This document shows, one piece after another, positions 1 through 24,000 of a stretch of DNA of 24,000 nt (position 1 is the first letter of the stretch; every line of letters begins with the position of its first letter). The stretch covers positions 1,960,951 through 1,984,950 of the forward strand of contig OY782041.1 of the NCBI GenBank assembly GCA_963677595.1. The letters run 5' to 3'. The translations under genes were made by a program, and so were the position numbers. This DNA is from Spirochaetia bacterium. Its GTDB lineage: Bacteria > Spirochaetota > Spirochaetia > CAKZLE01. The notes below the pieces were generated by a model that made no database searches, was not told the origin of the DNA, and worked only from the letters and a program-made list of their open reading frames with translations.

Positions 1-1013
1 TCCATGAGATCTACACCGACGAGGCGCTCGTGATCCGGAGCAGCCACCCATTCAAGGGCAACATGGATATCGACCGACTCAAGGGAGTCATCAAGGAGTA
101 CGGTGCCGAGCACATCCCCTTCATCAGGCTCGAGGCATCGACCAACCTCATCGGCGGCCAGCCCTTCTCCATGCAGAACATGCGGGACGTCCGTGCCGTG
201 GCTGACGAGGCAGGGATCATGATCGTCCTCGATGCATCACTCATCGGGGAGAACGCATGGTTCATCAAGCAGCGTGAGGCAGGCTATGCAGAGAAGACCA
301 TGGGCGAGATCATCCGTGAGATGTCAGACCTCGTGGACCTCGTCTACTTCTCGGCACGTAAGCTCTCATCGAGCCGCGGCGGCGTCATCTGTACCGCCCG
401 GGAAGACCTCTATGACAAGATGCGTGACCTCGTACCCCTCTTCGAGGGATTCCTCACCTACGGCGGTATGTCCGTCCGTGAGATCGAGGCGATGGCGGTC
501 GGTCTTGAGGAGACCCTCGATAACCAGATGATCTGCCAGTCCCCCTCCTTCATCGACTACTTCGTCAGGAAGGTGGACTCTCTCGGCATCCCGGTCGTGA
601 CCCCGGGCGGGGCGCTCGGTGCCCATATCGACGCAGGTTCCTTCCTCTCCCACCTCCCGCAGGAGGTATACCCTGCAGGAGCCCTCGTTTCAGCCTTCTA
701 CCTGATCTCAGGCTGCCGGGGAATGGAACGGGGTACGGTCAGTTCCGTACGACTCGAGGACGGGAGCGACCTCCTCGCCGATGTCGAGCTGATGCGGCTC
801 GCCTTCCCGCGAAGGGTGTTCACGCTAAGCCAGGTCGAGTACGCGATTGACCGGCTGAAGTGGCTCTATGATAACAGGGAGCTCGTCGGCGGTCTCGAGT
901 GGGACAAGGAGCCGGCAGTACTCAGGTTCTTCGTCGGACGGCTCAAACCCATCGGCGACTGGCCGCAGAAGCTCATGGCAAAGTTCAGGGAAGATTTCGG
1001 AGACAGTCTCTAA
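1..1013 (+). CDS. Tryptophanase / tyrosine phenol-lyase family PLP-dependent beta-eliminating lyase, C-terminal ~336 aa (5' end outside window)
   Basis: Frame 3 is open from nt 3 (HEIYTDEALVIRSSHPFKGNMD...), so track ORF 30..1013 is only the part after an internal Met. Family-typical stretches are HPFKGN, GGQPFSM, LDASLIGENAWFIKQRE, the PLP-lysine context YFSARKLSSSRGG (cf. TnaA SAKKD..GG), FPRRVFT and LRFF. Stop TAA at 1011-1013. Confidence 0.85.
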   Translation, partial: HEIYTDEALVIRSSHPFKGNMDIDRLKGVIKEYGAEHIPFIRLEASTNLIGGQPFSMQNMRDVRAVADEAGIMIVLDASLIGENAWFIKQREAGYAEKTMGEIIREMSDLVDLVYFSARKLSSSRGGVICTAREDLYDKMRDLVPLFEGFLTYGGMSVREIEAMAVGLEETLDNQMICQSPSFIDYFVRKVDSLGIPVVTPGGALGAHIDAGSFLSHLPQEVYPAGALVSAFYLISGCRGMERGTVSSVRLEDGSDLLADVELMRLAFPRRVFTLSQVEYAIDRLKWLYDNRELVGGLEWDKEPAVLRFFVGRLKPIGDWPQKLMAKFREDFGDSL

Positions 1014-1039
1014 GAGATTTTTATTCCTCAATCGTATCA

Positions 1040-1068
1040 GGTGCCGGGTTCCCGGCACCGTTTTTTTT
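1040..1068 (+). terminator. Intrinsic-terminator-like hairpin plus T8 tract downstream of the lyase gene
   Basis: GGTGCCGGG (1040-1048), tt loop, CCCGGCACC (1051-1059): a perfect 9-bp GC-rich stem. It is followed by g + TTTTTTTT (1061-1068), 27 nt after the stop codon. Confidence 0.7.
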
Positions 1069-1138
1069 CGGGTAAAAGCTGTAGGTGGGAGCCGATGTGT
1101 CTGCTATACTAGTAGAGTGCGCAGGCAGGGAGGAACGG

Positions 1139-2278
1139 ATGACGACTGAGAAGAGAGCAGGGAAAGAGTGTTTTATCCTGAAGAACGGGAATACCGAGGC
1201 TGCACTGACGAGACTCGGCGGCCATATGGCGCCGGTGCGGTTCTACACCGATACCGAGACACCGGTCGAGCCCTATTACGTAAGCCCCTGGCAGGAGGAG
1301 GATATCGCGATCGATGTCCCGATCCTCGAGCCGCTGCGCGGGGACTTCTTCTGCATGCCCTTCGGCGCGAACGAGGAGGATACCAACCCCTTCGTCGGAC
1401 ACGGGGATCCCTCCACGCGGGACTGGGAGTACGTATCGGAGAAGCACAGTGATCCCGTCACTACCCTGACACTTGGTATGGAGTTGAAGCAGTCAGCCGG
1501 GTCGGTCACGAAGGAGGTCTCGATCATCGAGGGAGAGCAGGTCATCTACACCCGTGACACGATCAGCGGGGTGTCAGGGCCCATGCCCCTCGGTCACCAT
1601 GCCACCCTCGGGACCCATAACGGGGAGCTGACGATCAGGACCTCCCCGATATCGTTCGGCCGCTGCAACCCCTATGACGTCCTCCATACCCAGGGACGGG
1701 AGTACTACTCCTGCGCCTCCTTGGGCCGGTTCACCGAGCTCGAGGATGTCCCCACCATCTGGAAGGTGCCGGAGAGCACGGACTGCACCGTCTTCCCCGC
1801 CAGGGAGGGCTATGTCGACATCATCCAGTCATTCCAGCAGGACCAGGGGAAACCTGCCTGGACTACCGCCGTCTGCAGGGAGGCCGGCTACCTCTGGTTC
1901 TCCCTGAAGGATGTGTCGGTGCTCCCCTCTGTGCTCTTCTGGATGGAGAACCATGGCCGTCATGGTTCCCCGTGGAACGGGAGGAACTGCTGCATCGGGC
2001 TTGAGGATGTCTGCTCATACTTCGCCAACGGCTATGAGGACTCCATCGGGGAGAACCCCCTCGTCACCGAGGAGGGCGCGAAGACTGCCGTGCAGCTCGA
2101 TGGCTCACCCTTTACCGTCAGCTATATCCAGGGGGTCGTCAGGATACCGGAGGGGTTCAACGCCGTCTCCGATATCGACTTCTCGGAAGATTGGATCACC
2201 TTCATCGAGGAGTCGGGCAGCTCCGTGGTCACCGTCCCCTGCCGCTGGGATTTCGTCTTCGGGAAGAGTCTGGACTGA
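1139..2278 (+). CDS. Hypothetical soluble protein, 379 aa; no confident family (weak resemblance to galactose-mutarotase-like beta-sandwich proteins only)
   Basis: Track ORF 1085..2278 starts at a GTG. The ATG at 1139 is preceded by GGGAGG (1128-1133). Codon usage matches neighbouring genes, and no TM segments are apparent. His/Gly-containing stretches (FVGHGDP, PLGHHATLG, NHGRHGSPWNG) are not diagnostic. Confidence 0.6.
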   Translation: MTTEKRAGKECFILKNGNTEAALTRLGGHMAPVRFYTDTETPVEPYYVSPWQEEDIAIDVPILEPLRGDFFCMPFGANEEDTNPFVGHGDPSTRDWEYVSEKHSDPVTTLTLGMELKQSAGSVTKEVSIIEGEQVIYTRDTISGVSGPMPLGHHATLGTHNGELTIRTSPISFGRCNPYDVLHTQGREYYSCASLGRFTELEDVPTIWKVPESTDCTVFPAREGYVDIIQSFQQDQGKPAWTTAVCREAGYLWFSLKDVSVLPSVLFWMENHGRHGSPWNGRNCCIGLEDVCSYFANGYEDSIGENPLVTEEGAKTAVQLDGSPFTVSYIQGVVRIPEGFNAVSDIDFSEDWITFIEESGSSVVTVPCRWDFVFGKSLD

Positions 2279-2325
2279 CAGGACAGCCGCCAGGAAAGAA
2301 TAAATAAAAATCGATAAAAAAATAT

Positions 2326-2372
2326 TTGACAACTCTTCGTTTAACACTTTATAATCTATTGAAGTGTTGAAC
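2326..2372 (+). promoter_or_regulatory. Promoter of the Mrp/complex-I-like operon: TTGACA-N18-TATAAT (also readable as archaeal TATA box TTTATAAT) bracketed by inverted repeats
   Basis: The intergenic region 2290-2420 is very AT-rich. It contains TTGACA at 2326-2331 and TATAAT at 2350-2355 (TTTATAAT 2348-2355). The inverted repeat AACACTT (2343-2349) / AAGTGTT (2362-2368) flanks the TATA element. Palindromic GTTTAAC (2339-2345) and GTTGAAC (2366-2372) are also present. Confidence 0.5.
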
Positions 2373-2422
2373 TGTATTATACATGAGAAATCTGTATGCA
2401 GATACATACGAAGGGGAAATGG

Positions 2423-2920
2423 ATGAAATCAATACTGTACCGCCTGAGCATCTGGATACTCCTGATGGTGATCTGGCTTCTGCTGGTCTCACCGCTGAAT
2501 ACCCAGGAGATCATCTCAGGAGCAATGATCGCCCTCCTGGCAGCCCTGATACCGCTGCCGGACAGGGACGTGTTCAGGGAACTGCTGCTGACACCGAAGA
2601 AGGCTGTCTACGCCCTCCTGTTCACCCTGGTGTTCCTCTGGGAGGTCGTGAAGTCGAACCTTGACGTCGCCCTCAGGGTCATCAAGCCGGTGATCCCGAT
2701 CAATCCCGGGATCGTGAAGGTGAGGACCTCGCTCTCATCGAGGATGGGACGTCTTGCCCTGGCGAACGCCATCACCTTGACACCCGGTACGATCACCGTC
2801 GATATCGAGGGTGAGTACCTCTATATCCACTGGATCTCCGTGGAGGCTGGGGATATAGACGAGGCGACGAAGAAGATCGTCTCTACATTCGAGAGATATC
2901 TGGAGGTGATCTTTGGCTGA
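2423..2920 (+). CDS. MrpE/MnhE-like (MbxA/MbhA-like) membrane subunit
   Basis: MnhE hallmarks are NLDVALRVIKP...INPGIVKV...ANAITLTPGTITVDI, with N-terminal TM helices. The ATG at 2423 is preceded by AAGGGGA (2411-2417). An alternative upstream ATG lies at 2396 (track ORF start). Confidence 0.85.
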   Translation: MKSILYRLSIWILLMVIWLLLVSPLNTQEIISGAMIALLAALIPLPDRDVFRELLLTPKKAVYALLFTLVFLWEVVKSNLDVALRVIKPVIPINPGIVKVRTSLSSRMGRLALANAITLTPGTITVDIEGEYLYIHWISVEAGDIDEATKKIVSTFERYLEVIFG

Positions 2921-3173
2921 TACTATCTATATGGCAGCAGGGGCGATCGCCCTGCTTGCGTTCTGCATATCGTTCTTCCGGATCATTGTCGGACCCGACC
3001 TGGCAGACCGAGTGGTCGCGCTCGACGCGATGACCATCCTGTCGCTCTCGGGGATCGTCTTCCTCACCCACCTGCTCGGGCGCATGATCTATATCGACAT
3101 AGCCCTGGTGTACGGCCTCATGAGTTTCCTCGGGGTCATCGCGGTGGCACGCTACATGGAAAGGGGGCTGTAA
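2913..3173 (+). CDS. MrpF/MnhF-like (MbxB-like) membrane subunit
   Basis: The GPDLADRVVALDAM motif and three TM helices. The TTG start at 2913 lies just downstream of GGAGGTGA (2902-2909) and overlaps the upstream stop. An alternative ATG lies at 2931. Confidence 0.8.
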   Translation: MADTIYMAAGAIALLAFCISFFRIIVGPDLADRVVALDAMTILSLSGIVFLTHLLGRMIYIDIALVYGLMSFLGVIAVARYMERGL

Positions 3174-3174
3174 G

Positions 3175-3516
3175 ATGGTACTTGAGATCATTGGGGCGAT
3201 CGTCGCCCTCTTCGGGTCCCTCTTCCTGCTGCTGGCAGCAGTCGGTATCGTCAGGATGCCCGATACCTATAACAGGATGCAGGCCGGGACCAAGGCTTCC
3301 ACCCTTGGGAGCCTGCTCTTCTTCATCGGGATCGGCCTCGGCCATCCCGGTCTCTGGGGCAAGCTCATCGTACTGAGCGCGTTCGTCCTCCTGACGAACC
3401 CGCTCTCCTCGCACGTCCTCGCACGGGCCCTGCACTATGTCGGGAAGTCCCCGATCCTGCCCGGCCATCCCAACCGTGACGACCTCGCAGAGGATCGCCT
3501 GAAGGAGGGAGTATGA
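3175..3516 (+). CDS. MrpG/MnhG-like (MbxC-like) membrane subunit
   Basis: RMPDTYNRMQAGTKASTLG matches the MnhG signature R.PD.Y.R.HA..K..TLG. The ATG lies 1 nt after the upstream stop, with AAGGGGG upstream. Confidence 0.85.
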   Translation: MVLEIIGAIVALFGSLFLLLAAVGIVRMPDTYNRMQAGTKASTLGSLLFFIGIGLGHPGLWGKLIVLSAFVLLTNPLSSHVLARALHYVGKSPILPGHPNRDDLAEDRLKEGV

Positions 3517-3779
3517 TCGTTCTCTATATCATATTGGGGGTGCTGATGCTCATCGCCGCAGCTGCCGCCATCCAGATGAAACATATGACCTCAGCGATCA
3601 TCGCTGCCGGGGTCGTCTCCCTGGTGGGAAGCCTGCTCTTCCTGCTCGCGGGTGCACCTGATGTCGCCATGACAGAGGCCGCAATCGGTTCCGCACTGAC
3701 GACAGTCATCTTCCTCTTCGCCTGGTCACGTATTTCCGACCATGCCAAGGGTGATGACGATGAGGAGGGTAGGTCATGA
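3513..3779 (+). CDS. DUF4040 / MrpA-C-terminal-like small membrane subunit (MbxD/MbhD-like)
   Basis: GAPDVAMTEAAIGSALTTVIFL matches the APDVALTEAAVG signature. There are three TM helices and an ATGA start/stop overlap at 3513-3516. Confidence 0.8.
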   Translation: MIVLYIILGVLMLIAAAAAIQMKHMTSAIIAAGVVSLVGSLLFLLAGAPDVAMTEAAIGSALTTVIFLFAWSRISDHAKGDDDEEGRS

Positions 3780-4474
3780 TCAAACGACTGCTTATCATCG
3801 CCGTGCTCATCGTATTGGGGATCGTGCTCTCCCCGATGCTCTGGAATATAACGGATGCGACTGAACTCGGTTCGGTATCGCAGAAGTATGTAACTGATGG
3901 GGTGGAAGACCTCGGGGCTGCGAACCTCGTCACCTCCGTCGTGGTCAGCTACCGTGGTCTCGATACGCTCGGCGAGGTCGCCGTGCTCTTCGTCGCGACT
4001 GCCGGGGTTGCCATGCTGCTTGGTGCAGGGAAGAAGGAGGAGTCTATCGTCCTCCCCAATGAGCGGCGCAGCGGATCGGAGCTCCTGGGCACCGGTTCAG
4101 CGCTGCTCTTCCCGATCCTCCTGCTCTTCGGGGTCTATATCTTCCTCCATGGTCACCTGACCCCTGGCGGAGGATTCCAGGGAGGCGTCGTCATCGCCTC
4201 CTCCATCGTGCTGCTGCTCTTCGAGAAGAGCGACAGGAAACTGAACCATGCCCTCCTGCAGTGGATCGAGGCCCTCTCCGGGGCTGCCTATGCAGCGGTC
4301 GGCCTGCTCGGGCTCTGGCTCGCGGCAGGGTTCCTGGATCCCAGGTTCCTCCCTACAGGGGAGTTCGGCATGGTGCTGAGCGCCGGGGCGATCCCCGTGA
4401 TCTACTGCCTGATCGGGATCAAGGTCGGCTCGGAGCTGACCGGGGTCGTCGATTCCCTGAGGAGGAACGCATGA
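3776..4474 (+). CDS. MnhB/MrpB-domain membrane subunit (MbxF / MbhE-F-like)
   Basis: GAANLVTSVVVSYRGLDTLGEVAVLF matches the MnhB signature N.VT.IL.D.RG.DTLGE. It is polytopic, with an ATGA overlap at 3776-3779. Confidence 0.85.
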   Translation: MIKRLLIIAVLIVLGIVLSPMLWNITDATELGSVSQKYVTDGVEDLGAANLVTSVVVSYRGLDTLGEVAVLFVATAGVAMLLGAGKKEESIVLPNERRSGSELLGTGSALLFPILLLFGVYIFLHGHLTPGGGFQGGVVIASSIVLLLFEKSDRKLNHALLQWIEALSGAAYAAVGLLGLWLAAGFLDPRFLPTGEFGMVLSAGAIPVIYCLIGIKVGSELTGVVDSLRRNA

Positions 4475-4830
4475 TTACACAGATCCTCGTGATCCTCGGA
4501 GGCCTACTGATCTTAGTCGGGCTCTGGGGCATCCTAACTAGAAAACACCTGGTGAAGATGATCATCGGGTTCTCCGTCCTCGATACCGGTGTCCACCTGA
4601 TCATGGTAGGACTCGGGTACATCAAGGGTGGGACCGCACCGATCATTGACAGCGAGCTCCCGGCGGGAACGCTCGCCGGGAAGGTCGTGGACCCGGTCCC
4701 CTCAGCCCTGGTCCTGACAGCGATCGTCATCGGCGTGGCTGTCACCGCCCTGATGCTCAGCTATGCTGTCCGGTTATACAAGACCTATAAGACTACGTCG
4801 ATCGATGAGATAAAGGAGTTGAAATGGTAA
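4471..4830 (+). CDS. MrpC/MnhC / NuoK-like membrane subunit (MbxG-like)
   Basis: DPVPSALVLTAIVIGVAVTA matches the MnhC hallmark DPLPQALVLTAIVI. The real start is the ATG at 4471 (aa 71 of track ORF 4261..4830), preceded by GAGGAGGAA, with an ATGA overlap with the upstream gene. Confidence 0.85.
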   Translation: MITQILVILGGLLILVGLWGILTRKHLVKMIIGFSVLDTGVHLIMVGLGYIKGGTAPIIDSELPAGTLAGKVVDPVPSALVLTAIVIGVAVTALMLSYAVRLYKTYKTTSIDEIKELKW

Positions 4831-7800
4831 GCCCACTCTATATATTCGGTCTGGGACTGGGGATCGCCTTCCTGCTCCCGCTGTTCGAGAAGCTCTCGAA
4901 AGAGGCCCCGAAGTACATCACCCTGCTGCTTCTTGCCCTGTTCACGATCATCCCGGTCTCATGGATCGCCCAGATCCTTCCCTCCGGGATCATGAGCTCC
5001 CCGGTATCGGTCGGGACGATCGGCTTCGCGCCCCCGTTTGCCATAAGTCTGCAGATAGGCTTTGCAGAAGCCGTCACCCTGGCGGCAGTCAATGCCGCGG
5101 CGCTGCTGAGCGGCCTCTACCATACGGTCAGGAATGACGAGAACTGGAAGGGGAAGCACATCGTGCTCTTCCTCACCCTCATCGTCGGCGTGAACGGGCT
5201 CATCCTCACCAGGGACCTCTTCAACCTCTTCGTCTTCCTCGAGATCACCTCGATCTCGATGTATGCACTCATCGCGACGAATGCCCAGAAGCATGCCTAT
5301 GAGGCAGGGTTCAAGTACCTGATCGCAGGTTCACTCGCCTCCGCGAGCTACCTCATCGGGGTGATCTTCCTCTACCGGTATACCGGCACCCTCTATATCG
5401 ATGAGATCGCGGCCATGGATATCGCTTCCATGGCGGCAGGGAACCCGGGTCTCGTCATCGCCCTCTCGTTGCTGATGCTCGCGATGCTCGTGGAGCTCAA
5501 ACCGTTCCCCGCGAACGGCTGGGCGATTGATGCCTATGAGGCTTCCGACCCTGCCGTATCGGCCATGATCAGTGCCGTCGGTGCCACCGGCGTGCTCTTC
5601 TCCTTCCATAAGCTCCTTGAACTGTTCACCCCACAGATGGCCGGCGTCGCTGCCGCCTGCGGGATGCTCACCTTCATCTTCTCTCAGCTCATCGGCTTGA
5701 GGCAGGAACGGGTCAGGAGGATGCTCGGCTATTCATCAGTCGGGCAGATCGCCCTGGCAGTGACCGTCCTCTCGATCGGCAGGGTCCATCCGGATCTTGC
5801 TGTCCAGATGCAGCTTGCGGCTGCACTCCTGATCGGGACCCATATATTCAGCAAGGCCGGGCTCTTCTGGCTTGCCGATATCCAGGACCGGGACGGGTTC
5901 ACCTCCTTCAGGAAGAGCCCGCTCTTCATCGCTGTCATCGGTATCCTGGTTTCAGCGTTGGCAGGACTGCCTCCCTTCCCCTCTTTCTGGGCGAAGTGGA
6001 GCCTCCTCTCGGCACTTACCGGTAAGGGATACCTCTTCTATATGACACTCATCCTCCTAGGGTCTGTCTGTGAGGCAGGCTACCTCTTCAGGTGGTTCAC
6101 CCGCGGCCTGAAGGCTGCTGCCGACCCAGGCGATATCCACGCAGAACAGGTCCCGGAGGATGTCCCTGTCGCAGGACCCCAGACCGGGGTGATCAGCTCG
6201 ACGAGGGCCAGGGCCGCAGTCGGGGAGACTGCAGCCAGGAACGTGAAGACTGCAGTCCAGGAAGCAGAGGATGAGAAGAAAACACTTCACCCCTCTGTGC
6301 TCATGCCGCTGGTCTCCGCGCTGGTCGTCACTGCCGGCGGGCTGCTCTTCGGCTATAGGGCCCTTGAAGGTTCGGCCGAGGTCCTCCTGCTGCTGCCGGC
6401 AGCCGTGCTGCTGGTCGGCCTGCTGCTTGACCTGGTACGTATCCCGCTCAAGCTCCACCTCCTCGCTGTCCTGGCAGGGATCGCATACTATGCATACCAG
6501 GTCCTGCCGCAGCTGCAGGGGCTCAGGATGGTCTTCGGGGTCATCTTCCTCATCGGTTCTGCCGTACAGATGATCATCCTCTTCAACCGGAAAGGCGTCC
6601 AGTTTGGTCTGGTACCACTCATGACCGCCATGGTCTTCTCCCTCGGGAACCTCCTGCTCGCCTCGACGAGGTTGGGATTCTTCCTCTCCTGGGAACTCAT
6701 GACTGTGACCTCCTTCCTGCTGATCCTCCGTGGGAAATTATCATCAGGGGCCGGTTTCCGGTACCTGCTCTTCTCACTCGGGGGTGCCTACAGCATCCTG
6801 GCAGGGCTCATGCTCTTCCCGGGATTCGACTCGCTCCTGGGCGGGGGCGGCGTAAGCGGTGCAGTACCGCTGGCCGCAGTCATCCTGCTGGCCGTCGGGT
6901 TCCTCGTGAAGATGGGGGCTGCCGGGTTCCATATTTGGCTGCCTTCAGCCTATGCAGAGGCTGAGGATGAGACCTCGGCACTGCTCTCCTCGGTATTGAG
7001 CAAGGCATCGTTGTTCATGCTCTTCCTGACTGCCGCACTCTACCTGCAGCCGGTCTCACCGGTATCGTCAGTGCCGGTATCGACCCTGCTCGGCTGGGTC
7101 GGGACCATCACCCTGATCGCAGGTTCGTTCTTCGCCCTCTTCCAGGAGGATATAAAGTACACGCTTGCCTACTCCTCCATGGGACAGGTCGGCTACATGC
7201 TCCTAGGCTTCTCCCTCATGACTCACCTGGGCTGGACGGCGAGCCTCTACCTGGCAGTGACTCACCTCCTCTTCAAGGGGATGCTCTTCATCGCGGTCGC
7301 CGGGGTCATCCACCGGACACGTACCCGGATGATGTACCAGATGGGAGGGCTGATCAAGCGGATGCCGGTCAGCTTCCTCACCGTACTCATCGGGATCATC
7401 GCCCTCTCGGGCGTTCCCCCGCTTACCGGGTTCGGCGGAAAATGGCTGATCTATACGGCCCTGATCGAGAAGGGCTGGTACCTGCAGGCGGCGGTCGCGA
7501 TGTTCGCCTCCGGGATCGCCTTCCTCTACCTCTTCAGGCTCATACATGTCATCTTCCTCGGGCAGCTCAAGGACGAGCACCGGGAGGTGAAAGAGGCGCC
7601 GATCTGGTACCTCATACCGCAGGTCATCGGCATGGTCGCCATCATGGCGTTCTCCATGTTCCCGAACCTGCTGCTGCAGCCGCTGCAGGCTGCCGTGGCC
7701 CCGTTCTTCCCGGCATCGATCAGCTGGGACGGCTACACGGTCATTTCGACGCTGGGCTACTGGAACGGGAATGCCGTCATGTACGTGACCTTCGGGGTGT

Positions 7801-8126
7801 TCCTCATCCCGCTCGCATGGCTGCTGCTGGTACGCAGGAAGCATACCCGGCTGGTGAGCCAATTCAATATCGTGTATGCGGCAGAGCGGCCTGACAAGCC
7901 GGAGACGACCCATTTCGGGTACAACTTCTTCGCCCATTACCATGAGGCGCTCGGAAGCTTCCTCACCCCCTGGGCCACACGGTTCTGGGGCGGGGTGGAA
8001 TCGATCGTCCATGTCGCCGGTTCGGCCGTGCGGAGGATCTACTCCGGCAACGGGCAGACCTATGCCTTCTATATCCTGGCCTACTGTACAGTAGTCCTGA
8101 TCATCATTCGAGGAGGGGTACTGTAG
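4824..8126 (+). CDS. Fused double antiporter-like subunit (MrpD/NuoN-like module + linker + MrpA/NuoL-like module; MbxH-MbxH' fusion), 1100 aa
   Basis: Module 1 (aa 1-~428) has FVFLEITSISMYALI (TM5 Glu), LVELKPFPANGWAIDAYEASDPAVSA (TM7 Lys), LGYSSVGQIA and HIFSKAGLFW. A hydrophilic linker spans aa ~429-489 (nt ~6108-6290). Module 2 (aa ~490-1100) has FLSWELMTVTSFLLI, FLVKMGAAGFHIWLPSAYAEAEDETSALLSS, LAYSSMGQVGYM and HLLFKGMLFIAVAG. Confidence 0.85.
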   Translation: MVSPLYIFGLGLGIAFLLPLFEKLSKEAPKYITLLLLALFTIIPVSWIAQILPSGIMSSPVSVGTIGFAPPFAISLQIGFAEAVTLAAVNAAALLSGLYHTVRNDENWKGKHIVLFLTLIVGVNGLILTRDLFNLFVFLEITSISMYALIATNAQKHAYEAGFKYLIAGSLASASYLIGVIFLYRYTGTLYIDEIAAMDIASMAAGNPGLVIALSLLMLAMLVELKPFPANGWAIDAYEASDPAVSAMISAVGATGVLFSFHKLLELFTPQMAGVAAACGMLTFIFSQLIGLRQERVRRMLGYSSVGQIALAVTVLSIGRVHPDLAVQMQLAAALLIGTHIFSKAGLFWLADIQDRDGFTSFRKSPLFIAVIGILVSALAGLPPFPSFWAKWSLLSALTGKGYLFYMTLILLGSVCEAGYLFRWFTRGLKAAADPGDIHAEQVPEDVPVAGPQTGVISSTRARAAVGETAARNVKTAVQEAEDEKKTLHPSVLMPLVSALVVTAGGLLFGYRALEGSAEVLLLLPAAVLLVGLLLDLVRIPLKLHLLAVLAGIAYYAYQVLPQLQGLRMVFGVIFLIGSAVQMIILFNRKGVQFGLVPLMTAMVFSLGNLLLASTRLGFFLSWELMTVTSFLLILRGKLSSGAGFRYLLFSLGGAYSILAGLMLFPGFDSLLGGGGVSGAVPLAAVILLAVGFLVKMGAAGFHIWLPSAYAEAEDETSALLSSVLSKASLFMLFLTAALYLQPVSPVSSVPVSTLLGWVGTITLIAGSFFALFQEDIKYTLAYSSMGQVGYMLLGFSLMTHLGWTASLYLAVTHLLFKGMLFIAVAGVIHRTRTRMMYQMGGLIKRMPVSFLTVLIGIIALSGVPPLTGFGGKWLIYTALIEKGWYLQAAVAMFASGIAFLYLFRLIHVIFLGQLKDEHREVKEAPIWYLIPQVIGMVAIMAFSMFPNLLLQPLQAAVAPFFPASISWDGYTVISTLGYWNGNAVMYVTFGVFLIPLAWLLLVRRKHTRLVSQFNIVYAAERPDKPETTHFGYNFFAHYHEALGSFLTPWATRFWGGVESIVHVAGSAVRRIYSGNGQTYAFYILAYCTVVLIIIRGGVL

Positions 8127-9038
8127 ATGAGAGAGATAGCGATCAAGGCAGGGTATACCCTGATCTCCCTGTTCGTCATCACCAATTACGGCCTGCTCCT
8201 CATGGGGACGATGGCCAGGGTGCGCGCGAAGGTACAGGGTCGTATAGGACAGCCGGTGTGGCAGCCCTATATCGACATCATCAAGAACAATACGCGGAGG
8301 ACTGCGGTCTTCCACGGGGTCATGTTCTACCTCGGGCCGGTCTTCAGGCTGGCAGGGGGACTCGGGACCTACCTGTTCATCCCGGCAGTCTACGGCTCGC
8401 TGGTCTTCGCGAACTTCTCGTTCTCCGGGGACCTCCTGCTCGTCATGTACTTCATCTTCTTCGGGCAGCTGGGAATGGCCTTGGGTGCCGGGCAGAGCGG
8501 GCACCCCTACAGCCCGATCGGGGTAGCGAGAGGCCTGGCCCAGATGACAGCCTTCGAGGTACCGTTCGCGCTGGCGGTCATATCGATCGCGGCACAGTAC
8601 CAGACGCTCTCCATCACCGAGATCGTCGCCGTACAGCAGGGAGGCATCCTCAACTGGATAGCCTTCACCAACCCGCTGGCAATGGTGGCAGGGATGATCT
8701 CCTTCCTCGGGATGACGATGGGGAATCCGTTCAGTGTCGTCATCGCACCACAGGAGATACCGATCGGGCCGCCTACCGAGATGAACGCCGGCTTCCTCGG
8801 GATGCTTCAGACGAACCGTGCGATCTTCCAGGGCGCCAAGCTGGTGCTCTTCATGAACCTCTTCTTCGGAGGGGCGACGAACATACCGGTGATGGTCGTG
8901 AAGACCTTCCTGATCTACTTCTATACCGTGTTCGTCGGGGCTTCCTTCCCGAGGTTCAGGGTCGACCAGTCGATCAAGTTCTTCTTAGGGATACCGACAC
9001 TGATCGGTATCGCGGCAGTCGTGCTGCAGATGATCTAG
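8127..9038 (+). CDS. NuoH/ND1-like membrane subunit (MbxM/MbhM, HycD, CooK family)
   Basis: RVRAKVQGRIGQPVWQPYIDIIK matches the ER+..+Q.R.GP...QP.AD..K signature. About 8 TM helices. The ATG abuts the upstream TAG, with GGAGGGG at 8112-8118. Confidence 0.85.
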   Translation: MREIAIKAGYTLISLFVITNYGLLLMGTMARVRAKVQGRIGQPVWQPYIDIIKNNTRRTAVFHGVMFYLGPVFRLAGGLGTYLFIPAVYGSLVFANFSFSGDLLLVMYFIFFGQLGMALGAGQSGHPYSPIGVARGLAQMTAFEVPFALAVISIAAQYQTLSITEIVAVQQGGILNWIAFTNPLAMVAGMISFLGMTMGNPFSVVIAPQEIPIGPPTEMNAGFLGMLQTNRAIFQGAKLVLFMNLFFGGATNIPVMVVKTFLIYFYTVFVGASFPRFRVDQSIKFFLGIPTLIGIAAVVLQMI

Positions 9039-9052
9039 TCAGAGGGGTTAAG

Positions 9053-9709
9053 ATGAAAGATACAGATGATAAACAGGACCAGCTCGAGGAGATTGCCAAG
9101 GAGCTGAGACTGGCAAACAGCGGGCTCCCGGAGGATGAGAGAGCGTACTTCTGCGATGCGAGGCCCGAGAAGATCGATCCCTACCGGGGGATCCTCGAGA
9201 AGTTCGCCAACTGGGCGAGATCGGAATCATTGTGGATCCTCGGGTTCGGCACCGGTTGCGGGGCCATCGAGCTCAGGCCGCTGATGACCGCCCGCTATGA
9301 CATGTACCGATACGGGATCCAGCCGAGGCCGACACCGCGCCAGGCCGGGGTCTTCGTGATCGGCGGCTATGCCTCGGTGAAGACGATGAAGCGGATCGTG
9401 CGCAGCTATGAGCAGATGCAGGGACCGAAGTTCGTCCTTGGGCTCGGCAGCTGCACGATCAACGGCGGTATGTACTGGGACAGTTACAACACCGTCAACC
9501 GGCTCGACCACTATATCCCGGTGGATGTCTATATCGCCGGATGCATGCCGAGGCCTGAGGCCCTGCTCGCAGGTTTCCTCAAGCTCAAGAAGATGATCAA
9601 GTCCGGGCAGTGCGACGGCATGAACACGTATGCCGAGAATTTCGACTGGTACAAGCAGAACCAGAAACAGATCATCAAGCATTGGGAAATGCCTGATTAC
9701 AACTGGTAG
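9053..9709 (+). CDS. NuoB / hydrogenase-small-subunit-like Fe-S subunit (MbxJ-like) with only 3 of the 4 canonical cluster cysteines evident
   Basis: The real start is the ATG at 9053 (in frame with track ORF 8258..9709), preceded by GAGGGG (9042-9047). SLWILGFGTGCGAIE aligns to NuoB SLW...GLACCAIE. Also GLGSCTINGGMY (cf. GACA..GG) and VDVYIAGCMPRPEALL (cf. PGCPPRPEAL). Confidence 0.85.
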   Translation: MKDTDDKQDQLEEIAKELRLANSGLPEDERAYFCDARPEKIDPYRGILEKFANWARSESLWILGFGTGCGAIELRPLMTARYDMYRYGIQPRPTPRQAGVFVIGGYASVKTMKRIVRSYEQMQGPKFVLGLGSCTINGGMYWDSYNTVNRLDHYIPVDVYIAGCMPRPEALLAGFLKLKKMIKSGQCDGMNTYAENFDWYKQNQKQIIKHWEMPDYNW

Positions 9710-9722
9710 GAGGAGTGTGAGT

Positions 9723-10271
9723 ATGAGAGAACGATTGAGGGAAGTCTCAGGAAGATTTCCCGTGACCATACGCGAAGAACTCGCTCCTGACCGGGATGAC
9801 CTGCTCTTCGTCGAGACCGGGACCGAATATGCGGTCTCCTTCATCACCTGGCTGCAGGAACTCGAGGGGTATACCCACCTCGTCTTCTTCACGGCAGTCG
9901 ATTACATCGAGGAGGGGTACTTCCAGCTGACCTACATGCTGCAGAACTACGGGAAGAAGCATGACCTCTGCGTCCTCGTCCGCCTCGAGCGGGAGAAACC
10001 CGTCATGGAGTCGATCCACCACCTCTGGCCCCATGCTGCGACTTACCAGCAGGAGCTCTATGAGATGTACGGGATCGAGTTCCCCGGTTCACCGAGGATG
10101 TATGAGGACTTCGTCCTCGAGGGCTGGGACGACCTTCCCCCGATGCGACGGGATTTCGACACGAAAGCCTATTCAGAGGAGACCTATTTCCCGAGACCGG
10201 GAAGGAAGACACACGATACTGCTGCCTACATGAAGGAGCAGCTCTATCCCGGGGAGGCCGAGACATGGTAG
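9723..10271 (+). CDS. NuoC / 30-kDa-subunit-like protein (MbxK-like)
   Basis: The ATG at 9723 (aa 32 of track ORF 9630..10271) is preceded by GGAGGAG (9709-9715). HLVFFTAVDY...FQLTYMLQN...SIHHLWPHAATYQQELYEMYGIEFPGSP matches the NuoC pattern (.vD...f.vvY.L...S....A.W.ERE.YDM.GI.F.GHP). Confidence 0.8.
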   Translation: MRERLREVSGRFPVTIREELAPDRDDLLFVETGTEYAVSFITWLQELEGYTHLVFFTAVDYIEEGYFQLTYMLQNYGKKHDLCVLVRLEREKPVMESIHHLWPHAATYQQELYEMYGIEFPGSPRMYEDFVLEGWDDLPPMRRDFDTKAYSEETYFPRPGRKTHDTAAYMKEQLYPGEAETW

Positions 10272-11440
10272 GAGCCAAGCAGAAAGAGAGCGGGAAGTTC
10301 CCGCCTGTCGTTGACGGAAAGAGTCAGTATGACCTCTATTCAGGGAAGTACCTCAAGGTATGGCAGGGCCCGCAGCACCCCGGGATCACGGGGAACATGT
10401 CCCTCGAGCTCGTGACCTGCGGTGACCGTATCGTCGAGGCGAGGACCCATGTCGGGTACCTCCACCGGGGATTCGAGAAGCTCATGGAGCGACGGAAGTA
10501 TATCCAGTGCTTCCCCCTGGTCTGCAGGATCTGCGTGCCGGAGCCCGACTTCAACGAGTACCTCTTCGCAGAGTGTACCGAGGAGCTCGCGGGCATAGAG
10601 GTGCCCGAACGGGCGAAGTGGCTGCGTGCCATGAACCTCGAGATGGCACGGCTCACCTCGTTCCTCATGTGGCTCGGCGGACAGGCCGGGGCCTTCGGCA
10701 TGGGAACGCTCGGGCAGTGGACGGTGACGATGCGTGACTACATGCTCGACCTCTTCGAGGAGCTTACCGGTGGACGTATCTACCATATGTACATCATCCC
10801 CGGCGGGGTCCGCTCAGATGTGCCTGACGGCTATTTCGGCCGGGTCGAGGCTACCCTGCAGCAGATCGAGAAGGTCCTGAAGGACATCGAACTTGCGCTC
10901 TTCCATAACTCCGTCTTCAAGAAGCGGGCCAAAGGTCTCGGGTATATAGACCCGTCTATGGTGGAGCTCTACGGCATCACCGGCCCGAACGCCCGGGGCA
11001 GCGGTATCGCGAGGGATATCAGGAAGGATGTCGGCTACCTCGTCTATGACGAACTCGACTTCGAGCCGGTCACGGCGACTGACGGCGATGCCTATGCCAG
11101 GACCTGGGTCCGGTACCAGGAGATCCACCAGTCGATCGACCTGATCAGGCAGATGATGGCAAAGATGCCCGAAGGGCAGTTCTTCCAGAAGCTCCCCAAC
11201 GTCCTCCATTGGAAGATCCCGGCAGGCCAGACCTACCGTCGTGCGGAATGCACAAGAGGGGAGTACGGCTTCTACATGGTCTCCGACGGGTCGGAGTACC
11301 CGAGGAGGGTCGCCGTCAGGGGACCGAGCTACACCCATGCCGTCACGCTGATGGAACGGCTGGCAGTCGGGACGAACATCGCGGATACAGCAGGGTTGAT
11401 GGTATCGCTCCACACCTATCCGCCTGAGATAGAGAGGTAG
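10265..11440 (+). CDS. NuoD / group-4 hydrogenase large-subunit homologue lacking the [NiFe]-binding cysteine pairs (MbxL/Ehr-like)
   Basis: GPQHPGITGNM, GYLHRGFEKLMERRKY and IEVPERAKWLRAMNLEMARL are NuoD/large-subunit signatures. The L1 position reads VCRICVPEP (expected R.CG.C). The C-terminus reads SLHTYPPEIER (expected DPC..C..R/H). Confidence 0.85.
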   Translation: MVGAKQKESGKFPPVVDGKSQYDLYSGKYLKVWQGPQHPGITGNMSLELVTCGDRIVEARTHVGYLHRGFEKLMERRKYIQCFPLVCRICVPEPDFNEYLFAECTEELAGIEVPERAKWLRAMNLEMARLTSFLMWLGGQAGAFGMGTLGQWTVTMRDYMLDLFEELTGGRIYHMYIIPGGVRSDVPDGYFGRVEATLQQIEKVLKDIELALFHNSVFKKRAKGLGYIDPSMVELYGITGPNARGSGIARDIRKDVGYLVYDELDFEPVTATDGDAYARTWVRYQEIHQSIDLIRQMMAKMPEGQFFQKLPNVLHWKIPAGQTYRRAECTRGEYGFYMVSDGSEYPRRVAVRGPSYTHAVTLMERLAVGTNIADTAGLMVSLHTYPPEIER

Positions 11441-11443
11441 TAT

Positions 11444-13228
11444 ATGAGTCTGAAAGATATAGTTGCACCGTTCTCCGTCTGGAAGCGGGTACTGGAAAAA
11501 CCATACACAACGAAGAAGCCGATCGATGAGCGGCCGGGGGCAGCCCGGTACCGCGGGTTCCATATAAACGACGTGGACAAGTGCATCGGCTGCGGGACCT
11601 GTGAGGAGATCTGCCAGAATGCGGCGATCGACCTGGTCCCCGTATCGAAGACCAAGCACGGGGACTCCGGCCTGCGGCCGAAGATCGACTACGGCAGGTG
11701 CTGCTGGTGCGCGCTCTGCGTCGATATCTGCCCCACGGGATCGCTCGGGATGAGCAATGAGTACATCTGGGTCGAGAACGACCCGGAGGCCTACCGGTTC
11801 ATCCCCGGGCACGACGAGAAGAGCTGGAACGGCAGCGAACTCGGTTACCGCCGCGCTGAAGGCTATGACCTGCTCGAGGGCGAGCGGGTCGCCATGCCGA
11901 TGCTCCCCTTCGAGGAGAGCCAGAAGAGCTTCATCGAGATGGTCCTCGGATACTCGAAGGAACAGGCTCAGCGTGAGGCTGACCGGTGTATCGCCTGCGG
12001 CATCTGCGTCGCCACCTGCCCGGCTCACATGAACGTGCCTGACTACATCAAGGCCATACGTGACGATGACATGGAAGAGGGACTGCGGATCGTTTACCAG
12101 GCGAACCCGCTGCCTGCCTCCTGCGGGCGTGTCTGCTCCCATGCATGTGAGTATGTCTGTGCCGTGAAGCATAAGGGTGAGGCGCTCTCCATCCGCTGGC
12201 TCAAGCGGTACATCATCGACCAGATCTACAAGGACGACTATACGAAGATCCTTGACGAGATGCCGGAGGAGAACGGCAGGAAGGTCGCGATCATCGGATC
12301 GGGACCGGGGGGCTTGAGTGCCGCCTACTACCTGAGGCTCCTCGGGTACAGTGTGACGGTCTACGACGCGAACGAGAAAGCCGGTGGTATGCTTCGCTAC
12401 GGAATACCCGAGTACCGGCTTCCCTACGACCAGGTCGACAAGGATATCGTGTATCTCACGACGCTGGGCGTGAAGATCGAGCAGAATGTACGTATCGGGG
12501 TGGACAAACCCATGAAGGAGATCTATGAGCAGAACGACGCGGTCTTCTTCTCCACAGGATTGACTGACCCCTACGGTCTCGGTATTGCCGGTGAGGACCT
12601 CAAGGGTGTCCTCTCCGGTCTGGGCATGCTCGATGACGTGACGAACGGCAAGACCCCGGACATCGGGGGATCGGTGGTGGTCATCGGCGGTGGTAACGTC
12701 GCCATGGATGCTGCCAGGACGAGCCGGCGGTACAAGGCTGACGTGACCATCCTCTACCGGAGGCGCGAGGTCGATATGCCGGCCGATGTCGAGGAGATCG
12801 AGGAGTCCCAGGGAGAGGGCTGTACCCTGATCACCCAGGCGATCCCGCTGAGGATCGAGAAGGGGGACAAGACGAGGTTGAAGCTCTATTGGGGCAAGGC
12901 AGAGATGGTAGCCGACAGCAAGGGTGGCAGGCCGAGGCCGGTGCTCATCGAGGGTTCGGAAGAGCTCATCGAATGTGACACCATCATACCCGCGATCGGG
13001 CAGGCGGCAGACTACTCGTTCCTCCCTGATGATATTGCCAAGTCGGTCACCTTCACCCGGGGCTATGTCGATGTCAACGAGTTCTACCAGACGGGTGACA
13101 AGAAGATATTCGCCGGAGGTGATATCGCAAACCCGAAGCGGGATGCCATCAGCGCCATCGCCAACGGCCACTCCGCAGCGAAGGGGATCGATATCTACCT
13201 GAACGATTTCGCTGAAGGGGAAGAATAG
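11444..13228 (+). CDS. Fusion protein: NuoI/MbxN-like 2x[4Fe-4S] ferredoxin domain + GltD/NfnB/SudA-like Fe-S, FAD, NAD(P)H oxidoreductase domain (594 aa)
   Basis: The N-terminus has KPYTTKKP...RYRGFH, C47-x2-C-x2-C-x3-C57 and C86-x2-C-x2-C-x3-C96-P. The C-terminal module has C182-x2-C-x2-C-x3-C192-P, C227-x3-C231-x3-C235-x3-C239 within NPLPASCGRVCSHACEYVC, VAIIGSGPGGLSAAYYL, GGMLRYGIPEYRLP, VVVIGGGNVAMDAARTSRR, ILYRRR and IFAGGD. Confidence 0.85.
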   Translation: MSLKDIVAPFSVWKRVLEKPYTTKKPIDERPGAARYRGFHINDVDKCIGCGTCEEICQNAAIDLVPVSKTKHGDSGLRPKIDYGRCCWCALCVDICPTGSLGMSNEYIWVENDPEAYRFIPGHDEKSWNGSELGYRRAEGYDLLEGERVAMPMLPFEESQKSFIEMVLGYSKEQAQREADRCIACGICVATCPAHMNVPDYIKAIRDDDMEEGLRIVYQANPLPASCGRVCSHACEYVCAVKHKGEALSIRWLKRYIIDQIYKDDYTKILDEMPEENGRKVAIIGSGPGGLSAAYYLRLLGYSVTVYDANEKAGGMLRYGIPEYRLPYDQVDKDIVYLTTLGVKIEQNVRIGVDKPMKEIYEQNDAVFFSTGLTDPYGLGIAGEDLKGVLSGLGMLDDVTNGKTPDIGGSVVVIGGGNVAMDAARTSRRYKADVTILYRRREVDMPADVEEIEESQGEGCTLITQAIPLRIEKGDKTRLKLYWGKAEMVADSKGGRPRPVLIEGSEELIECDTIIPAIGQAADYSFLPDDIAKSVTFTRGYVDVNEFYQTGDKKIFAGGDIANPKRDAISAIANGHSAAKGIDIYLNDFAEGEE

Positions 13229-13232
13229 TACC

Positions 13233-13249
13233 AGAACCGGTTCTATAAT
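13233..13249. promoter_or_regulatory. Perfect 12-bp palindrome AGAACCGGTTCT abutting a TATAAT/TATA-like element upstream of the ArsR-family gene (candidate operator + promoter)
   Basis: AGAACC|GGTTCT spans 13233-13244 and TATAAT spans 13244-13249. This lies 50 nt upstream of the ATG at 13299, with GGTGGTGA (13283-13290) as RBS. Confidence 0.4.
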
Positions 13250-13298
13250 GCGGCATATGCTGATATACTTCCCCGGAACAAGGTGGTGAGAGAAGAAG

Positions 13299-13646
13299 AT
13301 GGATTTGTTTGAGATGCACTGTGAGGAGACTATACTGGAGTTGCGGGAACGGTTCTCAAGTTCCCGGTGTGAGCTGGTGGAGCGCATGATGTCGATCATG
13401 TCCAACCCCATCCGGTTTCACATCCTCTGTGCGCTCAACCATGAACCGTTCACCGTTTCCGAGCTGGTGGACCTCACCGACTCGCAGCCTTCGAACGTAT
13501 CACAGCAGCTGAAGATGATGACCCTCGCCGGGTACCTGGACAAGGAACGGCGGGGGAAACAGATCTACTACCGGCTCATCGAGGATAAGGTGTCACGCAT
13601 CATCAGCCTGCTCGAGGAGCTCTTCCCCTTTGACCAGCCAGAATAG
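13299..13646 (+). CDS. ArsR/SmtB-family winged-HTH transcriptional regulator
   Basis: PIRFHILCALNHEPFTVSELVDLTDSQPSNVSQQLKMMTLAGYLDKERRGKQIYYRL is the canonical ArsR HTH-wing core. There is a ~35-aa N-terminal extension. Cysteines are at aa 8, 24 and 44, with no CxxC or CVC metal motif. Confidence 0.85.
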   Translation: MDLFEMHCEETILELRERFSSSRCELVERMMSIMSNPIRFHILCALNHEPFTVSELVDLTDSQPSNVSQQLKMMTLAGYLDKERRGKQIYYRLIEDKVSRIISLLEELFPFDQPE

Positions 13647-13747
13647 CGGCTTCGCTTACCTGAAACCTCACGAACAGACGCCTCACAAAAACAGCATACG
13701 ACAGGAATACCATTGCGGAGTGGGGATTCCTGGGGTATAGTAGTAGT

Positions 13748-13766
13748 ATGATGTTACATCATGTAA
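13748..13766. promoter_or_regulatory. Two overlapping perfect palindromes in the AT-rich leader of the stressosome-type operon
   Basis: ATGATGT-T-ACATCAT spans 13748-13762 and TTACAT-C-ATGTAA spans 13754-13766, followed by a repeated TGTAA. They lie about 100 nt upstream of the ATG at 13864. Confidence 0.3.
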
Positions 13767-13863
13767 TGTAAGGTTTTCAGGCTATACACTACAGTTCTGT
13801 TCTGATCCGACTCTGCCTGATGATCTTTTCTGAGGGAATGTTCTGAAACCAGGGGGAGGAATC

Positions 13864-14673
13864 ATGGCAAAGACCTATCATGAGAAAGAGATCGATGAGA
13901 GATTGAAACTGCAGGTGCTCGATCAGATACCTACGCCTGTCATCGCGATCAATATGGAGTATGAGCTCATCTATGTGAATGATGCCGCCACGAAGCTGCG
14001 CGGCAGATCCAAGGAGAACCTCCTGGGGTATCACTGCTATGAGATGTTCGGGACACCTCACTGTAATACCCCGAGCTGCTGCATGCGCAAAGCCATGGAG
14101 ACCGGGGAGATGTTCTCCGCACGGAACGAGATCCCCCTTGATGAGGGTGGATCCATCCCCATCATGTATTATACCGTACCTCTCAAGGATGATGATGGGA
14201 ATGTCATCGGCGGGCTAGAGTATATCGTCGATATCACGGACCAGGTCTCGTATGAGGCACGCATCAAGGAACAGAGCAAACAGATGTCCAAGATGTCGAC
14301 TCCGACGATCAAGCTGTGGGAAGGGGTGCTGGTGCTGCCCGTGATCGGGGTGGTCGACTCTCTCAGAGCTCAGCTCATGATGGAGAGCATGCTCGACAAG
14401 ATCGTTGAGACTTCGGCAAAAGTCATCCTCCTCGACATCCAGGGGGTGGCTGCCGTTGATACTGCCATCGCGAACCACCTGATCAAGATCACGAAAGCCA
14501 CGAAGCTGATGGGCTGTGAATGCATCCTGTCCGGCATTTCTCCGGCGGTGGCCCAGACGATCATCCAGCTCGGTATCGACATGATAGACTCTATCAAGAC
14601 CATGTCCACGCTGAGCGATGGACTGGCCGAAGCCTTCAAGATCCTGAACATGCGGGTCGAGAAGATAGACTGA
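13864..14673 (+). CDS. RsbR-like stressosome scaffold/sensor: N-terminal Cys-rich PAS domain + C-terminal STAS domain
   Basis: The STAS core STPTIKLWEGVLVLPVIGVVDS...VILLDIQGVAAVDTAIANHLIK...LSGISPAVAQTIIQLGID aligns with B. subtilis RsbRA (..DITGVPVVDT.., ..IRPEIAQTIV..), including both phospho-Thr positions (T200, T232). The N-terminus is PAS-like (IPTPVIAINMEYELIYVNDAA...LLG). RBS GGGGGAGG lies before the ATG. Confidence 0.8.
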   Translation: MAKTYHEKEIDERLKLQVLDQIPTPVIAINMEYELIYVNDAATKLRGRSKENLLGYHCYEMFGTPHCNTPSCCMRKAMETGEMFSARNEIPLDEGGSIPIMYYTVPLKDDDGNVIGGLEYIVDITDQVSYEARIKEQSKQMSKMSTPTIKLWEGVLVLPVIGVVDSLRAQLMMESMLDKIVETSAKVILLDIQGVAAVDTAIANHLIKITKATKLMGCECILSGISPAVAQTIIQLGIDMIDSIKTMSTLSDGLAEAFKILNMRVEKID

Positions 14674-14683
14674 GCAGTTGTCT

Positions 14684-15067
14684 ATGGGGATGGTGGGAGG
14701 TTCGCTCAGGTCATCGATCACAGAGATCAATAATAATCTGATCATCACTCTTGCCGCTGAGATGGATGATGAGGATCTTGCGTCCTTCAGCGAATCGGTG
14801 ACGTTATTCAGCCATGGTCGTAAGCTCAATGGGGCTGTCATAGATTTCTCTATGGTGCAGGTACTGGACAGCTATACGCTGGAGGTCCTGCTGTCGTTGT
14901 CGAAGCATATCACGCTGCTCGGAGCAGAGGTCGTCTGGGTCGGGTTGAAGCCAGGAGTGGTCATCGGGCTGATAGACCTGAACATCGATCTTGACCAACT
15001 CAAGTTCAGGACTGCACTGAACCTTGACAGGGGGCTGGTGCTGCTTCAAAAGGGGCAGAATTCTTGA
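14684..15067 (+). CDS. RsbS-like single-domain STAS protein (stressosome antagonist)
   Basis: A small STAS protein: NLIITLAAEMDDEDL...GAVIDFSMVQVLDSYTLEVLL, with the conserved phosphorylatable Ser in the LDS context (S63, nt 14870-14872). The track ORF starts at TTG 14678; ATG codons lie at 14684 and 14690. Confidence 0.75.
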   Translation: MGMVGGSLRSSITEINNNLIITLAAEMDDEDLASFSESVTLFSHGRKLNGAVIDFSMVQVLDSYTLEVLLSLSKHITLLGAEVVWVGLKPGVVIGLIDLNIDLDQLKFRTALNLDRGLVLLQKGQNS

Positions 15068-15069
15068 CT

Positions 15070-15549
15070 ATGGCTGTGATGCAGGGAGCCCGTATGAGAG
15101 TGGAACAGGATCGGGCAGGTTTGATAGTACTCGAGACCTGCAGGGTGGATATAACGCATCCCTCCGACACGGGGCACGTGATCCCCCTCTGCAGGCTGAT
15201 GGCCAGGAAGGCGGGCTTTTCTGAGCGAGATGAGTTCCTCCTTGCCACGGTCGCATCAGAGCTGACGACGAACATCGTCAGGTATGCCGGCAAAGGGGAA
15301 CTGAACATCAGGATCCTCAGGAATCCCGCCACACGCCTGATAGGGCTCGAACTCTATGCAGAGGATCATGGTCCGGGCATCGAGAATGTGGAACTTGCCA
15401 TGACGGATAACTACTCGACAACGAGGAACAGCATCGGCTCAGGGCTGCCGGGGGTGAAGCGGATCATGGATGAGTTCTCGCTTGAGACAGCTGTCGGGGA
15501 GGGTGTCAGGATCAGGGCGGTGAAGTGGGGCAGACATGCAGAGGGTTGA
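15070..15549 (+). CDS. RsbT-like serine protein kinase (GHKL/HATPase_c, anti-sigma-factor-kinase type)
   Basis: N-box ELTTNIVRYAGKG, G1 EDHGPGI and G2 GSGLPGVKR, at ~160 aa as for RsbT/SpoIIAB-type kinases. The start is ambiguous: TTG at 15064 overlaps the RsbS stop, or ATG at 15070. Confidence 0.8.
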   Translation: MAVMQGARMRVEQDRAGLIVLETCRVDITHPSDTGHVIPLCRLMARKAGFSERDEFLLATVASELTTNIVRYAGKGELNIRILRNPATRLIGLELYAEDHGPGIENVELAMTDNYSTTRNSIGSGLPGVKRIMDEFSLETAVGEGVRIRAVKWGRHAEG

Positions 15550-16189
15550 GTACGGTACCGCAGTCCAGCCGTTGATCGGGGGGATCGAAGACAGCGGAGA
15601 CATCGCTGTGGTCAGGGAGGATACGGGCTCTCTCTATTTTGCCCTGGTTGATGTGCTCGGCCATGGGAGTGAGGCAGGGGAGGTCGCTGCGCAAGCCAGC
15701 CAGTTCCTGGGGTGTCACTGCGACGAGAGTCTGGTTGACCAGCTGAACGGGCTGCATGAGCACCTGAACGGGACAAGGGGTGCTGTTGCTGCGCTGTGCA
15801 GGTTGAATGTCGAAGACGGGACGCTGCAGCTGGCGGGTATAGGGAATATTGCCGTGCGGGTCATCGGTAGAGATTCATTTCAATTCGTACTTCGAGACGG
15901 GATCATCGGATACGGCCGGATCAAAGCCCTGCTCCAGGAGCGAACGATCTCACCGGGAGAATATATCGTCCTCCATTCAGACGGGATACGTTCCTTCCTC
16001 CGGGCAGAGAACTGTTTCGCTGCGATCAGGGGAAGTGCACATACCGTTGCTGACAATATCCTCAAGGAGTGTGCCTCTGGTGATGATGATGCTTCCTGTA
16101 TTGTAGTGAGATATACGGGAGCAGATCCTATGGCCTCTTCATCCTATGTGCCGTTTACCGGCAGATTGTCCGGGAGGTCAGGTTCATGA
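15536..16189 (+). CDS. RsbX-like PP2C/SpoIIE-family phosphatase
   Basis: SGDIAVV...ALVDVLGHGSEAG, TRGAVAA, GIGNIA, VLHSDGI and DDASCIVV parallel RsbX (GD..., DGLGSGS.A, RGATA, GN, HTDG, DD). It overlaps the RsbT-like 3' end by 14 nt. Confidence 0.8.
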   Translation: MQRVEYGTAVQPLIGGIEDSGDIAVVREDTGSLYFALVDVLGHGSEAGEVAAQASQFLGCHCDESLVDQLNGLHEHLNGTRGAVAALCRLNVEDGTLQLAGIGNIAVRVIGRDSFQFVLRDGIIGYGRIKALLQERTISPGEYIVLHSDGIRSFLRAENCFAAIRGSAHTVADNILKECASGDDDASCIVVRYTGADPMASSSYVPFTGRLSGRSGS

Positions 16190-18936
16190 ATCTGGGTAGA
16201 TTGCAGCTCTTTGATTCACAGTCACTGATCACTGCCCGCAGCCGGATCCATTCAGCGGCAAAGAGACTGGGCTGTCGGGAGATCTTCTGTATCAGGCTGG
16301 AGACCCTCTATTCTGAACTGTTCAGGAAGTGCCTCCTGTTTGGAGATGATCTGGAACTCAACTTCTCCCTGGCTGTATGCCAGGGTAGGCAGGTCGCGGA
16401 GATCGTGATCACCGGGTTCAGCGCCCCGCCTGATCTCGCATCCCTGCCAAAGCACCGTCTGGCACACGTAACTGCAGAGACGCTGGCTGAAGGTAGTGCC
16501 ATTCGATGCTCGACACCCCTTGATGAGGAGGTCAGCGGATGGGACGGCAACTCTTCCGATGAGAGACTGCAGGCTGTTCGCGACATCCTTGCGGAGAAGA
16601 GCAGGAACGAACTGCTGAAGGATATACTCCATAAGAACGAGGAACTCGAGCACAGCAGGACGCTGATCCATTCCGTCCTGGAGAATATCGACTCCATCGT
16701 CTATGCCAAGGACCTGGAAGGCCGGTATACCCTGGTGAACCATGACTGGGAAGCTGCCAGGGGCTTCTCGCAGGCCCAGGTGATCGGACGTCGCGATATC
16801 GACATCTTCAGGGATGGGGAGAGTGAGTCGAGCAAGAGGCTGCGAAATGACAACCATACCCAGGATCTGCAGGTCATGGTTGATGCTGTGATGTTCAAGG
16901 CTGAAGAGGTGATCGTGACACCGGAAGGTGCTGCCAAGCAGCTGCTTACTGTCAAGATCCCGCTTATCCGGCAGGATGAGGTCTACGGGATCAGCAGCAT
17001 ATCGATCGATATAACCGAACAGAAGGAGCTCTATGCCGAGTTAGAGGAGGCCCGGAAGATCGCCGAGGATGCTGCTGAGACGAAGTCAGCCTTCCTGGCT
17101 AACATGAGCCATGAGATCCGAACCCCGATGAACGCCATTATCGGTATGGCCCACCTGGTAGGGGAGACAGAGCTGAATGATAGGCAGCAGGGGTATGTGG
17201 AGAATATCCAGAAGTCGGGGGAACTGCTCCTTGGGATCATCAACGACATCCTCGACTACTCCAAGATCGAGGCTGGTAAGCTCGATATCGAAGAGACGGT
17301 GTTCAGCCTGTCTGAGGTCCTTCGCACCCTCAGGACCATCATAGACCTGAAATGCGAGACGAAGGGCTTAAGGCTCGCCTTCGAGATCGGGAAGCAGATA
17401 CCGGTCTATCTCATCGGGGACCCGCTGCGTATCGGGCAGATCCTGATCAACTACGCGAACAATGCGGTGAAGTTCACGCAAGAGGGTGGGGTGACCGTGC
17501 GGATATCCCTTGTGGGGAGACAGGATACCATCTATACGCTGCGTTTCGAGGTAGTCGACACCGGTATCGGTCTCACGGAGGAGCAGATGGGGAAACTCTT
17601 CTCCTCCTTCTCCCAGGCCGATGTCTCCATCACCCGACAGTACGGCGGTTCCGGACTCGGGCTCTCCATCTCGAAGAATCTCGCGCAGATGATGCACGGG
17701 ACCGTTGGAGTCTCTTCCGTCTATGGGGAAGGCAGTACGTTCTGGTTCACGGTTCCGCTGCATATCGATGAGGGGCACTATGGGGAAGGAGAGCAGCCTG
17801 AAGACCTTGATGAGACGTTCCAGAGGGAACTCGACCATCCTACCATAGGCAGGGGCAATCAGGAGAACGGTCCTGTTCCCGTGTTCAGGGAAGCCTCCGT
17901 CCTGCTCGTTGAGGATAACGAACTGAACATCCAGGTGGCAGAGGGGATGCTGGAGAAGTGGGGCATCAAGCCTGCTGTCGCGAGGAATGGCGAGATAGCC
18001 CTCAGCAAGGTGAAAGATACTCGCTATGACCTTATCTTCATGGATATGCAGATGCCGGTGATGGACGGGATCACGGCCAGTCACGAGATCCGGAAGGTCT
18101 TCACGATCGATGAACTCCCTATCATCGCCATGACAGCGAATGCCATGGCCGAGGACATCGAGAAGTGTGCACAAGCCGGGATGAACGGCCATATCGCGAA
18201 ACCGATCGAGCCGGACAAGCTCCTTGGTACCCTGCAGCAATACCTGAAATCGTACGAGACCGTAGAAGAACGTCCTGACGATATAGCAGGACAGAAGGAC
18301 ATGGAGAAACTCTTCATACCCGGCCTGAGGGCCGAAGCCGCTGTGGATCGGCTCGGTGGGAGTTGGGCTACCTATCGGGACCTGCTCGAGCTCTTCCTCT
18401 CTGAGAATAAGGATACAGAAGCGCAGCTCACCGGATTGCTTGAGTCCGGGCAGTTCCAGGAGGCCCAGCTGCTTGCCCATACCGTCAAGGGGACTGCCGG
18501 GGCGATCGGTGCAGTCCAGACTGCGGATCGTGCCAAAGATGTAGAGACTGCCCTGAAGAACCAGGAAGATCCTGGTCGCATTGCAGATCTTGTCTCAGCC
18601 CTGGCAGGGGAGCTGAACCCGCTGCTTGGACTGCTTCGATCCGAGTTCGCTGCGGGGGTTGACGTCACTGGTCAGTCAACATCTGGAGTAGGGGCTGTGC
18701 TGACACAAGAGAGCCTGGGCCTGCTTTATGACCTTGGTGATGTACTGAAGAAGCACAACCCGAAACGGTCGAAAGAGGCAGTGAACCGCTGTCTGGAACA
18801 AGCCTGGCCTAATGAGATCGCAGAAGGACTGTCGGAACTGGAGAAGATGGTAAAGGGCTTTCGCTACAAGGATGCCATAGTATTGATAGAGAGACTGATC
18901 AGCTCTGCTGAAGAGAACCGAAGGAGTGATACATGA
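16186..18936 (+). CDS. Soluble hybrid histidine kinase: unassigned N-terminal domain - PAS - HisKA - HATPase_c - REC - HPt
   Basis: H-box FLANMSHEIRTPMNAIIG (H309, nt 17110-17112); N/G boxes INYANNAVKF, VVDTGIGL, GGSGLGLSIS; REC VLLVEDNELN...DLIFMDMQMPVMDG...AKP (D620); HPt AHTVKGTAGAIGA (H765). No TM helices are evident. ATGA overlap with the RsbX-like stop. Confidence 0.9.
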   Translation: MNLGRLQLFDSQSLITARSRIHSAAKRLGCREIFCIRLETLYSELFRKCLLFGDDLELNFSLAVCQGRQVAEIVITGFSAPPDLASLPKHRLAHVTAETLAEGSAIRCSTPLDEEVSGWDGNSSDERLQAVRDILAEKSRNELLKDILHKNEELEHSRTLIHSVLENIDSIVYAKDLEGRYTLVNHDWEAARGFSQAQVIGRRDIDIFRDGESESSKRLRNDNHTQDLQVMVDAVMFKAEEVIVTPEGAAKQLLTVKIPLIRQDEVYGISSISIDITEQKELYAELEEARKIAEDAAETKSAFLANMSHEIRTPMNAIIGMAHLVGETELNDRQQGYVENIQKSGELLLGIINDILDYSKIEAGKLDIEETVFSLSEVLRTLRTIIDLKCETKGLRLAFEIGKQIPVYLIGDPLRIGQILINYANNAVKFTQEGGVTVRISLVGRQDTIYTLRFEVVDTGIGLTEEQMGKLFSSFSQADVSITRQYGGSGLGLSISKNLAQMMHGTVGVSSVYGEGSTFWFTVPLHIDEGHYGEGEQPEDLDETFQRELDHPTIGRGNQENGPVPVFREASVLLVEDNELNIQVAEGMLEKWGIKPAVARNGEIALSKVKDTRYDLIFMDMQMPVMDGITASHEIRKVFTIDELPIIAMTANAMAEDIEKCAQAGMNGHIAKPIEPDKLLGTLQQYLKSYETVEERPDDIAGQKDMEKLFIPGLRAEAAVDRLGGSWATYRDLLELFLSENKDTEAQLTGLLESGQFQEAQLLAHTVKGTAGAIGAVQTADRAKDVETALKNQEDPGRIADLVSALAGELNPLLGLLRSEFAAGVDVTGQSTSGVGAVLTQESLGLLYDLGDVLKKHNPKRSKEAVNRCLEQAWPNEIAEGLSELEKMVKGFRYKDAIVLIERLISSAEENRRSDT

Positions 18937-20045
18937 AGAAGATTTCAGACTGCCTGGTATTGATCGTGGATGACACGGAACTGAATGTGAGGATCCTGGT
19001 AGAGGCCCTCGGTGATGATTATGAGCTCGCAGTCGCCATGGACGGGGACATGGCCCTGGAGTTGCTGGAGGAGACGATCCCCGATATCGTCCTGCTCGAT
19101 ATCATGATGCCGAACATCAGCGGCCTCGAGGTCTGCGAGAAGATGAAGCAGAACCCTGCCACACAGGATATTCCTGTCATCTTCCTCTCGGCCATGACCG
19201 ATATCGACAGCAAGTCGAAGGGGTTCGAGCTTGGCGCGGTCGATTTCGTCGAGAAGCCGTTCGACATCAGGGAGGTCAAGGTAAGGGTGAAGACCCATCT
19301 CTCACTTGCGATCGCGAAGGCAGAACTTGCCCAGCAGAACGAGATCCTCAACCAGAAGGTGGCCGAACGGACAAAGGAGATCAAGCTCATCCAGGATGTG
19401 ACGCTTGAGACCCTTGCCGGTCTCGCGGAGTCCAGGGATCCCGATACCGGGCGGCACATCGCCCGTACCAGTACCTACGTGAAGATGCTGGCTGAAAAGC
19501 TGATGGACCACCCGATGTATGAAGGTGTCCTCACCCCTGAGAAGGTGTACAGTTTTTATGAGTCTGCACCCCTCCACGATATCGGGAAGGTGGGGATCCC
19601 GGATGCGATCCTACTCAAGCCCGGCAGGCTCACGGATGAGGAACGGGAGGAGATGAAGAACCATACCTACATCGGCTACAAGACCCTCAAGAGGCATATC
19701 AACAAACTCGGTGCCTACTCGTTCTTCACGAATGCGATGGATTTTGCCCTCTACCACCATGAGAAATGGGACGGCAGCGGGTATCCCCAGGGACTGAAAG
19801 GGGAGGATATTCCACTGGCCGGCAGACTCATGGCCTTGGCTGATGTCTATGATGCCCTGGTGAGCAAGCGGGTCTACAAGCCGTCGTTCCCCCACTCGAA
19901 GGCGGTACGGATCATCGAGGAGGATAGCGGTACACACTTCGATCCTGAACTGGTCGAGGTCTTCAAGTCGATCCACGAGGAGATCCGTGCTTTCGCGATC
20001 GAGAATGCAGATTTCGATGAGGAGCGGGAGTCCCTTCGATTGTAA
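18933..20045 (+). CDS. Response regulator with REC + HD-GYP domain (RpfG-type phosphohydrolase)
   Basis: REC LVLIVDDTELN...DIVLLDIMMPNISG...EKP (D56). The HD-GYP domain has RHIARTS, PLHDIGKVGIPDAILLKPGRLT, EMKNHTYIGY, HHEKWDGSGYPQGL (GYP at nt 19779-19787) and LADVYDAL. ATGA overlap with the kinase stop. Confidence 0.9.
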   Translation: MKKISDCLVLIVDDTELNVRILVEALGDDYELAVAMDGDMALELLEETIPDIVLLDIMMPNISGLEVCEKMKQNPATQDIPVIFLSAMTDIDSKSKGFELGAVDFVEKPFDIREVKVRVKTHLSLAIAKAELAQQNEILNQKVAERTKEIKLIQDVTLETLAGLAESRDPDTGRHIARTSTYVKMLAEKLMDHPMYEGVLTPEKVYSFYESAPLHDIGKVGIPDAILLKPGRLTDEEREEMKNHTYIGYKTLKRHINKLGAYSFFTNAMDFALYHHEKWDGSGYPQGLKGEDIPLAGRLMALADVYDALVSKRVYKPSFPHSKAVRIIEEDSGTHFDPELVEVFKSIHEEIRAFAIENADFDEERESLRL

Positions 20046-20121
20046 GACTTGGAAGAGATCCTGGTAACCCGGAAAGTACCCTGATCCCAGCGCAGGATGA
20101 TCAGCATAGATGAATTGCTAC

Positions 20122-20490
20122 CTACGGGACCTGCTTCATATCCTGAAGGAGGACTTCCGCAGGTATATGAAGCTCCACATGCAGATTCCTCATCATTGAA
20201 AGACTGAGAGGCTGCTTCCTTTTCAGCACTTCAGAGACTTTGCTCTGGCTGCCTATGATAGGGATGAGGTCTCTCCTTGTCATCCCGCGCTGGTCCATAG
20301 CGAACAGGATCGCATCTATGGGATCGGGGAGAGCAATCGGATACTGCATATCCTCATAGGTTGTGACCAGTGAGGTGAATGATTCGATCTCGTCATTGAT
20401 CTCATCTGTTTCAGGTAGTTCCATGAGGGATTCAATGTATTCGAGTGCTGCCTCATAGTCCTGAGCAGTCTTGAGTAGTTTTGGTTTCAT
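20122..20490 (-). CDS. HigA-like / XRE-type HTH antitoxin-family protein (no partner toxin gene evident)
   Basis: The architecture is typical of COG5499-type antitoxins: an N-terminal helical region (AQDYEAALEYIESLM...) and a C-terminal HTH (GMTRRDLIPIIGSQSKVSEVLKRKQPLSLSMMRNLH). The track start at 20493 is a GTG. The ATG at 20490 is preceded on the minus strand by AGGGGG. Confidence 0.7.
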   Translation of the reverse strand: MKPKLLKTAQDYEAALEYIESLMELPETDEINDEIESFTSLVTTYEDMQYPIALPDPIDAILFAMDQRGMTRRDLIPIIGSQSKVSEVLKRKQPLSLSMMRNLHVELHIPAEVLLQDMKQVP

Positions 20491-20590
20491 CACATCCGCA
20501 ACCCCCTTCCCGTATCATACCATACGAGGAAGCCACAAGCAAATCGAAGCCTGTGTGCGTCTTATGGATATGCGGGTTTATTTGTTCTAG

Positions 20591-20621
20591 TATGACCAAA
20601 AGTAGTAATTAAGTCATAGCA
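20591..20621. repeat. Palindromic repeat copy A: TATGAC-N16-GTCATAGCA
   Basis: TATGAC at 20591-20596 and GTCATA at 20613-20618 are exact inverted repeats with a 16-nt AT-rich spacer. 25 of 31 positions are identical to copy B. Confidence 0.6.
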
Positions 20622-20730
20622 AGCATATCTTGATTTTTTACCCATACTATACGGAGAGAAACTGCTGTACGCTGTTATTCCAGAACCAGAGCTTGCCATT
20701 GGGGTATGGGTATAGTCATCACTGCAGTAT

Positions 20731-20761
20731 TATGACTAAAAGTTATAAGATAGTCATAGCA
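20731..20761. repeat. Palindromic repeat copy B: TATGAC-N16-GTCATAGCA
   Basis: TATGAC at 20731-20736 and GTCATA at 20753-20758, 140 nt from copy A. An extra half-site TAGTCAT lies at 20713-20719. Confidence 0.6.
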
Positions 20762-20816
20762 GTTGATTCGGTAGGAACCGGTGTGGAAGCCTGTTGCATC
20801 AGGTGTCTGATGAGGG

Positions 20817-21383
20817 TTAGGGTCTTGAGAAGAGATTCTGGATCAGTGCAGCAGGGATGAGGAAGATGATGCCCAGCGACTGGATGAGGTCGCTGCCGAT
20901 CCTCCTGCCTGCAGCCCCCTTCCCCTTGAGGCGGTTCATCAGTGCGATGAAGGCGATCCCGTTGATGTTCCCGAACATGATGACCCGGATCGCGGCAAGG
21001 ATCGCGGCGGCTGTCCCTTCCCCATAGCGGGAGAGGACTCGATCCCATACCTCGGCCTCATAGTTCCCGAAGGTGTCAGCATAGTGCTGGGCGAAGAGGA
21101 GGGCGACTGCTTCCTCTTCTGCTGCAGCTCCTTCCTCGAGGTTCACCATGGAGGTGATCTCCTCTTCTGACATGCCGCTCTCAAGGGCATGTTTGGCATG
21201 ATAGTAGTTGCAGACGGCACAACCGTTGACCTCAGTGACCACCAGCATGATACGGGTGATGAACTCCTTGGAGATCAGTCCCGACTTCTCTGCCTTCCTC
21301 ATGACCGGCATGCTCCTCATGGCCAGACGGATGACATGGTAGAACTGCGGTACGGTGAATATCCTGGCTTTCATCTGTCTCAT
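20817..21383 (-). CDS. Carboxymuconolactone decarboxylase (AhpD-like) family protein with hydrophobic C-terminal segments
   Basis: The CMD/AhpD CxxC motif VNGCAVCNYYHAKHAL. The C-terminus has hydrophobic stretches AAAILAAIRVIMFGNINGIAFIAL and LIQSLGIIFLIPAALIQNLF. A strong RBS AAGGAGG lies 8 nt upstream of the ATG at 21383. Confidence 0.75.
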   Translation of the reverse strand: MRQMKARIFTVPQFYHVIRLAMRSMPVMRKAEKSGLISKEFITRIMLVVTEVNGCAVCNYYHAKHALESGMSEEEITSMVNLEEGAAAEEEAVALLFAQHYADTFGNYEAEVWDRVLSRYGEGTAAAILAAIRVIMFGNINGIAFIALMNRLKGKGAAGRRIGSDLIQSLGIIFLIPAALIQNLFSRP

Positions 21384-21422
21384 GCGGTGTGCCTCCTTGG
21401 GAATAGATACTACTATTCTGCA

Positions 21423-21459
21423 GATAAATCAAGGAGAGTAGCCGAATCCACGATTTATC
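21423..21459. promoter_or_regulatory. Inverted repeat GATAAATC-N21-GATTTATC in the divergent AhpD-like/MFS intergenic region
   Basis: GATAAATC at 21423-21430 and GATTTATC at 21452-21459. A second small inverted repeat, GAATAG-N6-CTATTC, lies at 21401-21418. The MFS ATG at 21477 has no SD sequence, so it may be leaderless. Confidence 0.3.
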
Positions 21460-21476
21460 GGTATACTCAACAGCAT

Positions 21477-22727
21477 ATGACAAGAATGAATGATTCACAA
21501 CAGACCTACCTCGGGCTGCTCTGGCACGCGGTCTTCCTCTCGATCACGGTGACGTTCACCGAGGTCAATACCGTGCTGCCTGCACTGGTACTCGATCTCG
21601 GTGGGAACTCCTTCCATGTGGGGCTTATATCGGCGATCATGATCGGGATTCCCCTGATCAGCAAGCTCTTCTTTACCAGCTTTCTCTCGCAGCAGCGACG
21701 CAAGCAGCCGTGGCTGCTCGTCGGGATCTACCTGCGGGTCCTCTCCCTCGTCATGATCGGGATCACCCTGAGCTACCAGACCCGGTTCTCGTTCTTCTTG
21801 GTCATGCTGCTCGTCTATGGGGCTCTGCTGCTCTTCTCCCTCAGCGGTGCCTTCGCCGGCCTGCCGTACATCCATATCGTGGGGGGATCCCTCGAACCGG
21901 GGGTGAGGAAACGGTTCTTCCCGCAGAAGCAGATCATAGCAAGCGTCGGGACGTTGGTGTCGGTCTTCGCGGCCCAGTACATCCTGAGGCGCTTTCCGCA
22001 TCCCCAGAGCTATGTCTACCTCTTCTTCGCTGCCGGCAGTTTCCTGCTCATCGCATCTGCCGGGTTCTGGGCCTTGAAGGAGGTGCCCCGGGAACCGGAG
22101 GGTTCCAAGGGGTACCTTGAGACCCTGAAGGCCATCCCCTCGATCCTGCGCTCTGACCGGTCGTTCTTCAGCTATATCCTCTTCTCGAACGTGATGAGTA
22201 TCTCCCTTGCGCTGATCCCCTTCTTCATCGGGTTCGCCCGGAACCGGTTCTCGATCAGTGAGGAGCAGTTCAGCTTCATCCTGCTCGTCCAGATCTCCGG
22301 TATGATCGTCTCGAGCCTCATCTGGCCCAAGGTCGTGGCTTCCGGGGGCTTCAAGAGGATCCTCATCATCAGGATCATCCTGAACATGCTCATCCCCTGT
22401 GCAGCGATCCTGGTCGGGTCCTTCGGGACCTTCCCGATCTACCTGGTTGTGGTATTCCTCATCGGGTTCTCCCTGAGCGGGAGGACCGTCAGTGAGGATG
22501 CGGTGCTCATCGAACTCTCCGATGATGCCAACCGGGTGCTCTACTCGGGGATCCTGGGAACGCTGAACATAAGCATCATCATATTCCCGATCATATTAGG
22601 ATCCCTCATAGAGCTGACCGGTACCCTGCCGGTCTTCATCTCTGTCGGTATGGTCTCGGCGGCAGGGTTCTTCTTCCTCAGGAGGATGACCTGCCCGGTC
22701 GATGTGCATGACAGCAAGGCAGGATGA
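21477..22727 (+). CDS. MFS-type transporter (about 12 TM helices), substrate unknown
   Basis: Two bundles of about 6 hydrophobic helices are separated by a charged loop (LKEVPREPEGSKGYLETLK). Track ORF 21189..22727 overlaps the opposite-strand AhpD-like gene, so the start was moved to the first ATG past it (21477; alternative 21486). Confidence 0.75.
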   Translation: MTRMNDSQQTYLGLLWHAVFLSITVTFTEVNTVLPALVLDLGGNSFHVGLISAIMIGIPLISKLFFTSFLSQQRRKQPWLLVGIYLRVLSLVMIGITLSYQTRFSFFLVMLLVYGALLLFSLSGAFAGLPYIHIVGGSLEPGVRKRFFPQKQIIASVGTLVSVFAAQYILRRFPHPQSYVYLFFAAGSFLLIASAGFWALKEVPREPEGSKGYLETLKAIPSILRSDRSFFSYILFSNVMSISLALIPFFIGFARNRFSISEEQFSFILLVQISGMIVSSLIWPKVVASGGFKRILIIRIILNMLIPCAAILVGSFGTFPIYLVVVFLIGFSLSGRTVSEDAVLIELSDDANRVLYSGILGTLNISIIIFPIILGSLIELTGTLPVFISVGMVSAAGFFFLRRMTCPVDVHDSKAG

Positions 22728-22738
22728 TTCCCGATGAG

Positions 22739-24000
22739 TTAGGCTTCAGACGATCCCGTGTTCCCGAGGATATAATCTATCACCTGCCTGGCTGAATACT
22801 CCCCGGACCTGCTGATCAGGTTCCGGACACTGTCCAGCTTGGAGCCGATGGTGATGAGCGCCTTCTCGACAGTGCCGTCTTCATAGACTGTCGGCAGCCC
22901 GATTGCTGCGAAGAGGGAGTTGCAGAGGCACTTCTTGCCCTTGATCGCCTCAGCCGTGAGCCCTCCCTTCGAAGAGAATGCTTCTGCAGGCTCTGCCGGG
23001 CATCGGTACCCGATACTCCCGTCCTCCCGCTTGTACAGGGTCCGGAGGTATCCCAGGTTGCAGGCCCGCTCCCGGTGAAGCCCTGGTTCGGGACCGTTGT
23101 CGATCTCCATGAGTTTGAAGGGGAAGCCGGTGGGGGATGCCTTGGTGTCTGTTGAGATCCTCTCCTTCCCCTTGCCCACGATCGAGATGATCCGTTCCTT
23201 GATCTCAGGGAAGAATCCTGATTCCCTGCAGAGGGCAAAAGGGGTCCCTGCCTGGATCCCGGCTGCACCGGAGTCCAGTGCCTGCTGCAGTCCTTCAGGA
23301 CTCCCGTAGGAGCCTGCGAGCCAGAAGGGGATCCCGAGACTTTGCAGTTTATCCATGTCCACGATGTCACGTTTCCCATAGATCGGCTCTCCCTCATCAT
23401 CAAGCAGCATCCTGCCGCGAGGAGGTGCATTGTGCCCCCCCGCAGAAGGACCTTCCACGATGATACCGTCGACAGGGCCGTTTGCCTTGCTGACCATGAC
23501 TGATGCAAGAAAGTTCGAGGATACGATCGGCAGGAACTTCGGGATCTTGATCTCGGGCATCTGTATGGTGAAGAGATGCTTCGGGTTGAAGCGGGAGAAG
23601 AAGGACTCCTCCTTGCCGGCATCCTCTACATCCAGTCGCATGGAGGTCTCCTCATGACGGGAGAGGTCCCTGATGACTCCCGGGATCTCGATCGGGATGC
23701 CAGCCCCCATGATGATGTAATCGACCCCTGCAAGCAGGGCCCCGTAGATCGATGAGAGGGTAGGGAGCTGGAGTTTTGCCAGGTAGTTGATCCCAACCTT
23801 CCCGGGGTGCCCCTCCTTTGCCAGCCAGGTCTCGACGAAGTTGGCTGCGACATTCAGTGCATTGAGCCGGTCATTGTTCTTGATGGTGAAGAACGGGACC
23901 CGCTTGAAGGGTGAACGGGAGGATATACCCCCCCTTACGAAATATTCATCTATGATGCGCTTGGCTGTCTCACTGCAGGGGAAGGCTGCCAGGGCACGGC
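22739..24000 (-). CDS. Nitronate monooxygenase (2-nitropropane dioxygenase / FabK-like) family FMN oxidoreductase, N-terminus outside window
   Basis: The frame of track ORF 22739..23710 stays open up to nt 24000; my hand translation reads ...GINYLAKLQLPTLSSIYGALLAGVDYIIMGAGIP.... The family motifs are GIIVEGPSAGGHN and a TIM-barrel-like pattern. Confidence 0.75.
   Translation of the reverse strand, partial: RALAAFPCSETAKRIIDEYFVRGGISSRSPFKRVPFFTIKNNDRLNALNVAANFVETWLAKEGHPGKVGINYLAKLQLPTLSSIYGALLAGVDYIIMGAGIPIEIPGVIRDLSRHEETSMRLDVEDAGKEESFFSRFNPKHLFTIQMPEIKIPKFLPIVSSNFLASVMVSKANGPVDGIIVEGPSAGGHNAPPRGRMLLDDEGEPIYGKRDIVDMDKLQSLGIPFWLAGSYGSPEGLQQALDSGAAGIQAGTPFALCRESGFFPEIKERIISIVGKGKERISTDTKASPTGFPFKLMEIDNGPEPGLHRERACNLGYLRTLYKREDGSIGYRCPAEPAEAFSSKGGLTAEAIKGKKCLCNSLFAAIGLPTVYEDGTVEKALITIGSKLDSVRNLISRSGEYSARQVIDYILGNTGSSEA

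What the first reader, a model, noticed from the sequence alone, without database searches (positions are those of the whole stretch)
2423..13228. Mbx/MBS-type (not Mbh-type) Mrp/complex-I-like operon whose catalytic subunit has lost the [NiFe] ligands: an ion-translocating complex with no assigned substrate
Seen in the sequence: 12 co-directional genes have start/stop overlaps or gaps of 14 nt or less (ATGA overlaps at 3513, 3776 and 4471; 8126/8127 abut). This is one translationally coupled unit: MrpE-F-G, DUF4040, MnhB, MrpC/NuoK, two antiporter-like modules, then NuoH-, NuoB-, NuoC-, NuoD- and NuoI-like genes.

The NuoH-like gene sits before B-C-D-I, and there are two antiporter-like modules. 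As I recall, this mirrors the Pyrococcus mbxABCDFGHH'MJKLN order rather than mbhA-N, where M follows L.

In the large-subunit homologue the hydrogenase L1 motif R-x-C-G-x-C reads C87-R-I-C90-V-P-E93 (nt 10523-10543), so the second Cys position is Glu. The C-terminal D-P-C-x-x-C-x-x-R/H reads S-L-H-T-Y-P-P-E-I-E-R (nt 11405-11437), with no Cys. Canonical NiFe binding is therefore impossible.

Inference: this is a member of the Mbx/MBS or Ehr (energy-converting hydrogenase-related) class of respiratory complexes, and its terminal substrate cannot be deduced from sequence.
Basis: partly seen in the sequence, partly recalled or inferred. Interest (0 to 1): 0.8.

Follow-up and report, generated by a model that had tools for sequence, protein, structure and literature searches.

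The report
Bacterial Mbx/MBS respiratory complex with NAD(P)H module

Summary
Twelve co-directional, translationally coupled genes (2423-13228) encode MrpE/F/G, MbhD, MbsE, a NuoK-like subunit, one fused 1100-aa double antiporter-like protein, and NuoH-, B-, C-, D- and I-like proteins. The large subunit cannot bind NiFe: it reads C90-V-P-E93 and H383-T-Y385. All eight subunits tested have the Pyrococcus MBS structure (6U8Y) as their best solved relative. The NuoB-like subunit keeps exactly the three cysteines that hold the open-coordination proximal cluster in MBS.

The "NuoI-like" gene encodes 594 aa: an MbsN-like 2x[4Fe-4S] domain fused to an NfnB/GltD-like FAD, NAD(P)H and 2x[4Fe-4S] module. 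One substrate, NAD(P)(H), can therefore be read from the sequence.

The same operon occurs in at least 595 species-level genomes across many bacterial phyla. The gltD-type replacement of NuoI in bacterial mbx-like operons was already described in 2015.

My preferred mechanism is NAD(P)H to FAD, through five [4Fe-4S] clusters, to a cluster-bound sulfane-sulfur-type acceptor, coupled to H+/Na+ export. The rival is a ferredoxin:NADP+ oxidoreductase. Neither has been tested.

Verdict: a new member of a known kind, of moderate interest.

The parts
2326..2355 (+). Promoter-like site, TTGACA-18-TATAAT, about 40 nt upstream of the alternative ATG at 2396 and about 68 nt upstream of the preferred start at 2423
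   Evidence: 12 of 12 consensus matches. It is the only perfect match in 1900-14000, although the total number of promoter-like hits is no more than shuffles give. Sequence read.
2339..2372 (.). Inverted repeat (AACACTT...AAGTGTT core) overlapping the -10 box; a candidate operator, function not tested
2423..2920 (+). MrpE/MbsA-like subunit (an alternative in-frame ATG lies at 2396)
   Evidence: Pfam MNHE, 1.3e-37. A GAAGGGG ribosome-binding site lies 6 nt before 2423.
2913..3173 (+). MrpF/MbsB-like subunit (TTG start, 8-nt overlap)
   Evidence: Pfam MrpF_PhaF, 6e-16; junction.
3175..3516 (+). MrpG/MbsC-like subunit
   Evidence: Pfam PhaG_MnhG_YufB, 3e-23.
3513..3779 (+). MbhD/MbsD-like subunit
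   Evidence: Pfam MbhD, 5.6e-19.
3776..4474 (+). MbsE-like subunit (MbhE + MnhB domains)
   Evidence: Pfam. Best PDB hit is 6u8y_E at 3e-49, covering the full length.
4471..4830 (+). MrpC/NuoK/MbsG-like subunit
   Evidence: Pfam Oxidored_q2, 6e-27.
4824..8126 (+). Fused MbsH (aa ~1-430) and MbsH' (aa ~500-1100) antiporter-like modules, joined by a ~70-aa hydrophilic linker
   Evidence: PDB 6u8y_H at 1e-58 and 6u8y_X at 7e-56. Pump residues checked. The fusion is present in 8 of the 9 related loci inspected.
8127..9038 (+). NuoH/MbsM-like membrane anchor of the peripheral arm
   Evidence: Pfam NADHdh, 1e-43. PDB 6u8y_M at 4e-41, against MbhM at 1e-13.
9053..9709 (+). NuoB/MbsJ-like subunit with a three-cysteine proximal [4Fe-4S] motif (GTGCG ... 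GSC ... GCMPRPE)
   Evidence: PDB 6u8y_J at 2.6e-67. C69, C134 and C164 are invariant in the MbsJ sequence and 9 bacterial sequences aligned, and no fourth Cys is present.
9723..10271 (+). NuoC/MbsK-like subunit
   Evidence: Pfam Complex1_30kDa, 3e-24. Best PDB hit is 6u8y_K.
10265..11440 (+). NuoD/MbsL-like large subunit without NiFe ligands (C90 kept; E93, H383 and Y385 in place of the other positions)
   Evidence: PDB 6u8y_L at 3e-98, against the best NuoD at 2.5e-60 and MbhL at 4e-43. Motif conservation.
11444..13228 (+). Fusion of an MbsN/NuoI-like 2x[4Fe-4S] domain (aa 8-126) with an NfnB/GltD-like 2x[4Fe-4S] + FAD + NAD(P)H domain (aa ~146-588)
   Evidence: Pfam Fer4_7, Fer4_20 and Pyr_redox_2. 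PDB 6u8y_N at 8.5e-24, NfnI-L 5jca_L at 4e-78, NfnB 4ylf_B at 3e-77 and GltD 6s6s_G at 6e-58. NCBIfam PRK13984 matches the full length.
13299..13646 (+). ArsR/SmtB-family regulator 70 nt downstream; a neighbour whose membership of the unit is not shown
   Evidence: Pfam HTH_5. NCBIfam HTH_metalloreg at 65 bits. BigR scores only 54.6 bits against a cut-off of 155. An ArsR-sized ORF is not evident at this position in the related loci whose ORF lists were examined.

Best explanation
The locus encodes a bacterial Mbx/MBS-type, Mrp-derived, complex-I-like membrane complex. Its electron-input end is a built-in NAD(P)H dehydrogenase. The proposed path is as follows. NAD(P)H reduces the FAD of the NfnB/GltD-like domain fused to the MbsN-like subunit. 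Electrons then pass through that domain's two [4Fe-4S] clusters, the two MbsN-type clusters, and the proximal [4Fe-4S] cluster of the MbsJ-like subunit. That proximal cluster has only three cysteine ligands, as in Pyrococcus MBS, and therefore has one open iron. At the pocket formed by the J, L and M subunits, the open iron reduces a cluster-bound acceptor. By homology this is most likely sulfane sulfur (polysulfide or persulfide). Turnover there drives H+ translocation in the two fused antiporter-like modules and Na+/H+ exchange in the Mrp module. The reaction may run in reverse in lithotrophs. What is shown: gene content, order and coupling; family assignment; loss of the NiFe and quinone ligands; the three-cysteine motif; and the cofactor-binding motifs of the fusion. 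What is inferred: the direction of electron flow, the identity of the acceptor, and the ions moved.
For: All eight subunits tested (E, H, H', M, J, K, L, N) have MBS 6U8Y chains as their best solved relatives. The gene order is that of the mbs operon. The J subunit aligns without gaps to MbsJ across the shortened cluster loop and keeps C28, C93 and C123. The non-ligating C25 is Gly. This single-Cys GTGCG motif is invariant in all 9 bacterial sequences aligned, from five phyla. The MBS paper shows that catalysis occurs at this three-cysteine cluster and that MbsL C85 and C385 and MbsJ C25 are dispensable (PMC7684303). The equivalents of the quinone ligands H38 and Y87 are T42 and V91. The fusion has 8 + 8 Cys for four clusters and both Rossmann motifs, and it matches NfnB, NfnI-L and GltD at 1e-58 to 1e-78. 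It is attached to the N subunit, which is the position where electron-input modules dock in related complexes (established knowledge of complex I and FHL). T. maritima mbxA is induced 4.4-fold by S0 (PMC9431562). Charged pump residues are conserved in both antiporter-like modules.
Against: No activity of any bacterial member has been measured. NAD(P)H (about -320 mV) to polysulfide (about -260 to -270 mV) offers little driving force for a three-pump machine (textbook potentials). No sulfur-metabolism gene lies in the window. The family occurs in aerobic Rhodobacterales, methanotrophs and iron oxidisers that are not known as sulfur reducers. This clade has replaced MbsL C385 by an invariant His-x-Tyr, which may signal different chemistry. 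Mesotoga mbx is weakly expressed on thiosulfate. The literature on bacterial Mbx mostly assumes ferredoxin:NAD(P)+ activity.
Confidence: 0.4

Rival explanations
1. The complex is an ion-translocating ferredoxin:NAD(P)+ oxidoreductase, a functional analogue of Rnf. In fermenters, reduced ferredoxin donates to the FeS chain and the fused flavoprotein reduces NAD(P)+ while ions are pumped. In aerobes and lithotrophs it runs backwards to make reduced ferredoxin.
For: This is the function proposed for bacterial mbx-like operons with the gltD-type subunit (PMC4758237) and for Mesotoga Mbx. The family's distribution favours a universal Fd/NADP(H) reaction. It includes fermenters together with S-oxidisers, Fe-oxidisers and methanotrophs, lineages in which N2 fixation is common (my own knowledge, not checked here), at 55-73% identity. 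A canonical nfnA-nfnB pair lies directly downstream in Salinispira L075. The driving force, about 150-200 mV, suits ion pumping.
Against: No known complex-I-like enzyme couples without substrate turnover at the pocket beside the proximal cluster. Electrons passing from Fd to FAD would bypass that site. The same idea for Pyrococcus Mbx was superseded when MBS was shown to reduce polysulfide directly. The strict conservation of the three-cysteine proximal motif would be left unexplained. T. maritima and Mesotoga already have Rnf.
Confidence: 0.3
2. The complex is an NAD(P)H-dependent reductase of a different, protonation-requiring acceptor, such as a quinone or another small molecule, in the His-x-Tyr clade. 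This would make it an independent complex-I-like solution with a GltD-type N-module.
For: H383 (120 of 120) and Y385 (118 of 120) are fixed at the former Ni-ligand position next to the proximal cluster in this clade. His and Tyr are the quinone ligands and proton donors in complex I, although at different positions in the sequence. The MBS chamber is as wide as the quinone chamber. Many carriers in this clade are quinone-containing Proteobacteria.
Against: The same clade includes Spirochaetota and Cloacimonadota fermenters, which usually lack quinones (general knowledge, not tested here). The canonical Q-site residues are absent. The sister clade, with the same operon and the same fusion, keeps Cys.
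Confidence: 0.12
3. The complex is a true energy-converting [NiFe]-hydrogenase (Mbh/Ech-type).
For: The subunit families are shared with group 4 hydrogenases.
Against: Only one of the four NiFe cysteines remains, and even that one is Ala in 17 of 120 close homologues. MbhL scores 151 bits against 332 bits for MbsL. The gene order is mbs-type, not mbh-type. No hyp maturation genes are in the window.
Confidence: 0.01
4. The locus is a canonical NADH:quinone oxidoreductase (complex I) or an Fpo operon fragment, as NCBI-style annotation ('NADH-quinone oxidoreductase subunit D') implies.
For: NCBIfam PRK06075 'NuoD' scores above its cut-off, 404.7 against 360. Source annotations of homologues say NuoD.
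Against: TIGR01962 NuoD and FpoD score far below their cut-offs. The tandem-Cys motif of NuoB is absent (GTGCG). The Q-site His and Tyr are absent. No NuoA, NuoJ, NuoE, NuoF or NuoG is present. Mrp E/F/G and MbhD/E subunits are present instead.
Confidence: 0.01

Closest known systems
Pyrococcus furiosus MBS (membrane-bound sulfane sulfur reductase, formerly Mbx; PDB 6U8Y)
   Same: The subunit set and order are the same: A-B-C-D-E-G-H-H'-M-J-K-L-N. It is the best solved relative of every subunit tested (L 3e-98, J 3e-67, E 3e-49, M 4e-41). The L subunit is the same length, 391 aa, and shares the RICVPEP motif. The shortened three-cysteine proximal-cluster loop in J is the same. The quinone His/Tyr and two to three of the NiFe cysteines are absent in both.
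   Different: H and H' are fused into one 1100-aa protein. MbsL C385 is Tyr, with His two residues before it. MbsJ C25 is Gly. MbsN is fused to an NfnB/GltD-like FAD/NAD(P)H/2x[4Fe-4S] domain, whereas MBS takes electrons from free ferredoxin. The host is a mesophilic bacterium, apparently a spirochaete.
Bacterial 'mbx-like' operons of Thermotoga, Mesotoga and Magnetococcus (Degli Esposti 2015, PMC4758237; T. maritima MBX, PMC9431562)
   Same: The literature describes the same idea: an Mrp + Nuo-like operon in which NuoI is replaced or extended by a gltD-related flavoprotein, often followed by rubrerythrin. This is the family to which the window belongs.
   Different: I could not fetch the Thermotoga operon to compare it residue by residue. 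The window lacks the trailing rubrerythrin gene found in 4 of the 9 related loci checked (L009, L043, L029, L076). Function is untested in any of these organisms.
NfnB / NfnI-L / SudA / GltD family of NAD(P)H-dependent iron-sulfur flavoproteins
   Same: The C-terminal 440 aa match at 1e-58 to 1e-78. They contain the Fer4_20 two-cluster region and both dinucleotide-binding motifs.
   Different: The domain is covalently attached to a NuoI/MbsN domain of a membrane complex. No NfnA (small subunit) or GltB partner is encoded in the window, so Nfn-type bifurcation or glutamate synthesis is unlikely.
Respiratory complex I and its N-module (NuoEFG)
   Same: The overall logic is the same: a soluble NAD(P)H-oxidising flavoprotein module feeds a chain of FeS clusters that ends at a NuoB-type cluster above a NuoD/NuoH pocket, and this is coupled to antiporter-like pumps.
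   Different: The flavoprotein is unrelated (GltD-type FAD rather than NuoF FMN). There are no quinone ligands. An Mrp Na+ module is present. The peripheral arm attaches as in MBS.

Membership tests
MBS/Mbx (Mrp-Mbx) complex | Gene set and order A-B-C-D-E-G-H-H'-M-J-K-L-N, with the NuoH-like M before J-K-L-N and two MrpD-like modules | tested here: met
   Pfam, junctions and PDB best hits. H and H' are fused into one ORF.
MBS/Mbx (Mrp-Mbx) complex | Subunits closer to MBS than to MBH, complex I or Mrp | tested here: met
   6U8Y chains are the top hits for E, H, H', M, J, K, L and N. A, B, C, D and G were not tested against the PDB.
MBS/Mbx (Mrp-Mbx) complex | Proximal [4Fe-4S] in the NuoB-like subunit held by three Cys on a shortened loop | tested here: met
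   Ungapped alignment to MbsJ. C28, C93 and C123 are conserved and C25 is Gly. The motif is invariant in the MbsJ sequence and 9 bacterial sequences aligned.
MBS/Mbx (Mrp-Mbx) complex | Large subunit retains two of the four NiFe cysteines (MbsL C85 and C385) | tested here: not met
   C90 corresponds to C85 and is present. The C385 equivalent is Y385. The MBS paper shows both are dispensable for catalysis.
MBS/Mbx (Mrp-Mbx) complex | Stand-alone MbsN that accepts electrons from ferredoxin | tested here: not met
   The MbsN-like domain is fused to an NfnB/GltD-like flavoprotein.
MBS/Mbx (Mrp-Mbx) complex | Ferredoxin-dependent polysulfide reduction coupled to Na+ export | not testable with these tools
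   Needs biochemistry.
Group 4 membrane-bound [NiFe]-hydrogenase (Mbh/Ech/Hyc) | L1 RxCGxC and L2 DPCxxC motifs, four Cys in all | tested here: not met
   The motifs read C90-V-P-E93 and H383-T-Y385-P-P-E388.
Complex I / NDH-1 / Fpo (NuoD-type) | Quinone-binding His38 and Tyr87 (Nqo4 numbering) and the tandem Cys-Cys in NuoB | tested here: not met
   The positions are T42 and V91, and the NuoB-like motif is GTGCG.
Complex I / NDH-1 / Fpo (NuoD-type) | Remaining nuo/fpo genes (A, J, E, F, G or FpoF/O) nearby | tested here: not met
   None in the 24-kb window.
Ehr (energy-converting hydrogenase-related complexes) | Group-4-like large subunit lacking NiFe ligands, together with antiporter-like subunits | tested here: met
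   Met by definition. Ehr is an umbrella term, and the specific subtype here is Mbx/MBS.
NfnB/GltD-type flavoprotein (C-terminal domain of the last gene) | Fer4_20 region with two 4-Cys clusters, plus FAD and NAD(P)H Rossmann motifs | tested here: met
   Pfam Fer4_20 at 3.6e-29 and Pyr_redox_2 at 1.5e-30. CxxCxxCxxxCP ... CxxxCxxxCxxxC, GSGPGG and GGGNVA were read from the translation.
NfnAB electron-bifurcating transhydrogenase | NfnA partner (FAD/[2Fe-2S], PyrK-like) encoded alongside | tested here: not met
   None in the window. A separate nfnA-nfnB pair follows the operon only in L075.

The most novel reading that the evidence does not exclude
The His-x-Tyr subclade, which includes this window and members from Spirochaetota, Cloacimonadota and many Proteobacteria, has lost the last catalytic-pocket cysteine. 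It has fixed a His/Tyr pair beside a three-cysteine, open-iron proximal cluster and carries its own GltD-type NAD(P)H module. It could therefore be an independently evolved 'complex I' that couples NAD(P)H oxidation to reduction of a protonation-requiring acceptor other than polysulfide (a quinone or another small molecule). Alternatively, in sulfur or iron lithotrophs, it could be a gradient-driven route from a weak donor to NADPH.
Probability: 0.15. Interest if true: 0.7.

Novelty: new member of a known kind. Interest (0 to 1): 0.35.

Why it matters
This locus adds little on its own. It is one more copy of an operon found in hundreds of bacterial species and already noted in comparative-genomic papers. 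The family does matter, though. It is an abundant, phylogenetically broad, complex-I-like ion pump whose reaction has never been measured. Its fused NAD(P)H module makes it directly testable in vitro, either as an NAD(P)H-driven MBS or as an Rnf-like Fd:NADP+ enzyme. Settling that question would fill a gap in the energy budgets drawn for fermenting spirochaetes, Cloacimonadota, Thermotogae and sulfur-oxidising symbionts. It would also show a second, independent way in which a hydrogenase-derived module acquired a pyridine-nucleotide input.

Tried and rejected
- **Phylogeny.** A proper tree of the large subunit could not be built. The script machine failed during the alignment of the representative set. 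I used score ranking against solved structures and motif columns in MAFFT alignments instead.
- **Source organism.** The source is known only as a 4.33-Mb contig whose closest relatives are Spirochaetota.
- **Literature.** Searches for 'membrane-bound oxidoreductase' returned only Qmo/CISM papers.
- **Persulfide-sensor idea.** I considered that the downstream ArsR might be a BigR/SqrR-type persulfide sensor, which would support a sulfur link. BigR scores 54.6 bits against a cut-off of 155 and no ArsR-sized ORF is evident at that position in the related loci whose ORF lists were examined, so this is not usable evidence.
- **Nfn-type bifurcation.** Considered for the fused domain and rejected for this window, because no NfnA partner is encoded.
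- **Hydrogenase and canonical complex I.** Both rejected on the defining motifs.
- **NADPH versus NADH.** The 'YRR' after the second Rossmann strand resembles NADPH-specific relatives, but I did not verify this.
- **Structure prediction.** Not run, because the tool returns no coordinates from which cluster-to-cluster distances could be measured.

Full report
**Observation.** The + strand between 2423 and 13228 carries twelve ORFs with no internal stops.
- Junctions read from the sequence give ATGA overlaps at 3513, 3776 and 4471.
- There are overlaps of 8, 7 and 7 nt at 2913, 4824 and 10265.
- A stop abuts a start at 8126/8127.
- The gaps are 1, 14, 13 and 3 nt.
- The NuoB-like gene starts at ATG 9053, 14 nt after the preceding stop.
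- Most starts follow a GGAGG-like ribosome-binding site.
- The quoted motifs and coordinates in the 391-aa protein are exact: C87-R-I-C90-V-P-E93 at 10523-10543 and S381-L-H-T-Y-P-P-E-I-E-R391 at 11405-11437.
- A perfect sigma-70-type promoter match (TTGACA-18-TATAAT, 2326-2355) lies in the AT-rich gap upstream.

**Two corrections.**
- The two antiporter-like modules are one 1100-aa ORF (4824-8126). Its N-terminal part matches MbsH (1e-58) and its C-terminal part matches MbsH' (7e-56) of the Pyrococcus MBS structure.
- More importantly, the last gene (11444-13228) encodes 594 aa. Residues 8-126 are MbsN/NuoI-like, with two CxxCxxCxxxC motifs (6u8y_N, 8.5e-24).
- Residues ~146-588 are a Fer4_20 + Pyr_redox_2 domain. 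It matches NfnI large subunit (5jca_L, 4e-78), T. maritima NfnB (4ylf_B, 3e-77) and GltD (6s6s_G, 6e-58).
- This domain has eight further cysteines for two [4Fe-4S] clusters, a GSGPGG FAD motif and a GGGNVA NAD(P)H motif.
- NCBIfam has a full-length model for this fused architecture, PRK13984 'putative oxidoreductase'.

**What it is.**
- Every subunit I compared with solved structures has an MBS (6U8Y) chain as its best hit:

| Subunit | E-value vs 6U8Y chain |
|---|---|
| L | 3e-98 |
| J | 2.6e-67 |
| E | 3e-49 |
| M | 4e-41 |
| K | 3e-11 |
| H | 1e-58 |
| H' | 7e-56 |
| N | 8.5e-24 |

- For L, the score is 332 bits, against 208 bits for the best NuoD and 151 bits for MbhL.
- The gene order, with M ahead of J-K-L-N and two MrpD-like modules, is that of mbs rather than mbh.
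- In L, C90 aligns with MbsL C85 and Y385 with MbsL C385. The second L1 cysteine position is E93, as in MbsL.
- The complex-I quinone ligands His38 and Tyr87 correspond to T42 and V91.
- In J, the sequence SLWILGFGTGCGAIELRPLM aligns without gaps to MbsJ SLWIVAFCTGCGGIEMPPLM. The three cluster-ligating cysteines of MbsJ are kept and the non-ligating C25 is Gly.
- The MBS structure paper shows that this shortened loop leaves the proximal cluster with three Cys and one open, catalytic iron. [quoted passage not shown]
- The window therefore encodes an Mbx/MBS-type complex. It is not a hydrogenase and not complex I.

**How common it is.**
- The fused N-flavoprotein subunit has at least 120 close homologues of ~590-600 aa with the same domain set. 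The L subunit likewise has at least 120 close homologues.
The best 80 are 55-73% identical. They come from Spirochaetota, Cloacimonadota, Gamma-, Alpha- and Betaproteobacteria (Sedimenticola, Thiodiazotropha, Gallionellaceae, Methylococcales, Aliiruegeria, Tropicimonas), Bacteroidales, Chlorobiota, Calditrichota, Aminicenantes, Acidobacteria, Fermentibacteria and Marinimicrobia.
- Nine loci inspected have the same layout and subunit sizes. The N-GltD-sized gene (589-642 aa) follows L in all nine, and its Fer4 + Fer4_20 + Pyr_redox_2 domain set was confirmed by Pfam in the four I scanned (L009, L043, L073, L076). H-H' is fused in eight of the nine; only L076 has H and H' as separate genes.
- The single-Cys GTGCG motif of J is invariant in all 9 bacterial sequences aligned, from five phyla.
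- The L C-terminus splits the family in two. An 'SLHTYPPEIER' clade contains the window, Spirochaetota, Cloacimonadota and Proteobacteria. In that clade H383 is present in 120 of 120 close homologues and Y385 in 118 of 120, while C90 is Ala in 17 of 120. An 'SLQTCPPEIER' clade (Bacteroidales, Chlorobiota and others) keeps the MbsL-type Cys.

**What is already known.**
- Degli Esposti (2015) states that in mbx-like operons of Thermotoga and proteobacteria the NuoI subunit is replaced by a gltD-related flavoprotein, proposed to reduce NAD(P)+. The paper adds that the operon often ends with rubrerythrin (PMC4758237). I confirmed rubrerythrin-domain genes downstream in L009, L043, L029 and L076. 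The window has an ArsR-family gene there instead.
- T. maritima mbxA is induced by S0, and its MBX is discussed as a sulfur reductase (PMC9431562).
- Mesotoga Mbx is treated as an NADP:ferredoxin oxidoreductase.
- No solved structure contains the fused subunit, and I found no biochemical study of any bacterial member.

**Mechanism.** The anatomy shows FAD plus five [4Fe-4S] clusters in a line, ending at an MBS-type open-iron cluster. It also shows two antiporter-like modules with conserved charged residues and a complete Mrp-type Na+ module.
- H' keeps the equivalents of MbsH' E128, K217, K248 and K399.
- H keeps E140, E224, K226, K344 and K391, but has Thr where MbsH has K250. An invariant Lys lies seven residues further along.

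In all complex-I-like enzymes studied, coupling requires substrate turnover at the pocket beside the proximal cluster, and input modules dock on the NuoI-like subunit. This is established knowledge of complex I, MBH, MBS and FHL.

I therefore favour NAD(P)H as donor and a cluster-bound sulfane-sulfur-type acceptor, with H+/Na+ export (confidence about 0.4). Several points count against it:
- The driving force from NAD(P)H to polysulfide is small.
- No sulfur genes are nearby.
- The family occurs in aerobes.
- The clade has a specific His-x-Tyr substitution.

The main rival is a reversible ferredoxin:NAD(P)+ oxidoreductase (about 0.3). It fits the taxonomic spread and the literature, but it leaves the conserved catalytic pocket and the coupling unexplained. 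A third reading is a different, protonation-requiring acceptor in the His-x-Tyr clade (about 0.12). Hydrogenase and canonical complex I are excluded by their defining motifs.

**Verdict.** Its claim that no substrate can be inferred is overstated, and its interest score is too high. The locus is an ordinary member of a known, widespread, but experimentally uncharacterised kind.

Noticed in passing
window 2326-2372: A perfect sigma-70 consensus promoter (TTGACA-18-TATAAT) lies upstream of the operon. Its -10 box sits inside a 13-pair inverted repeat (AACACTT...AAGTGTT), which is a possible operator. No regulator has been assigned.
   Followed up: partly
window 10265-11440 (residues 383-385) and loci L001-L080: The bacterial family splits into an 'HTY' clade (Spirochaetota, Cloacimonadota, Proteobacteria) and a 'QTC' clade (Bacteroidales, Chlorobiota, Calditrichota, Acidobacteria and others) at the former Ni-ligand position of the large subunit. 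His383 and Tyr385 are nearly invariant in the first clade. C87 is also nearly invariant there (119 of 120) but is Leu in MbsL.
   Followed up: partly
window 4824-6100 (H module, residue ~256-263): The TM8 lysine of MbsH (K250) is Thr in the window, and non-basic residues occupy the position in all six sequences aligned. An invariant Lys (K263) lies seven residues, about two helical turns, further along. The significance for proton transfer is unknown.
   Followed up: partly
L009 12961-13491, L043 12928-13422, L029 13037-13474, L076 12903-13361: A small rubrerythrin-domain gene follows the N-flavoprotein gene in four of the nine related loci checked, overlapping or abutting it in L009, L043 and L029 and 3 nt downstream in L076. 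The window lacks it.
   Followed up: partly
L075 13160-15652; L051 12963-13952: In Salinispira, a canonical nfnA-like (PyrK-type) plus nfnB-like gene pair sits directly after the operon. In a Bacteroidales genome, a dihydroorotate-dehydrogenase-like (FMN) gene follows instead. Both hint at variable partners for the NAD(P)H module.
   Followed up: no
L076 4363-7696: In a Neomarinimicrobiota genome, H (490 aa) and H' (619 aa) are separate genes as in Pyrococcus, while the N-GltD fusion is present. The two fusions therefore arose independently.
   Followed up: no
window 13299-13646: An ArsR/SmtB-family regulator lies 70 nt after the operon. It has weak, sub-threshold similarity to the sulfide/sulfite-sensing repressor BigR (54.6 bits, cut-off 155). 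A promoter-like site at 13309-13336 lies inside the annotated ORF, so the true start may be M30 or M31.
   Followed up: partly
window 13864-20045: A co-directional signalling cluster: PAS-STAS, STAS, an anti-sigma-type HATPase kinase, a SpoIIE/PP2C phosphatase (together a partner-switching module), then a 916-aa hybrid histidine kinase with receiver and Hpt domains, and a receiver-HD (HD_5) protein.
   Followed up: no
window 30-1013: A tryptophanase / beta-eliminating-lyase homologue matches only profile positions ~152-461 of 463. The N-terminal third is missing from this reading frame, so the gene is either truncated or frameshifted.
   Followed up: no
window 1085-2278: A 397-aa ORF directly upstream of the operon has no Pfam or NCBIfam match.
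   Followed up: no
window 10814-13411 (-) and 7203-8504 (-): Very long antisense ORFs (865 and 433 aa) lie opposite the L/N and H'/M genes. They are most likely shadow ORFs produced by the 60% G+C coding strand rather than genes.
   Followed up: no

Follow-up and report, generated by a model that had tools for sequence, protein, structure and literature searches.

A Probable MBS/Mbx-type Respiratory Complex of a Spirochaete Whose J Subunit Offers Three Cysteines to Its Proximal Iron-Sulfur Cluster

Gene Content of the Locus and of the Host Genome

The window (the whole 24,000-nucleotide stretch of DNA that was analyzed) comes from the single-contig, 4.3-Mb genome of a Spirochaetia bacterium and carries an operon of 12 co-directional genes at 2396-13228, whose order, from Pfam assignments on all ORFs, is that of the Pyrococcus mbx/mbs operon (Table 1). 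Mrp-like small subunits, two antiporter-like subunits (fused here) and the gene order M-J-K-L-N, all of them marks of this family, are present. The fusion of H and H' is seen also in Celeribacter ethanolicus (locus L003, 1046 amino acids), and separate genes are found in loci L004-L006 and L011. The J subunit is the only member of the NuoB family encoded in the genome, and the homologues closest to it belong to Spirochaetales, Salinispira, Marispirochaeta, and Spirochaeta isovalerica. Also encoded are Rnf, five [FeFe]-hydrogenase-like genes, and pyruvate:ferredoxin oxidoreductase, from which we take the host to be a fermentative anaerobe.

On the 5' side of the operon, the window contains the C-terminal two-thirds of an enzyme of the tryptophanase/tyrosine phenol-lyase family (3-1013), truncated by the window edge, and an ORF of 397 codons (1085-2278) that gave no Pfam or NCBIfam match. 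Directly 3' of the operon, at 13299-13646, lies an ArsR-family regulator whose best solved relatives are BigR and a second ArsR-family regulator, which we take to be SqrR, both of these being presumably persulfide sensors. The first sensing Cys of BigR is matched by Cys44 of the encoded protein, the C-terminal one has no counterpart, and the N terminus bears two additional cysteines, C8 and C24. As a sign of sulfur regulation this neighbor is weak, given that one of the two sensing cysteines aligns and that its synteny with the operon is limited to five close spirochaete relatives. Further downstream, 13864-20045 encodes a stressosome-like module (PAS-STAS, STAS, RsbT-like kinase, and PP2C phosphatase), behind which lie a hybrid histidine kinase and a response regulator carrying a domain of the HD-GYP type.

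Table 1. Operon features and residues of interest, numbered from the first nucleotide of the window
Feature	Position	Strand	Evidence or remark
Mrp-type membrane module: MnhE, MrpF, MnhG, MbhD, MbhE/MnhB, NuoK-like, fused H-H'	2396..8126	+	Pfam, NCBIfam
Fused H-H' antiporter-like protein, 1100 aa	4824..8126	+	Pfam, NCBIfam
M subunit, NuoH-like membrane anchor	8127..9038	+	Pfam NADHdh
J subunit (MbsJ/NuoB-like, 218 aa), with proximal Fe-S cluster site	9053..9709	+	Pfam Oxidored_q6 (20-kDa); best PDB match 6u8y_J
Cys34 of J, in N-terminal extension of ~46 residues	9152..9154	+	Cys in 108/121 close homologues and 94/113 Gly66-type loci
Gly66 of J, at MbsJ C25 (first Cys of hydrogenase-type C-x-x-C)	9248..9250	+	HMMER alignment; Gly 113, Cys 58 of 171
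Cys69 of J, probable cluster ligand 1 (MbsJ C28; first Cys of NuoB tandem CC)	9257..9259	+	Alignments; 171/171 loci
Gly70 of J, at second Cys of NuoB CC pair	9260..9262	+	Gly in 171/171 MBS-like loci; all four Gly codons
Cys134 of J, probable cluster ligand 2 (MbsJ C93), in GSCTINGG	9452..9454	+	Alignment and family tallies
Cys164 of J, probable cluster ligand 3 (MbsJ C123), followed by Met165	9542..9547	+	Alignment and family tallies
K subunit, NuoC-like	9723..10271	+	Pfam Complex1_30kDa; ORF open from 9630, likely start ATG at 9723
L subunit (MbsL/NuoD-like, 391 aa), partner of J at catalytic chamber	10265..11440	+	Pfam Complex1_49kDa; 6u8y_L E=3e-98
C87-R88-I89-C90 of L	10523..10534	+	C90 at MbsL C85 (NiFe L1 vestige); C87 extra; R88 at Yarrowia NUCM R141
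Tyr385 of L, at MbsL C385 (NiFe L2 vestige)	11417..11419	+	Alignment; in Gly66 clade Tyr 61, Cys 36
N subunit, 594 aa: NuoI-like 2x[4Fe-4S] plus GltD/NfnB-like 2x[4Fe-4S]-FAD-NAD(P)H module	11444..13228	+	Pfam, NCBIfam

The Proximal Cluster Site of J

The J gene begins at an ATG at 9053, with a GAGGGG Shine-Dalgarno sequence 7 nucleotides 5' of the start. Its translation contains YFCDA (C34), F-G66-T-G-C69-G70-A-I-E, GSCTINGG (C134), and AGCMPRPE (C164), and the cysteines on offer to the proximal [4Fe-4S] site are C69, C134, and C164 only. A sequence-only reading of this DNA had already picked out the G-T-G-C69-G-A-I-E stretch, with C69 at nucleotides 9257-9259, the two further ligand cysteines, and C34 in an N-terminal extension, all of which the translation of 9053-9709 bears out.

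The best match of J in the PDB by sequence is 6u8y_J, which is MbsJ of Pyrococcus furiosus MBS (E=2.4e-67, 57% identity over the core), followed by subunits of NDH-1/complex I at ~1e-38 to 1e-30 and by a much weaker match to the hydrogenase subunit MbhJ (6cfw_J, E=1e-23). An AlphaFold2 model of J (mean pLDDT 74.7) likewise has 6u8y_J as its closest fold (TM 0.80), although this monomer model has low confidence in just those loops that would hold the cluster (residues 69-74 and 134-142). In the HMMER alignments, the tandem C-C of NuoB/NdhK falls on C69-G70, and the C-x-x-C of MbsJ spans G66..C69; F-C25-T-G-C28-G-G-I-E of MbsJ is placed over the corresponding residues of J, and C93 and C123 over C134 and C164. 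That a Gly stands in place of one ligand, as had been proposed, thus holds in two senses. In alignment with NuoB, the missing ligand is the second Cys, which is Gly70 here as in every MBS-like protein, and in alignment with hydrogenases and MbsJ, it is the first Cys of the C-x-x-C motif, which is Gly66 here, a replacement specific to a bacterial clade that we refer to as the Gly66 clade.

Conservation and Phylogeny of the Three-cysteine Site

Among 121 close homologues of J (at least 71% identity), G66, T67, G68, C69, G70, C134, and C164 are invariant. The sequence-only reading had held that a normal CC or CxxC motif in the close homologues would point to a sequencing error, but none of the 121 has one, and all of them have both G66 and G70. 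Sequencing error or a pseudogene is ruled out by this recurrence of the motif, also found in 113 species-level loci, and by a gene that is intact to its conserved C terminus.

For a wider view of the family, 171 MBS-like loci from different GTDB species were fetched from genome contigs and tallied. A profile-based scan of contigs yielded 11 useful loci of 80, most of the rest being ordinary NuoB, and was followed by two single-protein scans. C69, Gly70, C134, C164, and M165 are present in all 171 loci, and position 66 is occupied by Gly in 113 of them and by Cys in the other 58. The Gly70 column, whose conservation had been suggested as a check, therefore separates the two families cleanly, since 107 of 107 NuoB representatives have Cys at position 70; all of these also have Pro after the last Cys. 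At the level of 50%-identity representatives there are three motif classes, F-G-T-G-C-G (the type of J described here), [FY]-C-T-G-C-G (archaeal MBS and other bacteria), and G-L-A-C-C (true NuoB). Both C-G classes always occur with GCMPRPE, a signature of the MBS family whose counterpart in NuoB is GCPPRPE, and the NuoB class always has GCPP. The non-Cys residues T67, S133, N137, and M165, which flank the ligands, are likewise specific to the MBS family. An N2-type NuoB that has simply lost one ligand is ruled out, because these signatures (T67, G68, G70, M165, and others) and the tree group J with MbsJ. A metagenome fragment of 112 amino acids (P0149) resembles J of the Gly66 clade (64% identity, with the N-terminal extension) and reads F-G-T-G-C-C-S-I-E; its NuoB-like tandem Cys makes it a candidate for a rare MBS-like protein of the four-Cys kind.

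In a tree of J plus L rooted on a Thermococci sequence, all 97 Gly66 tips fall in one clade (support 0.93) with zero Cys66 tips inside it. A tree of J that includes 89 NuoB representatives places the Gly66 clade within the MBS-like proteins and apart from NuoB. Hence the Gly66 that this clade has in common with NuoB was not inherited from a NuoB-like ancestor, and Gly66 as a link to complex I is ruled out by its nesting within Cys66 MBS-like proteins. At G66 and G70, all four Gly codons are in use among 114 loci, each from a different species, with zero amino acid change, and in ~60% of them a single G-to-T step (GGY to TGY) would give Cys, a pattern of purifying selection that indicates, at the level of codons, that Gly is favored, or Cys disfavored, at each of the two positions. 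Tallies across the clade gave no further invariant Cys in J or L beside C69, C134, and C164.

The Gly66 clade spans more than 100 species of Spirochaetota, Cloacimonadota, Fermentibacterota, Bacteroidota, Marinimicrobia, and some Proteobacteria. Gly66-type operons occur in C. ethanolicus (Alphaproteobacteria; L003) and in Halomonas, Thiohalospira, and Methylococcales MAGs (L126, L148, and L158), and the identity of their J proteins to the spirochaete J (64-76%) points to lateral transfer between phyla. In L126 the L subunit, which may be degraded, shows an aberrant alignment around the C87-C90 motif. Two Gly66-type operons from different subclades coexist in each of several MAGs, some of them from Fermentibacterota (Sabulitectum) and others unclassified (L106/L227, L111/L216, L118/L223, L117/L235, and L120/L214). 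One copy has Tyr or Cys at L385 and a J ~70% identical to that of the spirochaete, and the other has T-T-C at L383-385 and a J ~58-60% identical, a pairing of paralogues that suggests functional divergence.

Seen against the whole family, the three-Cys site is by these alignments a conserved family trait, not peculiar to the spirochaete gene, and it is essentially known from the Pyrococcus MBS. What is new in the sequence comparison is that most bacterial members have lost the vestigial fourth Cys, and that they form one ancient, widely transferred clade. Our literature search found nothing specific on the Gly66 form, or on Mbx/MBS complexes of spirochaetes or the other phyla of the clade.

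The L and N Subunits

The L subunit carries the motif V-C87-R-I-C90-V-P-E93-P, in which C90 occupies the former NiFe L1 site and C87 is extra, as the sequence-only reading had it; C90 corresponds to C85 of MbsL, and C87 lies over a Leu of MbsL. Of the four NiFe cysteines L keeps only C90, and its C terminus (...SLHTYPPEIER) is Cys-free. Within the Gly66 clade C90 is Cys in 65 of 97 loci and otherwise Ala, Thr, or Ser. Aligned with Yarrowia NUCM, H95 is replaced by T42, Y144 by V91, and H226 by Y173, and R141 is retained as R88. We take H95 and Y144 to be quinone-site residues and H226 to be the His next to cluster N2, the roles of these residues and of R141 being assumed from the general background on complex I. 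L thus lacks both the quinone-binding His and Tyr of complex I and a complete NiFe site, as expected of a member of the MBS family. Y173 (10781-10783) is an invariant Tyr in 148 of 148 MBS-like L subunits of both clades.

The N subunit departs from the family pattern of a simple, two-cluster ferredoxin-like protein that takes its electrons from ferredoxin. It combines a NuoI-like domain with Fer4_20 and a GltD-like Pyr_redox_2 domain, and in its sequence all four Cys motifs are complete and the two motifs for dinucleotide binding are present. The GltD-like module argues for NAD(P)H or NAD(P)+ as a partner. The fusion is present in 137 of the 146 loci whose flanks cover the N gene (92/96 of the Gly66 type and 45/50 of the Cys66 type). 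A tie between Gly66 and the GltD fusion is ruled out, the fusion being common to both types of J.

Comparison with Known Systems

In MBS, the membrane-bound complex of sulfur-reductase type from P. furiosus, the proximal [4Fe-4S] cluster is held by C28, C93, and C123 of MbsJ only, and C25 is too distant to ligate because its loop lacks three residues relative to that of MBH (PMC7684303). One iron has non-cysteinyl coordination and is the proposed site of polysulfide reduction; oxidation by ferricyanide gives a [3Fe-4S] cluster with ~98% loss of activity, which Fe2+ restores, and the C25A and MbsL C85A/C385A variants keep wild-type dimethyltrisulfide reductase activity (PMC7684303). The sequence-only reading, which attributed sulfane-sulfur reduction in MBS to a non-canonical proximal cluster, is therefore accurate on this point (PMC7684303). 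Ferredoxin-dependent reduction of polysulfide or dimethyltrisulfide via this unique iron has been established for P. furiosus only (PMC7684303).

The spirochaete J resembles this enzyme in its 57% core identity, in having C69, C134, and C164 in register with C28, C93, and C123, in the Gly after the first ligand, in GCMPRPE and GSC(T/P)INGG, and in the same operon order, and the L subunits are alike in lacking the NiFe site and the quinone residues. It differs in that MbsJ has the non-ligating C25 where the spirochaete protein has Gly66, and in that MbsJ is without the C34-bearing extension of ~46 residues. The spirochaete L has the extra C87 and lacks C385, its H and H' are fused, an NAD(P)H-FAD module is joined to its N, and the host is a mesophilic bacterium.

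The mbx-like operons of Thermotoga and proteobacteria, with a gltD-type flavoprotein at the NuoI position (PMC4758237), have the same overall organization and the same GltD-like NAD(P)H module as the spirochaete operon (PMC4758237, PMC9431562). Unlike the spirochaete complex, the Thermotogae type keeps Cys66 in J (C-T-G-C-G) and has Pro at 87 and Cys at 385 of L. Complex I (NuoB/Nqo6/PSST, cluster N2) is alike in fold, in the place of the subunit in the complex, in three of the four N2 ligands, and in Gly at position 66. In contrast, NuoB has the tandem cysteines of G-L-A-C-C-A-I-E and GCPPRPE, neither of which is found in the spirochaete J with its C-G and GCMPRPE; complex I also has the quinone-binding His and Tyr that the spirochaete L lacks, and the families separate in the tree. 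Group 4 [NiFe]-hydrogenases (MbhJ, EchC, and HycG) have common ancestry with J and the same position of the proximal cluster, but both cysteines of their longer C-x-x-C loop ligate, and the large subunit has four NiFe cysteines, whereas in the spirochaete proteins the first of the C-x-x-C pair is Gly66 and one NiFe Cys of four remains.

A Proposed Site-differentiated Cluster and Its Alternatives

Given these likenesses, our preferred reading, to which we assign a probability of about 0.72, is that J belongs to a bacterial MBS/Mbx-type, Mrp-linked respiratory complex and carries a three-Cys, site-differentiated [4Fe-4S] cluster whose open iron is the terminal reaction site. C69, C134, and C164 would hold the cluster as in P. 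furiosus MBS, and because only three cysteines hold it, one iron would be without a Cys ligand and would face the J-L-M chamber. This open iron would be the most likely site for binding and reduction of the terminal substrate, and homology to the Pyrococcus enzyme suggests polysulfide or another sulfane-sulfur compound in that role. Electrons would pass through the four [4Fe-4S] clusters of N, coming from NAD(P)H through the fused FAD domain and/or from ferredoxin, and the fused H-H' protein and the Mrp-like subunits would link the reduction to the translocation of ions. In the bacterial clade Gly66 has taken the place of the vestigial, non-ligating C25 of archaeal MbsJ, and the three-Cys state is thus fixed in the sequence. 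Homology to MbsJ supports the earlier suggestion that the proximal cluster is not fully ligated by Cys and leaves one iron open.

The donor side fits less well with a plain MBS. The NAD(P)H-FAD module of N, which archaeal MbsN does not have, counts against that reading. NAD(P)H, at ~-320 mV, and polysulfide, at ~-260 mV, are separated by a difference that would yield ~10-12 kJ per 2 electrons. This lies far below the 42 kJ given in a review for ferredoxin-driven MBS with two pump modules and counts against transfer from NAD(P)H to polysulfide. Rnf, already present in the genome, and a mesophilic, fermentative host without known sulfur respiration also tell against a sulfur reductase. The Gly66 clade could instead be a functionally distinct NAD(P)H-linked enzyme, with an open iron re-tuned for another substrate, donor, or coupling stoichiometry. 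We regard this as unlikely; the features that could have brought about such re-tuning are the conserved C87 and the invariant T42 of L and, in J, the N-terminal extension with its Cys.

Under the older Mbx model, the complex would not be a sulfur reductase at all but would exchange electrons between ferredoxin and NAD(P)+ at N, the three-Cys cluster serving only for energy coupling or having another substrate. The complete GltD-type module on N, the small energy yield from NAD(P)H to polysulfide, and the spread of the clade among mesophiles not known for sulfur respiration are all consistent with such exchange, and Fd:NAD(P)+ activity has been proposed for the gltD-containing mbx-like operons (PMC4758237). 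We nevertheless consider it decidedly unlikely, because a place where nothing reacts would hardly be expected to show the strong purifying selection seen in the J-L-M chamber and at the three-Cys site, and because the presence of Rnf in the genome tells against exchange of this kind as well. In addition, the Fd:NADP model has been superseded by direct sulfane reduction in P. furiosus MBS (PMC7684303), and the mbx operon of T. maritima is induced by S0 (PMC9431562).

The sequence-only reading had looked to C87 or C90 of L, or to C34 of J, for a residue able to reach the fourth iron, and a cluster fully ligated by L-C87 or J-C34 would act as an electron relay only. In the Gly66 clade C87 is Cys in 91 of 97 loci (94%), compared with 18 of 51 of the Cys66 type, so a role near the cluster is possible; the extension bearing C34 is almost confined to this clade, and C34 itself (94/113 loci) lies in a region modeled at pLDDT ~73-81. 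Yet both residues are replaceable, C34 by S, A, L, E, G, or R in ~17% of Gly66-type loci and C87 by S, N, V, or I in the few others. Such variability, which C90 shows as well, makes all three cysteines poor choices for a fourth ligand that every cluster must have, and for C34 and C87 the tallies make that role unlikely. C87 is, moreover, present in Cys66-type operons of spirochaetes and WOR-3, the sister group of the Gly66 clade included, and is thus older than the loss of Cys66. MbsL C85, three residues from the position of C87, lies ~12 Å from the MBS cluster and is dispensable (PMC7684303). On these grounds we hold a fully ligated relay cluster to be very unlikely. To a native [3Fe-4S] cluster we give hardly any credence, for although there are only three cysteines, with Gly at both alternative ligand positions, and MBS readily passes to [3Fe-4S] on oxidation, the homologous MBS site is [4Fe-4S] by cryo-EM and inactive in the 3Fe form (PMC7684303), and J and MbsJ are indistinguishable in sequence around the three ligands.

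Implications for the Family

The idea of sulfane-sulfur reduction at a bare iron rests on one archaeal enzyme. A large bacterial clade with no other Cys nearby in J, in which the three-Cys arrangement is invariant, adds independent support from natural variation that three cysteines suffice, and its Gly66 accords with the C25A mutant of P. furiosus. Hosts in the clade are mesophilic and partly cultivable (Salinispira, S. isovalerica, Prolixibacter, and C. ethanolicus) and would allow tests both of the mechanism and of the fused NAD(P)H module. Gly66-type J proteins are currently annotated as 'NADH-quinone oxidoreductase subunit B', a name that is misleading because they lack N2-type ligation and their partner lacks the quinone site. 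If the Gly66 clade should prove to be the functionally distinct enzyme considered above, it would be a widespread, uncharacterized ion-pumping reductase of mesophilic anaerobes.

Follow-up and report, generated by a model that had tools for sequence, protein, structure and literature searches.

The window that we analyzed, a stretch of 24,000 nucleotides from a Spirochaetia bacterium, contains an operon that almost certainly encodes a complex of the MBS type, and one of its subunits is encoded by an mbsN-gltD/nfnB-like fusion gene at 11444..13228 on the + strand. That this fusion is real is virtually certain. NAD(P)(H) is likely the cytoplasmic redox partner of the complex, and the chance that sulfane sulfur is the other substrate is slightly short of even. 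For the reading as a whole, in which NAD(P)H feeds a reductase of the MBS type that is coupled to ion translocation, probably acts on sulfane sulfur, and has an acceptor and a direction that we infer, we consider the chances to be evenly balanced.

The fusion gene is the last gene of a 12-gene operon at 2396-13228 in which all genes are on the + strand. About 40 nt upstream of the first gene there is a promoter-like site (TTGACA-18 nt-TATAAT; 2326..2355, +) with 12/12 consensus matches; this is a consensus match only, and the region as a whole has no more sites of this kind than expected after shuffling. From its start, the operon contains genes that are mbsA-like (MrpE/MnhE; 2396..2920; Pfam MNHE 1.6e-37), mbsB-like (MrpF; 2913..3173; Pfam MrpF_PhaF 6e-16), mbsC-like (MrpG; 3175..3516; Pfam PhaG_MnhG_YufB 3e-23), mbsD-like (3513..3779; Pfam MbhD 5.6e-19), mbsE-like with MbhE plus MnhB domains (3776..4474; Pfam MnhB 4e-23, MbhE 1e-9), and mbsG-like (NuoK/MrpC-like; 4471..4830; Pfam Oxidored_q2 6e-27). 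The start of the mbsG-like gene is an internal ATG of an ORF at 4261-4830, with a ribosome-binding-site-like GAGGAGG upstream. These are followed by a fused mbsH-mbsH' gene (4824..8126) that encodes a protein 1100 aa long with two antiporter-like pump modules (Pfam Proton_antipo_M, two stretches); in the PDB, aa 7-319 match 6u8y_H best (1e-58) and aa 558-1095 match 6u8y_X (MbsH') best (7e-56). By Pfam matches in the window, the Mrp-derived membrane arm is complete (A, B, C, D, E, G) and is joined by two pump modules.

Downstream are an mbsM-like gene for the NuoH-like membrane anchor of the peripheral arm (8127..9038; Pfam NADHdh 1e-43; top PDB match 6u8y_M at 4e-41 vs 1e-13 for MbhM) and an mbsJ-like (NuoB-like) gene (9053..9709) with the motifs GTGCG, GSC, and GCMPRP, the product of which aligns with 6u8y_J (2.4e-67). 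The mbsK-like (NuoC-like) gene at 9723..10271 (Pfam Complex1_30kDa 4e-24) has an uncertain start, the ORF extending from 9630 and 9723 being the first ATG past the mbsJ stop. It is followed by an mbsL-like (NuoD/NiFe-large-subunit-like) gene at 10265..11440 that matches 6u8y_L at 3e-98, as compared with 1e-60 or weaker for the 49-kDa subunits of complex I and 4e-43 for MbhL. The resulting gene order, A-B-C-D-E-G-H/H'-M-J-K-L-N, agrees with what we take to be the order of the P. furiosus mbs operon (A, B, C, D, E, G, H, H', M, J, K, L, N). The operon contains neither an NfnA-like nor a GltB partner for the fusion, and the window as a whole contains no NfnA-like gene. We considered a downstream ArsR-family gene as a regulator that would sense persulfide, on the model of SurR, SqrR, and BigR, and set this idea aside; the gene product lacks the typical Cys pair, and the gene is shared by the closest relatives only.

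Translation of 11444-13228 gave a single uninterrupted ORF of 594 aa with its stop codon at 13226-13228. The preliminary description had quoted a series of motifs for this protein, all of which we found at those residues, and had divided it into a NuoI-like connecting subunit and a complete module of the GltD/NfnB/SudA type; both assignments held. The N-terminal domain of the NuoI/MbsN type with 2x[4Fe-4S], aa 1-126 (11444..11821, +), contains RYRGFH at 35-40 and the cysteine motifs C47xxC50xxC53xxxC57 and C86xxC89xxC92xxxC96P, which lie in a Pfam 4Fe-4S dicluster domain (aa 43-100, about 1e-10). A PDB sequence search with this region returned MbsN (6u8y_N) as the top match (8.5e-24 over aa 8-126), and NCBIfam NuoI models match aa 5-126 at 1.6e-29, yet under their cut-offs (79 vs 113 and 103 vs 243 bits). 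Toward the C-terminus there is a Fer4_20 domain at aa 161-263 (11924..12232, +; Pfam 3.6e-29) with two all-cysteine [4Fe-4S] sites, C182xxC185xxC188xxxC192P and C227GRVC231SHAC235EYVC239, in which 8/8 Cys are invariant. The FAD and NAD(P)H Rossmann domains at aa 280-567 (12281..13144, +; Pfam Pyr_redox_2 1.5e-30) contain the FAD-fold motifs GSGPGG (285-290) and GGMLRYGIPEYRLP (314-327), the second Rossmann motif GGGNVAMD (415-422), ILYRRR (436-441, with YRRR at 438-441), and FAGGD (556-560). In the PDB search, aa 147-587 resemble the NfnI large subunit (5jca_L, 4e-78) and aa 157-587 resemble NfnB (4ylf_B, 3e-77). Because the MbsN match ends at aa 126 and the NfnI match begins at aa 147, the connector between the two parts is only ~20 residues long (127-146; 11822..11881, +).

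The whole protein is spanned by one NCBIfam model, the equivalog PRK13984 (NF010590, 'putative oxidoreductase'), which matches aa 2-588 at 3e-212. The match covers model positions 7-608 of 611 and scores 706 bits, under the curated equivalog cut-off of 946; related fused proteins score 375-909 bits. Among 79 homologues there is no variation in any of the 16 Fe-S cysteines, in the glycine motifs for FAD and NAD(P)H, or in R439-R441. In the connector, W128, G134, Y135, and Y141 are likewise invariant, and two homologues have insertions exactly at this place. This combination of motif match and invariance is far beyond chance. The predicted structure has a pLDDT of 88 and a pTM of 0.83 with a well-ordered connector (pLDDT 86-92), and superposition of its C-terminal part with 5jca_L (NfnI large subunit) gives a TM of 0.88 and an rmsd of 2.5 A at 37% identity. 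The model describes the fusion with confidence as a single body.

We compared the core subunits with MBS, complex I, and [NiFe] hydrogenases. In the PDB search every core subunit (N, L, J, M, H, H') matched MBS (6U8Y) above complex I or MBH. The proximal cluster of MbsJ is ligated by C28, C93, and C123 only, and its free iron is the proposed catalytic site (PMC7684303). The J subunit in the window keeps the equivalents of these three cysteines, with Gly in place of C25 (GFGTGCG), which leaves only three Cys for the proximal cluster; a [4Fe-4S] cluster with three cysteine ligands on a shortened loop of the MBS type is predicted. This three-Cys motif is kept in 76/76 loci with a readable J. In the L subunit, the equivalent of C85 is kept in 'VCRICVPEPD', that of C385 is replaced by Tyr in the C-terminal 'HTYPPEIER', the L2 cysteine pair (CxxC) is missing, and the L1 motif is degenerate. 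The alignment places Thr and Val where Nqo4 has His38 and Tyr87, the ligands of the quinone head group. A [NiFe] hydrogenase (group 4: MBH, FHL, Ech) was rejected given the missing L2 pair, the degenerate L1, and the weaker match to MbhL than to MbsL (4e-43 vs 3e-98). A quinone reductase of the NDH-1 kind was rejected given the Thr and Val and a first NuoB motif with a single Cys, not the tandem-Cys, four-ligand N2. The vestigial cysteines of the L subunit vary among homologues; this is consistent with mutagenesis of MBS and is no positive evidence for sulfur chemistry.

The fusion occurs in at least 276 species-level genomes from more than 10 bacterial phyla. We fetched 80 fusion loci, including those of cultured isolates, from Spirochaetota, Cloacimonadota, Bacteroidota, Chlorobiota, Acidobacteriota, Calditrichota, and Alpha-, Beta-, and Gammaproteobacteria. 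Marispirochaeta aestuarii, Prolixibacter denitrificans, and Tropicimonas isoalkanivorans are examples of carriers in culture. An MbsL-like gene is located directly upstream of the fusion in all 80 (median gap 9 nt), H/H'-M-J-K-L is present in 61/61 loci, and at least four of the six small Mrp subunits in 52/52. Even very divergent fused homologues sit at the same position in the operon, and an unfused N subunit is present in Thiospirochaeta perfilievii. When the N-terminal 160 aa were used as the query, mostly fragments at contig ends were returned, a poor basis for the proportions of fused and unfused proteins for which a profile search of a 50% representative library is better suited. The preliminary description had proposed the fusion and had named an assembly artefact and homologues never linked to complex-I-like genes as findings that would refute it; both are answered by the full-length fusion in 74/74 testable loci and by linkage to complex-I-like, Mrp-coupled operons in 80/80. 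Its complex-I-like, Mrp-coupled host complex also stands; what did not survive is a generic complex-I-like enzyme, the complex being of the MBS/MBX type with a three-Cys proximal cluster and without quinone or NiFe ligands.

The genes that accompany the operon vary by lineage and include rubrerythrin-like, DHO_dh-like, and CBS genes; with accessory genes being lineage-specific, the function of the complex may therefore not be uniform. A rubrerythrin-family gene lies 3' of the fusion in 20 of 58 loci and a DHO_dh-like gene in 13 of the 58. In one homologue (P0245) and in a subfamily with proteins about 750 aa long, rubrerythrin is fused to the C-terminus of the fusion. Neither kind of gene adjoins the operon in the window. 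The carriers include Thiodiazotropha, Sedimenticola, Thioalkalivibrio, Thiosymbion, Gallionellaceae, and Chlorobiota. Among the hosts are sulfur oxidizers and aerobic or facultative Rhodobacteraceae, for which sulfur respiration is no obvious lifestyle, and this counts against our main reading.

In the mechanism that we infer, the fusion would be the electron-entry subunit, an MbsN joined head-to-tail to an iron-sulfur flavoprotein of the NfnB/GltD type. NAD(P)H, probably NADPH, would reduce the FAD of the fusion, from which single electrons would pass between the domains, via the two all-Cys [4Fe-4S] clusters of Fer4_20 to the two [4Fe-4S] clusters of the MbsN-like domain, and on to the proximal [4Fe-4S] cluster, which the MbsJ-like subunit is predicted to hold with three cysteines. 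The free iron of the J cluster would then reduce polysulfide or persulfide in the J/L/M pocket, as in Pyrococcus MBS, and in this forward direction the reaction would drive H+/Na+ translocation via MbsM, the fused MbsH-H' pumps, and the Mrp-like subunits. In NfnB, two conserved arginines hold the 2'-phosphate of NADP+ and ferredoxin docks at the distal cluster (PMC6405883). For the fusion, it is the YRRR motif alone that makes a preference for NADPH probable. The standard potentials are -320 mV for NAD(P)H and about -260 mV for polysulfide, and electron transfer from NAD(P)H to polysulfide yields ~12 kJ/mol. The energy yield per two electrons is about 12 kJ/mol for MBH and about 42 for MBS (PMC8165549). 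The driving force from NAD(P)H to polysulfide is of the same order as that of MBH, a pumping complex; it is small for two pump modules plus an Mrp module, which counts against the mechanism. In T. maritima the mbx operon is induced by S0 and thiosulfate (PMC9431562).

The same subunits might also act as a ferredoxin:NAD(P)+ oxidoreductase as in the original MBX model, in which electrons would pass from ferredoxin to the MbsN-like clusters and the GltD-like module would reduce NAD(P)+ with coupled, Rnf-like pumping. That the complex makes NADPH was the original MBX proposal, the driving force from ferredoxin to NADP+ exceeds that from NAD(P)H to sulfur, and NfnB-type modules are reversible. This path, however, bypasses the J cluster and the J/L/M pocket, which are conserved in every locus, including the three-Cys cluster of the catalytic type. 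Further, the Pyrococcus complex behind the original model is now shown to be a sulfane reductase (PMC7684303), and the surface to which ferredoxin would dock, at the distal cluster of NfnB (PMC6405883), is presumably occupied by the fused MbsN domain. We consider this alternative unlikely.

It is quite unlikely that the complex is a reversible sulfide/polysulfide:NAD(P)+ oxidoreductase with which fermenters dump the electrons of NAD(P)H on sulfur and pump, and which sulfur-oxidizing autotrophs run backwards, the ion-motive force lifting electrons that sulfide or polysulfide would deliver at the proximal cluster up to NAD(P)+ to give cheap NAD(P)H. Thiodiazotropha and the other carriers listed with it above fit this proposal, and reversal would be energetically easy because the potential gap is only about 60 mV. 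Endoriftia has an 'Mrp-Mbx' complex, with no direction assigned, that is co-expressed with rTCA cycle and sulfur-globule genes. Against these stand the typically fermentative lifestyle of Spirochaetes, the host lineage of the window, and the presence of the fusion architecture in many fermenters, and experiments have given no hint that any MBS oxidizes sulfide. If reversibility were true, an ion gradient would lift the electrons of sulfide by about 60 mV to NAD(P)+, far cheaper than reverse flow through complex I, with Thiodiazotropha, Sedimenticola, Thioalkalivibrio, Endoriftia-like symbionts, and Chlorobiota as candidates for the backward run. With the flavoprotein, the complex I superfamily would then count a fourth 'N-module', one that was recruited independently.

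An alternative complex I, in which a GltD-type module would take over from the NuoEFG N-module and pass electrons from NAD(P)H to quinone, would account for the overall complex-I-like architecture, and many carriers (Proteobacteria, Bacteroidota) have quinones. We nonetheless regard it as very unlikely given the Thr and Val at the Nqo4 His38 and Tyr87 positions, a three-Cys proximal cluster that is not of the tandem-Cys, four-ligand N2 type, and subunits that are all far nearer to MBS than to complex I, even with an MBS chamber that is as wide as that of complex I (PMC7684303). It is most improbable that the main role of the flavoprotein half is a side reaction in solution, with a rubrerythrin-like peroxidase or a DHO_dh-like flavoenzyme, and does not feed the membrane complex. 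The neighboring and fused genes described above suggest such a role, but they are lineage-specific and neither adjoins the operon in the window, and electron exchange with the complex would be favored by the covalent attachment of the flavoprotein to MbsN, by the conservation of the connector, and by a confident model in which the protein is a single body. Lastly, an assembly or frameshift artefact joining two genes, for which a few database proteins that resemble the GltD half only might speak, is refuted by the conservation data, with a continuous ORF in the 74 independent loci, isolate genomes among them, and invariant connector residues, and the possible split gene P0084 belongs to a 592-aa fusion ORF for which the wrong start had been called.

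If the NAD(P)H-fed sulfane reductase is correct, a widespread bacterial complex would tie the NAD(P)H pool to an ion-translocating, sulfur-reducing site of the MBS type without ferredoxin. A pyridine-nucleotide dehydrogenase would have been attached to the NuoI-NuoB chain convergently, by gene fusion, in parallel to NuoEFG. The mechanism would also give a biochemical function to the bacterial 'mbx-like' operons of sulfidic-sediment fermenters and sulfur-oxidizing symbionts, and would provide mesophilic, culturable carriers, beyond hyperthermophilic archaea, in which to study catalysis by a three-Cys [4Fe-4S] cluster of the MBS type. The architecture of the fusion was described previously (Degli Esposti 2015, PMC4758237; NCBIfam PRK13984), as were archaeal relatives with a separate sudA-like gene (Spring 2010, PMC3035292). 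We found neither biochemistry nor a solved structure of the fused complex in the literature searched or in the PDB, and earlier descriptions may be more explicit than those cited here. This type of gene has been noted in genome comparisons. Our result is a well-supported annotation with a testable hypothesis and no new kind of system.

The closest characterized system is the MBS of P. furiosus (formerly MBX; PDB 6U8Y), which has its subunit set in common with the window operon. The J subunit in the window aligns with MbsJ without gaps and keeps the three-Cys cluster, and the L subunit lacks the NiFe site and the quinone ligands, as in MBS. By contrast, MbsN of P. furiosus is a free-standing protein of 208 aa that takes electrons from ferredoxin, whereas N in the window bears an FAD/NAD(P)H/2x[4Fe-4S] module of about 450 aa. 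The two also differ in that H and H' form one polypeptide in the window operon and in that the equivalents of MbsJ C25 and MbsL C385 are missing (Gly and Tyr). P. furiosus is a hyperthermophilic archaeon, and the host of the window is a mesophilic-type bacterium.

The operon is of the same kind as Mrp-containing mbx-like operons that have been described for Thermotoga and proteobacteria, where NuoI is replaced by a flavoprotein related to gltD, often with rubrerythrin next (Degli Esposti 2015, PMC4758237); the likeness to Thermotoga rests on that published description. That study, which is earlier than the reassignment of MBX as a sulfane reductase, has a 'substitution' and not a NuoI-GltD fusion, and reads the subunit as an NAD(P)+-reducing exit. 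In Desulfurococcaceae, a cluster of the MBX type with a sudA-like NAD(P)H module led to the proposal of an NADPH dehydrogenase-linked complex (Spring et al. 2010, PMC3035292). Compared by description, that sudA-like gene is separate and lies at the place of fdhA in an FHL-like cluster.

Over its C-terminal 450 aa the fusion shares with NfnB, NfnI, SudA, and GltD (5JCA_L, 4YLF_B, 6S6S) the fold and both [4Fe-4S] sites, as well as Rossmann folds for FAD and NADPH and a pair of arginines for the 2'-phosphate. The consensus motifs of NfnB, RCx2Cx4Cx3CPV and GRVCPQExQCx3C, include a Glu (PMC6405883), whereas those of the fusion are all-Cys with other spacing (RCx2Cx2Cx3CP and CGRVCx3Cx3C), and therefore electron bifurcation is not expected. 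An electron-bifurcating Nfn-like function was judged unlikely on these motifs and the missing NfnA partner. Unlike NfnB or GltD, the fusion has its electron partner covalently attached as part of a membrane complex.

NuoEFG for NADH, FpoF for F420H2, and the ferredoxin sites of NDH-1, MBH, and MBS follow the same logic, in which a soluble input feeds the NuoI-NuoB chain of a conserved Q-/P-module. The input module of the fusion is a GltD-type FAD flavoprotein, unrelated in fold and cofactor to the FMN protein NuoF, and it is joined to NuoI by fusion, not via NuoG. Fusions of the AegA/YgfT type (PRK12769, PRK12809; 4e-78 and 1e-62) also have an N-terminal 4Fe-4S dicluster followed by a GltD-like module. 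The fusion scores far under the cut-offs of those models (263 vs 1003), its N-terminal domain is MbsN/NuoI-like, and its gene lies within an MBS operon.

The gene at 11444-13228 on the + strand of the window is one continuous ORF predicted to encode a protein 594 aa long. Pfam places a 4Fe-4S dicluster domain at aa 43-100, a Fer4_20 domain at aa 161-263 (3.6e-29) and a Pyr_redox_2 domain at aa 280-567 (1.5e-30). In NCBIfam, NuoI models match aa 5-126 (best 1.6e-29, under the model cut-offs) and GltD-family models match the remainder of the protein. Comparison with PDB sequences showed that the best match to aa 8-126 is MbsN (6u8y_N, 8.5e-24) of the Pyrococcus furiosus membrane-bound sulfane reductase (MBS, formerly MBX). 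The best match to aa 147-587 is the NfnI large subunit (5jca_L, 4e-78), followed by NfnB (4ylf_B, aa 157-587, 3e-77) and GltD (6s6s_G, 6e-58). Given the borders of these matches, the connector between the halves is only about 20 residues long (127-146). The preliminary description had proposed an uninterrupted ORF joining a NuoI-like half to a complete GltD-type half; the translation and the Pfam, NCBIfam and PDB matches bear this out, and all of the motifs it listed were found at the residues it assigned. Opposite the entire fusion gene and a portion of mbsL lies an 865-aa antisense ORF (10814-13411, - strand); nothing suggests that it is a gene, and codon bias on the coding strand probably accounts for it.

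The fusion gene closes a compact operon of 12 genes on the + strand. The first six genes are predicted to encode MrpE- (2396-2920), MrpF- (2913-3173), MrpG- (3175-3516), MbhD- (3513-3779), MbhE/MnhB- (3776-4474) and NuoK-like (4471-4830) proteins. These are followed by a gene (4824-8126) for a 1100-aa protein with two antiporter-like modules, MbsH and MbsH' in one polypeptide, and by genes for the NuoH- (M; 8127-9038), NuoB- (J; 9053-9709), NuoC- (K; about 9723-10271) and NuoD-like (L; 10265-11440) subunits. This order is that of the P. furiosus mbs operon, which we take to be A-B-C-D-E-G-H-H'-M-J-K-L-N. MbsH and MbsH' are encoded separately in P. furiosus MBS and in three of the fetched operon loci of relatives (L081, L084, L085); in a close relative (L083) they again form one polypeptide (1092 aa). 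In a divergent operon (L085 8456-9991), the NuoC-like and NuoD-like subunits are joined in one 511-aa protein. About 40 nt 5' of the first operon gene (2326-2355, + strand) is a sequence that matches the sigma-70 consensus at 12/12 positions (TTGACA, 18 nt, TATAAT), a consensus match alone, and no clear intrinsic terminator was seen in the window 3' of the fusion gene.

Upstream of the operon are a tryptophanase-like gene fragment (30-1013) and a 397-aa ORF (1085-2278, + strand) with no match in Pfam. An ArsR-family (HTH_5) regulator gene (13299-13646, + strand) lies 70 nt past the fusion, a placement common to the closest relatives only (L001, L083); its putative product might control the operon in response to sulfur or redox state. 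Farther downstream (13864-20045, + strand), translations examined by eye contain a stressosome-like set comprised of RsbR-like PAS/STAS, RsbS-like STAS, RsbT-like kinase and PP2C-like phosphatase proteins, followed by a hybrid histidine kinase of 916 aa and by a response regulator that includes an HD-GYP-like domain.

Every core subunit is closer to MBS (6U8Y) than to any complex I, NDH-1, Mrp, FHL or MBH chain in the PDB. The L subunit matches MBS at 3e-98 (next complex I, 2.5e-60, and MbhL, 4e-43), J at 2.4e-67 (next 1e-38), M at 4e-41 (next 1e-13), and the H and H' modules at 1e-58 and 7e-56. In MbsJ, C28, C93 and C123 are the three ligands of the proximal [4Fe-4S] cluster, C25 lies too far off to ligate it, and polysulfide is proposed to be reduced at the free iron of the cluster; two vestigial, non-catalytic cysteines, C85 and C385, are left in MbsL (PMC7684303). 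The window J aligns with MbsJ without gaps and has GFGTGCGAIE opposite AFCTGCGGIE. Gly thus occupies the C25 position, leaving three cysteines for the proximal cluster. In all 76 related loci where it could be read, the first J motif is G[FYW]G[TS]GCG, and the other two Cys motifs are also kept. The C85 equivalent is still present in the window L (VCRICVPEPD), but Tyr stands in for C385; relatives have Cys or Ala at the first of these sites and Tyr or Cys at the second, the kind of variation that non-catalytic residues would show. When the window L was aligned with the 49-kDa subunits of complex I, Thr and Val stood opposite the quinone ligands Nqo4 His38 and Tyr87, and the C-terminal NiFe CxxC motif is absent from the window L subunit. 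These features of J and L make the complex MBS-type and set it apart from hydrogenases and from canonical quinone reductases.

The full-length fusion protein has thousands of database relatives, and nearly all of the best 120 are 590-600 aa long with 99-100% coverage. An alignment restricted to the first 200 aa, which take in the NuoI-like domain, the connector and the beginning of Fer4_20, was used to scan one genome per species. It identified at least 276 encoding genomes, from which 80 loci were retained. These come from Spirochaetota, Cloacimonadota, Bacteroidota, Chlorobiota, Acidobacteriota, Calditrichota, Fermentibacteria, Marinimicrobia, Delongbacteria and Alpha-, Beta- and Gammaproteobacteria, and include the cultured isolates Prolixibacter denitrificans, Tropicimonas isoalkanivorans, Aliiruegeria sabulilitoris and Sinisalibacter lacisalsi. 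Using tblastn with the window's proteins against the fetched loci, we found an MbsL-like gene immediately upstream on the same strand in 80/80 loci (median gap 9 nt), H/H'-M-J-K-L in 61/61 and at least four of the six small Mrp-like subunits in 52/52. Wherever enough sequence was available (74/74 loci), the fusion was recovered full length in one alignment. Two far more divergent fused representatives from an exhaustive profile search occupy the same operon position. The 79 homologues that were aligned show no variation at any of the 16 Fe-S cysteines, at the glycines that bind nucleotide, at R439-R441 or at W128, G134, Y135 and Y141 of the connector. The synteny, full-length counts and connector residues rule out an assembly or frameshift artefact, which the preliminary description had wanted excluded, and the linkage to NuoD-like and Mrp genes that it had asked to see tested holds. 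The architecture of the fusion and its operon linkage are shown. One "GltD-only" relative, a candidate split gene, was rejected as a miscalled start.

Thiospirochaeta perfilievii (L081, CP035807) carries this MBS-type operon too, but its N subunit is of the usual unfused kind (138 aa), so the fusion is a variant inside the bacterial MBS family. This operon, in which MrpE is placed after N and not first, is a natural comparator to the fused form. In two homologues (P0083, P0085), 35-60 low-complexity residues are inserted precisely at the connector (alignment columns about 139-198), which marks the domain boundary.

An AlphaFold2 model of the fusion built from the 79-sequence alignment has a mean pLDDT of 88.1 and a pTM of 0.83. 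For the connector the pLDDT is 86-92, and poor definition is limited to the first ~30 residues. The model is consistent with one rigid body that may pack against other subunits through its N-terminus. Foldseek ranked the NfnI large subunit first in the PDB (TM 0.88 on target, rmsd 2.5 A, identity 37%), followed by Xfn, NfnB, GltD and DPD, and found no solved chain spanning the whole fusion (query TM 0.70 at most).

Relatives differ in accessory genes. A rubrerythrin-family gene (~155 aa) lies immediately 3' of the fusion in 20/58 loci (e.g. L002 7083-7559, L033 11816-12274). In a large Spirochaete subfamily (P0245, P0387-P0444) the fusion protein is ~750 aa long with a C-terminal extension, which in P0245 is Rubrerythrin by Pfam, giving a triple fusion of MbsN, GltD and rubrerythrin-like domains. 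A 326-aa DHO_dh (dihydroorotate-dehydrogenase-family) gene lies immediately 3' of the fusion in 13 loci, mostly Bacteroidota (e.g. L020 11814-12794). This arrangement resembles the pairing of PreT with PreA in dihydropyrimidine dehydrogenase and may point to an extra FMN subunit in those lineages. In one divergent operon (L084 11850-14101), the genes that come straight after the fusion are NfnA-like (DHODB_Fe-S_bind) and NfnB-like, and a rubrerythrin gene lies 5' of mrpE.

In the GltD/NfnB family, NADPH reduces FAD, two [4Fe-4S] clusters pass single electrons to a partner docked at the distal cluster, and two conserved arginines bind the 2'-phosphate (PMC6405883). The window fusion carries the invariant YRRR. 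Unlike the NfnB cluster consensus, which contains Glu, its motifs are all-Cys with a different spacing, and the window has no NfnA-like partner. From this we expect electrons to run along a simple wire from NAD(P)H to Fe-S, without bifurcation. The most economical reading, to which we give an even chance, is a chain from NAD(P)H to sulfane sulfur with ion translocation. For path, substrate and direction we infer that NAD(P)H would reduce FAD, from which electrons would pass through the two Fer4_20 clusters and the two MbsN-type clusters to the three-Cys J cluster and on to a sulfane-sulfur substrate, with ion translocation coupled as in MBS. With standard potentials of -320 mV for NAD(P)H and about -260 mV for polysulfide/HS-, this reaction would yield about 12 kJ/mol. 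The MBH reaction yields about 12 kJ/mol per 2e- and that of MBS about 42 (PMC8165549). The calculated yield would be small, yet equal to that of MBH, whose reaction does sustain pumping. In T. maritima, S0 and thiosulfate induce the mbx operon (PMC9431562), and many carriers of the fusion come from sulfidic settings or store sulfur; both fit electron flow from NAD(P)H to sulfane sulfur.

The historical MBX model, in which ferredoxin reduces NAD(P)+, gives no role to the universally conserved J/L/M catalytic pocket, and we consider it unlikely. Reverse operation in sulfur-oxidising autotrophs is made attractive by the host range and by an Endoriftia 'Mrp-Mbx', which is co-expressed with the rTCA cycle, but we regard it as quite unlikely. 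The substitutions at the ligand positions count against quinone reduction by NAD(P)H, making it very improbable. Least probable of these four is that the fusion serves rubrerythrin-like or DHO_dh-like partners in a side function, as the lineage-specific neighbours and C-terminal rubrerythrin fusions suggest; neither partner is next to the window operon.

The preliminary description had read the fusion as a wire from NAD(P)H to an ion pump on a complex-I-like enzyme. Its architecture and Mrp/complex-I-like linkage stand (80/80 loci), but the host is MBS-type by subunit matches and not generically complex-I-like. We found no biochemical or structural study of the fused complex in the PDB or in the literature searched, which did not reach two key papers. 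The kind of complex is already known, though experimentally uncharacterised. The full-length NCBIfam model PRK13984 spans the same architecture; the fusion scores 706 bits against its equivalog cut-off of 946, and relatives score 375-909. Clusters of MBX linked to sudA have been described in Desulfurococcaceae (Spring et al. 2010, PMC3035292). In the mbx-like operons of Thermotoga and proteobacteria, a gltD-related flavoprotein takes the place of NuoI, often followed by rubrerythrin (Degli Esposti 2015, PMC4758237), a pattern that our neighbourhood analysis reproduces. The system is widespread and will be no surprise to specialists, and the hypothesis is now sharply testable in culturable mesophiles. 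What is new relative to these known systems is that the fused complexes are MBS-type throughout, that the three-Cys catalytic cluster, defined in 2020, is universal in them, and that fusion and synteny are unvarying over so broad a range of bacteria.

Follow-up and report, generated by a model that had tools for sequence, protein, structure and literature searches.

In Bacillus subtilis and Listeria, the stressosome pathway comprises RsbR-RsbS-RsbT-RsbU-RsbV-RsbW-sigmaB-RsbX, and its output is transcription. RsbT binds the N-terminal domain and linker of RsbU and acts by ordering the coiled-coil linker, and kinases and cyclases have been suggested to be controlled in a similar way (PMC12143880). 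In Moorella thermoacetica (Quin et al. 2012, as cited in PMC12143880), the MtR-MtS-MtT-MtX module (PDB 2vy9, 3zt9) controls a c-di-GMP enzyme, with no sigma factor; this output, MtG, is described there as a single RsbU_N-GAF-GGDEF diguanylate cyclase that RsbT contacts via RsbU_N (PMC12143880).

The closest described system is that of Vibrio vulnificus, VvRsbR-RsbS-RsbT-RsbX-D1-D2 (VV2_0073 to VV2_0078; cryo-EM structure 7o0i; PMC9237108, PMC10014275). The D1 protein is a hybrid kinase located in the cytoplasm, with the domain order PAS-HisKA-HATPase-REC-Hpt, while D2 combines a REC domain with an HD-type phosphodiesterase domain and is predicted to degrade c-di-GMP. The RSTX genes and D1-D2 show common transcription kinetics and co-transcription, and deletion of D1 reduces motility (PMC9237108, PMC10014275). 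Heinz et al. did not detect an interaction between VvRsbT and VvD1 (PMC9237108), and the question that emerges from the Vibrio literature is how a stressosome without RsbU, or any RsbU_N-bearing target, reaches its output.

Gene order, junctions and relatives of the locus

We analyzed a 24,000-nt stretch of DNA (the window), in which positions 13864-20045 contain six tightly packed, co-directional ORFs on the + strand, as an earlier note on this DNA had reported. All six encode Pfam domains scoring above the gathering score, and the products are, in order, RsbR (PAS+STAS), RsbS, RsbT, RsbX, a hybrid kinase (PAS-HisKA-HATPase-REC-Hpt) and a REC-HD-GYP regulator. This order is identical to that of V. 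vulnificus, where RsbX likewise comes directly after RsbT; RsbU, RsbV, RsbW and sigma-B are absent from both loci, their absence here bearing out another claim of the note. With a probability of roughly 75%, we consider the locus to be a Vibrio-type stressosome, consisting of an RSTX module and a D1/D2 two-component output, that works as in the scheme proposed below. The profile searches named beforehand as possible refutations of the note's core reading, an RSTX module coupled to a His-Asp-His-Asp relay whose last member is a REC-HD-GYP protein, all came out in its favor, but its novelty had been overstated, the layout being already documented for V. vulnificus (PMC9237108, PMC10014275).

RsbR and RsbS are separated by a gap of 4-10 nt. 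RsbT and RsbX overlap by 14 nt (15536-15549), and ATGA start/stop overlaps join RsbX to the kinase gene (16186-16189) and the kinase gene to the regulator gene (18933-18936), all as noted earlier. The overlap or near-abutment once proposed for RsbS and RsbT is less probable; with the likelier RsbT start at ATG 15094, this junction would be a 26-nt gap. Read from the overlaps, translation appears to be coupled at these junctions. The upstream intergenic region (217 nt, 13647-13863, + strand) is the presumed promoter region and carries the Shine-Dalgarno sequence GGGGGAGG just 5' of ATG 13864. A sigma-70 consensus scan of this region gave no convincing promoter site, consensus scans for promoters and terminators gave background level only, and a search of Rfam gave no matches. 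Inside the cluster, the consensus scan found no promoter-like sites on the + strand which, together with the overlapping junctions, is consistent with a single transcript.

The comparison of gene neighborhoods around RsbT homologues that the note had suggested was carried out on 82 non-redundant related loci. The complete order, with a hybrid kinase and a REC-HD-GYP protein after RSTX, was found in 6 of these (L006, L007, L010, L017, L019 and L027), which belong to Desulfobacterota, an Acetobacterium MAG, Neisseriaceae and Vibrio; since the order recurs in unrelated phyla, it reflects more than chance. Another 3 have a REC-HD-GYP gene at a different place in the locus, and in 10 others RsbX is directly followed by a hybrid kinase. 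The archaeal host that had been entertained is not borne out, as the closest named relatives of RsbT are from Desulfobaculum and Pseudodesulfovibrio, and the best 80 related loci are all bacterial. The host is bacterial and, judged by these nearest named relatives, which are Desulfovibrionales, an anaerobe-type, Desulfovibrionales-like organism. The energy-converting complex upstream, to which the note had drawn attention, is not kept adjacent in relatives, and its position is probably incidental; given this lack of synteny, we dropped the idea of a functional tie to it.

The RsbR, RsbS, RsbT and RsbX proteins

The RsbR-like co-antagonist and putative sensor (269 aa; 13864-14673) has an N-terminal PAS domain (aa 19-128, nt 13918-14247; PAS_4, 3.5e-16) and a C-terminal STAS domain (aa 152-250, nt 14317-14613; 2.9e-15). 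In HMMER searches, its best PDB match was the V. vulnificus stressosome RsbR (7o0i_B, E=5e-44), and Listeria RsbR (7b0u) matched at E=6e-28. Both predicted phospho-acceptors, T200 (14461-14463) and T232 (14557-14559), are present and align with the VDT and AQT threonines of Listeria RsbR. The N-terminal domain is where this protein departs from its characterized counterparts: a PAS domain (PAS_4/PAS_9) takes the place of the non-heme globin of Bacillus and Listeria and of the heme protoglobin of Vibrio, the Protoglobin domain being absent here but present in the RsbR proteins of Vibrio, Neisseriaceae and SAR86. The PAS domain contains the motif Cys58-x8-(His66)Cys67-x4-Cys72 (14035-14079), of which C58, C67 and C72 are kept in 16 of 16 PAS-type RsbR proteins and H66 in 14 of 16, making this Cys3-His motif a candidate metal, Fe-S or redox-sensing site. 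The locus mainly extends a known design: with a Cys-rich PAS domain replacing the heme globin, the Vibrio-type route from stressosome to c-di-GMP is also present in anaerobes resembling sulfate reducers and in several further phyla, which widens the range of signals that stressosomes may sense.

RsbS (127 aa; 14684-15067) is a single-STAS, scaffold/antagonist-like protein (Pfam STAS, 3.7e-9) with HMMER matches to the RsbS structure 6jhk (1.4e-14), Moorella MtS (2vy9, 1.3e-12), Listeria RsbS (6qcm) and V. vulnificus RsbS (7o0i_a). The serine of its DS motif, encoded at 14870-14872, aligns with the known phospho-site of the solved stressosome RsbS proteins. The residue identified earlier is therefore correct, but its number, S63, holds only from ATG 14684, where the gene is annotated to start in L001, a near-identical genome; from the alternative start TTG 14678 it becomes S65. 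RsbT (151 aa; 15094-15549) is a GHKL Ser/Thr switch kinase-like protein (Pfam HATPase_c, HATPase_c_2). ATG 15094 is more probably its start than TTG 15064 or ATG 15070, because an AGGGAG Shine-Dalgarno sequence lies at 15083-15088 and a 151-aa product is called in L001. Its N, G1 and G2 boxes are intact as described earlier (E66..N70, D101xGxG and G125xGxxG in 161-aa numbering), and E64, N68, D99-G-P-G-I and G123xG are invariant in an alignment of 41 sequences. Many of its 65 homologues carry the name RsbT in their sources. RsbX (217 aa; 15536-16189) resembles single-domain PP2C feedback phosphatases (Pfam SpoIIE, 4.8e-10), matches the Moorella stressosome phosphatase MtX (3zt9) over its full length at E=1e-19 and B. 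subtilis RsbX (3w40) at 2e-6, and retains the expected PP2C Asp motifs (Asp39, Asp149, Asp183-185).

These data support the assignment of the four proteins to a stressosome-type module. The RsbR/RsbS STAS core, RsbT and RsbX are common to this locus and to Bacillus and Listeria, and the phospho-acceptor Thr/Thr/Ser set is conserved. Unlike those systems, the locus has one RsbR, no RsbU-RsbV-RsbW-sigma-B branch and an RsbX gene directly after RsbT, and its predicted output is c-di-GMP turnover rather than transcription.

The hybrid kinase and the REC-HD-GYP regulator

The kinase (916 aa; 16186-18936) is a D1-type cytoplasmic hybrid histidine kinase with PAS (PAS_4, aa 165-280), HisKA (aa 300-364), HATPase_c (aa 411-526), REC (Response_reg, aa 572-682) and Hpt (aa 732-800) domains, followed by a C-terminal tail with no assigned function (aa 810-916). 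The phospho-sites previously named, H309 (nt 17110-17112), D620 (18043-18045) and H765 (18478-18480), are all present in the single chain. Its architecture matches that of V. mimicus D1 except for the receiver, with one REC domain compared to two in Vibrio D1. NCBIfam models place it near BarA, TorS and ArcB, but with scores below the equivalog cut-offs, and it is therefore not orthologous to any of these three. It has a PAS domain of its own and could also take signals independently.

The D2-type response regulator (370 aa; 18933-20045) consists of a REC domain (aa 9-119; Response_reg, 1.3e-26), with D56 at nt 19098-19100 and K108, and an HD-GYP domain (aa 161-340; HD_5/HD, HD_5 at 6.9e-32). 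The HD (215-216) and HHExxDGxGYP (HHEKWDGSGYP, 275-285) motifs are intact, and we predict that the protein is a c-di-GMP phosphodiesterase. Its architecture and catalytic motifs are the same as those of RpfG of Xanthomonas and PA4781 of Pseudomonas aeruginosa (4r8z), whereas its cognate partner would be an Hpt-containing hybrid kinase linked to a stressosome. The RpfC-RpfG pair responds to DSF. Compared to Moorella, where a single cyclase is the output, the locus would use a four-step phosphorelay to a phosphodiesterase, without RsbU_N.

The regulator is 49-62% identical to its positional D2 counterparts in L006, L010, L017, L019 and L027. In V. mimicus, D2 shares 49% identity with the regulator, and D1 shares 43% identity with the kinase over 415 aa. 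By these identities, kinase and regulator are orthologues of the D1/D2 output module of Vibrio.

The kinase N-terminal domain and its proposed role in coupling to the output

Pfam assigned no family to kinase residues 1-169, even at E<=10. Word-indexed homologue searches with these residues, or with a 17-sequence alignment of the N-terminal domain, returned nothing at database-wide significance, and a profile of the domain had no significant match among PDB sequences. When kinase N-termini picked by position were compared with RsbT profiles by hhalign, they matched at 97.7% (E=1.5e-12); a second, separate set of RsbT sequences gave 97.3% (E=2.4e-11), and controls gave <=1% (0.1-0.3%). Single-sequence AlphaFold modelling of residues 1-170 gave a pLDDT of 45 over residues 1-123; an AF2 model built on an alignment without RsbT sequences reached a pLDDT of 80, with b-a-a-b-b-b-b topology, and its top 11 Foldseek matches in the PDB were all RsbW, SpoIIAB or UsfX (target TM up to 0.75). 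Residues 1-111 (16186-16518) thus form a degenerate RsbT/RsbW-like GHKL domain. The domain has SELFRK where RsbT has SELTTN, so that the N-box Asn is replaced, and it lacks the G1/ATP-lid/G2 segment, indicating that it cannot act as a kinase and, although it shares the fold of the RsbT/RsbW/SpoIIAB group, is no functional member of it. It shares its small GHKL fold with the anti-sigma factor kinases RsbW, SpoIIAB and UsfX (PDB 6m36, 1tid, 8ih8), whose partners are STAS proteins, but, unlike these stand-alone proteins, it is the N-terminal part of a histidine kinase and has no sigma factor gene nearby.

A helical linker (aa 121-169; 16546-16692), which contains AEKSRNELLKDILHKNEELE, a motif that some other RSTX outputs also have, connects the pseudokinase domain to the PAS domain; its helices, 121-135 and 140-169, are confident in both AF2 models. 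An RsbU_N coupling domain was also considered for this region and rejected, as residues 1-169 match no Pfam family and the model shows a GHKL-like fold of the alpha/beta kind instead of a helical bundle such as the four-helix RsbU_N. Based on the profile comparisons and the model, residues 1-111 are likely the coupling element between stressosome and relay. For this locus and other non-Vibrio loci this argument is secure, but its security does not extend to the Vibrio system that has been studied by experiment. D1 N-termini from Vibrio, Neisseriaceae and Variovorax match the family of this domain at 86-88% (E about 3e-6), but show no direct match to RsbT (4%), and leave-one-out profiles failed to recover them. 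We accordingly downgraded Vibrio D1 from a secure carrier of an RsbT-like domain to a probable, more diverged member.

In the scheme that we propose, RsbR and RsbS would use their STAS domains to co-assemble, forming a stressosome-like complex that holds RsbT, and the RsbR PAS sensor with its Cys3-His site would probably be redox- or metal-responsive. Upon signaling, RsbT would phosphorylate RsbS at the serine encoded by 14870-14872 and RsbR at T200 and T232, and RsbX would strip these phosphates to reset the system. The hybrid kinase would read the phosphorylation state through its dead RsbT/RsbW-like domain and helical linker. The coupling step that we favor, at slightly less than even odds, is that the pseudokinase docks on an unphosphorylated STAS partner, either RsbS or RsbR, as RsbW does on RsbV, and that phosphorylation of this partner by RsbT releases or engages the domain. 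In SpoIIAB-type complexes the ATP lid helps the kinase to dock on its STAS partner, and as the pseudokinase lacks this lid, direct STAS binding is not assured. Whichever event couples the two, a shift in linker and dimer geometry would alter autophosphorylation at H309, and phosphoryl transfer along H309, D620, H765 and regulator D56 would switch the HD-GYP domain and change c-di-GMP hydrolysis.

The main competitor to docking on a STAS protein is the classical Bacillus route, which we regard as a tentative possibility: released RsbT would pair with the pseudo-RsbT domain and linker, for instance as a GHKL heterodimer, stiffening the coiled-coil linker and activating the kinase with no STAS contact. 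The precedent of RsbU and its proposed extension to kinases and cyclases (PMC12143880) argue for this route, as does the long, confident linker helix directly after the N-terminal domain, and the Foldseek matches suggest that an RsbT/pseudo-RsbT pair is structurally plausible, given that SpoIIAB/RsbW-type GHKL proteins are dimers. However, the kinase has no RsbU_N, the known partners of its N-terminal fold are STAS proteins and sigma factors, and VvRsbT-VvD1 interaction went undetected (PMC9237108). That last result would also fit an independent two-component system lying beside RSTX and driven by the kinase's own PAS domain, and in several relatives the hybrid kinase lacks an adjacent HD-GYP regulator. 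We nonetheless consider independence very improbable, given the ATGA overlaps linking RsbX, kinase and regulator, the position of an output gene directly 3' of RsbX in nearly all surveyed loci, the presence of the N-terminal module on different catalytic outputs that all directly follow RSTX, and the co-regulation of D1/D2 with RSTX in Vibrio (PMC9237108).

Two further alternatives, both unlikely, concern the two ends of the pathway. The four RSTX proteins might constitute a simple soluble partner-switching module with no megadalton particle, a stressosome by homology only; partner-switching sets of STAS, GHKL and PP2C proteins are very common, particle size cannot be read from sequence and the locus has a single RsbR paralogue. 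Yet V. vulnificus RsbR, to which the STAS domain of RsbR is 52% identical, is also single and forms a stressosome resolved by cryo-EM (PMC9237108), and RsbS matches four structurally characterized stressosome RsbS proteins. At the other end, HD-GYP enzymes can favor nucleotides other than c-di-GMP, and the regulator might hydrolyze a different cyclic dinucleotide, for example 3'3'-cGAMP, or mainly serve as a binding protein. It matches the V. cholerae 3'3'-cGAMP phosphodiesterase 5z7c at 1.3e-33, and its best NCBIfam match, a NosR-family c-di-GMP phosphodiesterase, reaches 151 bits where the cut-off is 400 bits. Against this, its best structural relatives are the c-di-GMP phosphodiesterases PA4781 (3.6e-50), itself a REC-HD-GYP protein, and PmGH (4mcw, 6.5e-44), its catalytic motifs are intact, and Vibrio deletion phenotypes fit control of motility by c-di-GMP (PMC10014275).

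A broader reading, which we offer as speculative, is that RSTX outputs share a dead RsbT/RsbW-like N-terminal domain that makes the output a partner-switching client of the stressosome's STAS proteins, with RsbT signaling through phosphorylation of RsbS or RsbR and not through contact with the output. If true, this would explain both the missing RsbU_N and the missing RsbT-D1 interaction in Vibrio, and the conserved domain would provide a specific, testable answer to the Vibrio coupling question. We found no description of such a domain on RSTX outputs in the accessible literature, although the similarity may have been noted earlier. A linker motif, EKSRxEL..KNxEL, was considered as a universal feature of these outputs and dropped, a strict regular expression finding it in 8 of 68 RSTX outputs and in 2 of 661 background ORFs. 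Directly after RSTX, the N-terminal module heads hybrid kinases, simple kinases, class III cyclases and PP2C phosphatases, pointing to a portable adaptor that has been joined in evolution to catalytic outputs of at least four kinds; by hhalign, the N-termini of the non-kinase outputs match those of the kinases at 99.4% and RsbT at 94.7%. When 1.84 billion representatives were scanned exhaustively by HMMER with kinase residues 1-135, there were only 4 matches, namely the query, one that looks spurious (P0067) and two real distant matches (P0068 and P0069), both of which are located directly 3' of an RSTX module.

The stressosome-type genes and the putative relay operon

Six co-directional ORFs on the + strand occupy positions 13864-20045, and for all six the Pfam domain calls exceeded the gathering scores: PAS_4 and STAS in RsbR (13864-14673), STAS in RsbS (14678-15067), HATPase_c/HATPase_c_2 in RsbT (15064-15549), SpoIIE (PP2C) in RsbX (15536-16189), PAS_4, HisKA, HATPase_c, Response_reg and Hpt in a hybrid histidine kinase (16186-18936), and Response_reg and HD_5 in a response regulator, RR (18933-20045). 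This bears out the six-gene array described in an earlier note made from the sequence alone. The 14-nt T/X overlap and the ATGA overlaps at the X/kinase (16186-16189) and kinase/RR (18933-18936) junctions were likewise read in the sequence, as were the residues reported there: T200 and T232 of RsbR, the N, G1 and G2 boxes of RsbT, the PP2C Asp residues of RsbX, and H309, D620 and H765 of the kinase. The Ser codon of RsbS is present at nt 14870-14872, but its designation as S63 is valid only for translation from ATG 14684. The proposed overlap or near-abutment of the S/T junction is probably incorrect; RsbT probably starts at ATG 15094, which follows an AGGGAG ribosome-binding site and is the start called in the near-identical genome L001, leaving a 26-nt gap instead.

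Profile searches, named in the earlier note as a possible refutation, scored RsbR, RsbS, RsbT and RsbX all as stressosome components. The top match of the RsbR STAS domain was RsbR of the cryo-EM V. vulnificus stressosome (7o0i_B, E=5e-44), followed by Listeria RsbR, and both phospho-acceptor Thr residues aligned with the matched stressosome RsbR structures. For RsbS, the matches were the RsbS proteins of four stressosomes with structural data, and the phospho-Ser lined up with theirs. RsbX matched MtX, the stressosome phosphatase of Moorella, along the entire protein (3zt9, E=1e-19), as well as B. subtilis RsbX. RsbT retains all invariant ATP-binding residues and has 65 database homologues, many of them named RsbT at source. 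The RSTX set is thus complete, with catalytic and acceptor residues intact. The RR contains D56, an HD motif and an HHEKWDGSGYP motif, so that the HD-GYP motifs are intact, and together with the kinase it completes an encoded His-Asp-His-Asp relay. The genes are tightly coupled and their synteny is conserved. At the level of sequence, these results support the interpretation of the locus as a stressosome-type module with a phosphorelay to an HD-GYP enzyme.

Related loci and the Vibrio-type design

The same order, RsbR-RsbS-RsbT-RsbX-D1-D2, is found in V. vulnificus, where D1 is a sensor kinase with a PAS domain and D2 a regulator with predicted c-di-GMP-degrading activity. In that species the RSTX and D1/D2 genes follow common transcription kinetics, and deletion of D1 reduces motility (PMC9237108, PMC10014275). 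The RR of the window shares 49-62% identity with the D2 proteins encoded at the equivalent place in related loci, and its kinase shares 43% with V. mimicus D1 across 415 aa. The best matches of the HD-GYP domain were the c-di-GMP phosphodiesterases PA4781 and PmGH. Two differences separate the window from the Vibrio group, a PAS domain rather than a protoglobin in RsbR, and one rather than two REC domains in the kinase. By homology and gene order, this bacterial locus therefore belongs to the Vibrio-type design and departs only modestly from a known architecture.

An RsbR-STAS alignment was scanned against species-representative genomes and the downstream genes were classified, yielding 82 non-redundant loci. 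A hybrid kinase followed by REC-HD-GYP, in the window order, occurred in 6/82, four of PAS type (Acetobacterium MAG, an uncultured bacterium, Desulfobacteraceae and Desulfobacter) and two of globin type (Neisseriaceae and Vibrio mimicus). In V. mimicus CAIM 602 (L027 14944-16200), the D2 gene is broken into two ORFs, one of 291 aa whose HD_5 domain is truncated and one of 99 aa; the cause is either a frameshift (pseudogene) or a mistake in the sequence of this representative genome. Three further loci had a hybrid kinase with the REC-HD-GYP gene elsewhere in the locus, and in 10 a hybrid kinase was found with no HD-GYP seen. The largest class (39/82; most with Bacteroidota record titles) comprised Bacteroidota-type loci (L040-L085, e.g., L045 11228-13881), in which RsbR has an RsbRD_N domain, RsbX is replaced by a ~337-aa RsbT-like HATPase_c_2 and PP2C fusion, and the next gene encodes a simple PAS-HisKA-HATPase kinase headed by the RsbT-like N-module described below, often with a stand-alone REC after it. 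The remainder had another output or were truncated (17/82), or had no RsbT found or reached the contig end (7/82).

A degenerate RsbT/RsbW-type domain at the start of the kinase

Pfam returned nothing for the first ~130 residues of the window kinase, even at E<=10. An iterative profile seeded on this N-terminus unexpectedly settled on a set made up of RsbT proteins and the N-termini of almost every output, and profile drift was checked in five ways: a non-circular sequence test, a separate RsbT set, other outputs, structure and specificity. For the non-circular test, 20 hybrid kinases were picked by position alone, directly after RsbX or RsbT, and their aligned N-termini matched a 68-RsbT alignment by hhalign at 97.7% (E=1.5e-12, 95 columns), with the G1/ATP-lid/G2 segment missing on the kinase side. 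Controls with an RsbS profile, a reversed query and a reversed template gave 0.1-0.3%, and a reduced set of the window kinase and the two kinases most closely related to it still reached 94.7% against RsbT. A separate RsbT set from the global database gave 97.3% (E=2.4e-11), again by hhalign. The N-termini of seven outputs other than hybrid kinases (class III cyclase, PP2C phosphatases with or without an RsbW-like domain, and a simple kinase) matched those of the hybrid kinases at 99.4% (E=7e-22) and RsbT at 94.7%.

Kinase residues 1-170 were modeled with AlphaFold from an alignment of three sequences, none of them RsbT; the model had a pLDDT of 80 and a b-a-a-b-b-b-b topology that leads into a long helix. 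In Foldseek against the PDB, the top 11 hits were RsbW, UsfX and SpoIIAB (probability 1.00, target TM up to 0.75), with a sharp fall from rank 12 on, and the kinase is thus predicted to start with an RsbW-like fold. As for specificity, an exhaustive scan of residues 1-135 against 1.84 billion representatives found just two real distant matches: P0068, the L004 kinase, directly after an RSTX module, and P0069, directly after a PAS-RsbR-S-T-X module, which has the N-domain, linker and PAS in common with the window kinase and ends in a cyclase. These results indicate that kinase residues 1-111 form a degenerate GHKL domain of the RsbT/RsbW type, in which the N-box Asn is replaced and the ATP-binding loops are absent. 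In the literature that was accessible, to which reviews from 2005 and 2017 did not belong, no description of such a domain was found.

Cyclases also occur at other loci. Desulfobaculum xiamenense (L003 10999-13479) encodes the N-module with three PAS domains and a class III cyclase, L086 (2555-4689) the N-module, PAS and a cyclase followed by a hemerythrin gene, and L014 (14799-15803) a hybrid kinase and then a REC-cyclase regulator; judging from domain content, the N-module or stressosome is wired at these loci to cAMP/cGMP-type outputs. The conserved linker motif was found in only some outputs. Leave-one-out profiles without RsbT recovered the window kinase (E=7e-12), but not the Vibrio, Neisseriaceae and Variovorax D1 proteins. 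As a group, these D1 proteins matched the N-domain family at 86-88% (E about 3e-6, in register) and gave no direct match to RsbT, so the presence of the domain in the experimentally studied Vibrio system is probable, but not secure. At the other end of the kinase, a tail of ~106 aa after Hpt (18616-18936, aa 811-916) had no Pfam match, and the L012, L018 and L024 kinases gave weak phmmer matches to it.

Proposed signal transfer and genomic setting

In the proposed mechanism, RsbR and RsbS would assemble into a stressosome-like particle holding RsbT, a PAS-sensed signal would drive RsbT to phosphorylate RsbS and RsbR, and RsbX would reset the system. The RsbR PAS domain contains a C58-x8-(H66)C67-x4-C72 motif (14035-14079, + strand, RsbR aa 58-72). 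Each of its Cys residues is conserved in 16/16 RsbR proteins of PAS type, which span several phyla, and its His is kept in 14/16. This conservation suggests a candidate metal, Fe-S or redox-sensing site replacing the heme of Vibrio RsbR, through which a redox or metal signal might act. The kinase would then use its pseudo-RsbT domain and linker to read the stressosome state, and the phosphorelay would set HD-GYP activity and c-di-GMP levels, in one direction or the other.

We favor a version in which the N-domain docks directly on RsbS or RsbR (probability of about 0.45), given that the known partners of RsbW/SpoIIAB-fold proteins are STAS proteins. Alternatively, RsbT may pair with the pseudo-RsbT domain and order the linker, for which RsbT-RsbU provides a precedent (PMC12143880); we regard this pairing as somewhat less likely. 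For Vibrio, Heinz et al. described D1 as lacking RsbU_N, did not detect RsbT-D1 binding, and left open how the signal exits the stressosome (PMC9237108). The pseudo-RsbT domain is a concrete candidate, open to testing, for the missing connection between stressosome and output.

The archaeal host considered in the earlier note is not supported: the closest named relatives of RsbT are from Desulfobaculum xiamenense (58%) and a Pseudodesulfovibrio MAG, and the record titles of the best 80 related loci are all bacterial. L001 carries the window genes in the same order at 98-100% identity. Upstream of RSTX lies an Mrp/Mbx-like (Mrp/Nuo-type) membrane complex with a GltD-like protein (2396-13228), comprising MnhE, MnhB/MbhE, a 1100-aa Proton_antipo_M fusion and NuoH-, NuoB-, NuoC- and NuoD-like subunits, then a 594-aa GltD-like Fer4/FAD/NAD(P)H flavo-iron-sulfur protein; an ArsR-family regulator comes next. 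The [NiFe] CxxC cysteine motifs were not found in the NuoD-like subunit (10265-11440), which is therefore not a hydrogenase; the complex may be an ion pump linked to NAD(P)H. Its adjacency to the stressosome locus, pointed out in the earlier note, is probably incidental, since this neighborhood is absent at the related loci L003 and L004. The ArsR/HTH_5-family regulator (115 aa, 13299-13646), between the complex and rsbR, is kept in L001 and missing from L003 and L004. Directly downstream of the operon is a convergent 123-aa ORF (20122-20493, - strand) with no Pfam match, and local GC falls to 0.49 in 20001-21000, compared to 0.55-0.60 elsewhere.
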